Of a stretch of DNA of 47,097 nt, positions 1 through 47,097 are shown in pieces. The stretch is from Promethearchaeota archaeon. Lineage in GTDB: Archaea > Asgardarchaeota > Lokiarchaeia > Sigyniarchaeales > SOKP01. The DNA is taken from positions 1 to 47,097 of the forward strand of contig JBHLME010000010.1 in NCBI GenBank assembly GCA_048938445.1, given 5' to 3'. The notes under the pieces are model-generated. The model saw only the letters and a program-made list of their open reading frames with translations, ran no database searches and was not told where the DNA came from. How positions within the stretch are numbered: position 1 is the stretch's first letter; the number at the start of each line of letters is the position of its first letter. The translations under genes were made by a program, and so were the position numbers.

Positions 1-2
1 CT

Positions 3-461
3 AAAATGCATGTTGGAGGTGCTGCAAATCCAAATGCAGATCCTATGGAATCCGAAATTCTAAAAATAGGTAGAAAAGCAGAAGCTGGTTGTGAATTCAT
101 TCAAACACAAGTAGTTTATGATCTCGACAGAACTATTGAATTCTTGCAAGCTATTGGTAAATATAAAGTTCCAGTATTTCTTGGCATATCTCCAATGAAA
201 AGTTATGCGATTGCTAAAGGTTTTGACATGTTTGTTCCAGGTGTTGACGTGCCAAAAGATATTTTAGCACAGTGGAAGAGCGTGAAAACTGATATTACAG
301 ATAAAGTGCAACAAAAAGAAGCTTATGACCAATTAAACTATGAATTTTTCAAACCATTCATTACAGAGTTAAAATCAAAGAATTTATTAGCTGGAGTCCA
401 TTGCATGGCTGTTCACTATACAAGAATCTTTCCAAAATTAGTGGACGTCATAAAAGGATAA
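3..461 (+). CDS. metF: Methylenetetrahydrofolate reductase, C-terminal part (5'-truncated by window)
   Basis: Frame open from window edge; GGAANP, K..AGCEFIQTQVVYD and VPVFLGISP..S motifs of MTHFR. Confidence 0.85.
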   Translation, partial: KMHVGGAANPNADPMESEILKIGRKAEAGCEFIQTQVVYDLDRTIEFLQAIGKYKVPVFLGISPMKSYAIAKGFDMFVPGVDVPKDILAQWKSVKTDITDKVQQKEAYDQLNYEFFKPFITELKSKNLLAGVHCMAVHYTRIFPKLVDVIKG

Positions 462-646
462 ATCTATACTTTTTCTTTTTTATTTTTTTAAAATTATAAC
501 TTATCTTAAGTTAAATCGATTAAATTTTATTTTAATTCCTATTTATTTTTGATTGAACCGATTGATTTATATAATACTTCTTTTTTCAGTTTGATGAAAG
601 AAAATATATATTTTGATACTTAATAAGAAGTCAGTTATGTGATTTT

Positions 647-1918
647 ATGAACGAGGAAATTGAAAAAAATATTAGATTTTTTAAATTGAGCTATTCAGGA
701 TTATTATTAGAACCCAAGGTAGACTCTGAGGAAGATAAATTAGAACTCTTTAATATAAATAATGTTATAGCAGTTCATGTGAAAGATAAAAAGCGAATGT
801 ATATTTGGGTTGGGAAGCATTCAACCCAAAGCTTACAATATTATATCTCCAAGATAAGAGCTATTATTTCTCGAGAATATTCTGATCTGGTAACGCTAAG
901 ATACATTCATACGGACTCAGGATCAGAAATCCCTGAATTTTTTGATTCTACAGAATTATCAAAAGATAAGTTACATGATCAATTGAAATTTCAAGAAAAA
1001 ATATTAGCACCAAAAGTATCCGAAATTAGTGATCTTAAAAATATGGCCGATGAGTACTTTATGGCCGAAGATTATGACAAAGTTATCGAAATTTCTCAAA
1101 AAATTATTGAATTGGCTGATGAGCTCGGAGATGAAGGACTTAAAAAAGATCAAAAAGAATTCATAAATGAAGCCCAACAAAGAGCTGGACTTAAAAAAAT
1201 AATGTTAAGTGCTGAGCAAGAATCTGAAGAAATCAATAAACAATTTATAGAACTTATCAATACTGATAAAATAATTGATGCTCACGACTTTATTAATGCT
1301 TTTAAATCGAAATATGAAGAAATTGATTTATCATCTATACCTAAAATTGATGAAATTCTTACGAATGAGAAACAAATTTGGAAGGCGTTTTTAACAAAAC
1401 AAGATGATCTAATTAATGAAATAAATGTTCTAGAAAAAAAAATTTTCACCTGCATTGAAAAACAGGATATTGCAGAAGCGGAAAAGAGTTTTAAGAAGGT
1501 TAAAGCTTTACTCGAGAAAATTATCGATGAAACAATACAAAATAAATGGAAAGACATTGAACAAACTGTTATGAAATCAAGAGCTGATTATGATGATATG
1601 ATCCAAAATTCGAAAAATACGGTTAAACAACTTCAGGAAATAATAAAAAAAAATGAAGAAAATAATGAATTAGAATTATTAATAGAAAATTGCCAGAATA
1701 TTATAACGCATTTAAAGTTAGTAAAGGATAATGCTTTACTAGATCAATATTCTCAATTACTAGAAGAATCACTAGAAAAAAAACGTCTAAACAATTTGGT
1801 AGAAGTTATTGATGATTTAAGAAAAGAAAGTAAGATAAAATTGAATGAAGGGAATTTAATTGAATGTTTAAAATATTATGATAAAATTCTAAATCAATTA
1901 AAGGATTTTATGAATTAA
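647..1918 (+). CDS. Gelsolin-like domain + helical/TPR-like repeat protein
   Basis: N-terminal RMYIWVGKHS...DSGSEIPEFF matches the gelsolin repeat consensus (YxWxGxxS...GxExxEF); remainder is charged helical-hairpin repeats paralogous to 1947-3746. Confidence 0.7.
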   Translation: MNEEIEKNIRFFKLSYSGLLLEPKVDSEEDKLELFNINNVIAVHVKDKKRMYIWVGKHSTQSLQYYISKIRAIISREYSDLVTLRYIHTDSGSEIPEFFDSTELSKDKLHDQLKFQEKILAPKVSEISDLKNMADEYFMAEDYDKVIEISQKIIELADELGDEGLKKDQKEFINEAQQRAGLKKIMLSAEQESEEINKQFIELINTDKIIDAHDFINAFKSKYEEIDLSSIPKIDEILTNEKQIWKAFLTKQDDLINEINVLEKKIFTCIEKQDIAEAEKSFKKVKALLEKIIDETIQNKWKDIEQTVMKSRADYDDMIQNSKNTVKQLQEIIKKNEENNELELLIENCQNIITHLKLVKDNALLDQYSQLLEESLEKKRLNNLVEVIDDLRKESKIKLNEGNLIECLKYYDKILNQLKDFMN

Positions 1919-1946
1919 TTACTATGATAAAAAAAGGTGAAACAAT

Positions 1947-3746
1947 TTGGAACCGAAAGATAACGAAAAACGATTAACTGAGGAAGAAAGAGCACAGATA
2001 AAAGCTCTTGAAAAGATTGATGAATTAATAATCGTTCAAAATAACCATTATATGTTGGGAGAATATGATGATGCAATTAAAATTACTGAAGAAATAATTG
2101 AACTTGCGAAAAAAGATAATTTGTTAGAACTTGTAAAAGAGCAAGAAGATTATATTCAACAGATGCTAGCTGCAAAAGATAAAAGTAAACGATTAGCTGC
2201 TCTTAAAGAATTAAGCGAAATGAAAAAGAAAAAAGTTATTGAATTATTAGAATCTGGAGAAATTTTGAAAGCACATGAAATTGTAGAAGATTTTAAGAAA
2301 GAATATGGTAATGAATTTAATTTGAAGAAAATTGCATCTGCAAGAACTTTCATTCAAAAAGAAGAAGATATATGGATTAAATTCATTAAAAAACAAGAAT
2401 CCTTGAAAGAAGAAATAAAGATTTTAGAAAAATTAATCATTAAAGCTAGAGATGAAAATGATATGATTGCACAGTCTAAAATCTTGGATCAAGCAAAACC
2501 TCTAGTTTTAAAGTACGTGATTGAGGATATAAATGAGAAATGGAGTATATATGAAAAGGAACATTCGGATTTTATAGGAATAATAAACGAAGAAATAGCG
2601 ATTTATGAAGAAAAATTTCTGGAAAATAAAGAAAATAATAAATTAAGCGCAGCAATTAATTATTGCGAAAAAATCATAGAAAACGCACAGAAGAGTGGTA
2701 ATGTAGAGGTCATAAATAAATTCACCCAAATAGTTCAAGATATGAAAAATCAGTTTGAAAGTCAAGCAAGCGAAAAAAATAAGATTCTAAAAGAAATACA
2801 AGAGAAGGCAAAACAACTTGAAAGCGCTATTAAGGTTGAAGAAAATACCCTCCCTCTAATCGAGGAATTTTCAATTAATGATCTCCTAGGTGACATTACT
2901 GGAGATATTAATGAGACATTAGATAAAATTGGAAATTTACTTAGTGAACACAGGGTTGAGATAAAGAAAGAAATTTCAAATAAAGCAGTTTTAAGATCTG
3001 CTTCGGGAGAAATTGTAGAATTCGATAAAGATATTGAAGTAAAAGAAGATAATGAAGAACCTACGAGTTATTCTGTCCAATCTGGATTTACTAATCCATT
3101 TGATGATATTATAGAAGAAGGTATTCTTACAGATCTCGTTCCATATAATTTTGAAATAACACAGGTTACTTATAATGGCGAATTGGTTCCTCAACTTCCT
3201 GATAAAAATTTAACCAAAGATGGTCTTGAAATAAATTGGAAATTAGAAAATATTCCCCCTAATGAAAAAGTAGAAGTTAATTATGATTTACGAAGACGTG
3301 TGTCTCGTACGATTATCTTCATACTTGAAAATCATTTAAAAATAATCAAAACACACTCAAATTTGAATTCTATCGATATTGAAGGATCTTATGACGTTAA
3401 AATTCCATTTACGAATTCATTTGGTTTAGTACTAAATGGAGTCGTAGTAGAAGATATAATCCCCCTATATTATCTTCACTTTGTAAAAGAACCTACAAAA
3501 CTTTTGCCTGCACCACCAACTAGCTCTAGTATGGGGGATTTAATAAAGTGGAATGTAGGTAAAATGGAAATGGAAACATTAAATTATCATTATCGACTCC
3601 TAGAAATTTATCGATTGGAAGAAATTAAAATTAAAGTTGATGAATTAGATACTAAAGGTGCTGAAGCTCTCAAGCAGGTAAATATTAACGAAGCCCTTCA
3701 TAACTTTGAGCAAATTAAGAATATTATTTCAAATTACCTTAAATGA
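1947..3746 (+). CDS. Helical-repeat protein with two tandem Ig-like beta-sandwich domains, no signal peptide
   Basis: TTG start 11 nt after GGTG Shine-Dalgarno; helical N-half similar to 647-1918; two internal repeats (TNPFDDIIEEGILTDLVP..INWKLENIPPNEKVEVNYDL / TNSFGLVLNGVVVEDIIP..IKWNVGKMEMETLNYHY) resembling DUF11/TRAP-beta-type Ig folds. Confidence 0.6.
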   Translation: MEPKDNEKRLTEEERAQIKALEKIDELIIVQNNHYMLGEYDDAIKITEEIIELAKKDNLLELVKEQEDYIQQMLAAKDKSKRLAALKELSEMKKKKVIELLESGEILKAHEIVEDFKKEYGNEFNLKKIASARTFIQKEEDIWIKFIKKQESLKEEIKILEKLIIKARDENDMIAQSKILDQAKPLVLKYVIEDINEKWSIYEKEHSDFIGIINEEIAIYEEKFLENKENNKLSAAINYCEKIIENAQKSGNVEVINKFTQIVQDMKNQFESQASEKNKILKEIQEKAKQLESAIKVEENTLPLIEEFSINDLLGDITGDINETLDKIGNLLSEHRVEIKKEISNKAVLRSASGEIVEFDKDIEVKEDNEEPTSYSVQSGFTNPFDDIIEEGILTDLVPYNFEITQVTYNGELVPQLPDKNLTKDGLEINWKLENIPPNEKVEVNYDLRRRVSRTIIFILENHLKIIKTHSNLNSIDIEGSYDVKIPFTNSFGLVLNGVVVEDIIPLYYLHFVKEPTKLLPAPPTSSSMGDLIKWNVGKMEMETLNYHYRLLEIYRLEEIKIKVDELDTKGAEALKQVNINEALHNFEQIKNIISNYLK

Positions 3747-3761
3747 TGTTACCATAAACAA

Positions 3762-5807
3762 ATGTCAGTTCCTTATAGTAAACCAATTATTTTTATTGCA
3801 TCTTGGAATAAGGAAATTGGAATTAAAATCGAAAATAATTTTCCTATATCGATTAACCTTGATTTGGAACAAATAGCAATGCAAATTTTTATCACTTATC
3901 AAAATTTCTTCTCTATTGAGGATAAAAACGAAATTAAACGGAGTTTTTTTGAAATTCCCATTAAAAATCTTATCAGAAAAGCAAAAATATTGATAGATTC
4001 TATTGTTGATGAGAGAAACAATGAAAAAATACCCTATATAGTGGTTATACTCTTTCCTGATTATATAATGGATAAAGTTATGGATAAATTTAATGATATT
4101 ATGGAACAAATAGGAACTGAATTTTTAAATAAGAATCTTATGCTTTTCTCTGATAAGTACGCAAAAATAACTGAATTACTATTATTGGAGCAGAAAGTAC
4201 AAGATAAAGAAATTATCATTAATGAGAATTATTCTTCAAATGATTCCGTACAAGACTTTAAGAAAGGAATAGAATTATTTTCAAAAAAGAGTTTCGAACA
4301 AGCATATTTTCTGATAAAAAAGGCCTTCTTAAAATTTAAAAGTGAAAATAATGTTAAACTTTTATTAGATTCTCTTTTCTTTATTGCTACCACATTATCA
4401 GAATTAAATAAATTTCAAGCAGCTCAAGAGTATTATGAAGAATTAGCATCATTAGCAAGTTCTTTAAACCATCAAAAATATCTTGAAACAGCTTTATTCA
4501 TGGTGGGTTTTTGTGCTTATAAAAGAGGAGAATATGAGGTTACTTTACAAAAATTCTCTTTATTAAATTCTTTAGATAAAAATTATATTAATAAATTTCA
4601 ATATTATTCCCTTTGGGGCCGAATTTTAAGATTAACAGGTCAATATGATAAATCCTTACAGAATTTGGAAAGTGCCCTTGATATTAGTGAAAAATTAGAG
4701 CTAACTCAAAAAGAAAAGGAAAATAAAGCTCAAATTATATTGGAAATGGGGCATATTCATTATAAAATGGCAATTGATGGTTTAAAAGCAAATTTCATTA
4801 TTAAAGATCAGTTTAATCCATATTTTCAAAATGCAATTAAATATTATGATGATGCTATAAGAATTTGGGAGGATTTAGAAAATTTTACTCGCCTTAAGAA
4901 TGTTTATCAACTAGTAGGAAATATATATGAAGTATTAAATGAGACAGATCGTGCAATCTCCTCCTATGATAAAGCGTTAAAGTATGCAGAAATGACCAAT
5001 GATGCATTAGGGAGGATGGAAATTTATAGTCTCATGGTTTATCAATATCAAAAGAATGAAGAATATGAAATCCTCATTAAATTTTTAGATGAAATACTCT
5101 CCAAATTAAGAGCATATGCTTTTATTGATCTTAATACCATTAGCAATTATCACATGCAACTTGGTAAATCTCTCATAAAGATTGGAAAGAAGAAAGAAGC
5201 CCTCTCAGAGTTATTAATCGCATTAAATATATACAATCAGTTTAAGTACCCTATTAAAGAAGGATTAGATACACTTCAAGAAATAATCAATATATATAAG
5301 CAAGATAATCAAGAAAATTATGTAAAATATTATGAAAAGCAATATAATGATTTGCTAGAGAAAATACAGAATTATAAAGCTCAACAAGCGATTTCTCTTA
5401 AATTTAGAATATTAAACATAATAAAAGAACTCTGGATTTTCACGAATGAAGGTGTTGAACTTTTATCAAGTGCTCCAGAATCAAAATTAAATCCTCAACT
5501 ATTTGGAGGTTTTATTTCTGCATTACAAGCTTTGAGTACTGAGCTCTCTTCAGAAAAATTAAGATCGGTCATGATAGGTTCATTTAAATATTCAATTTAT
5601 ACTGAGAAAGACTCTCCTATTTTCATCATTGGTAGATCAACATTACAAGCCAATACAAGTATTATTGAAAAAATTTTAAGAACTATTTTTCAAGAATTCT
5701 TGAAAAAATTTCACCCATTTTTAGAAGACTATGATGGAGACTCCTCGAGATTTCTAGTTTTTTTAAATACTATAGAAAAAATGACTGAAAAAGACCTTAT
5801 TTCTTAG
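3762..5807 (+). CDS. uDENN/longin - TPR - longin domain protein (paralog A)
   Basis: N-terminal IFIASWNKEIGIKI..FP longin-like strand; central TPR repeats; C-terminal LWIFTNEGVELL..NPQLFGGFISALQALSTEL..LRSVMIG longin signature. Confidence 0.7.
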   Translation: MSVPYSKPIIFIASWNKEIGIKIENNFPISINLDLEQIAMQIFITYQNFFSIEDKNEIKRSFFEIPIKNLIRKAKILIDSIVDERNNEKIPYIVVILFPDYIMDKVMDKFNDIMEQIGTEFLNKNLMLFSDKYAKITELLLLEQKVQDKEIIINENYSSNDSVQDFKKGIELFSKKSFEQAYFLIKKAFLKFKSENNVKLLLDSLFFIATTLSELNKFQAAQEYYEELASLASSLNHQKYLETALFMVGFCAYKRGEYEVTLQKFSLLNSLDKNYINKFQYYSLWGRILRLTGQYDKSLQNLESALDISEKLELTQKEKENKAQIILEMGHIHYKMAIDGLKANFIIKDQFNPYFQNAIKYYDDAIRIWEDLENFTRLKNVYQLVGNIYEVLNETDRAISSYDKALKYAEMTNDALGRMEIYSLMVYQYQKNEEYEILIKFLDEILSKLRAYAFIDLNTISNYHMQLGKSLIKIGKKKEALSELLIALNIYNQFKYPIKEGLDTLQEIINIYKQDNQENYVKYYEKQYNDLLEKIQNYKAQQAISLKFRILNIIKELWIFTNEGVELLSSAPESKLNPQLFGGFISALQALSTELSSEKLRSVMIGSFKYSIYTEKDSPIFIIGRSTLQANTSIIEKILRTIFQEFLKKFHPFLEDYDGDSSRFLVFLNTIEKMTEKDLIS

Positions 5808-5904
5808 ATTTTCCAAAATTTAAATAAATTTTTATAAGATTAGTATTATTTTGTAATAAAATTTAATTCACTAAAAATACCATTTACTAATTTAAGAGAT
5901 ATAC

Positions 5905-6861
5905 ATGCATTTAATGTTGATTACTTTTGATAGCCTTCTCGGTCCAAAAATTTATCTTACAGTACCGGATACAATATCAAATGAAAAATTGAAAGAGAGA
6001 ATTTCTGATTTTCTTAATTTAGATTTGGGGAAATCCTTTTTTGAAATTAATATAATCGAAGAAAGTTTAAAAACTTTCAATCTTTATATCGAAATCCCCT
6101 CAGAAATAGCAAGAGGGGGGATTGAAATGGCATTAATAAGTTTGATAACGGAAAAAAATTATAAAAGTTCATTATTTTATGATATATTAAAAGATACTCA
6201 AAAACAAATGTTAGAGGTAAAAGATCTTTATAAAGGATTTTATATGGATGATAAGATTTCAGATAGTCAAGTTGAGATTAAATATAAGGAACTTAAGAAC
6301 ATTTTAAATCAATCTTATGAAAAATGTGAAGGAGCAATTTCACATTCAACAATAGGGAATATATTAATTTTAGGAATAAATAAAGTAGGGAAAACATCGA
6401 TAATTAACCATCTTAAAGAAAAGAAGTTTTCTTCAAATATTAAACCCACATTAGCATTAACCTTAATAGAGCTGATTATTGACACTTATTTATTTAAAAT
6501 AGTTGATGTTGGAGGTCAGAAAAGATTAAGAAATCAATGGTGGTCATATACATCATCACCTGATGCTATAGTATTTGTTTTTGATGTAAATGATAAGGGA
6601 GAACGCTTAGATGATACAAAAGAAGAATTCTTAAAGATTCTCGCAAAGTTATCAACAAAATTAGAAAAGTTACCTATATTAATATGTGCTAATAAAATGG
6701 ATTTAGCTTCAGATAAAATTGATTTGGATTATTTTAAAGAGTTATTAATTCCAAAACAAGTAAAGCTTAACTATAAGTTACAGTTAACGAGTGCTATTTC
6801 AGGGGAAGGACTAGGAGATGGATTTAAATGGCTTGTCAAGAATTTAATGGAAATTTCATAA
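5905..6861 (+). CDS. uDENN/longin domain fused to Arf-family small GTPase
   Basis: G1 GINKVGKTS, G2 KPT, G3 DVGGQKRLRNQW (Arf-type), G4 NKMD, G5 TSAISGEG; N-terminal ITFDSLLGPKIYLTVP is a uDENN/longin beta-1 motif. Confidence 0.85.
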   Translation: MHLMLITFDSLLGPKIYLTVPDTISNEKLKERISDFLNLDLGKSFFEINIIEESLKTFNLYIEIPSEIARGGIEMALISLITEKNYKSSLFYDILKDTQKQMLEVKDLYKGFYMDDKISDSQVEIKYKELKNILNQSYEKCEGAISHSTIGNILILGINKVGKTSIINHLKEKKFSSNIKPTLALTLIELIIDTYLFKIVDVGGQKRLRNQWWSYTSSPDAIVFVFDVNDKGERLDDTKEEFLKILAKLSTKLEKLPILICANKMDLASDKIDLDYFKELLIPKQVKLNYKLQLTSAISGEGLGDGFKWLVKNLMEIS

Positions 6862-6894
6862 ATTATAGAATTAATAAGTTTATCGTGGGTAAAG

Positions 6895-8958
6895 ATGGTT
6901 TCAAATAATTCGGATAATATAAAAAAAACTTCAAATATTCTTATCTTTATATCTATTTGGGATGAAGAAGTAGGCCCAACTATAGTGGATATCCATCCAA
7001 GGGTAAATATAGGGAATATTGAACAAATAACAATTCAAATTTTTCAAGCATATCAATTTTTTTGGGATTCTCCTGATAAACCTTATAATAGAGCAAAAAT
7101 GGTCTTGCCATTTAGAAATATCAACAAAAAAGCAAAAATCTTCTTTGATATCATTCCTAATCCCGATATTCGAGGAGGATTTCAACCTTTTAATGTTGTA
7201 ATACTTTGTCCTGATTATTTTTCCGATGAAAACTTATACATTTATGATGAGATTATGCTTAAAATTTCAAAAGACTTTGCCAAGCAACAAAATATTCGCC
7301 TTGAAAACTACTATCAGGAAGTTTATGATTTACTTGCATTAGAAGAAATTAATAAAAATGAGCCTGTTGAATTGGAAGATAATTATTCATATACAATTGC
7401 TATGGATGACTTTCAAGCAGGAATAAAATTATTTCAAACAAGAAATTATAAAGAAGCGTATAATTTATTAAAGAAAGTCCTGATAAAGTTTGAGCAAGAA
7501 AACCATAGAAACCTAATAATGGAAGTAGTGTATCTCATTGCATCCTTATTAGCTCAGCAAAAAGAATTCAACAATTCATATGAATTCTTTTCAAGATTAG
7601 AAAGTCTTTCAATTGAATTAGAACATCAAAAATACTTGGAAATAAGTAGATTTATGAAAGGATTCTGTGCATATAAAAATGAAAATTTCGTTGAAGCATT
7701 GGAGAACTTGAAAAAAATTGAAATTTTATCATCACAAAATATCAATAAAATACAATATTTTATGATGCATGGAAATATCCTCCAACAATTTAAACGATTA
7801 GAAGAGTCCCTAATCTCCTATAAAAATGCATTAGATTTAATACATAATTCACCTCAAATAGATAAATTAAGAAAACAACAAGCACACATACTATACGAAA
7901 TTGGCTATGTACACTATAAAATTGCCGTGCAAAACCTTAGGAATTTAGGATTGGATAAAATGCAAGATAATGAAACCAACTTTAATGAAAGTATAAGGTA
8001 TTTAGATGAATCTGTAAAAATTTTAACAAAATTAAATGATTACGATTTTTTAATCCAAGTATATCAGTTAATAGGAACAATTTTCGAACTTTTAGGTAAT
8101 ATGGATAATTCCATTTATTATTTTAAAGAAGCAATGGATCTAGCAATGAAAAACAAGAGATTTGGAAAGAAGCTAACAATCATTACTAAATTGATTCAAA
8201 AACAAGCTGAATTGGAAAAACATGAAAAGAATGTTAAAATTATCGAAAATTTATTGAAAGAAATTGATAATCTCAAACTAGTAGATTTACATACAATCGC
8301 TACTTTTCATGTTAAGTTAGGAGAATCTTTAATTAAAATTGGAAATAAAGAAAAGGGAATTAAGGAAATGATAGAAGCACATGAAATTTTTAAAACCTTC
8401 CAAACACCTGTATATAATGATCTCCTATTATTATCCCAAATTGTGAACTTCTTCACAGAAATAAAAGATTTTGAAAAAGTAACTTATTATGGAGAAGAAA
8501 TCAATAAAATCTCAAAAGAACTTCATGAATTTTCAATCCAAAAACCAAAATTATCCTCTCCATTGCATACTATCGGAGAAATATGGATTTATTCAACTTC
8601 TACGGGGGTTACATTATTTAGCTATGCTCCTGAGACTCAAGTCGATCAAGACCTCCTCGGAGGTTTTTTAACAGCAATACAGCAATTCAGTTTAGAACTA
8701 TCGCAAAAAGAATTCGATTCCATGGTAATTGGTAATGATTTATTTATGTTTTATAAAGAACCTAACATGGAATTTGCTATATTTGGCAAAGCAAGTAACA
8801 AGACACCCCCAGAACTAGCAAAAAGAATATTGACTATTATATATAAGAGATTTTGGAAAGAATATGCTCCCTCAATAAATGATTTTAAGGGGGATATTAC
8901 TCCATTTATCACTTTCAAAGATATCATTGAATCTCTTGATTTAACATTAGAAATGTGA
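6895..8958 (+). CDS. uDENN/longin - TPR - longin domain protein (paralog B)
   Basis: ISIWDEEVGPTIVDIHP longin start; collinear with 3762-5807 over the full length; C-terminal IWIYSTSTGVTLFSY..DQDLLGGFLTAIQQFSLEL. Confidence 0.7.
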   Translation: MVSNNSDNIKKTSNILIFISIWDEEVGPTIVDIHPRVNIGNIEQITIQIFQAYQFFWDSPDKPYNRAKMVLPFRNINKKAKIFFDIIPNPDIRGGFQPFNVVILCPDYFSDENLYIYDEIMLKISKDFAKQQNIRLENYYQEVYDLLALEEINKNEPVELEDNYSYTIAMDDFQAGIKLFQTRNYKEAYNLLKKVLIKFEQENHRNLIMEVVYLIASLLAQQKEFNNSYEFFSRLESLSIELEHQKYLEISRFMKGFCAYKNENFVEALENLKKIEILSSQNINKIQYFMMHGNILQQFKRLEESLISYKNALDLIHNSPQIDKLRKQQAHILYEIGYVHYKIAVQNLRNLGLDKMQDNETNFNESIRYLDESVKILTKLNDYDFLIQVYQLIGTIFELLGNMDNSIYYFKEAMDLAMKNKRFGKKLTIITKLIQKQAELEKHEKNVKIIENLLKEIDNLKLVDLHTIATFHVKLGESLIKIGNKEKGIKEMIEAHEIFKTFQTPVYNDLLLLSQIVNFFTEIKDFEKVTYYGEEINKISKELHEFSIQKPKLSSPLHTIGEIWIYSTSTGVTLFSYAPETQVDQDLLGGFLTAIQQFSLELSQKEFDSMVIGNDLFMFYKEPNMEFAIFGKASNKTPPELAKRILTIIYKRFWKEYAPSINDFKGDITPFITFKDIIESLDLTLEM

Positions 8959-8998
8959 CCATCAACTATTTAGATTTCTTTAACCAATTTAATTTTAG

Positions 8999-10909
8999 AT
9001 GGTTGAAAAAAATATTAATTCAATTGGACAAGTTTTTACTCCAGATTACATCGCTGAATTTATGGTAAAGAACGCCTTAAATTTCATCCCTAATAAAAAG
9101 TTAAAAGTTTTGGAACCATCAGTAGGAGAGGGTGTATTCTTAAAATATTTAATCCAATATAATATCATAGATATAACTGCTTATGAAATAGATTATAAAT
9201 TAGGTCTTAAACTTTCACTGGAATATCCCAATGTGCTTTTTAAATTTGAAAATTTTTTAAGTGCAGATAGTTCTGAAAAGTTTGATCTAATCATTGGTAA
9301 TCCTCCATATTTAGGACAAAACTATAATGCTGAGATATTCCAAGAATATGTAAAACAATTTCCCATATGTGCTAAATATTTTGTTGGAAATATGGATTTG
9401 TTTTATTTTTTTATCCACCAAGCAATAACAATGCTCAAACCAAGTGGAATACTTTCATTTATCACGACAAACTATTGGATTACAAAATCTAAAAAAACTG
9501 GAATAAAATTATTGAAACCCCACATATTAGAAGAATGTTTCTTACTCCAATATATCGACTTATCAGATTTAAAGTTATTTAAAAATGCTAAAGGACAACA
9601 TAACTGCATTTTTATCCTTGAAAAAAAAACTCTTGAAGAAAAAAGCAAGAATGTGAATAAAAATATAGACATAATCAAAGTATTTAGTAATCATAGGATT
9701 GATACCAATGATCAAGATTCAAATAAAGAAATTTTTCGAGATTTACTTGAAGAAAATTGCTCTAACAATGTAGTTCACTATGAATCTGCTTTGACGAACA
9801 ATGAATTGAGTCGATTGGGTAACTGGAATTTACTTAATCCTGAGGATGTAAAAAATATGGTTAACAAACTCGAAAAATTCTGCATTAAAAATGGAAAAAT
9901 CCAATACCTGAAAGATTATTTTCTTATTCGAAATGGTATTATTTTCATACAAGATGATATTTTCATATTAAAAAATGATGAAAATCTACAGATTAAAGGT
10001 AAAGAATTCTTTGTTAGAATAGATAATCAATACTATAAACTTTCTGAAAATGAAAAAAAAAGATTGAAAAAAATTTATAAGAGCAAGGCCATAAAACCAT
10101 TTGGACTGAATAAAAATGATTACGTAGGATATGGGATATTCTTTAATAAAAAGGAATTTAATCAATTTAAACCAGAAATTAGAAACGAGAAATATCAAGA
10201 GAAGTACCCAATTCTAACAGCATATTTAAAACAATTTGAAGAAATTTTAAATAACATACTAATAAATGCTAAGGAAAATCCTTTAGATTTGTTTTTCCCA
10301 AGAAGGGGCGCCTTTATCAAGTATAAAAGTGAGAATTCCCTTGAAAAAATTATCGATGTAGAACCATTATATGAAAATGCCCCAAAAATCTTTTTCAAGT
10401 TTATTTCTTCTAAAAATCTTTTTGGATTTTCTAATGGCCCCTATTATGCAACATCAGATACATACTTTCTTTGGTCTAAAGTCCCAGCTAAAAAACTTGA
10501 TTATCCTTTCCTTCTAGCTTATTTAAACTCAAAAATAGTAGATTTCTTATTTAAAGCAAAAAACATTACTATTAAAAGAAGTAAAACAAAACTCGAATAT
10601 GGATTACCAATACCAAATTTGGACCTATTTAATTCTGAAGAAGAGTTATCAATATTGACAATAATAAGAGTTCTTTCAAATTACTTAATATATCTAGATA
10701 ATATAGATTTTAATGTAGAAACTATTAGAACATTAACAGCTTTACCCAATATCTTGGAAATAGATTATGAAAACTTAAAAATTCAGCTTATTTATGCTAT
10801 CAAAAATAAAGATAGGAATTTTATTGTTAAAATCATTGACCTACTCTTTTTTCATTTGTTTAAGTTAGACCAAAGTAAAATTAATTATCTCGAAAAAAAG
10901 TATTACTAA
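8999..10909 (+). CDS. N6-adenine DNA methyltransferase (gamma class, TaqI/Eco57I-like)
   Basis: GQVFTP motif X, VLEPSVGEG motif I, IIGNPPY motif IV, C-terminal TRD-like region ending in LLAYLNS. Confidence 0.9.
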   Translation: MVEKNINSIGQVFTPDYIAEFMVKNALNFIPNKKLKVLEPSVGEGVFLKYLIQYNIIDITAYEIDYKLGLKLSLEYPNVLFKFENFLSADSSEKFDLIIGNPPYLGQNYNAEIFQEYVKQFPICAKYFVGNMDLFYFFIHQAITMLKPSGILSFITTNYWITKSKKTGIKLLKPHILEECFLLQYIDLSDLKLFKNAKGQHNCIFILEKKTLEEKSKNVNKNIDIIKVFSNHRIDTNDQDSNKEIFRDLLEENCSNNVVHYESALTNNELSRLGNWNLLNPEDVKNMVNKLEKFCIKNGKIQYLKDYFLIRNGIIFIQDDIFILKNDENLQIKGKEFFVRIDNQYYKLSENEKKRLKKIYKSKAIKPFGLNKNDYVGYGIFFNKKEFNQFKPEIRNEKYQEKYPILTAYLKQFEEILNNILINAKENPLDLFFPRRGAFIKYKSENSLEKIIDVEPLYENAPKIFFKFISSKNLFGFSNGPYYATSDTYFLWSKVPAKKLDYPFLLAYLNSKIVDFLFKAKNITIKRSKTKLEYGLPIPNLDLFNSEEELSILTIIRVLSNYLIYLDNIDFNVETIRTLTALPNILEIDYENLKIQLIYAIKNKDRNFIVKIIDLLFFHLFKLDQSKINYLEKKYY

Positions 10910-10943
10910 AATATTTTTCCTTTGTAATCATATACTACATAAG

Positions 10944-11993
10944 ATGTTTCCAAAGTATGATGATGTGGGAAGTTTTCCCTTACCAAATAACATTGACAGA
11001 GAAGCTTTTAAGCAATTTTATTGGACGGCTTATAAAGGGCTTGTGAATAAATCAGATATATTTGGACATAGGGGAATTAATAACTATTTCATTCAACCTT
11101 TTCTAAACTCTTTCAAGCTAAAGTTAAAAGCAGGAGTTGAGATAATTAATTTTCCTCAACAAATGGATATTTATAACCAATTTTTAAAACCTATTAGTGA
11201 TTATGAAATAGAACCCGGTTTGATTTCACCTGACAAAGCATATATCCTTGAAATGATTGTGCTGAGCAATTATGCAAGAGAATACTATGAAACAGAAAAA
11301 AAACCACTTGAAGTTAAGATGTGCATTACTGGACCATTAGAATTATATCTTAAGAATCATGGTTTTACCATTTACGTAGATATGGCCTTGAATTATGCAA
11401 GATCTATTAATAGTTATCTTAAAAATTCCATCATCAACAACGAATATATAAAAACTCCATTAATATCTATCGATGAGCCCTCACTTGGTTATGTTGATAT
11501 GGCTAATGTAAGCAATGATGAAATTATTCAAATTTTTGATAAATCTTTAGAGGGAATAAACTCAACCTCTCAAATCCATCTCCACACGTTAAATCTTGCT
11601 TCAGTGGCTTTACAAACGAGCAATATAGATGTATTGACATGCGAATATGCTTCAGATAAAACCAACAAAATACCAAAAAAAGAATTAGATCAATATGATA
11701 AATTTATGCGAGTTGGTATTACAAGGACTAATATAAATAGCATTATGGCTGAAGCATTAGATTCGGGAATGGATTATGATAAAATAAATACTTACGAAGG
11801 TACAATGAGTTTAATAGATTCAGAAGAAAGAATTGAAAAAAACCTGAAAGATGCTCTAAATCATTATGGAGATCGTTTAAAATATGTAGGGCCTGATTGT
11901 GGAGTGGCGAGTTGGGCTCCACCCCAAATTGCTTTTGAATTACTTAGTAGAACAGGGAAAGTTATTCAACATGTTAAGGAAACTTCTCATTAA
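10944..11993 (+). CDS. Single-domain (core) cobalamin-independent methionine synthase family protein
   Basis: DDVGSFP start, ITGP, ISIDEP, HLH...E and GPDCG metal-site motifs of the MetE catalytic barrel. Confidence 0.75.
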   Translation: MFPKYDDVGSFPLPNNIDREAFKQFYWTAYKGLVNKSDIFGHRGINNYFIQPFLNSFKLKLKAGVEIINFPQQMDIYNQFLKPISDYEIEPGLISPDKAYILEMIVLSNYAREYYETEKKPLEVKMCITGPLELYLKNHGFTIYVDMALNYARSINSYLKNSIINNEYIKTPLISIDEPSLGYVDMANVSNDEIIQIFDKSLEGINSTSQIHLHTLNLASVALQTSNIDVLTCEYASDKTNKIPKKELDQYDKFMRVGITRTNINSIMAEALDSGMDYDKINTYEGTMSLIDSEERIEKNLKDALNHYGDRLKYVGPDCGVASWAPPQIAFELLSRTGKVIQHVKETSH

Positions 11994-12031
11994 TTTTTCT
12001 ATTTTTACTCTTATTTTTTAAAAACGATAAA

Positions 12032-12065
12032 TTTTTAAGGATAGAATGTCAACTAATTATTGACA
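12032..12065 (+). promoter_or_regulatory. TATA box plus inverted-repeat operator upstream of hsp20-cdc48 operon
   Basis: TTTTTAAG at 12032-12039 after purine-rich BRE; TGTCAA-N7-TTGACA at 12047-12065. Confidence 0.6.
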
Positions 12066-12094
12066 AAAGAAGTTTTACAGAATATAAATTAAAT

Positions 12095-12709
12095 TTGGTG
12101 AGTATAATGTCTGATGATATTGATGATTTTGTGAATAAAGTGAGGAGATTTTTTAATATAGATACAGATAAATTTGATATGGATGTTTTTGTACTTCCTG
12201 AACCATTTAAAGAGCATTTAGATTATAATGATCCTAAGAAAGCCTTTAAAGTGTCCTATCATTATGAAAAAGGAATGGATAAGCCAGAAATAAAAATAGA
12301 TAGTAATATTGATGAAAAAAAGCTACATGAATATTTAAAAAAGTACAATTATATGAATAAAGCTGGAATCAATGGCCCTATCCCTTCTAACTTAAATAGT
12401 GAAATTAATGCTGAGGACCTAATGCTTGGAGATTATAAAATAGTAACTCCTCTAGAAATTAATGAACCATATACGGAAATAAATGATTTTGATGACTTTA
12501 CCGAAATTATTTTAGAAATTCCTGGAGTTAAAGAAGGAGATGTTTCAATTAACTATAATGAAGATGGTAATTTGCTAACAATTTGTATTCAAAATGAAGA
12601 GAAAAGTATTCTCAAAGATGTACCTATACCATTTAAGTGCTCTAAAGATTATACTTCAATAGAAATAAACAATGGAATAATAATTTTAAAAGTAAGGAGA
12701 AGTGAATAA
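12095..12709 (+). CDS. hsp20: Small heat shock protein (Hsp20/alpha-crystallin); start may be ATG 12107
   Basis: C-terminal EPYTEI..IILEIPGVKEGDV...INNGIIILKV alpha-crystallin domain; adjacent to cdc48. Confidence 0.75.
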   Translation: MVSIMSDDIDDFVNKVRRFFNIDTDKFDMDVFVLPEPFKEHLDYNDPKKAFKVSYHYEKGMDKPEIKIDSNIDEKKLHEYLKKYNYMNKAGINGPIPSNLNSEINAEDLMLGDYKIVTPLEINEPYTEINDFDDFTEIILEIPGVKEGDVSINYNEDGNLLTICIQNEEKSILKDVPIPFKCSKDYTSIEINNGIIILKVRRSE

Positions 12710-12790
12710 TTAAATACAAGATATTACATTAGAAATAATATAAAAAAGAAAGTTTTTCTTTAAATAATCCTTGAAAAATAGAGATATAAA

Positions 12791-15007
12791 ATGATGGCGG
12801 AAGATAAAGGTGGAATAAAGAGCCGAAAAGTAAGAGTAAAAGATGCTCTTAAAGAAGATGCTGGAAGGGGAAGGATAAGAATTGATCCGAACGTGATAAA
12901 TGATCTAAATTTAAAAAATGGAGATGTTATACAGATTGTTCACCCCATTTTAAAAAAAGATACAGCTGCGTTATTATATCCGGGAAAATCTGAGGACGTA
13001 GGATCAAACACCATACGAATTGACCAATCTCTCCGGAGAAATTTAGGAGCATCGCTTGATGATATCGTGGAAATACGCAAGATTAAAGCAAGTGAAGCTA
13101 CAAAAATAACTTTTGCAGGATTGGAAGAAACAGTAATCGTGAGAAATACCCAACAATTAGCGCAAAAATTAGAAAATAGGGTAATTACTAAGGATGACAT
13201 ATTAAGTTTTTATGCCATGGGTCGAAGAGTTGACCTTATAGTTGTTGACTATTTCCCAAAAGCTGAAGCAGTTAGGATTCTTTCCACTACTAAAATATAT
13301 CTTTCAGAAAAGAGTCATAGGGAAATTAAAGAATTAGAAAAATCAAGAGTTACTTATGAGGATATCGGAGGTTTAGCCGAAGAAATCCAAAAAATTCGGG
13401 AAATGATCGAGCTTCCTATAAGACACCCTGAATTATTTAAAAGAATCGGCATAGATCCTCCTAAAGGAGTTTTATTACATGGTCCTCCAGGAACGGGTAA
13501 AACTTTATTAGCAAGAGCAGTTGCTTATGAAACTGATGCTCATTTTATAACTATTAGTGGTCCAGAAATAATGAGCAAGTTTTATGGTCAAAGTGAAGAA
13601 AATTTACGTAAAAAATTTGAAGAAGCAAAAGAAAGAGCGCCATCAATCATTTTTATAGATGAATTAGATTCAATTGCCCCTAAAAGGGGAGAAGTAACAG
13701 GTGAAGTCGAGCGAAGAGTTGTAGCGCAATTACTTTCCTTGATGGATGGATTAGAAGGAAGGGGTGAAATAATCGTGATAGGTGCAACCAATAGAGTTAA
13801 CGATATTGATGCTGCTTTAAGAAGACCTGGACGATTTGACCGAGAAATTGAAATAGGGGTTCCCGATACTGATGGAAGATATGAAATATTGTTGATTCAT
13901 ACCAGAGGAATGCCATTGTATAAAGATGTTGTTCTTCAAACAATTGCCGAAAAAACTCACGGTTTTGTAGGTGCCGATGTTGAAGCACTAGCAAAAGAAG
14001 CAGCCATGCTCTCAATTCGAGAAATCTTACCCCATATTGACCTAGATAAACCAATTCCCGCTGAAGTTTTAAGCGATATTCAGATAAAAATGGCCCATTT
14101 TCAATCTGCATTAAGCAATATAGAGCCTTCCGCTTTAAGAGAAGTTTTAATAACCCAACCAACTGAAACTTGGGATGATGTTGGTGGTCTTGAAGAAGCT
14201 AAACAACAACTTAGAGAAGTAATTGAATGGCCCTTAAAATATCCAGATTTATATAAACATTTAAATTCAAATCCACCGAATGGGATTTTACTATATGGTC
14301 CTCCTGGAACGGGTAAAACACTAATAGCAAAAGCATTGGCTCATGAAAGCGAAATTAACTTCATTTCTGTTAAGGGTCCAGAATTTTTATCAAAATGGGT
14401 AGGTGAGAGCGAAAAGGCAGTAAGAGAAACATTCAGAAAAGCAAGAGCAGCATCACCTTGCATAATATTCTTTGATGAAATTGATGCTATTGCAGGACTG
14501 AGGGGTGCACATGCAGGATCCCAAGTCACGGAGCAAGTGGTCTCACAATTATTGACAGAAATGGATGGTTTGGAAGGATTAAAGGACGTTATCTTGTTAG
14601 CGGCAACCAATCGACCTGATATGCTTGATCCTGCTTTATTAAGATCGGGAAGATTTGGCAGACATGTAGAAATTCCATTGCCAGATAAGGAATCTAGAGA
14701 ATTAATTTTTAAAATTCATTTTAAAAATAGACCTATGCACAATGAAGTAAAATTTGAAAAATTAGCTGAAGAATTAGATGGTTATACAGGAGCTGATATA
14801 GAAGCTATTGCGGAAGAAGCAACCTTATTGACAATTCGAGATGCGGTTGCCAATCCATCTATAGATACATCAGATCCTGAATCAGTTAAAGATGTAAAAA
14901 TTACAAAGGAATCAATAGATAAATCAATTAGTAAAATAAAAGGAACTGCTGACAGGGCAATGAAGGCGATTAAGCGAACGGAATCGGTAGAGGATCTCTA
15001 TCGATAA
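12791..15007 (+). CDS. cdc48: CDC48/VAT family AAA+ ATPase
   Basis: N domain, two AAA modules each with GPPGTGKT Walker A and FIDE/FFDE Walker B, SRH motifs; C-terminal LYR HbYX-type tail. Confidence 0.97.
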
Positions 15008-15051
15008 AAAAAGTCTGATATTAAATATAATAATAAAAAAGGTGATAAGTA

Positions 15052-15852
15052 TTGTCTAGACCTAATCAAATTGAAGCTATTAATTCAGATCTCTTGTTAG
15101 ACATCTTGGGAAATCAAAATAAGAGGATGATCCTCGCAAAACTTACAAAAGTACCTCATTCTGCTTCAGAATTGGCTCAAGATCTTAATATTTCTAGACA
15201 AGCTGTCCATGTTCAATTAAAATCTCTCGAGGAAACCGGAATAATTGAAAAGATAGGTGATAGTGGAAAGTATCGAATAAACATGAATTTCTCGATTACT
15301 GTAGACATCTCACCGAACTATTTTAACATAAAATATAATACTTCCAAAACTCAAAGTAAACCAATGCCAATTGAGCTTAAAAGCACCGAGTATTCTAGTG
15401 ATTATAAGACTATAAAAGCACCCGATAAAAAGATTAAATTCCTAGGAAAAAAAATTCAAGACATAGAATCAAATATAAATGCATTAGAAAGGGAAAGGAA
15501 AGAATTACTGACGAAAAAGGAATGCTGTATCGTTGAACTTAAAAATATAATGGAAAATAAATACAAGAAGGACCTTATCGATACAATAAGACAAAGAAGA
15601 ACTAAGGAAAGGCTTGTAAAGCAAAGTCTTAATTTAGGGGAGGAAATCTTATTTACTTTATTTTTTAATCCAGAAAAATATCTCGAAATTGAAAGAATAA
15701 AATTAGATACTCTGCTTGATGATTTATTTGCGGATATGGATAGTGATTTAAGGAATGTTAAAAGAGTTTCAGTACAACCTTTATTAAGAGATTTGTCAAA
15801 ATTATTAGACATAATTCATGAAGAAGATGATGATTGGTTTTTTAGGTTTTAA
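15052..15852 (+). CDS. ArsR-family winged-HTH regulator with coiled coil, Phr/HSR1-like heat-shock regulator
   Basis: LLDILGNQNKRMIL..ASELAQDLNISRQAVHVQLKSLEETGII; then beta-hairpin and coiled coil; hsp20/cdc48 context as for Archaeoglobus HSR1; TTG start with GGTGA SD. Confidence 0.75.
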   Translation: MSRPNQIEAINSDLLLDILGNQNKRMILAKLTKVPHSASELAQDLNISRQAVHVQLKSLEETGIIEKIGDSGKYRINMNFSITVDISPNYFNIKYNTSKTQSKPMPIELKSTEYSSDYKTIKAPDKKIKFLGKKIQDIESNINALERERKELLTKKECCIVELKNIMENKYKKDLIDTIRQRRTKERLVKQSLNLGEEILFTLFFNPEKYLEIERIKLDTLLDDLFADMDSDLRNVKRVSVQPLLRDLSKLLDIIHEEDDDWFFRF

Positions 15853-15901
15853 TCAAAATAACAAAAATTTTAATTATTTATTTTATTAAGGAGGAAAATT
15901 T

Positions 15902-16399
15902 TTGGAACTTAATACGTTTAAAAAAGAAATACCCGATATTTTCGAACAAGTTAAGAAAGATGTAAAAAAAGTTTTAGGGCGTCGAAGAGCAGGATTGAGT
16001 TTGGGGCTTGTAGAAATGGGGATGACACCTAAAGGATTTATTGGAGCGTACCATGTTGCCCCAGGCCATCAAATTATAATGAACAAGACACCCTTAAAAA
16101 TTATTCTAGAAGAACAATCTTATTTAATTGTCAAGGCATATACATACCATGTTCTCTTACATGAATACATCCATTCATTAGGCATTTTAGATGAACAGAA
16201 ATGTCGTGCAATTACACTCAAGATAAGTGAAGCAATTTTTGATGGAGAAGATCCAGCAATTATCTTAGCTAAGAAAGGTATAGGTGCTTATTTTCCAAAT
16301 TTAAATGTTATATATGCTCCTCCCGATTTAACACCTCACGGCTTATCAGTTGAATATGTTTCTGGATTTGATAAAGAAAGTCAATCTTATTTCTCATGA
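15902..16399 (+). CDS. Small zinc metallopeptidase-like protein (HEXXH)
   Basis: VLLHEYIHSLG..DE motif; AGGAGG SD before TTG. Confidence 0.6.
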   Translation: MELNTFKKEIPDIFEQVKKDVKKVLGRRRAGLSLGLVEMGMTPKGFIGAYHVAPGHQIIMNKTPLKIILEEQSYLIVKAYTYHVLLHEYIHSLGILDEQKCRAITLKISEAIFDGEDPAIILAKKGIGAYFPNLNVIYAPPDLTPHGLSVEYVSGFDKESQSYFS

Positions 16400-16492
16400 A
16401 TACATGTTCGACTAAATTTTTTTAAGGTTTCAATTATAATTAAAAAATATAATCTATTAGATAATTTAGATTTGTAAAAAGGTAAGTGTATC

Positions 16493-17563
16493 ATTTCAAA
16501 TAGTACAGCTAATGATAAGAACCAAGAGGAAAAAAAAGAAGAAATTCAAAAGGACTTAGAAGTAATTCCCAATCAATTTATTCTCAAGTGGAACTATAAG
16601 GATACAGAAAAAAAACTTACCTATGATATAAAGAAATGCATTGGTTGTAGTTTTTGCAAACTTGTTTGCCCCGTCAATGCGATTGAACTTGGTCCAATTC
16701 CGGAAATTGCTCAAGGAATATTGGATGAAAGTAATCCCAAACTCATTATTGATCATAAAAAGTGTAATATGTGTTTATTATGTGCATGTGTTTGTCCCAA
16801 TGACGCTTTCCATGAAAATATTCAACCTGAAGGGCAAATTAATTTAGATGAATATCCATCCATTGGTAAATTTTATAAAATAGATATGGAAAAATGCATT
16901 GAGGATAAAGATAATGAAATATGCCAATTGTGCTTGAAAGTTAGGGATAGAAATAATGTTCGAGATTATTATAAAATTCAAAACGAATGTCCTACAAAAT
17001 GCTTCTTTATAGCTTCTCCAATAGAGGGGAATGTAATCATCAAGAAAAGCAAGCTCCATAAATGTGATCCTACAGGATGTAAAGCCTGCGTCTTAATATG
17101 TCCAACAGAATCATTTTTCATTCCAGAAAGCGCTGAAGATGTTAAAAAATATGGAAAAATCGCGTGTAATGAAGATGCTTGCTTTTATTGTGGTGCTTGT
17201 GAAAATTCTTGTCCCGATGATCTTATTTATGTTGAAAGAAAAGATATTTCGATAAATGAACCAAAAATTCAGGGAAAATATCCTTGGATCTTGGGTTGGA
17301 TTAATAATATTAAAGAAATTCTAAGAAAAAGACTCATTCAAGGAAAAGAACCTATAAAAATTCCTATAATAATACAAGAAGTAAAGGAGGTTAAAGAGTA
17401 TATAGAAGAGCAAGTTCCTCAGTTATCTGAGGAAGATAAAAAAAAATTAAATGAATTGAATGAAAAAGTTCAAACTCTTTTAAAATCTTCGAAAATTAGA
17501 TATTGGATCAAGGATAAAAAAGTAAGTAATCTCACTAAAGAATTAAGAAAGGCAATTGGTTAA
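16493..17563 (+). CDS. Polyferredoxin (FwdF-like); start extended to a putative ATT
   Basis: Several CxxCxxCxxxCP motifs; the frame stays open upstream of TTG 16721 to a stop at 16475-16477 and contains a further CIGCSFCKLVCP motif. Confidence 0.8.
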   Translation: MSNSTANDKNQEEKKEEIQKDLEVIPNQFILKWNYKDTEKKLTYDIKKCIGCSFCKLVCPVNAIELGPIPEIAQGILDESNPKLIIDHKKCNMCLLCACVCPNDAFHENIQPEGQINLDEYPSIGKFYKIDMEKCIEDKDNEICQLCLKVRDRNNVRDYYKIQNECPTKCFFIASPIEGNVIIKKSKLHKCDPTGCKACVLICPTESFFIPESAEDVKKYGKIACNEDACFYCGACENSCPDDLIYVERKDISINEPKIQGKYPWILGWINNIKEILRKRLIQGKEPIKIPIIIQEVKEVKEYIEEQVPQLSEEDKKKLNELNEKVQTLLKSSKIRYWIKDKKVSNLTKELRKAIG

Positions 17564-17703
17564 TGACTTTTGGATAAGGGTTTTCCTTAATATAGTACTT
17601 AATTTTAATATTTCTTATTTGATGATCTAATAAATTTTAAAACAATTCTTTTACTTGAAGATTTATTAAAACAATTTAACTTTAAAAAAAAAAAAACAAA
17701 AAG

Positions 17704-18237
17704 ATGAAATTAGGGAAATTATCAAAATGGCCAAATCCTAAAAAACTCCGGTATTTACTTATTTTTAGCCTTATAATATTAGTTATAGTTTATCCTATAA
17801 TGATAATCTTCTTTATTTTATCAGGATATCCTGTGGACTTTTTTAGTAGTCAGTTATCATTTAATGGACAATTATTAAAAGTTCATTATCAAGTCACTAA
17901 CATAGATTTGTACAGAGTCTTTCAAATCTTAGATTTCGGATTTATGATCTCATATGGAAGTTTAATATTTTATTTTGCTTTAAGTATCTGTCGAAAGTTT
18001 GACACGGATTCAATTTGGAGAAAAATGGGCTATATCGTTGCGCTCTTAGGAATTATATCTGCTTGTTGTGATGCTATAGAAAATATATTTATACTTGCTA
18101 TGCTTATTGATCCTGTTGGATTTCCGGATATATGGGCTATTGTACATTCAATTTTTGCCCTTATAAAATATATCCTATTACTATCGAGTATCTTATGGAT
18201 AATTATTGGTTATATAACTTCAAAACTAAAAAAGTAA
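17704..18237 (+). CDS. Hypothetical integral membrane protein (about 4 TM)
   Basis: Four hydrophobic segments; LDFGF and DAIEN polar motifs. Confidence 0.7.
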   Translation: MKLGKLSKWPNPKKLRYLLIFSLIILVIVYPIMIIFFILSGYPVDFFSSQLSFNGQLLKVHYQVTNIDLYRVFQILDFGFMISYGSLIFYFALSICRKFDTDSIWRKMGYIVALLGIISACCDAIENIFILAMLIDPVGFPDIWAIVHSIFALIKYILLLSSILWIIIGYITSKLKK

Positions 18238-18248
18238 TAATTTCAAGA

Positions 18249-18351
18249 TGGGAGGAGAGGGATTTGAACCCCCGGCCCCTTGGTCCCAAACCAAGAATGG
18301 ACGCTATAAAGGTAATCTTTATAGTATCATACCAGGCTAGACCACCCTCCC
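18249..18351 (-). tRNA. tRNA-Pro(TGG) with about 29-nt intron in the D-stem 3' strand region
   Basis: Minus strand: acceptor GGGAGGG/TCCTCCC+A, D loop AGCCTGGTA, anticodon arm CTTGG-TTTGGGA-CCAAG, T arm GGGGG-TTCAAAT-CCCTC; removing 18297-18325 gives a 74-nt cloverleaf. Confidence 0.93.
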
Positions 18352-18439
18352 GATACTTAGGGTATTTTCTTGTTATTTTTCGAAACTAAATAAAACAAGA
18401 TGATATGTAGTATATTTGATAGAAAATTAAAAAATTTTA

Positions 18440-20731
18440 TTAATTTTTCTTTAGAACCGGTGATTCTTGAGTTTTTAAAATGGGTAAGGTAAAGAAAAAT
18501 TTAGATCCCTTATTTCTTCCATGAGATTCCGCCCACATTTTTCCACCATGCAACTTGATGATTTTTTTTGAATTATACAAGCCCAAACCCAAACCATCGA
18601 TCCCTACATCCCATTCTTTCCCATATCTTTCAATTTTACCAAATCTTCTAAATAATTGCTTGCTTTCATCTATAGTTATTCCAATTCCATTATCTTCGAC
18701 TGAAATTATATAATATCCTTCTTCAATACTAGATTTTACTTTAATTAAACCATTTGGAGGGGTATATTTTATCGCATTTATAATTAGATGTGAAATGACT
18801 TTATAAATATCTTCTTTTATAATTTCGACATTAATGTTTTCAGCGATATCAACGATTATTTTCAAATTTCTGGCTTTTGCTAAACCCTGAAGTTCATTAA
18901 CACAAAAATTAATTAAGAATGAAAGATTTTGCTTAGTTTTTTTAATACTGATACCATTAGATTTTAATTGTGAAGTTTTTAAGAGGTTATTTACTATTAA
19001 TGCTAATCTATTAGCCCCTTCATTTATTTCCTTCAAAATAGATAGGACTTCATCATCAAATTTATCTGCATGTAAGTCTAATAAAAGATCTGCAAATCCT
19101 TTTATAGAAATTAGGGGTGTATTTAGTTCATGTGATGTTCTTTTAATCAATTCAGATTTTAAATTGCTGACTTCTCTTAATTCTTGTTCAGTTTGTTTTT
19201 TATCGGAGATATCTATTATGGTGATCAGTATTGCATGTTTTTCTTGATACATTATGGGTTTTGCAGATATTTCTATCCATTTTTCATCTCCCTTCCCTGT
19301 TTTTATTTTAAAAGGGAAACTTTCTATTGATTTAATATTACCATTAATAAAATTATCTATTAAGCTTAAAAATAAATTATAATCTTGAGAATTAAGGAGA
19401 CTGCGATAATCATTACATGTCCAATTCCTTCTTATATCGAAAGTATAACCCAGAATTAAATCAATGGCTTTATTTGCGTATTTCACTTTATTATCTTGTA
19501 GTATGGCAACTCCAATTTCCGTTTCTTCAGCAATAGTTCGAAATTTTTCTTCAGATTCTCTTAATTTTTGTTCTGCTTTTCTGTGTTCTGAAATATCAAT
19601 TGTGGTTGAAATTAAATATGGTTCATTATTAAGATTTATAATTTCTGCTGATAGGAGCATCAATAATCTCTCTCCCGATTTGGTAACTGCTTCCGCTTCA
19701 AAATTTTTAATTCGACCTTGTTCCTTCAATATTCTTACCATTTCACGTCTTTGTTCAGGATTTGCCCAAATATTTAATTCTGAGGTTGTTTTTCCAATAA
19801 GTTCATCTATATCATAACCTAAAACTTGTTTAAAGGCATCGTTAGCATTAATAAATCGACCTTCATTTAAACTTACTATCGACATTAAATGAGGACTAGA
19901 CTGGAAAGCTTTTGATAGTTTTTCTTCAGATTCTCTTAAACTTTGTTCAGCTTTTTTTTTTTTGGTAATATCTTGAATTATTGCTTGAAAGTAATCTTGT
20001 TCTCCAACTTTTATGAAGGATATTGACGATTTAATAATTGAGATATTTCCATCTTTTTTTTTTATTTTCAATTCTAATGGTTCTAAATCATGCTTTTTAG
20101 TTATATTTTGAAACCTCTCTTTTAATGTATGAACATTGTCCTCCGAATAAAAAGGTAAATCCAAATAGTTTTGACCAATTAATTCCTTAATAGAATAACC
20201 AAAAATTCTCTCAGTGACAGAATTACACTCAATAATTTTTCCTGTAAGATCAAGCAATATAATAGCATTTGAGGACTTTTCAAATATATTTCTATATTTC
20301 TCTTCAGATTCTCTTAATTTTTGTTCTGTCTTTTTTCTTGCTGTAATATTTTCTCCAGAGCTCAAAGTTCCAATAATATTTCCATTCTCATCATGTAATA
20401 ATGTATTGTGCCAAGCAATTAGTTTTTCTGTTCCATTTTTGGTAATTATGGTATTTTCATGAAATTCTTCAGATTCAACCAAACCTCGCATAATTGTGCC
20501 AAAAACTTTCTTAACTTCTTCTCTATTGTGTTCAGGAAGGCATGTATCAAACCAATTCTTACCCAATAGTTCTCCTTCTTCATATTCAAGAATTTCATGA
20601 CCTTTTTTATTTAATAACATTATATTTCCATTTCTATCAAGAGCTAACAATACAACTCCCGCAATATCTAGATATTGTTTTTCATTTCTTACTTCCAATA
20701 ACCCTTGATCAAGCTCATTCAAAATTACCAA
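18440..20731 (-). CDS. Soluble sensor histidine kinase with four PAS domains
   Basis: Four PAS/PAC repeats ending (D/N)I(T/S); H box SHELNTPL, N box NAIKY, DNGIG and GLGLGL G boxes; no TM. Confidence 0.92.
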   Translation of the reverse strand: MVILNELDQGLLEVRNEKQYLDIAGVVLLALDRNGNIMLLNKKGHEILEYEEGELLGKNWFDTCLPEHNREEVKKVFGTIMRGLVESEEFHENTIITKNGTEKLIAWHNTLLHDENGNIIGTLSSGENITARKKTEQKLRESEEKYRNIFEKSSNAIILLDLTGKIIECNSVTERIFGYSIKELIGQNYLDLPFYSEDNVHTLKERFQNITKKHDLEPLELKIKKKDGNISIIKSSISFIKVGEQDYFQAIIQDITKKKKAEQSLRESEEKLSKAFQSSPHLMSIVSLNEGRFINANDAFKQVLGYDIDELIGKTTSELNIWANPEQRREMVRILKEQGRIKNFEAEAVTKSGERLLMLLSAEIINLNNEPYLISTTIDISEHRKAEQKLRESEEKFRTIAEETEIGVAILQDNKVKYANKAIDLILGYTFDIRRNWTCNDYRSLLNSQDYNLFLSLIDNFINGNIKSIESFPFKIKTGKGDEKWIEISAKPIMYQEKHAILITIIDISDKKQTEQELREVSNLKSELIKRTSHELNTPLISIKGFADLLLDLHADKFDDEVLSILKEINEGANRLALIVNNLLKTSQLKSNGISIKKTKQNLSFLINFCVNELQGLAKARNLKIIVDIAENINVEIIKEDIYKVISHLIINAIKYTPPNGLIKVKSSIEEGYYIISVEDNGIGITIDESKQLFRRFGKIERYGKEWDVGIDGLGLGLYNSKKIIKLHGGKMWAESHGRNKGSKFFFTLPILKTQESPVLKKN
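19548..20328. repeat. 28-bp direct repeat encoding the inter-PAS linker (19548-19575, 20301-20328 exact; 19923-19950 with 3 mismatches)
   Basis: TCTTCAGATTCTCTTAATTTTTGTTCTG read at both positions; encodes EQKLRESE. Confidence 0.8.
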
Positions 20732-20878
20732 ACCCTTGCATTTTTACAATTGTAATTTTGGTTCAGGTTTAAGGTATGATCCTTAGACAGCATAAACATA
20801 TAAGTTAAGTTTCTATTTAATTGTTACATTTTTAACTTAAATACCTGTTTGGATAAAAGAATTTAATGAGTATGGGTA

Positions 20879-21475
20879 ATGAAAAAAGCAATTATTCTTC
20901 AAAAAATTGGAATTATCGATAAAGGAGTCATAATAGATCTTAGAAATGATCTAAAAAAATATTTTAAAGAATATATTAAAACTATTGAGTATACTGACAA
21001 TTCAATGCTATTGGATGAAAGTTTCTACAACTCGAAAGAAAAGAAGTATGATGGAACAGAAATACTTAAAACATTAAAAAATGTGTATGATAAAAGTGAA
21101 TTTTTAAGTGTATTAGGATTAATAGATGAAGATATAAAATCTAAAGAAAGAAAATATATATATGGTATAACAAAATCCAAAAACCAATTTTATACAATGA
21201 AAAATGAGTTTTTTAATAAACCTGGGTTGGCAATTGTTTCAGTTTTCCGTTTAAGAGAGAGTTTTTACTCTAGATCTGAAGATAAATCTTTATTTAGAAA
21301 AAGAGTATTAAAAGTAGCTATTCATGAATTAGGACATTCTTTTGGATTAAAAAAATGTAAAAATGAATGTGTAATGCATTGTAAAAGAAGTTTAGCGGGT
21401 GTTGATAGGAAAACTATGAATTTTTGCGAAAAATGTCAAAATTATTTAAGAGATTTATTTTCTAATTTAAATTAG
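20879..21475 (+). CDS. amzA: Archaemetzincin-family zinc protease (variant active site)
   Basis: HELGHSFGLKKCKNECVM...FCEKC: HEXXH plus Cys4 zinc finger and Met-turn. Confidence 0.8.
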   Translation: MKKAIILQKIGIIDKGVIIDLRNDLKKYFKEYIKTIEYTDNSMLLDESFYNSKEKKYDGTEILKTLKNVYDKSEFLSVLGLIDEDIKSKERKYIYGITKSKNQFYTMKNEFFNKPGLAIVSVFRLRESFYSRSEDKSLFRKRVLKVAIHELGHSFGLKKCKNECVMHCKRSLAGVDRKTMNFCEKCQNYLRDLFSNLN

Positions 21476-21491
21476 AATTATATTTTAAATA

Positions 21492-23360
21492 TTATTCTGC
21501 TTGCGGAATTAATATCGTGAAATTCGTTCCTTTTGAATGATCTCCTTTTACTCTATCTTCAATCCAAATCTGCCCATAGTAACTTTCTATTGCTTTTTTT
21601 ACAAGAGATAATCCTACACCCATCCCTTTAGAAAGAATATCCTTTTTATACTCTCGAACAAAAATTCTTGCTTTCTTATTATCAGGGATCCCTATTCCAT
21701 TATCAATTAACTCTATCTTAATAAATTTTAAACCTTCTGATTTAAACTTGGATAATTTAATCTTGATCTCGATAATTTCATTATTGTTATACTTAATTGA
21801 ATTAATTATGATGTTTTCAAATACGTCCAATAACAAGCTATTTGCTAAAACAAAAAAATCCTCATTTTTACTCTCAATAGCTATCAGAATTTCTCTATTT
21901 TTATAACTCTTTTTGATATATTTAATAGATTCATCTAAGATATCATTAATTTTTAAAACTTCAATGGTCATATCTTGATCTTCAAATTCTGAAAGTTTTT
22001 GAATATTAGTAATTAATTTTCCCCCTCTTAGAACTTGATCTTTTATTAATTCATACATCTCATCTAATTTTTTTTTATTTTCTTGAAAATCATCAATTAA
22101 TTGGATGGCCGAACCAATATTGTTTAATATATTATTGAAATCATGTGCCACTATTTCTTTTAAAAAAGTGACTCGATTAAAAGCTTTCCTATACTCCTCC
22201 TCTGATTGTTCTAATCTTTGTTCTGCTTCCTTACGATCAGTAATGTCATGAAAAATATTTAAAACTGCTATTTCTCCTTTGTATATTATAGGTTTGGAAA
22301 AAATTTCAGTCCATTTTATTTCTCCACTTTTATTAATTATTCTCAGAATTAAATCAAATATGAGATTTTCTTTTTTCCTTTCTCTGAATTCCACAAATAC
22401 ATTCAACAAATTAGGCAAATCTTCTGGATGGACCAATTTATTTAAATCTTTTGTTTCCCAAGAATTCATTTCATCCCATGAATATCCAAATATTTCAAGA
22501 GTTTTATCATTTGCATATTTTATTCCATTTTGAATGATAAATATTCCCATTAATGATTGTTCACTTATGCTCCTGAATATTTCTTCGGATTGTTTTAGTT
22601 TTTGTTCTGTCATTTTCTTTCTTGAAATATCTCTTAATGAAGCAATAAAACCTATTATATTTCCTTCATCATCATAATAATTCTTTGAAGAGCTGGATAG
22701 CCATACATAATGACCGTTCATGTGGCGTGCTCTAAACTCTATGTCATCAAAAATATTTTCCATGTTTTCTGAGAGATTTTTAATTGCATTTTTGAAAAGA
22801 ATCATTATTTGTTTGAAATCATCTGGATGAATTAAATTAAAAATCTCTTTCATTATAATATCTTCGGGCATTCCTAATATTTTGGTTAGCTGAGGTGAAA
22901 TATTAATTTTATTTCCTTCAAGAAGAAATACAATTATCGCATCTTTAGTATTTTCTACGATATCTCTGTATCTCTTCTCCGATTCAAATAATTTTTTTTC
23001 GGATTCTTTATGCTGTGTAATATCAATAGCCAATTCTAATCTAACTTTCTTCTCGGCCTTCCAATCTATCGCTTGATCTATGCAATGATACCATCTTTTA
23101 ACATTTTCATTATAATGTTCCCATATATAAGGTGAGATTGGATATTCACCAAATAATTTATCATTTGTACAAAAAGAACACGGAGAATCTAAATTTTGGA
23201 GAACTTTATAACATTTCTTTCCAATTATATTGTTTGAAAATACTTCATGTACTTTCTCATTTGCATATATTATTTCATAGGTTTCGGGATCAGAGATATA
23301 GACTATTTGATCCATTTTATCAAAAATGCCCTTAAATTTGATATCGATAGAGTTATTCAT
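21492..23360 (-). CDS. Soluble sensor histidine kinase with three PAS domains
   Basis: PAS repeats; H box AHDFNN, NSIKY, DNGIG, GMGVGL. Confidence 0.92.
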   Translation of the reverse strand: MNNSIDIKFKGIFDKMDQIVYISDPETYEIIYANEKVHEVFSNNIIGKKCYKVLQNLDSPCSFCTNDKLFGEYPISPYIWEHYNENVKRWYHCIDQAIDWKAEKKVRLELAIDITQHKESEKKLFESEKRYRDIVENTKDAIIVFLLEGNKINISPQLTKILGMPEDIIMKEIFNLIHPDDFKQIMILFKNAIKNLSENMENIFDDIEFRARHMNGHYVWLSSSSKNYYDDEGNIIGFIASLRDISRKKMTEQKLKQSEEIFRSISEQSLMGIFIIQNGIKYANDKTLEIFGYSWDEMNSWETKDLNKLVHPEDLPNLLNVFVEFRERKKENLIFDLILRIINKSGEIKWTEIFSKPIIYKGEIAVLNIFHDITDRKEAEQRLEQSEEEYRKAFNRVTFLKEIVAHDFNNILNNIGSAIQLIDDFQENKKKLDEMYELIKDQVLRGGKLITNIQKLSEFEDQDMTIEVLKINDILDESIKYIKKSYKNREILIAIESKNEDFFVLANSLLLDVFENIIINSIKYNNNEIIEIKIKLSKFKSEGLKFIKIELIDNGIGIPDNKKARIFVREYKKDILSKGMGVGLSLVKKAIESYYGQIWIEDRVKGDHSKGTNFTILIPQAE

Positions 23361-23497
23361 GATTTATAGAAGTATTAAAAAATTCGAATTTATAACAAGC
23401 TAAACAAATATTTGTTCCAAATTGTTAGAAAAACAAGTTATATTTATTTTTTCAGAAATCGATAAATCGATCAATAATGACATATTAATCATAGTTC

Positions 23498-24520
23498 CTA
23501 GAAAGGTTTTTTAATCAAATACCTGTTGAGGAAAGTAATACAGAGTTCCTCACCAATCTTCATGATTCTCTTATTGTTTCTTACTAATTTAACTAATTCA
23601 TCTGGTATATTTTCTAATCCGTGATAAGCACCAGCTAAACTACCTCCTATCGCTCCAACTGTATCACTATCACCACCTGCCGTTGAAAGTTCAAATATAC
23701 AATCCTTAAATGAATTTAACCTTTTTAAAAAAATGAAGATTGAGCATGCAACAGTACTCATTGCAAAAGGATGGACGAATGCTTTTCCTATGTAATCTTC
23801 AATAAAATAAGGAGACTTTACACCTGCTTGTGAAAATTTTATTAAACCCGCGTCAATTGATAAATGAAGATTGTTTTTAACCTTGGTTAATACTTTACTA
23901 AATTCTTTCCAATGACGATCTTGTGATCCTGATATAGATGAGATTATTACATTAAAAAAATCATTTATAGAAAATCCAATTTTAGGTTCTTGGAAAATTA
24001 AATAAGAAATAGCCCGAGCAATAAGAATTGCACCAGCAGATGCCGCTGGATGAGAATGAGTTATTTCGCTAGAAATTTTAGATGCTTTAATCAATCCTTC
24101 AAGATCTCGACAATAAAACAATCCAATTGGGGCGATTCGCATTATTGTTCCGTTTCCTCCAGAATTAGAGGCCGCTTCTTTCCATTCTATACCATATTTT
24201 AATTTATTAATAGCACTCAAGCAACCATAACCTGGACCTATTGGTGGATCATCAAGCCATAAGATAAATTCGTTAATAAAATTGTTTAGATTAAATCCAT
24301 TACCTCGAATTAAAGCCTGTGCGGTATGAAGTGTCAACTGTGTATCATCTGTATATGTCTTAAATAATTTTCTATGATTTTCAATATAGTTTTCAAAATT
24401 GTCAAATTTAGATTGAATTTCTTCTCTAAGTATTCCTTCAAAAGGATGACCAAGGGTATCTCCAATTCCGACTCCCATTAAAGAGCCTTTAAATTTATCT
24501 AAGTAATTAATTTTCATCAT
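23498..24520 (-). CDS. ADP-ribosylglycohydrolase (DraG/ARH family)
   Basis: GDTLG, YTDDT, GNGTIMRIAP, SEITH and GGDSDTVGAI motifs. Confidence 0.92.
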   Translation of the reverse strand: MMKINYLDKFKGSLMGVGIGDTLGHPFEGILREEIQSKFDNFENYIENHRKLFKTYTDDTQLTLHTAQALIRGNGFNLNNFINEFILWLDDPPIGPGYGCLSAINKLKYGIEWKEAASNSGGNGTIMRIAPIGLFYCRDLEGLIKASKISSEITHSHPAASAGAILIARAISYLIFQEPKIGFSINDFFNVIISSISGSQDRHWKEFSKVLTKVKNNLHLSIDAGLIKFSQAGVKSPYFIEDYIGKAFVHPFAMSTVACSIFIFLKRLNSFKDCIFELSTAGGDSDTVGAIGGSLAGAYHGLENIPDELVKLVRNNKRIMKIGEELCITFLNRYLIKKPF

Positions 24521-24567
24521 TATTTTAGATTATATTAATTTCTCAAAAATTTAAAAGGATTACGTAT

Positions 24568-24930
24568 TCAAAAAGAGATAATTTCCTTGATTTTATTTAC
24601 TAAACGTTCAAGTGAAAAGGGTTTATCAATAAATCCCACTGAACCAATTGCTATAGCTTCTTCATGAACTGTTTTATCAGCACTAGCAAATATTATTTTT
24701 TGGCTGGTATGAATCTTTAAAATTTCTTTTGTAGCTTCAATTCCATTCTTTACTGGCATTCGATGATCCATTAGAATGATATCGGGTTTATCATTAAAAA
24801 CTTTAAACATCTCAACTGCTTCAGCACCATTATTTGCTATACCTATGACGGAAAATCCAACTAAATCTAAAATTTTCTTATATAACAGTTGAATACTCTT
24901 ATCATCTTCTACAATGAATACAGTCGTCAT
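24568..24930 (-). CDS. Single-domain response regulator (receiver only)
   Basis: IVEDD, ILMDHRMP, FASA, DKPF; ATG at 24930 gives the normal receiver start. Confidence 0.92.
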   Translation of the reverse strand: MTTVFIVEDDKSIQLLYKKILDLVGFSVIGIANNGAEAVEMFKVFNDKPDIILMDHRMPVKNGIEATKEILKIHTSQKIIFASADKTVHEEAIAIGSVGFIDKPFSLERLVNKIKEIISF

Positions 24931-25170
24931 GACGAAAATTTCTTCTCCCACAGCATTAGATTGAATGATATACTAGACTAAATATTAATCATCAATTCAG
25001 TTTTTAAATTTCTTATTTAAATCAAGTTTATTGTTACTTTATAAAAATATTGCTTCCCTATACCACTTTTATAAAAATATGTTTATTTAATATTTACTAA
25101 AAATATTATTTTTTTTAATATAAAATAATTCACTAATGTTGAAATCTTTTGTATATGCAATAAAAACACT

Positions 25171-25560
25171 TTAAGATGCAATTTTCGGCACATCATACAT
25201 CGTGTTTGATAATTTGTCAATTTCACTTACTAATTGGTGATAGGAAAAGGGTTTTTTTAGGAACTTTTTGGCTCCTTGTTTTAACACTTCATCCTCAACA
25301 GTTAAATCTCCACTAATTATGATAATTCGCGCATTATTATCGATTTCAAGGATTTCCTTAGTGGTTTCTACCCCATTTTTCATTGGCATTCGATAATCCA
25401 TTATAACGACATCAGGTTTTATTGAAAATAATTGATATTGTGCAATAGCATCAATACCAGATGATACTTTACCAACTACTTGAAATCCATTATTCTCAAG
25501 TATTTTTTCATATAGTTCTTGTAAAGTTGGATCATTTTCAATGATAAAGACTGATGTCAT
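25171..25560 (-). CDS. Single-domain response regulator (receiver only), tandem paralog
   Basis: IIEND, VIMDYRMP, IISG, KKPF; ATG at 25560. Confidence 0.9.
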   Translation of the reverse strand: MTSVFIIENDPTLQELYEKILENNGFQVVGKVSSGIDAIAQYQLFSIKPDVVIMDYRMPMKNGVETTKEILEIDNNARIIIISGDLTVEDEVLKQGAKKFLKKPFSYHQLVSEIDKLSNTMYDVPKIAS

Positions 25561-25783
25561 TCTATTTTCCTTGTTAAATTGCTCAAAAAAAGAATTAATT
25601 GTACAAATCAATAATAAAAACAAGTTTATTTAAGTTTTTTTTTTTGCCATTCATATTATTTTTTTACCACAAATCATTAATAAAACAAAATGCAATAATC
25701 AGCGAAAATTCTTAAATAAGGAAAAAATAAATTTTAAAAATTCTTAGAATTATTATTTAAGAGGAATTTATATAGATGATATT

Positions 25784-27037
25784 ATGAGTAAATTAGGACC
25801 TAAAAAAGAGCAATATGATAAAATATTATTACTTTACAGTGGAGGACTTGATACTTCCTGCATGTTAAAATGGCTTCAAGATACTTACAACGCTAAAGTG
25901 TATACTTTTACGGCAGATTTAGGACAAGAATTTGCTGATGTAAATCGATTTAAAGAAATCGAGGAAAAAGCCTATAAATTAGGTGCCGTAAAGCATTTTA
26001 CAGTGGATGTAAAAAATATTTTTGTAAAGGATTATATTTTCCCTACAATAAAAGCCAACGGTTTGTATCAAGGAATATACCCCTTGAGTACAGCAGTAGG
26101 GAGACCTCTCATAATGATTGAGGGTGTAAAAATTGCACAACAAGAAAAAATTTCTGCTATTGCTCATGGTTGCACGGGAAAAGGAAATGATCAAATTCGA
26201 TTCAATATTACTGCAAAAGCATATGCGCCAGAGATTGAAGTCTTACAACCAATGATTGAATGGAATATGGGGCGAGATGAGGAAATAAAGTTTGCAAAAA
26301 TGCACGGAATTCCCATTTCAAATCAAAACAAGAAATATAGTACTGATGAAAATCTTTTCGGAAGAAGTGCAGAATGTGATATATTAGAGCGTCCAGAAAT
26401 TGAGCCTCCTGAAGATTCTCGAGAATGGACTGTTGCTCCAGAAAAGGCTCCTGATACACCTGAATATGTTTTCGTGAATTTTGAAGAAGGAGTTCCAGTA
26501 GGATTAAATGGTGAAAAAATGAATGGTGTGGAATTAATTGGCAAATTACACGAAATTGGCTGTAAACATGGAGTGGGTAGGATAGAGCATATGGAGGATA
26601 GAGCAATTGGATTGAAATCAAGGGAAACTTATGAGGTTCCTGCGGCTTTAATATTAATAAAAGCTCATAAAGACCTTGAAAAATATGTATGTACCAAACA
26701 TGAGAATTCCTTTAAAACCATTGTTGATCAGAGATGGACCGAACTAGCATATGAAGGGCTTTGGATAGATCCTTTAAGAGATGCATTAGAGGCATTCATA
26801 AATGAAATAAATCAAAAAGTTACTGGAAGTGTTAAAATCAAGTTGTTCAAAGGAAGTGCTGAAGTAGTAGCTCGAGAGTCTCCATATGGTTTATATGATT
26901 TAAATTTAGCAACATACGAAACCAAAAGCACGTTCGACCAAAGATTAAGTTATGGCTTTATACCTATCTGGGGAAAGCAAAGTGAGATGGGATTCCTCAT
27001 TAAAAAGAAGGTTAAGGGAAACAAGAAAGAAAAGTAA
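25784..27037 (+). CDS. argG: Argininosuccinate synthase
   Basis: LYSGGLDTS, HGCTGKGNDQIRF, STDENL, GLKSRETYE. Confidence 0.97.
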   Translation: MSKLGPKKEQYDKILLLYSGGLDTSCMLKWLQDTYNAKVYTFTADLGQEFADVNRFKEIEEKAYKLGAVKHFTVDVKNIFVKDYIFPTIKANGLYQGIYPLSTAVGRPLIMIEGVKIAQQEKISAIAHGCTGKGNDQIRFNITAKAYAPEIEVLQPMIEWNMGRDEEIKFAKMHGIPISNQNKKYSTDENLFGRSAECDILERPEIEPPEDSREWTVAPEKAPDTPEYVFVNFEEGVPVGLNGEKMNGVELIGKLHEIGCKHGVGRIEHMEDRAIGLKSRETYEVPAALILIKAHKDLEKYVCTKHENSFKTIVDQRWTELAYEGLWIDPLRDALEAFINEINQKVTGSVKIKLFKGSAEVVARESPYGLYDLNLATYETKSTFDQRLSYGFIPIWGKQSEMGFLIKKKVKGNKKEK

Positions 27038-27200
27038 AATACATTTATTTTATTCATTTTATCAAATTTTAATTTGTTATAAAAAGTTAAGTAAAAATTT
27101 TATTCTATATATATTTACTACCTTTACCATAAAAATTAAAAAGAAATGTATTATATGATTCTTTAATTAAATGATAACAAGAAATTAAAATATAAGTATC

Positions 27201-28109
27201 ATGTCGAAATATGCAAAAGTAGATAAATTAAAAAATGTAATCACGGCAATGATTACTCCTTTTAAAGAAGATATGTCTCTCGACGAAGAAAAATATCGAG
27301 AATTCATAAAATTTCAGATCGATAATGGTTGTCAACCATTAACAATGGGATCAACAGGAGAAAGTGCGACTCTTTCTCATGAAGAACATCATAAGGCTAT
27401 GGAAATAACAGTGGATGAGGCTAAAAAAAGTGGAAAAGATCCTTTTGTGCTTGCTGGTGCGGGTAGTAATGCCACATATGAGTCAATTTCCTTATGCCAA
27501 CATGCTGAAAAAATTGGTGCTGATGGATTATTAGTCGTTGTACCATATTATAATAAACCAATGCAACATTCATTAATAGAACATTATACTGCAATTGCAG
27601 ATTCAGTCTCATTACCTATAATCTTATATAATGTGCCAAGCCGTACGGTTAGAAATTTAGATGTAGAAACTGTCATTACCTTGGCAAACAAAAAAGATAA
27701 TATTGTGGGAATTAAAGAAGCTAGTGGTAATATCGACCAAATTACTAGAATTATAAATGGATGCCCCGATGATTTTATTGTCTTAAGCGGTGATGATTCT
27801 TTAACATACCATATAATGGCATTAGGAGGAAAAGGTGTCATAAGTGTCGCCTCAAATATTATTCCGGCAAAATTAATGGAATTTACAAGCGCAATGGAAA
27901 ACGATGAATGGTTAAAAGCGAGAAGGATGCAACTTGAATTGTATGAACTTTTCAACGTATTATTTATAGAAACTAATCCCGGACCAGTTAAATATGCCGC
28001 GGAATTAATGGGAATCATGAATAAAAGGTTAAGGTTGCCCCTCACACCTCCATTAGAAGGTAATCAAGCTAAAATAAAAAATGCATTAAATAAATTAAAA
28101 TTAATATAA
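27201..28109 (+). CDS. dapA: 4-hydroxy-tetrahydrodipicolinate synthase
   Basis: GSTGES, VPYYNKP, LYNVPSRT, GIKEA, NPGPVK. Confidence 0.95.
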   Translation: MSKYAKVDKLKNVITAMITPFKEDMSLDEEKYREFIKFQIDNGCQPLTMGSTGESATLSHEEHHKAMEITVDEAKKSGKDPFVLAGAGSNATYESISLCQHAEKIGADGLLVVVPYYNKPMQHSLIEHYTAIADSVSLPIILYNVPSRTVRNLDVETVITLANKKDNIVGIKEASGNIDQITRIINGCPDDFIVLSGDDSLTYHIMALGGKGVISVASNIIPAKLMEFTSAMENDEWLKARRMQLELYELFNVLFIETNPGPVKYAAELMGIMNKRLRLPLTPPLEGNQAKIKNALNKLKLI

Positions 28110-28135
28110 TTTTTTTTAAAATTACTACTTGAGGG

Positions 28136-28963
28136 ATGAATTTGATAAAATTATTGATTTTAGGACCAACTGGATCGATGGGTAGATTGATATGCAAGTT
28201 AGCATTAGACGATGAAGAAATAGATGTCGTTGCTGCATGTGATATAAGTAATATTGGCGAAGAATTAGGTATTTTTGTTGGTTCAAAGGATCCGAACCAA
28301 GTTATAATACGCGATGTCAATGAACTTCAAGACGTGATAAACGAGGTTAAACCCGACGTAGCAGTTGATTTTACCATTGCACATGCTGCTGAAAAAAATT
28401 GCATAATATGTGTAAAAAACGGTATACGATGTGTTATTGGCACGACCGCATTATCTCAAGAATTTTTGGATGAATTTAGTAAATTGGTTAATGAAAAGAA
28501 CGCTCCTGCGGTCATTTCTTCAAATATGGCTAAGGGCGTTAATATTTTTTTCAGAATAGCAGGTATATTAGCAGACTATTTGAATGAATGGGATATTGAA
28601 ATAATTGAAGCCCACCATCATCGAAAAGTTGATGCTCCTAGTGGAACGGCAATGACGGTTGGGAGGGCGATAGCTAACGCAATTGGAAAGAAGTTTGACG
28701 ATATTGCAAAATTTGGAAGGGATAATGGGCCAAATAAAAGAGAAATAGGAGCCAAAAAAGAAATAGGCGTGCATGCAATACGAGCGGGGGATATAGTCGG
28801 GGATCATATTGTATTATACGCAGGACCTGGAGAACGTATTGAACTCAAGCATCAAGCACATAGTAGGGATTGCCTTGCCACTGGTTCGATCACGGCAATA
28901 AAATTCCTTGCTAATGCAGGAGAAAATAAAATTTATACGACTCAAGAAGTATTAAATTTATAA
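28136..28963 (+). CDS. dapB: 4-hydroxy-tetrahydrodipicolinate reductase
   Basis: GPTGSMG, VIGTT, EAHHHRKVDAPSGTA, RAGDIVGDH. Confidence 0.96.
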   Translation: MNLIKLLILGPTGSMGRLICKLALDDEEIDVVAACDISNIGEELGIFVGSKDPNQVIIRDVNELQDVINEVKPDVAVDFTIAHAAEKNCIICVKNGIRCVIGTTALSQEFLDEFSKLVNEKNAPAVISSNMAKGVNIFFRIAGILADYLNEWDIEIIEAHHHRKVDAPSGTAMTVGRAIANAIGKKFDDIAKFGRDNGPNKREIGAKKEIGVHAIRAGDIVGDHIVLYAGPGERIELKHQAHSRDCLATGSITAIKFLANAGENKIYTTQEVLNL

Positions 28964-29030
28964 CTTCATTTAATTTATGCTGAATAAACCTCTTTGTCCT
29001 GATCAATAGGATTTTTTCTAAATGGAAAGA

Positions 29031-29924
29031 TTATTGCATTACTTTTGCAGAGAAAACATCTAAACGATTTTTTAGTTTAGATCGTGAGAGCCAAAACACA
29101 ATTTTTTTAATGCCCCAGCTTTCTAATTTGGTTATTTTCTGTTTAATATCTTCAGGATAACCCACGAATGGATTTTTCCAGATATCTTGTGTATAATCTT
29201 CAAGTTCATCTTGATCTTTTATCATTTTTATAGGACTCATGATTGAGATCTCGAACTTAGAAGGATCACGATTATATTTTTTTAGTTTTTCATTAATAAA
29301 GGAAATCCTGTTAGGAATATCTTCAAATAATATATTATTGATTGGTAGATTTATTCCATCTGCTTCTCTACAGGCAATATCAATCATCCTCGTTCCATTA
29401 GTTCCCAATACAATCTGAGGATGAGGTTTTTGAATCGGCTTCGGATAATTCTCAGTTCTTCTTAGTATCCAAAATTTACCTTTAAAATTAGTAATATCTT
29501 CAGTAAATAATTTTTTATAAATCGTGAGAGATTCCTCGAGCTGGTCAACTCTCTCTTTTGGTTTGGGAAAGGGATATCCATATTGTCTATATTCTTTATT
29601 ATTCCATCCTGCTCCCAACCACATTAATATTCGTCCATTAGAAATATTGTCTAAAGTTGATATCATTTTAGCTAAAAGGGCAGGATTTCGAAAAGAATTA
29701 CACAAGACAATAAAACTTAGATTAATTTTATGTGTTTCTATAGCTAATGCAGTCATTAAGGTAAAAGCTTCTAACCAAGGAGATCTCCTCTGCTCCTGAC
29801 TAATAAGATGATCTGGTACGTGAATTGAATCAAATCCTAAATCTTCTACCCTTAAGGCCAAACTTTTAATTGATGGATAACTACTTGATGGTAATAAAAG
29901 TAAACCATACTTCATACTTTTCAC
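29031..29924 (-). CDS. LLM-class (probably F420-dependent) oxidoreductase
   Basis: GFDSIHVPDH, FRNPALLAKM.STLD..SNGR, LGAGW..EY. Confidence 0.88.
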   Translation of the reverse strand: MKSMKYGLLLLPSSSYPSIKSLALRVEDLGFDSIHVPDHLISQEQRRSPWLEAFTLMTALAIETHKINLSFIVLCNSFRNPALLAKMISTLDNISNGRILMWLGAGWNNKEYRQYGYPFPKPKERVDQLEESLTIYKKLFTEDITNFKGKFWILRRTENYPKPIQKPHPQIVLGTNGTRMIDIACREADGINLPINNILFEDIPNRISFINEKLKKYNRDPSKFEISIMSPIKMIKDQDELEDYTQDIWKNPFVGYPEDIKQKITKLESWGIKKIVFWLSRSKLKNRLDVFSAKVMQ

Positions 29925-30112
29925 TTTTTATACTTATTTTTCAATGTTAACTATAGAAATATTAAAATAAAAGTATTATGAATAAATCAGATAGAATCCA
30001 TTTCACGATTAATTTACCCAAAGTCTAATATTTCGCATGTTACTGCTTACATATATTATTTAGGATTTAAAAATGAGGAAAAAATATTTAAAAAATATTA
30101 TTTTGCATTACT

Positions 30113-31666
30113 TTATTTTTTTGAGACAACCTCGTCAACTTGATGTGCTAATATCTTAGAGGAATTAGTTTGATTGTCTTTTATTCTTTTTTTATTCAAG
30201 TTATCGTCAATTCCGGCAATTTTTTTTACAATGGTTTTTCGAGCTTCAATGTCATATTGGGTCGTAATTGCGATTTCTTCCATGACTGGGCTTCCCCCTC
30301 CATGGTACCCTCCCATGAGAGCGATTCCACCAGATGCAGAACATAATGTGTCCCCAATATACCGCCAGAGCTGGGCAGCATTTTCAGGCGCAACTTTTGG
30401 GTTTCTGGTAATATATTTATGGAGTTTGTCTTTCAATTCAGGATTAATAAAATCTTTTTCATGTGGAAATGTAGCTGGAATGCCCCCCGAAATATCCGTT
30501 ATGATCTCAGCTTCTCGAAAAACGTTTTCACCAGTTAAGCATCTTCCAACATTGCAGTAAATTGAGTTTGGAATGTAACTTCCAGGACCATAAGGGATAA
30601 ATCCCACACCAGGCATGTATACTTCAGGTTTTCCTAAATCGGAAGCGGTGTATCCTGCAGCATAGCCAAGTTCCGTAACTAAGATTAATTCAGCTAACTT
30701 ATGCCTTACGTGTTCGGCTTTTGCAATATTATTGTATTCTGCAGCTAAAGCTGCTGTTCCTGTCATTATATCACCAATCGCAGGTTTACATCCAGAGTAA
30801 CTATGTCGGTGAAACAGACCAAAGAGTAAAGCAAGGGCACCTCCATGTTGATATTCTCCGCATAAAAAAACCCTTTCCCAAGGTACAAATACTTCATCAA
30901 AAATTAAATACGAGTCCGTGGCTCCTTGTTGAAAACCACGTGGAAAATGCTCCCTTTTGCGAAAATTATGAATCGTCACCACTTGAGTTACACCCTCATA
31001 ATCTCCAGGTACAGCGAACGAAACAGCATAATCTTTATCTTCTGACCTTAAAGCTCTTGTTGGGACAATGAGTAATTCATCAGAAACGGATGCTTCTGAA
31101 ATATGAAGTTTACAGCCACTAACTATAATTCCATCCTTCTTCCTTTCTACAACATGGACGTACATGTCGGGATCTATTTGATCGGCAGGACGTCTAATTC
31201 TATCTCCTTTCACATCAGTTTGAGCAGCAGCAGCTATTAAATCTTCCTGTTGAAATCTTAATAACCATTTTTTAAAATTTTCATGATATTGAGTTTCTCC
31301 TTTATTTAATTTATCTGCCTCATATGACACGTTGTAAACAGCATTTGCCGCATCACAACCCATACATCGTTGAATACATCCACCAACTTTTTGACATAGT
31401 TTTCGCGTCATGTCTTGCTTCTTATGAAGATCATCATTACTATGATGAATGTGGGTAAATCTATTAATAATTTCACCTGTTAGATGAGACTTAACTTGCA
31501 TTAAATCTTTATATTCAGGATCATCAAAAGCGTCGAATGTAAATCCAATCGTGTTTATACAATCCATATGGCGGTCATCTAACCGATCAATTTGTTCCCC
31601 ATCATAATAAAGATTGGATTTCATTTTTCCTAAATCTTTCATAAATTGCTCTTTTGTTCTTACCAT
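30113..31666 (-). CDS. abfD: 4-hydroxybutyryl-CoA dehydratase family protein
   Basis: GCIQRCMG and HRHSYSGCK supply the Cys3/His [4Fe-4S] ligands; AQTDVKGDR, HGGGSP. Confidence 0.85.
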   Translation of the reverse strand: MVRTKEQFMKDLGKMKSNLYYDGEQIDRLDDRHMDCINTIGFTFDAFDDPEYKDLMQVKSHLTGEIINRFTHIHHSNDDLHKKQDMTRKLCQKVGGCIQRCMGCDAANAVYNVSYEADKLNKGETQYHENFKKWLLRFQQEDLIAAAAQTDVKGDRIRRPADQIDPDMYVHVVERKKDGIIVSGCKLHISEASVSDELLIVPTRALRSEDKDYAVSFAVPGDYEGVTQVVTIHNFRKREHFPRGFQQGATDSYLIFDEVFVPWERVFLCGEYQHGGALALLFGLFHRHSYSGCKPAIGDIMTGTAALAAEYNNIAKAEHVRHKLAELILVTELGYAAGYTASDLGKPEVYMPGVGFIPYGPGSYIPNSIYCNVGRCLTGENVFREAEIITDISGGIPATFPHEKDFINPELKDKLHKYITRNPKVAPENAAQLWRYIGDTLCSASGGIALMGGYHGGGSPVMEEIAITTQYDIEARKTIVKKIAGIDDNLNKKRIKDNQTNSSKILAHQVDEVVSKK

Positions 31667-31731
31667 CTCTTATCAAATTCTTAAATTATTTTTATAACTT
31701 TTATTTAGTAAGATAAAATTATAAAATCTTG

Positions 31732-31831
31732 TCAGTGCAGATCAGTTTTATCATCAATCCGTATTTCTACCGATTTCATAACGCCAAATCTTCATGAGAA
31801 CGATTCAAGGGTATCCAGCCCAAATCGTCCC
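31732..31831 (-). ncRNA. Candidate structured ncRNA: hairpin followed by C/D-box-like motifs
   Basis: Minus strand hairpin GGGACGATTT-GGG-CTGGATA-CCC-TT-GAATCGTTCT, then ATGAAGA...CGGA-T-TGATGA...CTGA; GC-richer than the flanking intergenic DNA. Confidence 0.4.
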
Positions 31832-31895
31832 GTTTTATAATTTTATCTCAAGTAAAATAAAGAAATAAGATAATTTATGTGTTCTTAATTTAAGG

Positions 31896-33209
31896 TTATT
31901 TCAAATGATCAGGAATAATTTGATGTTTTAGGAGATCATCATATGTCTCTTGATTTCTAATCAAATAAGATTTACCATTATTTATCAGTATTTCCGCTGG
32001 TCTTGGTCTTGAATTATAAGGGCTACTCATTGTAAAACCATATGCACCGGCATCTAATATGGCAAGATATTCTTCTTCTTTCAATTCTGGAAGTTCTCTT
32101 TCTTTACCAAGAATATCACCAGATTCGCAGATTGGCCCTGCTATATCATATTTTAATAATTGAACACCTTGTTTTTCCTCGCATGGGATGATGTGATGAT
32201 AAGCAGAATACATAGTTGGTCGTATTAACGTATTAAAACCTGCATCAACACCAGCAAATAGTTTAAATCCATTATCTTTGATTGTATTAATTTGTGTTAA
32301 AATAATACTTGCCTCTGCAGAGATATATCTTCCTGGTTCAATCTTGAAAGTGGGTTCACCAAAATCGCCTCTTTCAGTTAATTCTTTAAATTTATTAAGT
32401 ACTATTTTTTTATACAATTCTAGATCAAACTTATTTTCTTCTGGATGATATGGTATTCCTATACCCCCACCAAAATCAATAAATTCAAGTATTATGTCAA
32501 GAGTATCAGTTAAATTGATAATTATTGATATGAATTTTTCAGCAGCTTTTTCAAAATCACGAGCATCAATAATACCTGAACCAATGTGCATGTGTGTTCC
32601 AAATTTCTCAAATCCAAGTTCTCTTGCTTTTGAGTATGCTTCGATAACCTGATGATCCAAAATTCCAAATTTAATGTGTTTACCTGCCGTTATAGTGTGT
32701 GGATGATGTCCTGCTCCGAATTCTGGATTAATTCTAAATGATATAGGTTTTTTTTCTTTCCCCAAATCATCATAGACTTTTGCTAACCGTTTTATCTGAC
32801 TAATACTGTCCAAATTTAATAATATGTCATTTTCAACAGCAAATTTAAAATCTTCATTAGTAAACATGTTTCCAGTATAGAAAATATCCTCAGCTGGAAC
32901 TCCTGCTTTCAAACAAGTATAAACCTCACCAATAGAAGAACAGTCATAACTAGAACCTTCTGATTTTAATATTTTTATGATTGATAAGTTTGAATTTGCT
33001 TTTACAGCATAATGAATTATATTATTTTTATATTCTGAATCTAATGTTTCTTTTAATTCTCTATATCTTTCCCTTATTAATTGTTCATTTACCACGTATA
33101 TTGGTGCTCCATACTTTTCCAATAATTCAATGGTATTTACACCCGCCAAGTATAAAGTCCCATTTTCATATTCTAAATCTTTATTTTTTAACCATTCTGA
33201 ATATTCCAT
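31896..33209 (-). CDS. lysA: Diaminopimelate decarboxylase
   Basis: YAVKAN PLP lysine, HMHIGS, DFGGG, EPGR, GPICESGD, GAYG. Confidence 0.96.
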   Translation of the reverse strand: MEYSEWLKNKDLEYENGTLYLAGVNTIELLEKYGAPIYVVNEQLIRERYRELKETLDSEYKNNIIHYAVKANSNLSIIKILKSEGSSYDCSSIGEVYTCLKAGVPAEDIFYTGNMFTNEDFKFAVENDILLNLDSISQIKRLAKVYDDLGKEKKPISFRINPEFGAGHHPHTITAGKHIKFGILDHQVIEAYSKARELGFEKFGTHMHIGSGIIDARDFEKAAEKFISIIINLTDTLDIILEFIDFGGGIGIPYHPEENKFDLELYKKIVLNKFKELTERGDFGEPTFKIEPGRYISAEASIILTQINTIKDNGFKLFAGVDAGFNTLIRPTMYSAYHHIIPCEEKQGVQLLKYDIAGPICESGDILGKERELPELKEEEYLAILDAGAYGFTMSSPYNSRPRPAEILINNGKSYLIRNQETYDDLLKHQIIPDHLK

Positions 33210-33234
33210 CTTGATTTCTCTTAATTTTTCTATT

Positions 33235-34131
33235 CTATATCATAAGTTTTTCGATATTTCCTACAAATACTTTAACAACGGGTCCCTCCATAAAGATTGT
33301 TTTTCTAGTATAAGTAATGATTAAATCTCCACCATCATTGTGTATTGTTATAGGTGAATTTTTCTTGAATAATCCGAGTTCCGTCCCAGCAACGACAGCC
33401 GCGCAAGTTCCCGTGCCACATGAATTGGTAATGCCAACACCTCTCTCAAAAACTCTTAAAATGGCTTCTTCATTAGAAACCACTTTTACAAATTCAACAT
33501 TTGTTTTATTTGGAAAGTATTTGTGAGATTCTATGACTGAACCATACTTGTTCAACTCTGTATCATCCAATTGTTCTTTAATAAAGATAATAGTATGCGG
33601 ATTACCCATTGAAACAGCGGAAAACCTGAAAATTTTATCTAGGGCTACTAGTTCTTCATTGATACATTGACTTGTTTCATTATCAATATCAACAGGTATC
33701 ATTTCACAGTCTAAAATTGGGGGTCCCATATCTATTTTAACGCTCTCAACTAAGTCTTCTCTAATATTTAGTTCAGCAATTATTATCCCTTTAAGAGTCT
33801 CAATGCTTAATTCACTTTTTTTGACAATATTATTCTCATACACATATTTTGAGAAACACCTAATTCCATTTCCACACATCTCTGCTTCAGAACCATCAGA
33901 ATTGAATATTCGCATTTTTATATCGGCTTCTATAGAATTGCATACAAATATTAAGCCATCTGCTCCAACTGAAAAATGATATTGGCATAAAGCCCGTGCT
34001 AAATTGCTTTTTTTTTCTTCTGGGATGTCCAAATGAATGTCATTAATAATAATATAATCATTTCCTAATCCATGATACTTTTCAAATTGTAAGTTTTCGA
34101 TGACAAAGGGATTCATTTTATAACCTTCCAA
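33235..34131 (-). CDS. dapF: Diaminopimelate epimerase
   Basis: KYHGLGND, EMCGNG, SMGNPH, NVEF, ERGVG.T.SCGTG. Confidence 0.96.
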   Translation of the reverse strand: MEGYKMNPFVIENLQFEKYHGLGNDYIIINDIHLDIPEEKKSNLARALCQYHFSVGADGLIFVCNSIEADIKMRIFNSDGSEAEMCGNGIRCFSKYVYENNIVKKSELSIETLKGIIIAELNIREDLVESVKIDMGPPILDCEMIPVDIDNETSQCINEELVALDKIFRFSAVSMGNPHTIIFIKEQLDDTELNKYGSVIESHKYFPNKTNVEFVKVVSNEEAILRVFERGVGITNSCGTGTCAAVVAGTELGLFKKNSPITIHNDGGDLIITYTRKTIFMEGPVVKVFVGNIEKLMI

Positions 34132-34180
34132 TAATGAAAGCGTTTATACAATTATAAAAGTAATACGATTATTTAAATGT

Positions 34181-34203
34181 TATATGTGTCATTGACACAT
34201 ATA
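34181..34203. promoter_or_regulatory. Perfect 11-1-11 palindromic operator between divergent dapF and HTH regulator
   Basis: TATATGTGTCA-T-TGACACATATA directly after an ATTTAAAT TATA-like box. Confidence 0.7.
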
Positions 34204-34239
34204 CACAACTTTAAAAATAGTGAAATAATATAATAATTA

Positions 34240-35163
34240 ATGTCAAATATAATGAAAGAAAAACAATTTGTTGATATAATCCAAGAATCCGGTTTGAGTT
34301 TAAATGAAGCGATGGTTTACTTTGCTTTAATTAAATCAGGAGAAAAAGGATGTATTGTAAAGGAATTAGATCATGAACTTCCCATCAAAAGAACAAATAT
34401 CTATTCAATCATACACAGGTTAATACAATTAGGATGTGTCGAGGAGGCGGGTCAAGCAGAAAAATCTAAAAATGCTACAATCTATAAAGCTACGAATCCA
34501 TTAATATTTATTGACCAGCTCATCGAGGAGAAGCAAATAGAACTTAAAAAACTCCAAAATATTAAGAAGCATCACGTGAATGATTTACAATCAATTTACC
34601 AAGAGGGGATGGAGTTTTCTTTTGAGGAGATCAATCCCATTATCCAACCATATTTTCAACCCTTATTACAAAAAGGATGGAAAATAAAATCTTATATAGT
34701 TCGAAAGGGAATTCCAATGTTCGATTATGAAGTCTATGATTGTTTGCTTTATTCACCTCAATCAAAATATATTAAAGATAATAGTTTTCACTTATTTGTT
34801 TTTGATTATGATATTGAAAGTGATGAGAATGCCCTTACTTTCTTCATGGATAATCTTAAGAAAAAAACAAGGGAAATTAAATCATTTTTTTTTGATATTA
34901 AAGAACTCAAACTTACAAATGATGAGATGATTATTAAGAATAAGGTATTCTCTATTTTTAAAATGGAAGTAAAAATTAGACAATTGAAAGATTCAGCTTA
35001 TTTTGAGAACATTTCACATGAATTAGAAGAAAAGAATCCCAATGATTACTTTGAAATAGGAAAGGCCTTGATCATCCCTTTAGGTAATAAATTATTTTAT
35101 CTTTGGGCTGAATCAGATGACATTCTTAAAGAAATGGCAGATCCAATTTTTATGATAAATTGA
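34240..35163 (+). CDS. TrmB-like winged-HTH transcriptional regulator with unknown C-terminal domain
   Basis: GLSLNEAMVYFALI...IKRTNIYSIIHRLIQLGCV...YKATNP. Confidence 0.75.
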   Translation: MSNIMKEKQFVDIIQESGLSLNEAMVYFALIKSGEKGCIVKELDHELPIKRTNIYSIIHRLIQLGCVEEAGQAEKSKNATIYKATNPLIFIDQLIEEKQIELKKLQNIKKHHVNDLQSIYQEGMEFSFEEINPIIQPYFQPLLQKGWKIKSYIVRKGIPMFDYEVYDCLLYSPQSKYIKDNSFHLFVFDYDIESDENALTFFMDNLKKKTREIKSFFFDIKELKLTNDEMIIKNKVFSIFKMEVKIRQLKDSAYFENISHELEEKNPNDYFEIGKALIIPLGNKLFYLWAESDDILKEMADPIFMIN

Positions 35164-35247
35164 CTTAAAAGACTATATATCAATGATAAGCATCTCATAA
35201 CTGGTAAAAATGCTCAGATTTTATGAGATAAATTAAAATTTTAAATG

Positions 35248-36384
35248 TTAATTATGAATGCTATTAGGATTAATTATTCTTTTGATAGAATTTTCACTTA
35301 GAGCACATGCAATCATGAGTCCAATAATCGTCCATACAAACAACAATTGGTAATATATTGTTAATTTCCATATAATTTTATTTTTCATTATGAGACCAAG
35401 TGTACATGCTAGATTTCCTATCGAGAAAATAAGGACTAGTAATTCTGCATTTAATGCTAAGAAATAAATTTCAGTTTCTCCAAGATATTCAGGTAATTGA
35501 GAACCCCAATTATTAATGAAGAAAATAACAACAAAATTATTAAATATAATACATAGAATAGATAGGATTAATCCTAATATTCCTGCTAATGCGAACAATA
35601 TAATTAATAAAACTAATTTTTGCTCACCAGATTTGAATATTCTTTTTTTAAATTCTAAAATTGATCTAAAATCTTTTAAAGATAATGCACATAAAACCAA
35701 TGGAGTTAATAAAAATAAACTTATATAGAGTACACCTCCCGCATCTGAATGTTCGGCAGTAGAAACAGAACCTAATAGAAAAAATGAGACCATAAAGAGC
35801 GTAATGTACAATATAATTATAAACAATGACTTTTTGGAGAGAAATTTTAAAAACCATACAAAAATGAAGACAAATCCTAGGATAAGTATGACACCAATGC
35901 TCAATGCGATTACAGGATTGACATTTAGAAAACCCGTTTCCCATAATCTCATGAAATCCTCAATTGTCCAAGAAATTCCGTTATAGCTTGAAATTTTGGG
36001 GAAGAAAGAGAATATCCCTCCATTATTTATTATGCTATCTAAATAATTGTGCATTACTCCTCCAGCTAATACCAAAAGATACGTATTAATATATTTTAAT
36101 TTATGTTTATTTAACTCAATTAATTCAATATTTCGAATACCATCTATTTTTAATGTAAATTTGTTAAAATAATAATAAAAACATGCTAAAATTAAAGCAA
36201 AAAGTGGCCAAAAAAAGATGGAATGCGATATTCTTCCCAATCCAATTACCCATCCCACGTCAGGACCAAGATAATTATTTAAGAAAAAGATAAAAACATG
36301 AGTTTTTGAAAATTTTTTATCACTTATATAATAAAGACAAATGCCAAAAAATCCTCCTAATATAAGATGAGATATGCTTGGCAT
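35248..36384 (-). CDS. Multi-pass membrane protein, possible membrane-bound metal-dependent hydrolase
   Basis: MPSISH, GPD, SHS and HNYLD pattern of YdjM-like hydrolases followed by more TM helices; ATG at 36384. Confidence 0.55.
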   Translation of the reverse strand: MPSISHLILGGFFGICLYYISDKKFSKTHVFIFFLNNYLGPDVGWVIGLGRISHSIFFWPLFALILACFYYYFNKFTLKIDGIRNIELIELNKHKLKYINTYLLVLAGGVMHNYLDSIINNGGIFSFFPKISSYNGISWTIEDFMRLWETGFLNVNPVIALSIGVILILGFVFIFVWFLKFLSKKSLFIIILYITLFMVSFFLLGSVSTAEHSDAGGVLYISLFLLTPLVLCALSLKDFRSILEFKKRIFKSGEQKLVLLIILFALAGILGLILSILCIIFNNFVVIFFINNWGSQLPEYLGETEIYFLALNAELLVLIFSIGNLACTLGLIMKNKIIWKLTIYYQLLFVWTIIGLMIACALSENSIKRIINPNSIHN

Positions 36385-36564
36385 GATATTTCTTAATCTA
36401 ATTGAGGTAATAAATTCTTTTATTATATTCAAAATTTGTTTTTATTTAATCCTAAATTTGCCATATGTTTTCACGACTAAAAGAGTTAAAAATTTATAGT
36501 ATAACATGTTTATTTGTGTAAGATATTGTGTTTTTAGATGAATATTTTCATATGGTTTTGATAC

Positions 36565-37839
36565 ATGGGATTAACGATAACAGAAAAAATTCTTAGAGAT
36601 CATTGCAATGAGAAAAATGTATCCGCAGGTGATTTTATCCTTGCTAAAGTTGATAAATGCTTAGCTAATGATATAACAGCTCCAATTGCGATTGATGTGT
36701 TTAAAAAAATTGTTGAGGGTACTGATCGGGGGGTTTTTGATAAGAAAAAAATCATATTAACACCAGATCATTTTGCACCCAATAAGGATGTGGCTTCAGC
36801 AGAACAATGTAAGGTTTTAAGAGAATTTGCTCATGAATATGAGATTGAAAATTACTTTGAGCAAGGAAGGGTTGGTATTGAACATTGTCTCGTACCCGAA
36901 CAAGGGCTTGCTCTGCCAGGTGAAGTATTTATTGGAGCAGATTCTCATACATGCACCTATGGCGCTCTCGGTGCATTTTCCACGGGTGTAGGTTCAACAG
37001 ATCTGGGTGTTGCTATGGCGTTGGGTTCTTGCTGGTTTAAAATTCCGGAGTCAATTAAATTCATCTACTCTGGTAGATTAAATGAATTTGTTTCAGGAAA
37101 GGATTTAATTTTATACACGATTGGTCAAGTTGGTGTTGATGGTGCTACCTATAAATCAATGGAATTTACTGGAGAAATAATAGATGAGCTATCAATGGCA
37201 GGTAGATTTACTATGTGTAATATGGCAATAGAAGCAGGTGGAAAGAATGGTATTATTACACCCGATAAAATTACAGTAGCATATCTAAAAGAAGTAAACA
37301 AAATAAACTACACTAAGTATGAAAGTGATAAGGATGCTGAATACTCAGATGTGATAGAATTTGAATGTTCTGATTTAGAACCTCAAGTGTCATTACCACA
37401 CTTACCTGAAAATGCCAAACCCATCTCTGAGGTAGATGGAATGAGAATTGACATAGATCAATCTGTCATTGGCTCTTGCACGAATGGACGCTTAGAAGAT
37501 TTAAGAATTGCGGCAAAAATACTAAAAGGGAAGAAAATAGCTCCAAATGTTCGATGTATATTGATACCTGGCACTCCAAAGATATACCTTGATGCTCTTA
37601 AAGAAGGACTGATCAAAATTTTTCTGGAAGCAGGAGTAATCGTGTCAACTCCTACTTGTGGACCGTGTTTGGGTGGATTTATGGGCATACTTGCTGCTGG
37701 CGAGAGAGCGATCTCAACTACAAATCGTAATTTTGTTGGTAGAATGGGACATGTAGGGAGTGAAGTTTACTTATCAGGACCCGCAATAGCTGCCGCTTCT
37801 GCTATTAAAGGATATATAACTTCACCTGAGTATTTATGA
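36565..37839 (+). CDS. leuC: 3-isopropylmalate dehydratase/homoaconitase large subunit
   Basis: [33 protein letters not shown]. Confidence 0.9.
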
Positions 37840-37879
37840 AGTAGTAATATCTAAAATAATGAAAAAGGTGTGAAATGTA

Positions 37880-38377
37880 TTGAAAGGAAAAGTAATAAAA
37901 TATAATGAAAGCAATATTAATACCGATTTAATAATTCCTGCGAGATATCTGGTTAAATCAGACCCTGAATTCTTAGCAGAACACTGTATGGAAGATCTAG
38001 ATCCCGAGTTCAATCAAAAAGTAAAAAAATTAGATATATCAATTATGATAGGTGGACCAAATTTTGGAAGTGGATCGAGCAGGGAACAAGCACCATTAGC
38101 TATTAAAACAGCGGGTATTAAATGTGTTTTAGCCCCCTCTTTTGCACGAATCTTTTTTCGAAACGCTATAAATATTGGATTACCGATCTTAGAATTCAGT
38201 GATATTAAGGATATAAATACGGGAGAAAAACTTGACATTGATTTTGAAGGGGGTAAAGTTATCAACTTGACTTCGAAAAAGGAATTTAAGATAAAAGAAA
38301 TGCCTCCTTTTCTTCAAGAGATCATAGCTTCTGAAGGACTAATAAATTTTGCTCGAAAAAAAGTTTTAAAAAATTAA
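37880..38377 (+). CDS. leuD: 3-isopropylmalate dehydratase small subunit
   Basis: INTDLIIPARYL, NFGSGSSREQA, SFARIFFRNAINIG; hinge YLVK is closer to LeuD-type YLV than HacB-type YLRT. Confidence 0.88.
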   Translation: MKGKVIKYNESNINTDLIIPARYLVKSDPEFLAEHCMEDLDPEFNQKVKKLDISIMIGGPNFGSGSSREQAPLAIKTAGIKCVLAPSFARIFFRNAINIGLPILEFSDIKDINTGEKLDIDFEGGKVINLTSKKEFKIKEMPPFLQEIIASEGLINFARKKVLKN

Positions 38378-38419
38378 TAAAAGATCTAAGATAATTAATA
38401 CTATCATCTACATGAATAT

Positions 38420-38938
38420 ATGGAATCTTTTAATAAAATGAAGAAAAAATACACTTTCATATTAATAACGTTCCTTATCACGATTTTTTTTCCCTTTTCA
38501 GTTGTATCAGCAAACATGCCTCCTGAAAATTTATACACTAACAGTTCAGCATTTTATGTGTGTGCCTTAAATAAATATGATATCTTAACTTTAAATCTGA
38601 CTCCCTCTGATACTGGAAGTGGAGTTTTTTCCATGTATTTACTCAATGAACGTCCTTTAAATGATAACCTAGTATCAGGTACAATAGTCGCTGAAGGTTT
38701 AAACATATATTATAATGCAACTAACAGGCAAATTTACTATATTAAAATTCATCTTGCGGAGAATGGTCCAGATACATTTCAATTAACAGTCATGGTAAAT
38801 GGTGAATTTGTTCAGTTAGTTCGATATTATATACCTCAAATTCCGGGATTTCCTTTAGAATTCTTACTCCTATCAATAACTATTGGATTTGGTTTAATTC
38901 TATATATCATTAGGAAACGTAAAATGATAATTGAATAA
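38420..38938 (+). CDS. Secreted/surface protein with C-terminal IPGF-TM-basic (Loki-CTERM/PGF-CTERM-like) sorting signal
   Basis: N-terminal signal peptide ending VSA; C-terminal IPGFP + hydrophobic helix + RKRK. Confidence 0.75.
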   Translation: MESFNKMKKKYTFILITFLITIFFPFSVVSANMPPENLYTNSSAFYVCALNKYDILTLNLTPSDTGSGVFSMYLLNERPLNDNLVSGTIVAEGLNIYYNATNRQIYYIKIHLAENGPDTFQLTVMVNGEFVQLVRYYIPQIPGFPLEFLLLSITIGFGLILYIIRKRKMIIE

Positions 38939-39881
38939 CATGGTAAATAAAAAACAAGTTCTTTTCTCATTTTTATTACCTATTATTTTGGGTTTTATCG
39001 TTCCATTTCTTCTTGTATGGTTAATAGAAAGGCGATCATTTTTAATACTTTGGAATCAAAATTTATTTTTTTTAATTTTTGGATTTGTCATATTAGGATT
39101 TGGGCTTGCTCTTTTTATAGAATGTAATTGGTTATTCTACTCTATTGGTAGGGGCACCCTTGTACCAATTACCAAAATCGAAACTAGATCGATGGTAATA
39201 AAAGGTCCTTATAGATATGTTAGAAATCCAATGATAATTAGTGTTATGATAATGTTACTGGCTGAATCACTCTTATTTAATTCAATTAGCATTTTAATAT
39301 ACACGGGTATTTTTTTTATCGTGAATGTCATCTATATGCCATTATCCGAAGAAAAAGGATTAATAGTCCGATTTGGAGATGAATTTCTTCATTATAAAAA
39401 AAATGTGAGAGCCTGGATTCCTAAACTTCATTCATATTCTCCTTCTGTATATGACCTTGAAAATCCACTGATTAAAGAAAAAAAAGTAAACAATCCAGAT
39501 GTCAATGCACAAATCATTGCAGAAAGACTTGCTTATAGTATTGAACGTGGTCGGCAATATAAGAGAGCAGGGCTATATATAGTGCGAAAAGTTATGGATT
39601 CGGGGTTAGTAAAATGCGTCGAAATTCAAATCTTTGGAATAGTCACTATTCAAGGAATTAAAAAATGTTCTATCAAAGCAAGATCCATATCGAAAGATAG
39701 TCAAACTGATCAAAATAATATAGATAAAGGCGTGAGTCAATGTAAAATTGAAATAGGAACTTTAAAAATAATTGTAAAAATAAAGCGACTGAAATTTAAA
39801 CGCAAGATAAAATATAAAATAACAGAAACGTTGGATTTTTTAGACGAGGAATCGGGAGAAAAAAGTATTAATGATGAATAA
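38931..39881 (+). CDS. ICMT/PEMT-family membrane methyltransferase fused to a ribosomal protein uS3 C-terminal-like domain
   Basis: GPYRYVRNPM and EEKGL..RFGDEF..YKKNV.AWIP (ICMT/PEMT); then LENPLI...VNNPDVNAQIIAERLAYSIERG (uS3-like). Confidence 0.8.
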   Translation: MNNMVNKKQVLFSFLLPIILGFIVPFLLVWLIERRSFLILWNQNLFFLIFGFVILGFGLALFIECNWLFYSIGRGTLVPITKIETRSMVIKGPYRYVRNPMIISVMIMLLAESLLFNSISILIYTGIFFIVNVIYMPLSEEKGLIVRFGDEFLHYKKNVRAWIPKLHSYSPSVYDLENPLIKEKKVNNPDVNAQIIAERLAYSIERGRQYKRAGLYIVRKVMDSGLVKCVEIQIFGIVTIQGIKKCSIKARSISKDSQTDQNNIDKGVSQCKIEIGTLKIIVKIKRLKFKRKIKYKITETLDFLDEESGEKSINDE

Positions 39882-40044
39882 TTAATATTAGAAATAACTT
39901 TTACCAAAATGTCAATAGATGACGAATTTCGAAGTGAGACCTATTTAAATGATTTCGATTTTCAATAATCAAGTTTTTATTTTTAGAAATTTTTTCATAT
40001 CTATCAAAATATTACAAAATCACATATATAAAAAGTAATATAAT

Positions 40045-41235
40045 ATGCCATTTGAAGAACTCAGTAAAAAATTAGCTCAACTCATGAAGGATACCGAAGA
40101 AATTGAGCTAAAAGATGTAGATCTTGTTGCAGAATATCTTGAGTTTGAAATGTTGCCACAAATGATCGCCACGGCAGCTCAAGCTATTGGTCTTCCTGCT
40201 CCTGGAAAAGCCCAATGGACTCCTTCGAAATTAAAGCTTGCTGTTGATTTTCCAGGAGAAATTGAAACTATCCAGTTCATCCGCTCAAAAGGAAAAACGG
40301 TTACCATCGGTGGTGAAAAAGTTCCCCCATTTTATAATTTCCTCGGGCTTGATAAAAGAAATCCTAATCCTCCAGCAGTTACGTACGATGTTTTTGATAC
40401 TATTGATTTCTCACCACCTAAACCTATCAAGCAACAATATGGTGAAGTGTTAGCAAGCCCCCCAGAATGGGCTAAGTTTGCAGTTGACAAATTTAGCGCG
40501 GATTTAATAACATTTCATTCTCTTAGCATAGATCCCGCGATGGGAGATGCTCCTGTTTCTAAATCTGTAAAACTTTTAGAAGATATTCTTCAAACTGTAG
40601 ATGTTCCCGTAATTATTGGTTGTTCTGGTAATAAAAAAAAGGATAAAGAACTATTTGAAAAAACAGCTCCTGCTACCGAGAGCGAAGTCTTAATGTTATC
40701 AGCAGCCGATAAAGCCACATGGGAAGATGTCATCCCCTTAGCAGTAAAATATGACCATAACTGCTTGCTCTGGACTTCTTTAGATCTTAACAATCAGATT
40801 AAGATGAATAAGGACGCAATTGAATTGGGACTTCCACGAAATAGAATCGTGATGGATCCAACTTGCGCCACTCTTGGTTATGGAATGGAATATTCTTTCT
40901 CTATTTACCAACGAATGCGAATAGCAGGTTTATTAGGTGAAAAAGATCTTGCTTACCCAATTAGCGGTGGTACAACAAATGCATGGGGTGCTCGTGAAGC
41001 ATGGATGTCTGAAAAAATCGCACCAGAATGGGGTTTGAGAGAATATAGAGGGCCAATGTGGGAAATAATAAATGCCTTAACCTTAACTCTTGTTGGATTG
41101 GATCTCGCAATGATGTTCCATCCTGTAGCTGCAAAACACGTCAAGGACATTACAGCTCAATTCTTTAAAGAAGTACCAAAAGAATTGGATGAAAAAGGAT
41201 ACTATGATTGGGCTTCAGCCAATCTAAAGCGGTAA
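40045..41235 (+). CDS. cdhD: Acetyl-CoA decarbonylase/synthase delta subunit (CFeSP small subunit)
   Basis: IGGEKVPPF, PPEWAK, VDVPVIIGCSG...KD, MDPT..LGYGMEY, NAWGAREAW, MMFHP. Confidence 0.92.
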   Translation: MPFEELSKKLAQLMKDTEEIELKDVDLVAEYLEFEMLPQMIATAAQAIGLPAPGKAQWTPSKLKLAVDFPGEIETIQFIRSKGKTVTIGGEKVPPFYNFLGLDKRNPNPPAVTYDVFDTIDFSPPKPIKQQYGEVLASPPEWAKFAVDKFSADLITFHSLSIDPAMGDAPVSKSVKLLEDILQTVDVPVIIGCSGNKKKDKELFEKTAPATESEVLMLSAADKATWEDVIPLAVKYDHNCLLWTSLDLNNQIKMNKDAIELGLPRNRIVMDPTCATLGYGMEYSFSIYQRMRIAGLLGEKDLAYPISGGTTNAWGAREAWMSEKIAPEWGLREYRGPMWEIINALTLTLVGLDLAMMFHPVAAKHVKDITAQFFKEVPKELDEKGYYDWASANLKR

Positions 41236-41336
41236 TTTTTTTTTTTATTTATTATCAAATTATAGAAATCTATTTTGTTCAATTTACTTTAACATTTTTA
41301 TATTATTTCAAAAATCCTATAATATATTTATTTTTA

Positions 41337-42005
41337 TTAAGAAGGAATTAGATCACAAAAATAAAATCGATTGTCTCGCAAAACAATATCGCCAATTGAA
41401 AATGCTATGCTTTTTTTAAATATAGGACCTTCAAATACGAATGAATGGAATTCTCCATTTTCACCACAGGGATCAACATCAGGAGGTAGCTCCCTTAAAA
41501 ATTCCCTGTCATAGAATCTTCCGCAAAAATTTTTATCTAGAACTGATGAGTCAACACATGTGATGACTGCTTTAAAACCTAATTGAATAAATGTAATTGC
41601 AATTTCAAGAGTATCTTTTTTCCAAATTGGGAAGAAGGCTTTCATCCCAATTAAGGATAAATTATTTTCTCGATACATCCTTAGATCCTCTAAGAAAATA
41701 TCTCCAAAAGCAACAAATTTAACTCCTTTATTGTAATATTCCATCAATAATTCTTTCATTTTTGCATCATATTCCTCATTTGAAGCATTTTTTGAAATAA
41801 AGACTTTTTCAAGAGGAATTCCTAAGGATTTCGCTTGTTTTTCAAGCAAAATGGTTCGTACACCATGCATGCTAATTCTATCGTAGTCTTTAGTAATTGT
41901 AGTTAATAAAGCAGATATTTGATAATTAGAACTCTTTAGTAATTTATGTAGTGCCATAGCACTATCTTTTCCCCCGCTCCACGTAAAGAGGATCTTTTCT
42001 TTCAT
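41337..42005 (-). CDS. PP-loop ATP pyrophosphatase (diphthamide synthase/DUF71 family)
   Basis: WSGGKDS, FGDIFL, DPCGENGEFHSFV; ATG at 42005. Confidence 0.88.
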   Translation of the reverse strand: MKEKILFTWSGGKDSAMALHKLLKSSNYQISALLTTITKDYDRISMHGVRTILLEKQAKSLGIPLEKVFISKNASNEEYDAKMKELLMEYYNKGVKFVAFGDIFLEDLRMYRENNLSLIGMKAFFPIWKKDTLEIAITFIQLGFKAVITCVDSSVLDKNFCGRFYDREFLRELPPDVDPCGENGEFHSFVFEGPIFKKSIAFSIGDIVLRDNRFYFCDLIPS

Positions 42006-42065
42006 TAGGTTATTCAAAGTTATTAAACTTTAAAAATACTTAAATTTATTTCTTCCCCCCAAATT

Positions 42066-42263
42066 TTAAAAATTATTATCATCAATAAAGTCGTCATCTA
42101 TATCAGTGAACTGCGAAAATTCTTTATTATTATGGAAATAGCAACACCCTTGATTGATATCAAAATCAACAATAACTTCTCCTTCTAGTCTATTTCTTAA
42201 AATTCTAATTTTTTTCAAATTCAATAAATCCACCTCTGCTGTAATTTTATTTACTTGATGCAA
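42066..42263 (-). CDS. Small hypothetical protein
   Basis: 65-aa ORF filling an intergenic gap with plausible composition; start uncertain. Confidence 0.4.
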   Translation of the reverse strand: MHQVNKITAEVDLLNLKKIRILRNRLEGEVIVDFDINQGCCYFHNNKEFSQFTDIDDDFIDDNNF

Positions 42264-42578
42264 TAATTTAAAATTCTATTAAGTACAAATTGGAATAAAA
42301 TATTAGAATATATTGATTATTATCTAAAGAGCTTATCTTAAGTTTTTTTATAATTTATTTGAAATAACTCGATTTTTTTTATATATAACTATTATCCCGA
42401 GAAATTAGTTTTATACAATTTTGATCATTTTCTTTTGGAAATTGAATATTTTTTATCATCTTGATCTCTATTTCACTGGTATTAAAAGAATTATAAACGC
42501 TTAAATAGATTCACGTCATAATATAATATAACTGAATCTTACTTTTAGTTTACAAACTCAAGTTCAATGAAGCAATAA

Positions 42579-43718
42579 ATGGCAAATAACGATCCACAAG
42601 ACTTATATTTAAACTTTGATGAAATTGAATACGATGACGGAAAAACAAAGGATGCCATCGTGATTATAGGATTAGATGGTCATAGCGTCTATTACTCAAA
42701 CCAACTCTCAAAGATGTTAAGAGGAAAAAAACTTCACCTTGAAGATGGACTTTTCAATGAGATTCATCCTGACGATAAGGATTATATAAAACAAATTTTC
42801 AATGATGCAATTTCAAATAAATCAGTAGAAAATTTTTCAGAAATAGAATTTCGAATGCTTGATAAGGATGGATCTCCTATTTGGTTATCTGCTTTACCTT
42901 CAAATTATTATGGTGAAGATGGTAATTTGATTGGATTCATTACTTCAATCAGGGACATTACTAAAAGAAAAGAAAGGGAGATTGAACTTGAAAATATACT
43001 AGATCAATATTCTAAATCTCTTGAAAAAACTAAATTCTATAAAGAATTAATCATCCACGAAGTAAATAATATATTTAGCGTAATACAAATGTCTTCAGAA
43101 ATTTTGAGAGATAATATAAATAGAAAAGATAAAATTGTTAAAAATCCAATTGATCTCATTCAACAATCAGTCAAGAGAGGATCCACTTTAATTAATAATG
43201 TTCAAAAATTATCAAATCTTGAAAATGAATCTGAAATCATATTGAAAAATGTAGAGATTATAAAAATACTTGATAATACCATTCATTATATTCAGCAAAG
43301 TTATCCTGATAGAGAAATTCAAATTGATATTGATGCGATGAGAAAGGACTATTATGTCAAGGCAAATGAATTAATTATAGACATCTTCTATAATTTACTC
43401 CAAAATGCTGTAAAATACAATAAAAATTCTATTGTAAAAATTATTGTTAAAATATCCAAGCTTCAAATAGATGATTCCCCTTATATTAAGATGCAATTTC
43501 TTGATAACGGAGTTGGATTATCAGATCTTCAAAAAAATCTCATTTTCTTATCAGTTCCTAAACATTATCAAGAAACTAAGGGTATGGGATTAGGATTGTC
43601 CTTAGTGAAAAGAATTATTGAACTCTTTGGTGGACGAATATGGGTTGAAAACAGAAATAAAAATAATCCTTCAAAGGGTAGTAATTTCGTCCTTTTATTA
43701 AAAGAATCTTTTATTTAA
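42579..43718 (+). CDS. Soluble single-PAS sensor histidine kinase
   Basis: IHPDD PAS, H box IHEVNN, NAVKY, DNGVG, GMGLGL. Confidence 0.9.
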   Translation: MANNDPQDLYLNFDEIEYDDGKTKDAIVIIGLDGHSVYYSNQLSKMLRGKKLHLEDGLFNEIHPDDKDYIKQIFNDAISNKSVENFSEIEFRMLDKDGSPIWLSALPSNYYGEDGNLIGFITSIRDITKRKEREIELENILDQYSKSLEKTKFYKELIIHEVNNIFSVIQMSSEILRDNINRKDKIVKNPIDLIQQSVKRGSTLINNVQKLSNLENESEIILKNVEIIKILDNTIHYIQQSYPDREIQIDIDAMRKDYYVKANELIIDIFYNLLQNAVKYNKNSIVKIIVKISKLQIDDSPYIKMQFLDNGVGLSDLQKNLIFLSVPKHYQETKGMGLGLSLVKRIIELFGGRIWVENRNKNNPSKGSNFVLLLKESFI

Positions 43719-43732
43719 CTGTAATAACGAAT

Positions 43733-43933
43733 TCATGAAGAAAAATAACGGATCAAAAATTTATAATGTTCTATTTGAGATGTAATAAAATTATAAGCTT
43801 TTGGGCTGCTTACTCTTCCAAATTCTGACAAATGGGCTTCCAAAATATTAATGGCTTCTTTTAACCTTTCGATTCGATTGTCTCTAAATTCATCTGAAGA
43901 CCATCTTTCAATAAGTTCTTCGATATCTCTCAT
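43733..43933 (-). CDS. Small helical hypothetical protein
   Basis: 66-aa ATG ORF, charged helical-hairpin composition, no overlap with other genes. Confidence 0.55.
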   Translation of the reverse strand: MRDIEELIERWSSDEFRDNRIERLKEAINILEAHLSEFGRVSSPKAYNFITSQIEHYKFLIRYFSS

Positions 43934-44164
43934 GATAGATTATAGAATCCCATAAAAAGTCCTTAAATTGCTAATAAAAGTAAGTTTTTAAATATTTGTT
44001 GATTTAATTGGTTTTTCTAGGTGATAGAACATACATAATATAAATATTTGATTCATATCATCTTTTTCTCGAAATAAAAAAATTTATTGTATAAAATTAA
44101 GATTATTCGTTTATCATAAGAAATTAATAAATGTTCTAATAAACAGGTAAAGTGTAAATAAATA

Positions 44165-44347
44165 ATGGGTGGACTTGGTAAAAAACTAAAGAAAGGTTTA
44201 GCGAAAGCAGCTGGCGGAATAGTAGAGGATCTCACTGAAAATGAAGCAGCTGGGAAAGCCGTTAAAAAAACCGTTAAATCAGGTAGCGTAAAAAAAGGTG
44301 TAAAGAAAGGAATTGAAGAGACTACAGAAGAAATTTTGGATGATTAA
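44165..44347 (+). CDS. 60-aa Lys/Gly/Ala-rich amphipathic protein with acidic tail
   Basis: ATG ORF in its own intergenic space, AGGT SD-like upstream, GC-richer than flanks. Confidence 0.65.
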   Translation: MGGLGKKLKKGLAKAAGGIVEDLTENEAAGKAVKKTVKSGSVKKGVKKGIEETTEEILDD

Positions 44348-44426
44348 ATTATATTTTAAAAATCTTTAAATTACGTCTTGGTGATGGTTTCAAGCTTTTT
44401 TATTAATTTTAGAATAATAGAAATTT

Positions 44427-45554
44427 TTAATTAATTATCTTATTTCTCAAATCAGATATAATTAATTCCGCTTCAGTCATTATTTCTTCGATTAATTCTT
44501 CGACAGTAGGTACTGAATGAATTCTACCCGTCACCACGCCACCGAGTACAATGGACTCATCTTCTTTCTTGTTAATATCCATCAAATTTCGTAAACCCTC
44601 CATTTCAAGATCCATGATCCTAGTATTTGTTGGACAAGGAATTCCTCTATATAAATCAGGAGCATCTCGAATTGTTTCATCAACCACTTTCAAAGACATG
44701 GGATTTCTTAGAAATCTCATGGGTCCAAACATCCCCCTTGCGACAATCGTTTCCGTTTCCGCCCGTTCTACGATAGCTTCTTTCCATTTCTGTTCAAAAT
44801 CTGCTTCTTTGGTTGCAATAAAACGAGTTCCCATCTGAATGCCTACAGCCCCTAAAGCTAATGCGGCTGCTAAGGAAGCCCCATCAGCGAAACCACCTGC
44901 TCCAACAACAGGAACATTTACTGACTTCACGGTTTCAGGCAAGAGAACCATCGAAGATACATCTCGCCAAGCACAATGAGCACCCCCTTCCCTTCCTGAT
45001 GCAATTATTATATCTACTCCTGCCTTCTCCGCTCTTCTTGCCCCCCTCACACTAGGACACACGTGGCACCATATAATATCCGGTAGCTTCTCTTTAATAG
45101 GAATTAAAGGTTTACGAGCTCCCTTAGATTTTGCATCAATTGCCCAAGGGAGTGGATCTCCCGCGGAAGTCACAATGACTTTCAAATGTTCCTTAATTTC
45201 TTGTTTTTCAGTTATACATTCGATAACACCTTGGACGAATCGCTTTGCAGGAAAAGTAAAATCTGATGAAACAGGAATATTGATTCCAAACTTTGCTTCT
45301 GGTGAATTTTTCAGATTATTATTGACTTTTTCAATGACTTTTTTTAAAATGATTTTCGGTTTGCCCTTTCCAAACACATTCTCCGCTTCTTTGGGAGTTA
45401 CTAAACCTGCTGCCATTCCAACAGTTGAAATAAGTCCTAAAGCTCCAGCTCTTGCTGCAGCAATACAAAGATTGTTGGTAGAATAAGGCCCCATTCCCGC
45501 TTGAATGATGGGATACTTGGTACCGATTATATCTTGAAATTTTGTATATATCAT
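44427..45554 (-). CDS. Nitronate monooxygenase / FabK-like FMN-dependent enoyl reductase
   Basis: YPIIQAGM, GREGGAH, VVGAGG..DG, GIQMGTRF. Confidence 0.88.
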   Translation of the reverse strand: MIYTKFQDIIGTKYPIIQAGMGPYSTNNLCIAAARAGALGLISTVGMAAGLVTPKEAENVFGKGKPKIILKKVIEKVNNNLKNSPEAKFGINIPVSSDFTFPAKRFVQGVIECITEKQEIKEHLKVIVTSAGDPLPWAIDAKSKGARKPLIPIKEKLPDIIWCHVCPSVRGARRAEKAGVDIIIASGREGGAHCAWRDVSSMVLLPETVKSVNVPVVGAGGFADGASLAAALALGAVGIQMGTRFIATKEADFEQKWKEAIVERAETETIVARGMFGPMRFLRNPMSLKVVDETIRDAPDLYRGIPCPTNTRIMDLEMEGLRNLMDINKKEDESIVLGGVVTGRIHSVPTVEELIEEIMTEAELIISDLRNKIIN

Positions 45555-45660
45555 TTTTAGTCGACATAGGATAAAATTATGCTTATTATTATATATAATA
45601 AGAAATATGAGAAATTAATTTAATCAAACCAAAGAATAATAGATAAATAAAAATTAATCC

Positions 45661-46953
45661 TTATAGCATTTCTAAAAAAGCTTCTATTCTGGTATTGAGT
45701 TGTTCATTATCTTCAGAGGAATAATCCGTGGTTAAAGAGAGGGTTGGAACTCCTGCTTTCTTCAATTCTCTTTCTAAACTAATAGCTTCAATATCATATG
45801 GTTGGCAAAAGTTTAAGGTGTAAAGTATCACACCATCTACATTGTAATCCTTTACAAGTTGTAAGACATCCTCTTTTCGTCCCTCATTTGGGGTAAAACA
45901 TGCACAATTAATTCCTAAATATCTATTGGCAATAATCCCGAGTAATTCATCCATAGTATCTTCTTTAATCTCTCCATATTCCGATTGAAAATAGCGAGTT
46001 CCCGTGCAAGTTTCTTCAGCGACTATCGCAGCATTTTTGGTCTCAACCAAGTGATGGATTTTCCAATTTGGAATTGCCATAGGAGTACCACTGATGAGGA
46101 TCCTTTTTGCTCCTTTTTCAATTGCACCTACTCCATCTTTAACTCTTTGTTCCACCTCATCTGCGAGTTTACCCACCATTTCTATTTCTCTATCAGGATC
46201 ATCATAAAATGCAACTTGAGACATTAATAAAGCATCCTTTCCAGAAAGGGGTACTGGATCCGCTTTTCTAGCTTCATAAACACGTCTCATTTGAGATCTT
46301 TTCTTGGAAATCTTTACCATGGCTGCTTTTAATTTATCTATAGTTAATTTATTCCCTGTCACTTCTTCAAGTTTCCTAATTAAAGCTTTAATTTCTTCTA
46401 CAAAGTGAACACGAGCTTGTGGACGATCCTTGTATTGAGGAGTTTCCATTACATAAAATGGTTTATACTTATTTAAAACTTCCCAGCATTTTTTCTTTCC
46501 ATCGCACGTAGTTTCTCCTATTATTACATCACACATTGCAAAATAAGGACAAATATTGCCAACACCAAATCCTAATCCTGATTTAATTAAAGCACAGATG
46601 TTTGTAGGTAATAGATCTTCAGATGCATAGTTCGAAAAATTCGTCCCACCACATAATCCAACTCCAATTGCATCAAGAGCAAAAATTATTTCATCTGGGA
46701 CATAGAGGCAAAAAGTACCTACTACCTTTTTACCTTCTTCCTTTGCGGTTTTGAGTTCATTTATTCTAATACCATGGATATCTCCTACTACGAAATCCCA
46801 AAAACCCATTGCCTCAGGACGATTTTTTTGACAATCTATATAAATTTCCTTAAACACATCTGGTAAGACCGCTAATAGTTGATCATGCTTTTCAATATCA
46901 ATTCCCAATTCTTTCCACATAGGATACCAATTTGGTTTTTCCGCTTGCGTCAT
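45661..46953 (-). CDS. 2-hydroxyacyl-CoA dehydratase superfamily protein, double-cubane cluster (DCCP)-type
   Basis: FCLYVP, GLCGG, NICALIKS, ETTCDGKKK, EETCTG, INCACFTPN, FCQPY. Confidence 0.8.
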   Translation of the reverse strand: MTQAEKPNWYPMWKELGIDIEKHDQLLAVLPDVFKEIYIDCQKNRPEAMGFWDFVVGDIHGIRINELKTAKEEGKKVVGTFCLYVPDEIIFALDAIGVGLCGGTNFSNYASEDLLPTNICALIKSGLGFGVGNICPYFAMCDVIIGETTCDGKKKCWEVLNKYKPFYVMETPQYKDRPQARVHFVEEIKALIRKLEEVTGNKLTIDKLKAAMVKISKKRSQMRRVYEARKADPVPLSGKDALLMSQVAFYDDPDREIEMVGKLADEVEQRVKDGVGAIEKGAKRILISGTPMAIPNWKIHHLVETKNAAIVAEETCTGTRYFQSEYGEIKEDTMDELLGIIANRYLGINCACFTPNEGRKEDVLQLVKDYNVDGVILYTLNFCQPYDIEAISLERELKKAGVPTLSLTTDYSSEDNEQLNTRIEAFLEML

Positions 46954-47097
46954 ATTATTTACCTATTTTTTTATATATAACATTTTAAGGTTAAAAAATA
47001 TAGATTAATTATTAAGTTTATTGAATTCAATTATCGAATTAATCGATAGATAAAGTAGATAAAGTATTCTTAAATTAAACTATAATGCTATTTAACC

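Follow-up and report, generated by a model that had tools for sequence, protein, structure and literature searches.

An Arf-family GTPase gene flanked by candidate longin regulators and linked to gelsolin-like and beta-sandwich genes in a Promethearchaeota archaeon

Five neighbouring genes of a Promethearchaeota archaeon, g1 to g5, may encode an Arf-family GTPase switch (g4) with its own dedicated longin-type regulators (g3 and g5), probably acting as GTPase-activating proteins (GAPs), that is genetically coupled to actin-type scaffolds (g1 and g2); this is the reading towards which we lean, with modest confidence. The cluster is a testable candidate for the way in which an Arf-like switch is controlled in Asgard archaea, the relatives of eukaryotes. 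Its parts are already in print, namely longin-GTPase fusions and Asgard longins of the NPRL2/FLCN type with a GP motif and an arginine finger. No description of the cluster as a unit was found in the literature, and both the cluster and the matching of regulator to GTPase are apparently undescribed so far.

Coordinates are given as positions within the window, that is, the whole stretch of 47,097 nt that was analysed, and the genes are numbered in their order. The five co-oriented open reading frames, which lie with all their features on the + strand, extend from 647 to 8958: g1 (647..1918, 423 aa; a gelsolin-like domain and a helical rod), g2 (1947..3746, 599 aa, TTG start; a helical rod, a double beta-sandwich and a helical hairpin), g3 (3762..5807, 681 aa; a longin-TPR-longin protein with degenerate N-longin motifs), g4 (5905..6861, 318 aa; a longin-Arf GTPase fusion) and g5 (6895..8958, 687 aa; a longin-TPR-longin protein that retains the ancestral N-longin motifs). 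The genes are separated by 28 (g1/g2), 15 (g2/g3), 97 (g3/g4) and 33 bp (g4/g5), as the original prediction of five co-oriented genes with gaps of 15-97 bp had it. The tight same-strand run does not stop at g5 but takes in g6 (a DNA methyltransferase) and g7 (MetE-like) and reaches ~17.5 kb, so that spacing and orientation cannot bound a five-gene unit and only the comparison with relatives does. The absence of signal peptides and transmembrane helices, also claimed earlier, agrees with 19-residue Kyte-Doolittle windows, by which none is evident in g1-g5, because the highest window reaches 1.66 and is located within the GTPase core. A Pfam scan of all five proteins revealed no gelsolin, longin or Ig domain, and the gelsolin, longin and beta-sandwich assignments given below are based on profile, structure and motif evidence instead.

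The C-terminal part of g4 (6358..6843, aa 152-313) is an Arf-family GTPase domain according to alignment and to Pfam (Arf, PF00025, 116.6 bits, E 1.1e-33, against a cut-off of 22.3), other small-GTPase families scoring lower (Ras 51.6 and Gtr1_RagA 33.8 bits). The P-loop is found at residues 157-164, switch I at ~178-186 and the DVGGQ motif at 201-205. The expected Arf-type GTPase with intact G1-G5 was recovered: an alignment of 29 sequences shows conservation of the G1 (GxxxxGK[ST]), switch-I Thr, DxxGQ, NKxD and SA motifs (G157/G162/K163, T182, D201/G204/Q205, N263/K264/D266 and S296/A297 in g4). The membrane-binding N-terminal amphipathic helix and the myristoylated Gly2 of Arf proteins are absent from g4, which carries a 148-residue longin instead, suggesting that g4 is an Arf-type switch, yet not a canonical membrane-anchoring Arf. 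The architecture as such has been reported (PMC10933270; PMC11914678), and Zhu et al. point out that the N-termini of AArf proteins can be longin domains. The accessible portions of these papers on Asgard longin/roadblock-GTPase fusions report no cognate regulators, whereas in several lineages the GTPase of the present cluster lies between two longin-TPR-longin genes; in strain MK-D1, according to the part of Tran et al. available to us (PMC10933270), GTPase genes are generally not in operons with longin genes.

The N-terminal longin of g4 (5905..6348) was assigned to the FLCN/SMCR8/NPRL2 type by an Atlas structure search and by motifs. It gave TM values of 0.75-0.77 to the SMCR8/Folliculin (PF11704) and NPR2 (PF06218) clusters, the aligned parts reaching the Atlas naming bar for both families, with the fold taken from the Atlas's own ESM model. 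The domain carries FDxxxGP (aa 8-14, nt 5926-5946) and R70-G71 (nt 6112-6117; invariant in homologs), and the general forms of these motifs, [FY][DNH]xxxGP and RG, are both kept in 22/22 homologs. None of these 22 matched Pfam NPR2 or Folliculin at E up to 1, a g4_N profile found no match among PDB sequences, and the hhalign comparison of g4_N with g3_N was marginal (E 0.033, probability 1.5%). GAP longins are defined by a GP motif at the beta1-beta2 turn and an Arg finger (PMC12290439, as far as its accessible text goes), and by motif and predicted fold g4_N belongs to this class, as the N-terminal domain of g5 probably does too. The C-terminal DENN module is absent: g4 runs into the Arf domain, g3 and g5 into TPR repeats. 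Asgard longins of the same domain class, with GP and then Arg in the same order, were described as the FLCN/SMCR8 type in Traffic 2025 (PMC12290439) and as NPRL2-like longins in the preprint of Liu et al. 2020 (bioRxiv 10.1101/2020.10.19.343400). In the portions of these sources consulted, they are stand-alone or fused to two-component domains and the client GTPase is left open, whereas in the cluster an Arf GTPase bears such a longin at its own N-terminus and has another encoded next to it, with a predicted active-site interface.

The g3 and g5 proteins share 32% identity from end to end (E 3e-117) and form one of the two paralog pairs that had been proposed. The AF2 model of g3 (pLDDT 86) has longin topology at both ends, and consists of an N-terminal domain (3786..4127; beta-beta-alpha-beta-beta-beta-alpha), a TPR solenoid (4236..5396; Pfam TPR_2 4e-14, TPR_12 2e-13) and a C-terminal Mon1/TRAPP-like longin (5427..5726; supported by topology and profile). 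In g5, the N-longin fold is taken from this model of its paralog, and homology to g3 also delimits the TPR solenoid (7435..8550; Pfam TPR_12 2.8e-12) and the Mon1/TRAPP-like C-longin (8551..8955; profile as well). Foldseek with the whole g3 model returned TPR proteins only (LGN, BBS4/8 and OGT TPRs), the g3_N profile had no match among PDB sequences, and in g3-g5 Pfam recognised neither a longin nor an NPR2 nor a Folliculin domain. The C-longin profile matched MON1 LD1 (E 5.2e-4) and Bet5 (E 0.0041), and a stand-alone paralog reached 25.6 bits with Pfam Fuz_longin_1, just short of the cut-off of 26.1. The C-longins of g3 and g5 share the longin topology of the Rab GEFs Mon1-Ccz1 and TRAPP, but each is a lone longin that ends a TPR protein rather than part of a tri-longin or TRAPP assembly, and its GTPase binding is putative.

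The N-longins of the two paralogs differ in their motifs. The g5 protein has WDEEVGP (6958..6978, by motif alignment), an instance of WDxxxGP that is found in 14/14 g5-type sequences, and R93-G94-G95 (7171..7179), a candidate trans arginine finger according to motif and predicted interface, whose arginine occurs in 12/16 g5-type sequences. In g3, WNKEIGI stands at the place of WDxxxGP and RGG is lacking; among g3-type sequences, W is kept in 13/13, D in 6/13, P in 1/13 and the RGG arginine in 0/13. The g3 clade is monophyletic (SH-aLRT 99), and, judged from the sequences, the GP and RGG motifs were lost in g3, the derived member of the pair. This split mirrors GATOR1 (NPRL2-NPRL3) and FLCN-FNIP, in both of which a catalytic longin with GP and Arg is joined by a degenerate partner; g4_N, too, has the NPR2 and Folliculin families among its structural neighbours, and the cluster of one relative holds a GTPase of the Rag/Gtr1 type. 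The cluster differs from both systems in that its client is Arf-type by Pfam, in that DENN, the NPRL2-specific C-terminal domains and DEPDC5 are absent, and in the operon-like archaeal arrangement of its genes.

The one pair modelled as a complex was g4 with GTP and Mg together with residues 1-162 of g5. This prediction reached an ipSAE of 0.66 (runs 0.68, 0.63 and 0.66), against 0.00 for the best of three controls; the runs share at least 98% of contacts and the pLDDT of the partner is at least 78. In calibration, the mark was reached by 116/157 solved complexes and 2/215 mismatched pairs, although, unlike the calibration, the g4/g5_N prediction included ligands and custom alignments, and its score may owe something to the C9orf72-SMCR8-ARF1 complex, whose structure has been solved. 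The predicted interface joins g4 residues 159-160, 178-186, 205-208 and 211 to g5 residues 22-29 and 92-95 (IRGG) and its alpha1 helix, so that the WD-GP and RGG loops of g5 would be placed on the P-loop and switches of g4. In the model, g5_N contacts the GTPase domain and not the longin of g4, so that a two-longin heterodimer would be hypothetical.

The predicted arrangement resembles that of C9orf72-SMCR8-WDR41 (CSW), in which two Arf-GAP longins of one superfamily cup ARF1, with contacts on switch I/II and the P-loop. GP and Arg are combined on one longin in both cases (SMCR8 R147 versus g4 R70 or g5 R93; PMC8213707, PMC12290439), and the WDxxxGP spacing of C9orf72 (W33-D34...G38-P39, as numbered in the available text of the same two papers) is identical to that of g5 (W22-D23...G27-P28). 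W33/D34 are reported to be needed for the ARF1 GAP activity of C9orf72 (PMC8213707, accessible part). The cluster differs from CSW in having neither DENN domains nor WDR41, in the TPR solenoid and second, Mon1-like longin that its longins carry, in the fusion of one GAP-type longin to the GTPase itself, and in g5 uniting WD, GP and the Arg loop in one domain, with putative GAP activity. Since the placement of g5_N matches C9orf72-SMCR8/ARF1, the most likely activity is stimulated GTP hydrolysis on g4.

The N-longins of g5 and g3 might instead be exchange factors or effector/platform domains for g4 in the style of MglB, Mon1-Ccz1, TRAPP or DENN, which appears improbable to us. Most longin/roadblock platforms are indeed GEFs or dual regulators, according to the consulted part of Tran et al. 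(PMC10933270), the switch I/II surface on which the predicted interface centres is bound by GEFs too, and the g5 arginine is missing from 4/16 orthologs. The GP motif, however, is described in the accessible text of PMC12290439 as specific to GAP longins and absent from the DENND, TRAPP and adaptin longins, the WD pair is required for the GAP activity of C9orf72, as cited above, and the predicted interface has an Arg-Gly loop next to GP.

Under the preferred GAP reading, g3, g4 and g5 would constitute an Arf-family switch plus its own longin-type regulators. The N-terminus of g4 would be a GAP longin with the GP motif and the invariant Arg70, and the N-longin of g5, of the same superfamily, is predicted to sit on the P-loop, switch I and switch II of g4. 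The arginine for GTP hydrolysis could come from g5 R93 in trans, from g4 R70 in cis or from both. The g3 protein probably plays the part of a partner without catalysis, as FNIP and NPRL3 do. The Mon1/TRAPP-like C-longins of g3 and g5 probably dimerise into a platform that might serve as a GEF-like site or offer another site for GTPase binding, and the TPR solenoids may serve as spacers or scaffolds. The g1 and g2 proteins most likely tie the switch to Lokiactin filaments or another surface, as gelsolin homology and conserved adjacency suggest.

Longins of the g5_N type also occur in other protein contexts. In a fusion survey, 40 proteins were chosen from 282 family representatives and scanned for domains: an Arf domain directly precedes a g5_N-type longin in 19/40, and W[DH]xxxG and RGG are present in 10/10 of the fused or partner g5_N-like domains. 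Among the 40 architectures, many join such longins to receiver, PAS/GAF or histidine-kinase ATPase domains. The genome of the window itself has the same two-component-type fusions (C177, C46 and C247) and encodes one protein of the order longin-Arf-longin-PAS-PAS-HATPase. Such fusions raise the possibility of a signalling or nutrient-sensing switch like GATOR1/FLCN that is wired to two-component systems, rather than a trafficking or actin device; the state of the GTPase would report or relay a signal, and the scaffolds would bind signalling partners. A REC-longin gene located divergently beside the cluster in locus L062, the Rag/Gtr1-type GTPase in the place of g4 in L053 and the NPRL2-like longins with two-component fusions reported in the accessible part of the preprint cited above (bioRxiv 10.1101/2020.10.19.343400) point the same way. 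We nevertheless regard this explanation as rather unlikely: the window's own cluster has no PAS, HK or REC gene, it includes a gelsolin-type protein, and a 38.1-kDa "Arf", not equated with g4, co-precipitated with Lokiactin in L. ossiferum (PMC13716822, consulted portion). It is compatible with the preferred reading of a GAP-regulated Arf switch and differs from it in the output alone.

The gelsolin-type protein is g1, whose gelsolin-homology domain (668..961, aa ~8-105) was recognised by profile matches. A profile from 14 g1_N homologs searched against PDB sequences matched adseverin (E 5.3e-5), Asgard ProGel 7c2f_B (E 6.5e-5, aligned over its full length) and Loki 2DGel (E 0.018), and eight more gelsolin, villin or fragmin chains were among the 19 matches listed. 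With Pfam Gelsolin (PF00626), g1 and its orthologs gave no match above the cut-off; a distant cluster-linked homolog scored 18.2 bits against 21. In comparison with the known Asgard gelsolins (ProGel, 2DGel and GelX; PDB 7c2f, 7whg), g1 carries just one gelsolin domain, to which a helical rod of 300 residues is attached on the C-terminal side, and its actin binding is putative. The helical region (992..1915) has weak TPR matches in Pfam and is paralogous to the N-terminal half of g2 (g1 127-374 versus g2 24-265, 28% identity over ~250 helical residues, E 1e-20, BLASTP), which makes g1/g2 the other of the two proposed pairs.

Most g1 orthologs (~770 aa) combine gelsolin, helical and double beta-sandwich parts, and the g1 of the window is without the C-terminal beta-sandwich module. 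In g2 this all-beta module (2970..3605, aa 342-553) shows the strongest conservation within the cluster, and is predicted to adopt a double all-beta sandwich fold with two sandwich-like halves. No close solved relative of it was found, an Atlas structure search gave leads below its naming bar only, and membership in DUF11 (PF01345) is unsupported, the lone homolog match staying at 19.6 bits, below the cut-off of 24.6. A resemblance across both beta subdomains to the mu-homology domain of AP/COPI medium subunits is at most tentative. The domain labels of the original prediction were largely right, as the gelsolin-like domain, the longins of g3 and g5 and the longin-Arf fusion stand, and its Ig scaffold corresponds to this beta-sandwich module.

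Gene order is conserved in relatives, the linkage being kept on many Promethearchaeota contigs, but in a modular way. The beta-sandwich gene is located directly upstream of g3 in 14/17 informative loci, and the gap between the two often measures tens of bases. The g3-g5 block contains or immediately adjoins a GTPase gene in 10/18 informative loci, L053 with its Rag/Gtr1-type GTPase included, and 8/18 have no adjoining GTPase. The g3 and g5 genes are adjacent, or parted solely by GTPase gene(s), in 11/18 loci, and in four further loci of the 18 the contig breaks off right behind the GTPase. Among more distant families of the phylum, the beta-sandwich gene adjoins a longin-TPR gene in 4/4 loci of f26 and an Arf gene in 2/4 loci of f9.

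This modularity would also fit two independent neighbouring modules, g1-g2 for the cytoskeleton or another structure and g3-g5 as a GTPase-regulator unit, with no five-part complex. The nearest relative, of the same genus (L013), keeps g1-g2 at 68% identity with only a remnant of g3 and no g4 or g5, indicating that g1-g2 can function without the switch. In genome G013, a g1/g2-type pair (L016) and a g3/g5 pair (L015) are on separate contigs, each amid unrelated DNA; L048 and L062 have g3-GTPase-g5 without an upstream beta-sandwich gene; and the genome of the window has two more gelsolin-rod loci (C141, C221) without g3-g5. The position of the beta-sandwich gene upstream of g3 and its recurrence in f26 and f9 argue against independence, because repeated adjacency across deep divergence usually signals a functional link, and two separate modules are a possible explanation, if on the unlikely side. 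As for the single cytoplasmic complex of all five proteins that had been envisaged, the g4/g5_N interface passes the controlled prediction, but the linkage is modular and the five-part assembly is hypothetical.

The window corresponds to contig C38 in an assembly of 4.6 Mb and 28% GC, and proteins closely related to those it encodes are labelled Promethearchaeota, i.e. Asgard archaea. The original prediction described five co-oriented genes on the forward strand, and five open reading frames were found exactly at the positions given: g1 (647-1918, 423 aa), g2 (1947-3746, 599 aa, with a TTG start after GGTGA), g3 (3762-5807, 681 aa), g4 (5905-6861, 318 aa) and g5 (6895-8958, 687 aa). The gaps, claimed to be 15-97 bp, measure 28, 15, 97 and 33 bp. 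Both proposed paralog pairs were recovered: g1 and g2 have in common a helical region of about 250 residues (28% identity, E 1e-20), and g3 and g5 are paralogous over their full length (32% identity, E 3e-117). Hydrophobic stretches suggest no transmembrane helix or signal peptide in any of the five proteins, as had been claimed, the highest KD19 value (1.66) lying within the GTPase core. The tight same-strand run extends past g5 into g6, a DNA methyltransferase gene, and g7, a MetE-like gene, so that spacing has no power to delimit the unit. Among short contigs from independent DNA runs, the g1/g2 junction and that of g4/g5 are spanned by exact contigs, and that of g2/g3 by one that has diverged; none of the records listed spans g3/g4.

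The five-gene feature is real and conserved. Gene order was compared in 41 genomes of relatives, six loci from GTDB genomes and 15 metagenome loci, after merging duplicates (L046 is L015, L076 is L044, and L055 and L058 closely match L043 and L059, respectively); the single g3 protein as a query found no relative in genome contigs, and a narrower alignment (A2) succeeded. Of 17 informative loci, 14 have a beta-sandwich gene, like g2, immediately before g3; L015, L048 and L062 do not. A small GTPase gene is located between the g3 and g5 orthologs, or right after g3 at a contig end, in the window, L048 (two copies), L049, L053, L056, L057, L058/59 and L061, and it directly follows g5 in L051 and, on the opposite strand, in L062; in all, a GTPase lies within or directly beside the g3-g5 block in 10 of 18 informative loci. 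Six loci (L015, L032, L044, L045, L047 and L054) have g5 directly after g3 and no GTPase near, L043 has neither GTPase nor g5, and in L050 the g3 and g5 orthologs are separated by a 4-kb insert (L050:12013-16075) holding three unrelated open reading frames. The g3 ortholog of L049, on a metagenome contig, is broken into three open reading frames (L049:3044-5090) by sequencing error or decay. The GTPase of L053 (8916-9842, plus strand, 308 aa) is of the Rag/Gtr1 type (Pfam Gtr1_RagA, 1.1e-27) and replaces the longin-Arf protein between the g3 and g5 orthologs.

The beta-sandwich family is present in 87 of 301 sampled genomes. A deeper sample of the phylum comprised 15 fetched loci, 13 of them from lineages outside the close relatives of the cluster. 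In one distant family all four loci carry a beta-sandwich gene followed by an N-longin-TPR gene, with a gelsolin-like gene at most 5 kb away in two; in another, an Arf-type GTPase adjoins the beta-sandwich gene in two of four loci, one of which also has a protein ending in a C-longin; five further loci hold the beta-sandwich gene alone.

Pfam and NCBIfam report only TPR (g3, g5) and Arf (g4, 116.6 bits, aa 152-313) in the five proteins, Pfam giving no gelsolin, longin or Ig domain, and among 37 orthologous proteins of the cluster Pfam yields no gelsolin match and one longin match below threshold. The parts list originally proposed (gelsolin, Ig-like, longin-TPR-longin, longin-Arf) is essentially right on profile, structure and motif evidence. 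The AF2 model of g3 (pLDDT 86.2) has beta-beta-alpha-beta-beta-beta-alpha order, that is longin topology, at residues 9-122, about 13 helix pairs at residues 159-545 and a second domain of longin topology at residues 556-655. Foldseek with the whole model returned only TPR proteins (LGN, BBS4/8, OGT), the longin ends not being separable in this search. A profile of the g3 C-terminal domain matched MON1 longin domain 1 (5.2e-4) and TRAPP Bet5 (0.0041), and a stand-alone paralog of this C-longin in the same genome reached 25.6 bits against the 26.1 cut-off of Pfam Fuz_longin_1. For the N-terminal domain of g4, Pfam gave no NPR2 or Folliculin match in 22 homologs, and its profile had no match among PDB sequences. 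In the Atlas structure search, clusters of eukaryotic SMCR8/Folliculin and of NPR2 matched it with TM 0.75-0.77 and reached the bar for naming; further matches were to Avl9 and uDENN clusters of FLCN/SMCR8 type and to many stand-alone Promethearchaeota proteins. The profile of the g3 and g5 N-terminal domains found nothing meaningful among PDB sequences; hhalign of the g4 N-terminal domain with that of g3 was marginal (E 0.033), and neither domain aligned with the C-terminal domain of g3.

The class of these longins is indicated by their motifs. According to PMC12290439, a GP motif in the turn from beta1 to beta2, beside an arginine finger, is a specific mark of the GAP longins FLCN, NPRL2, SMCR8 and C9orf72, the last having an essential W33-D34 just ahead of G38-P39; in the solved complex described in PMC8213707, SMCR8 R147 is directed at the ARF1 nucleotide, and the C9orf72 change W33G/D34K almost abolishes ARF1 GAP activity. 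The g4 N-terminal domain has [FY][DNH]xxxGP and, about 62 residues on, R-G in 22/22 homologs, both stand-alone and fused. Domains of the g5 type carry WDxxxGP in 14/14 sequences, with the spacing of C9orf72, and RGG about 71 residues past the W in 12/16. In 13 sequences of the g3 type, W is kept in all, D in six, P in one and RGG in none, and this clade forms a supported derived group (SH-aLRT 99 in a quick ML tree). Since single-copy homologs from a distant family also have WDxxxGP, this motif is taken as the ancestral state. With the motifs lost in the derived g3 clade and the ancestral ones kept in g5, the two look like a catalytic and degenerate pair comparable to NPRL2/NPRL3 or FLCN/FNIP, in which a catalytic longin is partnered by a degenerate one. 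The best whole-genome orthologs of g4 (36% identity) stand tail to tail with a gene whose product, 318-333 aa long, has at its N-terminus a g5-type longin carrying WDxxxGP and RGG.

A complex model was computed for one pair, g4 (28-row alignment) with GTP and Mg and residues 1-162 of g5 (16-row alignment). It scored ipSAE 0.66 (runs 0.68, 0.63 and 0.66; best of three controls 0.00), a value that may reflect the model's memory of the solved C9orf72-SMCR8-ARF1 complex; in the calibration, 116 of 157 solved complexes attained this mark, as did 2 of 215 mismatched pairs, the present job having used its own alignments and ligands, unlike that calibration. Contacts agree by at least 98% between runs, and the pLDDT of the partner is at least 78. 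The interface involves residues 159-160 (P-loop), 178-186 (switch I) and 205-208 and 211 (switch II, including Q205) of g4, and residues 22-29 (WDEEVGPT), 92-95 (IRGG), 98 and the first helix of g5; it lies on the GTPase domain of g4, whose own longin is not contacted. The GAP-longin signature loops of g5 are predicted in this model to sit on the active site of g4. The g3-g4-g5 core is the best-supported part and is read as an Arf-type switch whose dedicated longin regulators would belong to the GAP class, with R70 of g4 in cis and R93 of g5 in trans as candidates for the acting arginine. The C-terminal longins may form a GEF-like platform.

Asgard gelsolins are already in print, as are, in PMC12290439, Asgard longins of NPRL2/FLCN type with GP and Arg. 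The text of that paper gives GP and Arg as common to the stand-alone Asgard longins and leaves open the question of their client GTPases, and that of PMC11914678 presents the native AArf regulators as unknown, its two CSW-like candidates having no Arf-binding regions. In full-text literature searches, neither a gelsolin-rod, beta-sandwich, longin-TPR-longin and longin-Arf cluster, nor an archaeal longin with the WDxxxGP signature, nor a matched Arf client for the GP-motif Asgard longins was found; the supplements of these two papers may list related proteins. The locus and its relatives offer an in silico answer on both clients and regulators, GAP-type longins being fused to, and encoded beside, an Arf-type GTPase. 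If this is true, the GAP design with two longins that the C9orf72, folliculin and GATOR1 complexes share would be older than eukaryotes, and it could be tested using four small soluble proteins of archaeal origin.

Another reading, in which the cluster serves signalling, stays in play because longins of this type are often fused to PAS, kinase and receiver domains. A search of 1.84 billion proteins gives 282 representatives of the g5-type family at E up to 1e-3, and 40 whose longin is not at the start of a protein of about 680 residues were scanned. In 19 of these an Arf domain immediately precedes the longin, many of them running on into PAS/GAF/HATPase; other architectures are REC-longin or kinase-linked. 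W[DH]xxxG and RGG are retained in 10/10 fused or partner domains examined. Longin-GTPase fusions in general terms are already described (PMC10933270; PMC11914678; Liu et al. preprint), as are NPRL2-like longins fused to two-component domains (Liu et al. preprint). The genome of the window encodes one 949-residue longin-Arf-longin-PAS-PAS-HATPase protein and two REC-longin proteins. The former (C177:12865-15714, minus strand, equal to L033:4869-7715), with a g5-type second longin and an HATPase_c domain, is a GTPase module within a sensor kinase, and similar proteins elsewhere reach 2317 aa (P0119). The latter (C46:1845-2735, plus strand; C247:12275-13195, minus strand) carry W[DH]xxxGP and RGG, as does a REC-longin of L062 (1904-2875, minus strand), whose gene is a divergent neighbour of the g3-g5-GTPase cluster there and hints at a two-component input.

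The two upstream proteins gave nothing significant in Pfam. A profile of 14 g1-type N-termini matched adseverin (5.3e-5), Thorarchaeota ProGel over its full length (7c2f_B, 6.5e-5), Loki and Heimdall 2DGel, gelsolin, villin and fragmin, which supports gelsolin homology at the profile level, below Pfam's own threshold. The AF2 model of the C-terminal half of g2 (pLDDT 90.4, pTM 0.83) has about 16 strands and, after them, a helical hairpin, and 'Ig-like double beta-sandwich' is a fair label for the predicted fold. Its assignment to a named family was rejected, no structure, profile or Atlas search giving a qualifying match: the model found nothing above background in Foldseek 'pdb' or in VIA 'pdb_via_wide' and 'pdb_via' (the 'pdb_via_wide' list being taken up by the helical hairpin), the Atlas offered only DUF11 leads under its bar, and the profile found nothing meaningful among PDB sequences. 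An arrestin-like fold, which was considered and is absent from the match lists, may still apply. In self-hhalign the helical half of g2 (1947-2846) gives weak signals (E 0.005 and 0.044) of internal repeats offset by about 65 residues. Most relatives have the beta-sandwich in both rod proteins (gelsolin-rod-sandwich of about 770 aa, rod-sandwich of about 660 aa), which makes g1 of the window a shortened form. Immediately before the gelsolin-rod genes, a conserved protein of 660-770 aa is encoded in L044 (3170-5473), L053 (285-2261) and L054 (2-289), all on the plus strand, and weakly matches the mu-homology family of Pfam, Adap_comp_sub (16.2 bits where the cut-off is 31.6; E 0.007). Paralogs occur elsewhere in the window's genome on C105, C23, C48 and C177 (5789-7924), the C177 copy at a distance of about 5 kb from the gene for the GTPase-kinase fusion.

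The original prediction joined a GTPase switch, its regulators, scaffolds and an actin-binding module in a single cytoplasmic complex. Support for this is only partial. The conserved adjacency and the predicted g4-g5 interface speak for it; against it, g1 and g2 survive alone in the nearest relative, and g1-g2 may instead be a module separate from g3-g5. In this same-genus relative (L013), g1 and g2 are kept at 68% identity, and between them and g6 and g7 lies what is left of a broken g3. The stop-riddled remnant (L013:4941-5918, on G004:C366), between g2 and the methyltransferase gene, looks like recent deletion or decay of g3-g5, which appear from the sequence to have been lost in this lineage. 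The window's genome also has two more gelsolin-rod loci with no adjoining longin-TPR or GTPase genes, encoding proteins of 914 and 344 aa (C141:10608-14540, minus strand) and of 297 and 707 aa, the latter with the beta-sandwich (C221:6356-9388, plus strand). The link between the two parts is a genetic one, with strong adjacency of g1 and g2 to g3-g5.

Conserved coupling to gelsolin-type rods would tie the Arf switch to the Asgard actin cytoskeleton, for which the text of PMC13716822 now reports a motility phenotype. The window's genome encodes actin homologs (best 424 bits), and the same paper lists a 38.1-kDa 'Arf' and five gelsolins in the Lokiactin co-precipitate of L. ossiferum; this 'Arf' has a size suited to a two-domain Arf and is a candidate g4 ortholog. 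A far-reaching and rather improbable extension is a self-contained archaeal Arf machine with GAP-type N-longins and a GEF-like dimer of Mon1/TRAPP-type C-longins on TPR solenoids, coupled to rods whose gelsolin end would bind Lokiactin and whose double beta-sandwich would be a mu-homology-like module for cargo or lipid. Such a machine would foreshadow the way adaptor/COPI coats combine longin, solenoid, MHD and Arf, or else the coupling of Arf to actin in crawling motility.

The cluster is flanked by genes of C1 and methionine metabolism, since an MTHFR fragment (6-461, plus strand, Pfam 2.9e-12) lies upstream and g7 (10944-11993, plus strand), a MetE-like methionine synthase gene (NCBIfam PRK06052, 5.7e-70), downstream. 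The g6 product (8999-10909, plus strand) is an N6-adenine DNA methyltransferase of Eco57I/TaqI_C type (Pfam Eco57I, 8e-21), weakly similar to BREX PglX; the gene starts 40 bp after g5, and in the same-genus relative it follows the g3 remnant at 63% identity. Further downstream, a CDC48/VCP-like double AAA ATPase (12791-15007, plus strand) and a multi-PAS histidine kinase (18440-20731, minus strand) were assigned by eye.

Follow-up and report, generated by a model that had tools for sequence, protein, structure and literature searches.

A candidate catalytic/degenerate longin pair and the longin-Arf GTPase encoded between its genes in an Asgard archaeon

The locus described here raises the question of whether two paralogous archaeal proteins, A and B, serve together as a GTPase-activating protein (GAP) for the Arf-like GTPase, G, encoded between them, as was proposed in an earlier note made from the DNA. 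In the window (the whole stretch of 47,097 nucleotides from a Promethearchaeota archaeon that was analysed), one strand (+) carries the open reading frames of A (3762-5807), G (5905-6861), and B (6895-8958), and the features are as follows.

647..1918, + strand: U1, an open reading frame of 423 aa, helical/coiled-coil, which opens the same-strand gene run
1947..3746, + strand: U2, 599 aa, conserved neighbour upstream of the A/B family, with a helical N-half and a beta-rich C-half
3762..5807, + strand: paralog A, 681 aa, with a degenerate longin at the N-terminus (residues 1-150), then a TPR solenoid, and at the C-terminus a longin of the Mon1/Fuzzy type (residues ~546-681)
3819..3824, + strand: Gly20-Ile21 of A, the site of the lost GP motif (alignment and motif table)
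4008..4028, + strand: loop DERNNEK of A (residues 83-89; translation, alignment), the site of the B Arg loop; has Arg85, a residue in the predicted interface with G
5905..6348, + strand: N-terminal FLCN/NPRL2-type longin of G (residues 1-148), with GP at Gly13-Pro14 (5941-5946) and Arg70 (6112-6114)
6349..6861, + strand: Arf-like GTPase domain of G (residues 149-318)
6895..8958, + strand: paralog B, 687 aa, with an N-terminal longin bearing catalytic-type motifs, then a TPR solenoid, and at the C-terminus a longin of the Mon1/Fuzzy type
6895..7365, + strand: N-terminal longin of B (residues 1-157; strand-strand-helix-strand-strand-strand-helix-helix in the AF2 model)
6958..6978, + strand: WD and GP motifs of B (Trp22-Asp23...Gly27-Pro28) in the loop that joins strands 1 and 2
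7171..7173, + strand: Arg93 of B (CGA), candidate arginine finger in the loop that joins strands 4 and 5
8548..8955, + strand: C-terminal longin of B (residues 552-687), of the FUZ/MON1/HPS1 first-longin type by an Atlas structure match

A and B are full-length paralogs with 32% identity over 676 columns (BLASTP, E 3e-117), and B has 22 homologs with identities of 38-49%. Their Pfam matches are TPR families only, and their architecture is longin-TPR-longin, not longin-DENN. Upstream of A, no Pfam family was found above threshold for U1, the repeat region of which is also present in U2-like proteins of related loci; the Pfam search gave no hit for U2 and did not recognise the family of its C-half, and comparison of U2 with the Atlas structures returned weak DUF11-like matches only (TM 0.31-0.40).

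The N-terminal domain of B had been proposed to be a longin of the FLCN/SMCR8 type, and modelling agrees with this: the AF2 model (pLDDT 87.9, pTM 0.82) has longin topology, and its predicted fold is closest to FLCN-FNIP2, Lst4, C9orf72-SMCR8, and GATOR1 chains. When 48,161 chains were searched with this model without bias, the best seven rows were, in this order, 6nzd_H from the FLCN-FNIP2 complex (Z 12.9), Lst4 (12.0), the Loki longin 8yqg (11.8), C9orf72-SMCR8 (11.4), 6ulg_N (10.9), GATOR1 8fw5_C (10.7), and 6lt0_B (10.3); by Foldseek and VIA, the structural neighbours were FLCN-FNIP2, Lst4, C9orf72-SMCR8, GATOR1/SEA chains, and 8yqg. FLCN-FNIP (Lst7-Lst4), NPRL2-NPRL3 of GATOR1, and C9orf72-SMCR8 share the longin fold with A/B and are the nearest structural neighbours of the B head. 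Counting against a GAP, nonetheless, the profile of the B head retrieved zero eukaryotic GAP longins from the PDB sequences; the B head thus has no sequence-level match to these proteins, and the equivalence of Arg93 to their fingers is putative. The loop string of B reads as it had been reported (window:7144-7200, FDIIPNPDIRGGFQPFNVV), with 7171-7173 being CGA, the codon of Arg93 in the 687-aa open reading frame. Passages of PMC12290439 describe a GP motif and a loop Arg as hallmarks of GAP longins that are missing from non-GAP longins. Trp22 and Gly27 are invariant, and Pro28 is present in 29/31 of the B/single-copy clade.

That one paralog keeps the loop Arg and the other has lost it, as had been claimed, is indeed what we observed, and the same contrast holds for GP. 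Our motif table and tree covered 39 family members, namely eight in the clade to which A belongs (SH-aLRT 100) and 31 in the B/single-copy clade. GP was present in 29/31 of the latter vs 0/8 of the A clade, and Arg at the column of B Arg93 in 25/31 vs 0/8, the rows being kin and not independent; judged from the alignment, this contrast at the level of clades exceeds chance. Conservation of Arg93 among orthologs thus extends to 25/31 but falls short of invariance, with L, P, K, G, or no residue in the other six. The corresponding string of A is also present in its 681-aa open reading frame (window:3996-4052, DSIVDERNNEKIPYIVVIL), but whether its Arg is one residue out of register, as described earlier, varies with the aligner: Arg85 is placed one column or one gap from B Arg93 by MAFFT and directly on it by BLASTP. 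Arg85 is not conserved in the remaining seven A-clade proteins. The A-type gene adjoins a B-type gene in seven of the eight cases, the eighth being interrupted by a contig end, and by this adjacency A would depend on B. In eukaryotic longin GAP heterodimers, as in A/B, one subunit has GP in the loop that joins strands 1 and 2 and, in a loop further along, an Arg, and its paralogous partner has neither; FNIP2 and NPRL3 are described in passages of PMC12290439 as having no GP.

G is a protein of 318 aa in which Pfam places an Arf domain over residues 152-313 (E 1.1e-33), and its best matches among PDB sequences are Arl6, Arl3, and Arf1. It has a P-loop (Gly157-Thr164, 6373-6396), Thr182 of switch I, DVGGQ with Gln205 (6517-6519), and NKxD. 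In the G alignment, the G-motifs of the GTPase domain are invariant and the catalytic Gln205 is kept, and with all of these, G is on its sequence a suitable GAP substrate. Unlike the clients of eukaryotic longin GAPs, G, the candidate client here, carries an N-terminal longin of its own; this FLCN-type domain with an invariant Arg70 was overlooked in the earlier note.

When A(1-150), B(1-157), and G were modelled with GTP, the prediction placed both heads against the face of G that carries the P-loop and switches, with an ipSAE of 0.65 (0.57-0.70 between runs), in line with the earlier proposal; the best of three controls scored 0.00, and with an unrelated protein in place of B the score fell to 0.00. 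The runs had at least 92% of contacts in common, and the partner pLDDT was at least 85. Of 157 solved complexes, 116 reach the ipSAE mark, as do 2 of 215 mismatched pairs; this calibration does not extend to the custom unpaired alignments and the riding ligand used here, and the prediction may owe its pass to a resemblance to longin-GTPase complexes already solved. In the predicted complex, residues 22-29, residues 92-96, and helix 1 of B contact G at 159-160 (P-loop), 178-187 (switch I), and 205-208 (Gln205), with residues 22-29 touching 159 and 205-208; A contacts the switch-II side of G (185-187 and 214-215), and only residues 45, 87-89, and 92 of the G longin contact the A and B heads. A longin pair on the switch/P-loop face is also the arrangement of the eukaryotic longin GAP heterodimers, and the docking of A/B on an Arf-family GTPase is a prediction.

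We consider it possible, with a probability of about 0.45, that A/B and G represent a catalytic/degenerate longin GAP pair and its Arf-like client, and the earlier GAP-pair interpretation is partly supported. A and B would be paralogous scaffolds in which a TPR solenoid lies between a longin of the FLCN/NPRL2 type and one of the Mon1/Fuzzy type, and their N-terminal longins would form a platform docking on G, a longin-Arf GTPase, at its nucleotide face; in other genomes, the same platform would dock on related Arf-like GTPases. B would be the active subunit, with its GP loop and Arg93 loop reaching the P-loop and the catalytic Gln205, and the candidate role of Arg93 is most likely that of an arginine finger speeding GTP hydrolysis. 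A would be a degenerate partner without GP and Arg that helps hold the GTPase, as FNIP does for FLCN and NPRL3 for NPRL2. In this picture, the folds, the motifs and their loss in the A clade, the linkage of the genes, and the domain fusions are observed, the docking is predicted, and we infer that A pairs with B, that Arg93 is catalytic, and that G is the target.

Alternatively, A/B might bind the GTPase through their longins without being a GAP, serving instead as an effector, a scaffold specific for one nucleotide state, or an exchange factor, with the Arg and GP loops serving binding or stability. Longin and roadblock platforms on the same GTPase face are GEFs or scaffolds more often than GAPs, which counts against the GAP pair, and the predicted interface with the P-loop, switch I, and switch II would suit a GEF equally. 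The C-terminal longin of B is also in favour of a non-GAP role: it matches (TM 0.84) an archaeal Atlas cluster in which 48% of members carry PF19036, a family for which its stand-alone paralogs score slightly under the cut-off (25.6 vs 26.1 bits), and longins of the FUZ/MON1/HPS1 first-longin type belong to GEF heterodimers in eukaryotes. Longins of the DENN type, TRAPP, and Mon1-Ccz1 do appear in the fold lists of the B head, further down at Z 8-10. MglB-MglA and Mon1-Ccz1/TRAPP resemble the A/B model in that a dimeric alpha/beta platform binds a small GTPase at its switch face (Z 8-9 in the fold lists); Mon1-Ccz1 and TRAPP act as GEFs, and MglB is not known to contribute an arginine finger. 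In the structural ranking, however, the B head is closer to GAP longins than to these platforms, its best neighbours being chains of GAP complexes, and the A clade has lost GP and Arg jointly, like a dead catalytic site. In our family-wide survey of 150 representatives of the B head domain, the Arg was found in 130, namely 19/19 Arf-fused, 23/24 REC-fused, 64/71 alone or otherwise arranged, and 24/36 TPR-type proteins; nine of the remaining 12 in this last group were also without GP. The B-type head lies directly behind an Arf domain in 19 of the 150, and retention of the Arg in all of these GTPase-fused copies argues for a GAP, as does the specificity of GP and loop Arg to GAP longins in the passages cited above; GP is, nonetheless, present in just six of the 19 and lost in 13, which, together with the loss of Arg93 in 6/31, favours the non-GAP role. 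On balance, we regard such a role as somewhat unlikely.

The presence of GP and the invariant Arg70 in the longin of G itself means that the finger may come from G and not from B. The working arginine would then be Arg70, acting within its own chain or between the two copies of a G dimer; or the G longin would pair with the B (or A) head, as in the single-chain longin-Arf-longin fusions, with A and B each binding a G and not each other. The AF2 model of the G head (pLDDT 91.7, pTM 0.86) is of the FLCN/NPRL2 type, with the best VIA rows being 8dhb_J (Z 13.5), 6nzd_H (13.4), 8yqg_A (12.7), and GATOR1 chains (12.1-12.2); Ser66, Arg70, and Gly71 are invariant in 21/21, and GP is at least 90% conserved. 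Furthermore, the G-head profile matches NPRL2 at its GP-bearing strand (E 0.049; GP at residues 20-21 of NPRL2), and if the NPRL2 finger is Arg78, its spacing from GP resembles the 56 residues from GP to Arg in G. By hhalign, the GP motifs of G-type and B-type longins are aligned with each other, as are their RG motifs (E 4e-4, probability 35%). The order of G-type longin, Arf domain, and B-type longin occurs in about 16-19 of the 150 representatives (16 with the two longins flanking one Arf domain), including C177 from the same genome as the window, and two G genes stand alongside A and B in L051. Against this, the predicted complex places the A and B heads on the GTPase face with few contacts from the G longin, the docking score is lost upon replacement of B, and A-B pairs occur without a nearby G-type gene in L039, L047, and L050. 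A finger from G is thus rather improbable in our judgement, and we return to the GAP pair and its linkage with G.

An Arf-like GTPase gene between A and B, as had been noted, is found in the window and in L051 but not in the other six of the eight A-B loci. L051 has two G paralogs in this position, and G is convergent and adjoins B in L049; G is hence between or beside A/B in only 3/8 loci (window, L051, L049) and absent from the examined flanks of the remaining five, one of which (L052) has a Rag-like GTPase gene nearby and four of which (L039, L047, L048, L050) have no GTPase gene within the examined flanks. G013, which has an A-B pair, has no G ortholog at E <= 1e-25. A short B-head protein gene overlaps the best G ortholog tail-to-tail in G027, the same pairing occurs in G029 as judged from match coordinates, and in Lokiarchaeum ossiferum a single-copy A/B-family gene is followed by an Arf-family gene. 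U2 homologs adjoin an A/B-family gene in L041, L045, L047, L050, L054, and L056 and forms without the N-terminal longin in L043, L044, and L046, so that a U2-like gene and an A/B-family gene are adjacent in 10 loci (window, L041, L043-L047, L050, L054, L056). That the GTPase gene is an incidental insertion, with A/B and U2 being a TPR scaffold of another role without a dedicated GTPase client, would be consistent with U2 adjacency being commoner than GTPase adjacency, with no small GTPase in the examined flanks of L039, L040, L041, L042, L047, and L050, and with MK-D1 GTPase genes lying generally outside operons with longins (Tran et al., PMC10933270, in the passages on these genes), but is very doubtful given that B-type heads adjoin G-type/Arf genes in several separate settings in addition to the 19 direct fusions and that the complex prediction passes with controls at zero.

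In terms of known systems, Asgard "FLCN/SMCR8-type" or "NPRL2-like" longins with GP and arginine, which are of the same domain class, have been published, as have fusions of NPRL2-like longins with two-component domains and of longins with GTPases (passages of PMC12290439; Liu et al., bioRxiv 10.1101/2020.10.19.343400); both kinds of fusion are also present here (C46, C177, and G). The passages of these two sources leave the client GTPase of Asgard GAP-type longins open, and these passages do not contain the longin-TPR-longin architecture, the catalytic/degenerate pair, or the A-G-B cluster, while Data S1, Fig. 5c, and Table 7 may list members. Unlike eukaryotic longin GAPs, A/B have no DENN or NPRL2-type C-terminal domain but a TPR solenoid and a second longin of the Mon1/Fuzzy type. 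PDB 8yqg, the longin of a Lokiarchaeota Roadblock-Longin protein, is the best or near-best match to the B head (Z 14.8 in one search and 11.8 in the unbiased one) and to the G head (Z 12.7); it is an archaeal longin crystallised as a dimer according to the entry title, differs from A, B, and G in its roadblock and longin architecture and low identity (14-15%), and had no publication that our literature search could locate. Longin-GTPase fusions of Prometheoarchaeum MK-D1 and Asgard Arf-like GTPases share with G the layout of an N-terminal longin and an Arf/Rag-like GTPase, and their regulator is assigned in the relevant passages of neither PMC10933270 nor PMC11914678. Indeed, as stated in part of PMC11914678, a native Arf GAP could not be identified, and two C9orf72-SMCR8-like candidates were without Arf-binding regions. 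A/B would be a candidate native off-switch for an archaeal Arf, and one that can be tested.

The locus encodes a longin-bearing GTPase (G) between two paralogous scaffolds (A and B), and we read B, helped by A, as a predicted arginine-finger GAP, or at least a regulator on the nucleotide face, of G-type Arf-like GTPases; we give this reading a probability of roughly 45%. The genes belong to a run of six on the same strand with short gaps, within the first 11 kb of the window:

647-1918, same strand, upstream gene U1, 423 aa
1947-3746, same strand, upstream gene U2, 599 aa
3762-5807, same strand, scaffold A, 681 aa
5905-6861, same strand, longin-Arf GTPase G, 318 aa
6895-8958, same strand, scaffold B, 687 aa
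8999-10909, same strand, Eco57I/TaqI-type DNA methyltransferase, 636 aa, starting 40 bases past B

The G+C content of the window DNA is 26-35%, and the closest database proteins carry the label Promethearchaeota (the Loki group of Asgard archaea). A and B are paralogous over their full length (identity 32%, E 3e-117); Pfam finds only TPR repeats in the middle parts of A and B and no family on the N-terminal domains (heads) of A, B or G. The architecture is longin-TPR-longin in A and B, and longin-Arf in G. Elsewhere in the window (18440-25623 and 42579-43718) are three PAS histidine kinases, a stand-alone receiver and an ADP-ribosylglycohydrolase, which are usual for the group and in which no tie to the longin finding was seen.

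The earlier note took the B head for a longin of the FLCN/SMCR8/NPRL2 type, and its fold, structural ranking and GP motif all bear this out. The model of residues 1-157 from a 32-row alignment (pLDDT 87.9, pTM 0.82) consists of the strands (E) and helices (H) E16-23, E27-34, H42-57, E67-73, E78-88, E96-106, H112-131 and H137-154; the longin order of strand-strand-helix-strand-strand-strand-helix-helix is present in the models of both the B and G heads, and Arg93 of B lies in the loop joining strands 4 and 5. The top PDB matches of the B head in Foldseek were the Lokiarchaeota longin 8yqg, SEA/GATOR1 chains, the active FLCN GAP complex and Lst4, and VIA-align on the same list gave 8yqg_B (Z 14.8), 6nzd_H (12.9), 6ulg_L (12.6), 8dhb_J (12.5), Lst4 (12.0) and C9orf72-SMCR8 (11.4); the residue range of 2-268 suggests that the chain matched in 6nzd and 8dhb is FLCN. 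When 48,161 chains were compared without bias, the first seven rows (Z 12.9-10.3) were FLCN-FNIP2, Lst4, 8yqg, C9orf72-SMCR8 and GATOR1 chains, followed by VAMP7, DENND1A and Sec22b at Z 10.3-10.2 and by roadblocks at about 8.5, so that the GAP-complex longins lead other longins by a modest margin only. The B head is, therefore, nearer to the longins of GAP complexes than to SNARE, adaptor, TRAPP or roadblock domains, and the same order was obtained with the G head, whose model (residues 1-148, pLDDT 91.7) folds like the B head and has 8dhb_J (13.5), 6nzd_H (13.4), 8yqg_A (12.7) and GATOR1 chains (12.1-12.2) as its top rows. Our literature search on PDB 8yqg, registered as Roadblock-Longin of Lokiarchaeota, found no paper on the structure.

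At the level of sequence, hhalign aligns the B head with the G head at E 4e-4 and a probability of 35%, GP falling on GP and RG on RG. The best match of the G-head profile among PDB sequences was NPRL2 over the GP strand, which is weak at E 0.049. No relevant match was found there with the B-head profile, the best one being a beta-glucuronidase at E 0.047 that we put down to chance, and phmmer with full-length B hit designed helical proteins and TPRs only (E >= 0.029). The possibility that these are ordinary TPR proteins with a chance RGG is rejected because the head folds confidently as a separate longin whose motif persists in different architectures. Furthermore, FLCN, FNIP, SMCR8 and C9orf72 have a longin followed by a C-terminal DENN domain, whereas A and B continue with TPR and a second longin, probably of the PF19036 type; the missing DENN domain speaks against orthology, and we do not count A and B as their orthologs.

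PMC12290439 describes a GP motif at the end of the loop that joins strands 1 and 2, beside the arginine finger, as a hallmark of FLCN, NPRL2, SMCR8 and C9orf72, and FNIP2, NPRL3 and non-GAP longins as being without it; Asgard longins bearing GP and the arginine are reported there as well, their partner GTPase being left open by the authors. B has Trp22-Asp23, Gly27-Pro28 and Arg93-Gly94-Gly95, and A has Gly20-Ile21 and no RG at the same places; the two peptide strings of the earlier note and the Arg93 codon (CGA, 7171-7173) match the sequence exactly. In a quick IQ-TREE tree of 39 full-length family members drawn from the protein search, the genomes of relatives and GTDB contigs, the A-type proteins form a clade (SH-aLRT 100) in which neither GP nor an Arg at the B-93 column is found in any of the 8 rows. 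Arg85 of A, which BLASTP can pair with Arg93 of B, is not conserved across this clade. Among the 31 rows of B-type and single-copy genes, GP is kept in 29 and the Arg in 25, but the Arg is absent in six (L041, L042, L050_4273, P0004, P0008 and P0011), two of which also miss GP; Arg93 is not invariant. The tree leaves out a fragment of B with 100% identity (P0001), two truncated sequences (P0022 and P0023), one protein built differently (P0024), three genes cut by contig ends (L053, L055 and the first gene of L048) and the forms without an N-terminal longin (L043, L044 and L046); P0018 and P0021 were merged with the identical L049 and L051 rows.

The B-type head is also found well outside this family; among 1.84 billion proteins, its profile matched 321 representatives at E <= 0.001, 236 of them at <= 1e-10.

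Table. Classes of proteins with a B-type head among the matches listed (150 of the 321 representatives), sorted with queries cut from the source genome.
Class; representatives; Arg kept
TPR scaffolds; 36; 24/36
Response-regulator receiver fusions; 24; 23/24
B-type head following an Arf domain directly; 19 (G-type longin ahead of the Arf domain in 16); 19/19
Rest, no other domain detected; 71; 64/71
All classes; 150; 130/150

Among these listed matches, 9 of the 12 TPR scaffolds without the Arg have no GP either, just 6 of the 19 Arf fusions retain GP, and two of the 71 remaining representatives have only a G-type longin and/or PAS/kinase match. A 949-aa protein of the source genome (G000:C177:12865-15714, (-), locus L003) is arranged as G-type longin-Arf-B-type longin-PAS-PAS-HATPase with GP and RGG intact in its B-type longin, and resembles a GTPase/longin module connected to a sensor kinase. 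The same genome has three receiver-longin proteins (C46:1845-2735 (+), C247:12275-13195 (-) and C216:16746-17633 (-)) with the Arg kept, as RSG in C216. A further gene for a receiver and a B-type longin, again with the Arg, lies just upstream of the A-B pair of L049 (L049:4372-5088 (-)).

G is Arf-like, as the earlier note had it, with Pfam Arf covering residues 152-313 (E 1.1e-33; 116.6 bits against a cut-off of 22.3) and Arl6, Arl3 and Arf1 as its best PDB matches by sequence. Its assignment as a Rag was rejected; the Gtr1_RagA score of 33.8 bits is far below that of Arf, which makes G Arf-like by sequence. No Arf-type N-terminal amphipathic helix for membrane binding is present in G, where residues 1-148 form the longin instead. 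The GTPase motifs (P-loop, Thr182, DVGGQ with Gln205, and NKxD) are at least 90% conserved in G and 20 homologs.

We predicted the complex of the A head (residues 1-150), the B head (1-157), GTP and full-length G with an own alignment for each protein. The ipSAE was 0.65 (0.57, 0.65 and 0.70 in the runs) and 0.00 in all three controls, and the runs had at least 92% of contacts in common with a partner pLDDT of at least 85; of 157 solved complexes, 116 pass the docking mark, as do 2 of 215 mismatched pairs, counts that are rough given the own alignments and the riding ligand. On the predicted B side, residues 22-29, 92-96 and helix 1 contact Asn159-Lys160 in the P-loop of G, residues 178-187 (switch I with Thr182) and Gln205-Leu208, and on the predicted A side, residues 17-22, 34-44 and 85 contact residues 185-187 and 214-215. 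This modeled geometry, in which B lies over the nucleotide (the ligand itself is unscored), is what would be expected of a longin GAP platform, and the candidate finger Arg93, in its strand 4-5 loop and kept in most of its clade, falls inside the predicted interface with G. The docking score may reflect likeness to the solved FLCN, GATOR1 or C9orf72-SMCR8 complexes. Also, a GEF platform would give a similar docked picture, and A-B as a non-GAP platform, namely a GEF, scaffold or effector, is the leading alternative, which we consider unlikely.

Alternatively, the longin of G itself might give the arginine (Arg70) or pair with the B head as in the fusions. Ser66, Arg70 and Gly71 are invariant in G and the 20 homologs, its GP motif (Gly13-Pro14) is at least 90% conserved, and fused proteins with both longins around an Arf domain do exist; in the predicted complex, it is the B head that covers the P-loop. 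We regard this alternative as distinctly unlikely.

Returning to B helped by A as the regulator of G, a putative A-B pairing would agree with the contact of both heads with G in the model and with gene adjacency: an A-type gene adjoins a B-type gene in 7 of the 8 A-type cases. This adjacency is seen in the window, L039, L047, L048, L049, L050, L051 and L052; the eighth A-type gene, in L045, is cut by a contig end. A GTPase gene between A and B, as in the earlier note, recurs in L051 of another Promethearchaeota genome, where tandem G-type longin-Arf genes (L051:5552-7493; 296 and 323 aa) would fit one GTPase per scaffold subunit, but at no other A-B locus. G is convergent beside B in L049. In the related genome G027, the best G ortholog and a 318-aa protein whose B-type head has both GP and RGG intact are encoded with overlapping tails; the same pairing follows for G029 from match coordinates alone. 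In CP104013.1 of Lokiarchaeum ossiferum, a cultured strain, the single-copy family gene is directly followed by an Arf-family gene (E 2.7e-26). Other small GTPases nearby are a Rag-like gene in L052, near its A-B pair, and a Ras-like gene in L056. No small GTPase was seen in the fetched flanks of L039, L040, L041, L042, L047 and L050, and in G013, where an A-B pair is present, no ortholog of G was found at E <= 1e-25. That A and B have no dedicated link to G would agree with these empty flanks and is very unlikely in the light of the recurrent G-type neighbors and the docking.

The steadiest neighbor of the family, ahead of any GTPase, is a U2-like gene, found at 10 loci (the window, L041, L043-L047, L050, L054 and L056). 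U2, to which no Pfam family applies, is helical in its N-half and beta-rich in its C-half, and has only weak DUF11-like matches in the Atlas (TM 0.31-0.40, feature scores < 0.8); it may be a cargo or anchor of the scaffold. At L043, L044 and L046 (genomes G038, G032 and G028), shorter members (535-564 aa) retain the TPR and the C-terminal longin but have no N-terminal one; these, too, adjoin a U2-like gene. The family is unevenly distributed: searching with A gave full-length matches in 6 of the 41 related genomes including the source, and only headless forms or a partial match in four more. One genome of the same genus (G004, C366:4941-5855) has an A-like stretch of 45% identity with 9 stop codons, which is a copy in decay or else an error of the assembly, and the other four of the genus gave no full-length match to A.

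The source genome encodes more than 20 paralogs of the domain at the C-terminus of A and B. Pfam PF19036 (Fuz_longin_1, the first longin of FUZ/MON1/HPS1) does not match A or B themselves, and stand-alone paralogs of the source genome score 25.6, 20.7 and 14.3 bits, all below the cut-off of 26.1; the Atlas model of B 552-682 has a TM of 0.84 to an archaeal FUZ/MON1/HPS1-longin cluster with PF19036 on 48% of its members. Three proteins of the B clade (P0015, P0016 and P0019; alignment columns 700-985) are extended at the C-terminus, with a Cys-rich stretch resembling a zinc finger and a tail of short lysine-rich repeats. More speculatively, and in our view improbably, one A-B heterodimer might drive the whole cycle of an Arf-like GTPase: the FLCN/NPRL2-type N-terminal longin pair would be the arginine-finger GAP, the Mon1/Fuzzy-type C-terminal pair would be the exchange factor, and the TPR solenoid with U2 would tie the two to a cargo or membrane site. 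If true, this would be a prokaryotic forerunner of the eukaryotic longin GAPs and tri-longin GEFs on one scaffold, and would give an Asgard Arf its first assigned native regulator.

The domain class, GP and Arg in Asgard longins, longin-GTPase fusions and two-component fusions are already in print; Liu et al. (bioRxiv 10.1101/2020.10.19.343400) describe longin-GTPase fusions as well as NPRL2-like longins joined to two-component domains, and Tran et al. (PMC10933270) describe longin-GTPase fusions in MK-D1. In the passages covered by our literature searches on Asgard longins and GTPases, we did not find the longin-TPR-longin scaffold occurring as a pair of catalytic and degenerate paralogs, its gene cluster with U2 and a longin-Arf gene, or a predicted ternary complex of a longin pair and a longin-Arf. 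Papers of 2020-2025 describe Asgard look-alike longins and Arf-like GTPases without identified partners or native regulators (PMC12290439; PMC11914678), the latter stating that the native regulators of Asgard Arfs are unidentified, and this gives the A-G-B trio practical value as a test case.

The locus is a defined, clonable trio of an Arf-like GTPase, a motif-bearing longin scaffold and its motif-less paralog. FLCN-FNIP, GATOR1 and C9orf72-SMCR8 are the three longin GAP complexes behind eukaryotic nutrient and membrane-traffic signaling. If B helped by A is indeed a GAP, the split of longin GAPs into catalytic and degenerate subunits would have arisen, or have arisen in parallel, in archaea.

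Follow-up and report, generated by a model that had tools for sequence, protein, structure and literature searches.

The fused gene and its neighbours

The window analysed here, a stretch of 47,097 nucleotides, comes from a sediment archaeon of the Promethearchaeia (Lokiarchaeia-type Asgard), and carries, between a Loki-CTERM protein gene and cdhD, a genuine single gene in which a membrane methyltransferase domain is followed by a piece related to ribosomal protein uS3. The open reading frame list of the window gives a single frame on the + strand from a TTG at 38931 to 39881 (316 aa). The proteins P0002 and P0003 and that of a second metagenome contig, L031, all begin MVN.., corresponding to an ATG at 38940, and the TTG is probably not used as a start. 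Read from this conserved ATG, the fused gene spans 38940..39881 (+) and encodes 313 aa plus a stop codon, the form in which it stands in the protein collection (P0001).

The upstream gene (38420..38938, +) encodes a small protein of 172 aa that begins with a hydrophobic segment and ends, at residues 141-168, in a Loki-CTERM sorting domain (NF033507, 28.7 bits, cut-off 19.9), in agreement with an earlier sequence-only reading of this DNA, which had called it CTERM-sorted. Its stop codon (38936-38938) is separated by one base from the methyltransferase ATG; L031 has the identical arrangement of stop, one base and ATG, and there too the homologous 3' end of the upstream gene precedes the fused gene. 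The 8-bp overlap between the two genes that the same reading had described is probably an artefact of beginning at the first TTG. From the junction to the methionine of the motif RKVMDSG there are zero in-frame ATG, GTG or TTG codons, so that the uS3-derived domain cannot be produced on its own. No shift in GC content marks the junction.

A membrane methyltransferase of the ICMT/PEMT family

Residues 1-165 (38940..39434, +) form a domain of four long helices and a short C-terminal helix, placed by AlphaFold2 (AF2) at residues 4-30, 42-69, 95-113, 116-145 and 147-155, with pLDDT values mostly between 77 and 95 and falling to 54-60 in a loop at about residues 71-90. The Pfam profile PEMT (PF04191) matches residues 51-149 above its cut-off (E 7.3e-9, 36.5 bits, cut-off 25), while ICMT (PF04140) stays below its own (18.1 bits, cut-off 24). 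Eight columns, G72, T73, G89, Y91, R95, P97, E137 and F145, are invariant among 30 relatives, and these columns, in the loop and the C-terminal helix, would by the literature on the family bind the methyl donor. On this evidence the enzyme part is a PEMT/ICMT-family methyltransferase with predicted activity. Two equivalog models, either of which would have fixed the substrate, are missed by a wide interval, NF040696 for protein-S-isoprenylcysteine O-methyltransferase (33.2 bits, cut-off 160) and TIGR04571 for the lipid A methyltransferase LmtA (39.2 bits, cut-off 325).

Stand-alone ICMT/PEMT proteins of the Promethearchaeia (P0003-P0009; L006-L016) are 44-71% identical to these 165 residues and have the PEMT match and the conserved columns in common with the fused protein; one source annotates them as Ste14-like protein-S-isoprenylcysteine O-methyltransferases. 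They are 171-193 aa long and end 7-20 residues past a WIPK..Y motif, whereas the fused protein carries about 148 residues of uS3 origin in place of that tail. P0003, the closest relative without the fusion, matches the fused P0002 at 82% identity over the enzyme part and ends in a normal methyltransferase tail, from which it follows that the enzyme does not depend on the appendage. Among the methyltransferase-only orthologues we found neither a conserved neighbourhood nor a conserved link to CTERM proteins.

The uS3-derived C-terminal part

Three segments follow the enzyme. The linker (residues 166-185, 39435..39494, +) begins with the end of the old methyltransferase tail and continues with a remnant of the last KH strand, SVYDLENPLIKEKKV; its pLDDT is below 50 in an AF2 model of the 148-aa piece, and it was placed by alignment to the genome's own uS3. 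The uS3 C-domain fold (residues 186-283, 39495..39788, +) combines two helices with a sheet of four strands. What is left of the uS3 C-terminal extension (residues 284-313, 39789..39878, +) is first basic and then acidic and is predicted to be disordered (pLDDT about 40 in the same model); directly ahead of it, comparison with L031 and with uS3 shows a deletion of 27 codons that leaves the frame intact.

The similarity to uS3 is visible in the DNA itself, where blastn aligns 39443..39787 (+) at 70% identity over 345 nt with the genome's own rps3 (L001, 1707-2051); the match ends within rps3, reaching neither beyond its stop codon nor into the next gene. At the protein level the appended part is 54% identical to the genome's own uS3. 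Pfam Ribosomal_S3_C (PF00189) aligns over its entire profile (1-83/83, residues 200-284) at E 1.5e-5 and 25.9 bits, below its cut-off of 34.1, and scores 56.9 bits in the L031 copy. Two full-length uS3 models also match below cut-off, NCBIfam NF003219 for archaeal uS3 (E 4.4e-22, 78.5 bits, cut-off 147) and TIGR01008 (65.1 bits, cut-off 150.25). Positions 65-205 of the 229 in NF003219 correspond to residues 166-307, from the end of the KH domain through the C domain. A Pfam search of the fused protein gave no KH_2 match, and of the KH domain about 14 residues in the last strand are all that can be aligned. The true rps3 lies on another contig (G000:C108) in the row uS19-uL22-uS3-Rpp29-uS17, scoring 254 bits as uS3 and 54 bits for KH_2; the fused gene is elsewhere. 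The sequence-only reading had proposed an intact-frame fusion of a membrane methyltransferase to the uS3 C domain, running from the end of the KH domain and located outside a ribosomal operon, and each of these points is borne out.

Residues of the uS3 part are numbered below on the 148-aa piece (window:39435-39878). The AF2 model of this piece, whose alignment consists mostly of true uS3 rows, places helices at 25-37 and 42-55 and strands at 59-71, 74-83, 96-104 and 109-118; blocks of 10 residues average 73-91 from residue 21 to residue 120. In the full-length model, in which four rows only cover this part, its pLDDT is 29-55. A Foldseek search of the PDB returned uS3 chains for all 50 of the 50 matches listed (best E 2.5e-8). 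Judged from homology and the predicted structure, the appended part is of uS3 C-domain fold and descent.

The retained and lost residues are unevenly distributed. Against the 59 columns unchanged in 25 true uS3 rows of related genomes, the window copy keeps 38 and has lost 21, mostly in the SGK..RAR strand-loop (SGKVTSQRAR); the exchanges K69I, S72I, R74G, A75I and R76K account for the loss of GK..RAR residues that had been noticed at first reading. Relative to uS3, 30 of 37 positions are retained in the helix hairpin and 11 of 26 in the strand-loop. Yeast R116/R117 presumably map onto the window copy. In alignment A6, R131/R132 of Escherichia coli uS3 align with a K-R pair of the window copy, and R44 is invariant across all eight rows. 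This pair matches two of the three positions in R131A/R132A/K135A, a triple mutant from work on the mRNA helicase of the ribosome (PMC6380275), and yeast R116/R117 touch mRNA in the entry tunnel according to PMC6283612. Without a KH domain and with about one third of the uS3-invariant residues gone, the appended domain is no longer a ribosomal protein.

Distribution and origin of the fusion

The fusion is known from four sequences in two lineages only. P0002, P0044 and P0045 show the same Pfam pair as the window gene, and L031 shows the junction and the neighbours as in the window, with Loki-CTERM upstream and CdhD downstream. No fused gene was found in the other 153 of 154 genomes in an order-wide search, nor any relative in a scan of the genome contigs with P0002 as query. 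In P0002 and P0044 the tail is shortened after a lysine run. Within the P0002 lineage a hand count in alignment A5 finds about 6 amino-acid differences in the enzyme and 4 in the uS3-derived segment ahead of the tail. Two further metagenome proteins, P0062 and P0128, have odd S3_C architectures; they are unverified singletons and were left out of the supporting evidence.

In the uS3 tree the domains of the window and L031 form a clade (97/99) inside the clade of the genus's true uS3 (99/99), and share the derived residues D37E, R43K, A59V and K106E. The fused copies have branch lengths of 1.25 and 0.53 above a stem 0.63 long, and branches of 0.02-0.18 are found for true uS3 within the genus; the fused copy evolves about 10-fold faster. 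Sequence comparison thus shows a single, recent fusion within a Promethearchaeia (Loki-type) genus, passed to at least two species together with its neighbours. A 5'-truncated duplicate of the genome's own rps3, running from the last KH strand through the C domain into the tail, landed at the 3' end of an ICMT/PEMT-family methyltransferase gene and displaced its last few codons.

The methyltransferase tree groups the unfused P0003 with the fused P0002 and P0045 (93/85), and a tree with one fused clade remains acceptable in an AU test (p 0.109). If P0003 is truly nested among the fused proteins, the extension would have been lost once. A derivation of the short P0003 tail from a frameshifted uS3 start was rejected, the other frames of L031 giving unrelated peptides. 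Exon shuffling at a mini-intron was also considered; the site of a 30-nt insert in rps3 of other genomes lies 5-6 codons downstream of the start of homology, and since the two do not coincide this route was dropped. The uS3 copy may have arisen as a retro-copy of the 3' end of an mRNA, a suggestion on which the end of homology within rps3, short of the next gene, bears neither way.

Related uS3 copies and known systems

True archaeal uS3 (PF07650 plus PF00189) and the fused copy have the two-helix, four-strand fold in common, and the lineage-specific C-terminal extension is partly kept; unlike true uS3, the fused copy sits behind a membrane enzyme and not in a uS19-uL22-uS3 operon. Parallels come from a sister genus (g11), where 3 of 54 genomes carry partial uS3 paralogues; the corresponding count in g12 is 0 of 42. 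These paralogues, L025 (189 aa), L028 (203 aa) and L026 (393 aa), are, like the window copy, 5'-truncated rps3 copies outside the ribosomal operon, with intact frames and pairwise dN/dS (w) of 0.22-0.28. They have lost K69, S72, R74, A75, R76, F80, S88, G89 and K106, as has the window copy, and kept the hairpin. In L026 an unknown domain of about 200 aa precedes half a KH domain and S3_C, so that the uS3 part forms a C-terminal module as it does in the window gene. In contrast to the window copy, the g11 paralogues start in the middle of the KH domain and are in no case fused to a methyltransferase; in the tree they fall within the true uS3 of g11, away from the window copy, and are of independent origin.

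Our search of literature titles and abstracts found no uS3 paralogues or uS3 fusions in archaea. The assertion at first reading that no precedent exists nevertheless needs softening, given the independent partial paralogues of g11, one of them fused to another N-terminal domain. Eukaryotic uS3 (RPS3) has a suggested DNA-repair activity, according to PMC6283612, and is a precedent for the extraribosomal use of uS3 surfaces. There the whole ribosomal protein moonlights, whereas the window gene holds a separate, shortened and diverged copy covalently attached to a membrane enzyme.

Selection and alternative explanations

Between the window and L031, NG86 estimates give w=0.37 for the S3C part (pN 0.258, pS 0.511), w=0.34 for the tail over 29 codons, w=0.088 for the methyltransferase part and 0.04 for CdhD, all of them approximate because dS is near saturation. 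For the window branch alone w is about 0.56, a rough three-point estimate from NG86 distances. In simulations of neutral evolution the 147-codon extension stayed stop-free in 0.0002-0.0034 of 5000 runs, and the top amino-acid identity was 0.51-0.544 against 0.537 observed, exceeding the observed value in one setting out of six. Restricted to the window branch, the simulations gave a neutral probability of 0.003-0.013 of remaining stop-free, and 0-7 of 4000 runs reached the observed identity. These comparisons indicate that the uS3-derived domain is under relaxed purifying selection in both lineages.

Such relaxed constraint also invites the view that the uS3 fragment is a functionless passenger, tolerated and slowly being lost, with selection acting only against misfolding, aggregation or toxic read-through. 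The fast and asymmetric rates agree with this, as do the 27-codon deletion and the loss of 21 of 59 invariant residues in the window copy, the truncated tails of P0002 and P0044, the unfused P0003 beside or inside the fused clade (93/85) and the very narrow distribution of the fusion. A stop after codon 165 would cost nothing, yet both lineages have remained stop-free through about 31% nucleotide divergence, at neutral probabilities of 0.0002-0.013, and amino-acid identity lies above the neutral expectation. Conservation is moreover patterned (hairpin 30/37, strand-loop 11/26), and the independent g11 paralogues repeat the pattern at w 0.22-0.28. Taken together, we regard a mere passenger as unlikely, at a level that still deserves weight.

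More specific, and clearly less probable, is the proposal that the domain docks on the small subunit or on entry-channel mRNA and thereby brings ribosomes, for instance those making the Loki-CTERM protein, to the membrane methyltransferase. The basic helix hairpin is kept, including the pair aligned with E. coli R131/R132; so is part of the uS3 tail, and the tight coupling to the gene of a sorted surface protein is conserved in L031. Against docking, each ribosome already carries true uS3 at that position, and an intact rps3 is present in the genome. The appended copy has neither a KH domain nor the SGK..RAR loop, which does not vary among true uS3 proteins, and no CTERM link is conserved among the methyltransferase-only orthologues; we give the proposal little credence. 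The RNA/ribosome tether that the sequence-only reading gave as an example is one reading among several.

An assembly chimera, frameshift or sequencing error joining two genes, a concern for a 256-contig metagenome bin with 8% contamination and given the odd S3_C chimeras P0062 and P0128, can on the evidence of assemblies be set aside as extremely improbable, as the junction at 39443 is spanned with 0 mismatches by contigs of an independent study (X4 record 6, 39180-39494; X5 record 14, 39314-39576) and recurs in the syntenic L031 contig and two further database proteins, the uS3-like part is 30% diverged in DNA from the genome's rps3 and is thus not a mis-joined piece of it, and GC is continuous across the junction.

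We therefore consider it probable that the uS3 domain is a selectively maintained co-option, a putative accessory module that binds RNA or protein and is carried by the methyltransferase. Co-option rather than neutral decay had been the proposal of the sequence-only reading, and it is strengthened by the second species with the same junction, the dN/dS of 0.37, the stop-free probabilities of 0.0002-0.013 and the independent contigs that span the junction. Charge distribution and family knowledge suggest that the N terminus and the loops with the conserved methyltransferase motifs face the cytoplasm, which would leave the uS3-derived domain on the cytoplasmic side, hanging from a flexible linker about 20 residues long. 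In that position it would bind an RNA or protein partner and would modulate or localise the methyltransferase while being dispensable for catalysis.

Implications

Archaeal genes for core ribosomal proteins rank among those least often duplicated or recombined. At the locus described here, a young case that can be dated, one half of an essential ribosomal protein has been duplicated, attached to a membrane enzyme and retained by selection, and the sister genus supplies an independent parallel. Together they form a natural experiment that separates the uS3 residues constrained by the ribosome from those constrained by the fold.

A broader idea, which we offer as a speculation that is improbable as a whole, is that in Promethearchaeia truncated uS3 copies have at least twice become "uS3C-like" binding modules with an extraribosomal role, shedding the same ribosome-contact residues in each instance and keeping the basic hairpin and part of the tail. 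In the present gene such a module would connect the methyltransferase with mRNA, with ribosomes or with a partner that binds uS3, for instance while the co-transcribed Loki-CTERM protein is being made.

In Asgard archaea, whose ribosomes and membranes are relevant to how eukaryotes arose, the fused domain may represent a new soluble module. Should it bind nothing, it would be a clean example of the persistence of a folded passenger domain; if it binds RNA or a ribosome-associated partner, it would provide a rare physical link between translation and the methylation of membrane lipids or proteins.

Architecture and reality of the fused gene

The fused gene is a single open frame on the + strand, starting at 38931 (TTG) or 38940 (ATG) and stopping at 39879-39881, and encodes one polypeptide. 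Pfam places a PEMT methyltransferase at residues 51-149 of the fused protein (36.5 bits, cut-off 25) and Ribosomal_S3_C at residues 200-284, spanning profile positions 1-83 of 83 at 25.9 bits, below its cut-off of 34.1. The NCBIfam archaeal uS3 model aligns residues 166-307 with its positions 65-205 of 229 (E 4.4e-22), scoring 78.5 bits, far under the family cut-off of 147. These matches bear out the sequence-only reading, which had described a methyltransferase and the C-terminal part of uS3 in one frame. The 8-bp overlap with the upstream gene that it also proposed is probably not real, because every relative of the fused protein begins MVN.., corresponding to ATG 38940, one base past the upstream stop. 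No ATG, GTG or TTG is read in frame from the junction to the Met of RKVMDSG, so that the uS3-derived domain cannot be made separately.

An assembly artefact was considered and rejected. Contigs that come from an independent study, distinct from the possible source, match 39180-39494 and 39314-39576 without a mismatch, bridging the junction at 39443. On the metagenome contig L031, a 341-aa orthologue shows an identical junction and is flanked, as in the window, by the 3' end of a CTERM-protein gene, one base and ATG upstream, and by cdhD downstream. Three more fused proteins in the protein collection (P0002, P0044 and P0045) carry the same Pfam pair. The uS3-like DNA shares just 70% identity with the resident rps3 and is therefore not a fragment of it joined on by mis-assembly. 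GC content does not shift at the junction.

Genomic context

The genome, 4.6 Mb in 256 contigs with 96.5% completeness and 8.2% contamination, has an ordinary rps3 (254 bits) on a different contig, located between uS19/uL22 and Rpp29/uS17 and encoding KH_2 and S3_C domains; the metagenomes holding the window's DNA are from sediment. Upstream of the fused gene lies a small protein gene (38420-38938, +) whose product ends, as previously noted, in a Loki-CTERM sorting domain, and which is translationally coupled to the methyltransferase gene. This arrangement is kept in L031 and absent beside methyltransferase-only orthologues elsewhere; the two genes may be functionally linked. The other neighbours are ordinary metabolic genes for LeuC/LeuD-type dehydratase subunits (36565-38377, +) and the CO dehydrogenase/acetyl-CoA synthase delta subunit (40045-41235, +), and a Dph6-like ATP pyrophosphatase (41337-42017, -) scoring under its cut-off.

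Origin and distribution of the uS3-derived part

A maximum-likelihood tree built from uS3 C-domain pieces unites the copies of the window and L031 (97/99) and nests them within the true uS3 of their own genus (99/99); their branches measure 1.25 and 0.53 on top of a stem of 0.63, whereas those of the true proteins measure 0.02-0.18. Both copies share the derived residues D37E, R43K, A59V and K106E, which points to a single duplication and fusion within the genus. DNA homology to rps3 begins at 39443, ends inside that gene and never passes its stop. Since methyltransferase-only orthologues terminate 7-20 residues beyond the WIPK..Y motif, the enzyme gene lost no more than its final codons to the insert.

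Besides L031 and the three database proteins, the architecture did not recur in the genomes searched: among 154 genomes of the order the fusion occurs only in the window's own, and the unfused enzyme occupies eleven loci in four other genera. A HMMER search with the uS3-derived piece over 1.84 billion representatives returned 132 proteins, nearly all matching at positions ~72-185, as in normal uS3; the few exceptions scanned were N-extended uS3 proteins or putative chimeras. Two of these metagenome proteins, P0062 and P0128, join a high-scoring S3_C to an FAA-hydrolase or a DNA topoisomerase IV piece, and may be assembly or gene-calling chimeras.

The nearest unfused relative, P0003, is 82% identical to P0002 and groups in the enzyme tree with P0002 and P0045 (93/85), the window lying outside; an AU test did not reject one fused clade (p 0.109). 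Either the fusion formed shortly after the divergence of the P0003 lineage, or it was lost in P0003. The P0003 tail was examined as a frameshifted uS3 start and rejected, looking like an ordinary enzyme tail.

Fold and lost ribosomal features

The appended domain retains the uS3 fold and has lost ribosomal hallmarks. AlphaFold2, run on an alignment of C-domain pieces, returned the expected two helices and four strands, with pLDDT block means of 73-91 over piece residues 21-120 and a disordered KH remnant (1-20) and tail; only uS3 chains appeared among the 50 Foldseek matches listed, and a PDB sequence search found archaeal uS3 at E 1.6e-13. Of 59 columns invariant across 25 true uS3 rows, the window copy keeps 38 and L031 keeps 43. 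Compared with the genome's own uS3, the window copy preserves 30/37 positions of the helix hairpin and 11/26 of the strand-loop with SGKVTSQRAR, confirming the reported loss of the rRNA-contact GK..RAR residues, and carries an in-frame deletion of 27 codons after the last strand.

The second position of the window's K-R pair is invariant in 8/8 aligned rows; the pair lies opposite R131/R132 of E. coli K-12 uS3 and, presumably, in the same column as yeast R116/R117. R131/R132 are described as part of a triple mutant used on the ribosomal mRNA helicase (PMC6380275), and yeast R116/R117 as touching mRNA within the entry tunnel (PMC6283612).

Selection on the two parts

Nei-Gojobori dN/dS (w) between the window and L031 is 0.088 for the methyltransferase part, 0.37 for the C domain (pN 0.258, pS 0.511), 0.34 for the tail, 0.04 for cdhD and 0.49 for the upstream small protein, values that are rough and, if anything, too high, as synonymous sites are near saturation. 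The enzyme part is thus strongly conserved and the uS3-derived part is under relaxed purifying selection. In neutral simulations run to the observed nucleotide divergence of 31% (six settings, 5000 runs each), the 147-codon extension stayed free of stops in only 0.0002-0.0034 of runs, and the top simulated amino-acid identity was 0.51-0.544 against an observed 0.537, which was exceeded in one of the six settings. With changes polarised by uS3, 86 substitutions fell on the window branch, for which the neutral stop-free probability was 0.003-0.013 and the observed identity was attained in 0-7 of 4000 neutral runs. The C-domain dN/dS, these stop-free probabilities (0.0002-0.013) and the second lineage, L031, rule against a neutrally decaying one-off fusion.

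A three-point calculation, to be read loosely because distances are saturated, gave w of ~0.56 on the window branch against ~0.22 on the L031 branch, which suggests that the former is more relaxed. Counted by hand on the alignment, the P0002 lineage shows ~6 amino-acid differences across the enzyme and 4 across the uS3-derived portion. Of its three sequences, P0002 and P0044 stop 27 residues short of P0045 (L031 about 1150-1255), following a run of lysines; this may reflect a length change, real or a sequencing error, in an A-rich homopolymer.

uS3 paralogues and rps3 inserts in related genomes

In 3/54 genomes of the sister genus g11, and in none of 42 of the genus g12, additional 5'-truncated copies of uS3 lie away from the ribosomal operon. 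All three frames are intact: L025 (1932-2498, -, 189 aa), L028 (328-936, -, 203 aa) and L026 (2325-3503, -, 393 aa), the last with an N-terminal part of ~200 residues that matches no Pfam family and lies ahead of half a KH domain and an S3_C. They nest among the true uS3 of g11, and therefore originated independently of the window copy; their pairwise w is 0.22-0.28, against 0.04-0.08 for true genes. Like the window copy, they keep the hairpin and have lost the invariant K69, S72, R74-R76, F80, S88, G89 and K106. These parallel losses may mark positions constrained only by the ribosome, or may be a sign of a shared new use for the remaining surface.

Separately, inserts of 30-31 nt that contain stops interrupt some true rps3 genes of Promethearchaeia. 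Their positions are fixed at two sites, one following ..PGLVIG and the other between ..LE and PQIEVEEV; examples are the rps3 loci L030 (G052:C85, about 1660-1780) and L029 (G120:C11, about 1620-1650), both outside the window. Internal stops or split rows suggest such genes in 7/54 g11 and 2/42 g12 genomes, two of which were inspected at the DNA level. In RNAfold models the exon flanks pair with each other and the insert forms a hairpin; this hairpin, as well as a 4-bp helix, shows covariation between the two genomes. On this modelling, the inserts resemble mini-introns of a relaxed bulge-helix-bulge type within an mRNA. A term search of one preprint on Asgard tRNA introns found no reference to mRNA, ribosomal-protein genes or cbf5.

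Proposed role of the appended domain

The enzyme part is modelled by AlphaFold2 as four long helices, and its N terminus and the loops with conserved motifs are basic in character. In the ICMT/PEMT family these elements face the cytoplasm; the same placement here would put the uS3-derived domain in the cytoplasm, attached through a flexible linker of ~20 residues. There it most likely acts, with moderate confidence, as an accessory RNA- or protein-binding module, and catalysis would not need it; the closeness of unfused P0003 to P0002 indicates that an enzyme this closely related functions without the extension. As the leading alternative, the domain would be a folded passenger that persists only because disrupting it does mild harm. 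A true ribosome tether, though possible, is unlikely, because the genome has a resident uS3 and the copy lacks the KH domain and the loop.

The finding is real and unusual, and the appended domain is young and narrowly distributed. Judged from its sequence, the case appears to belong with ribosomal-protein paralogy and the co-option of domains rather than to represent a novel type of system.
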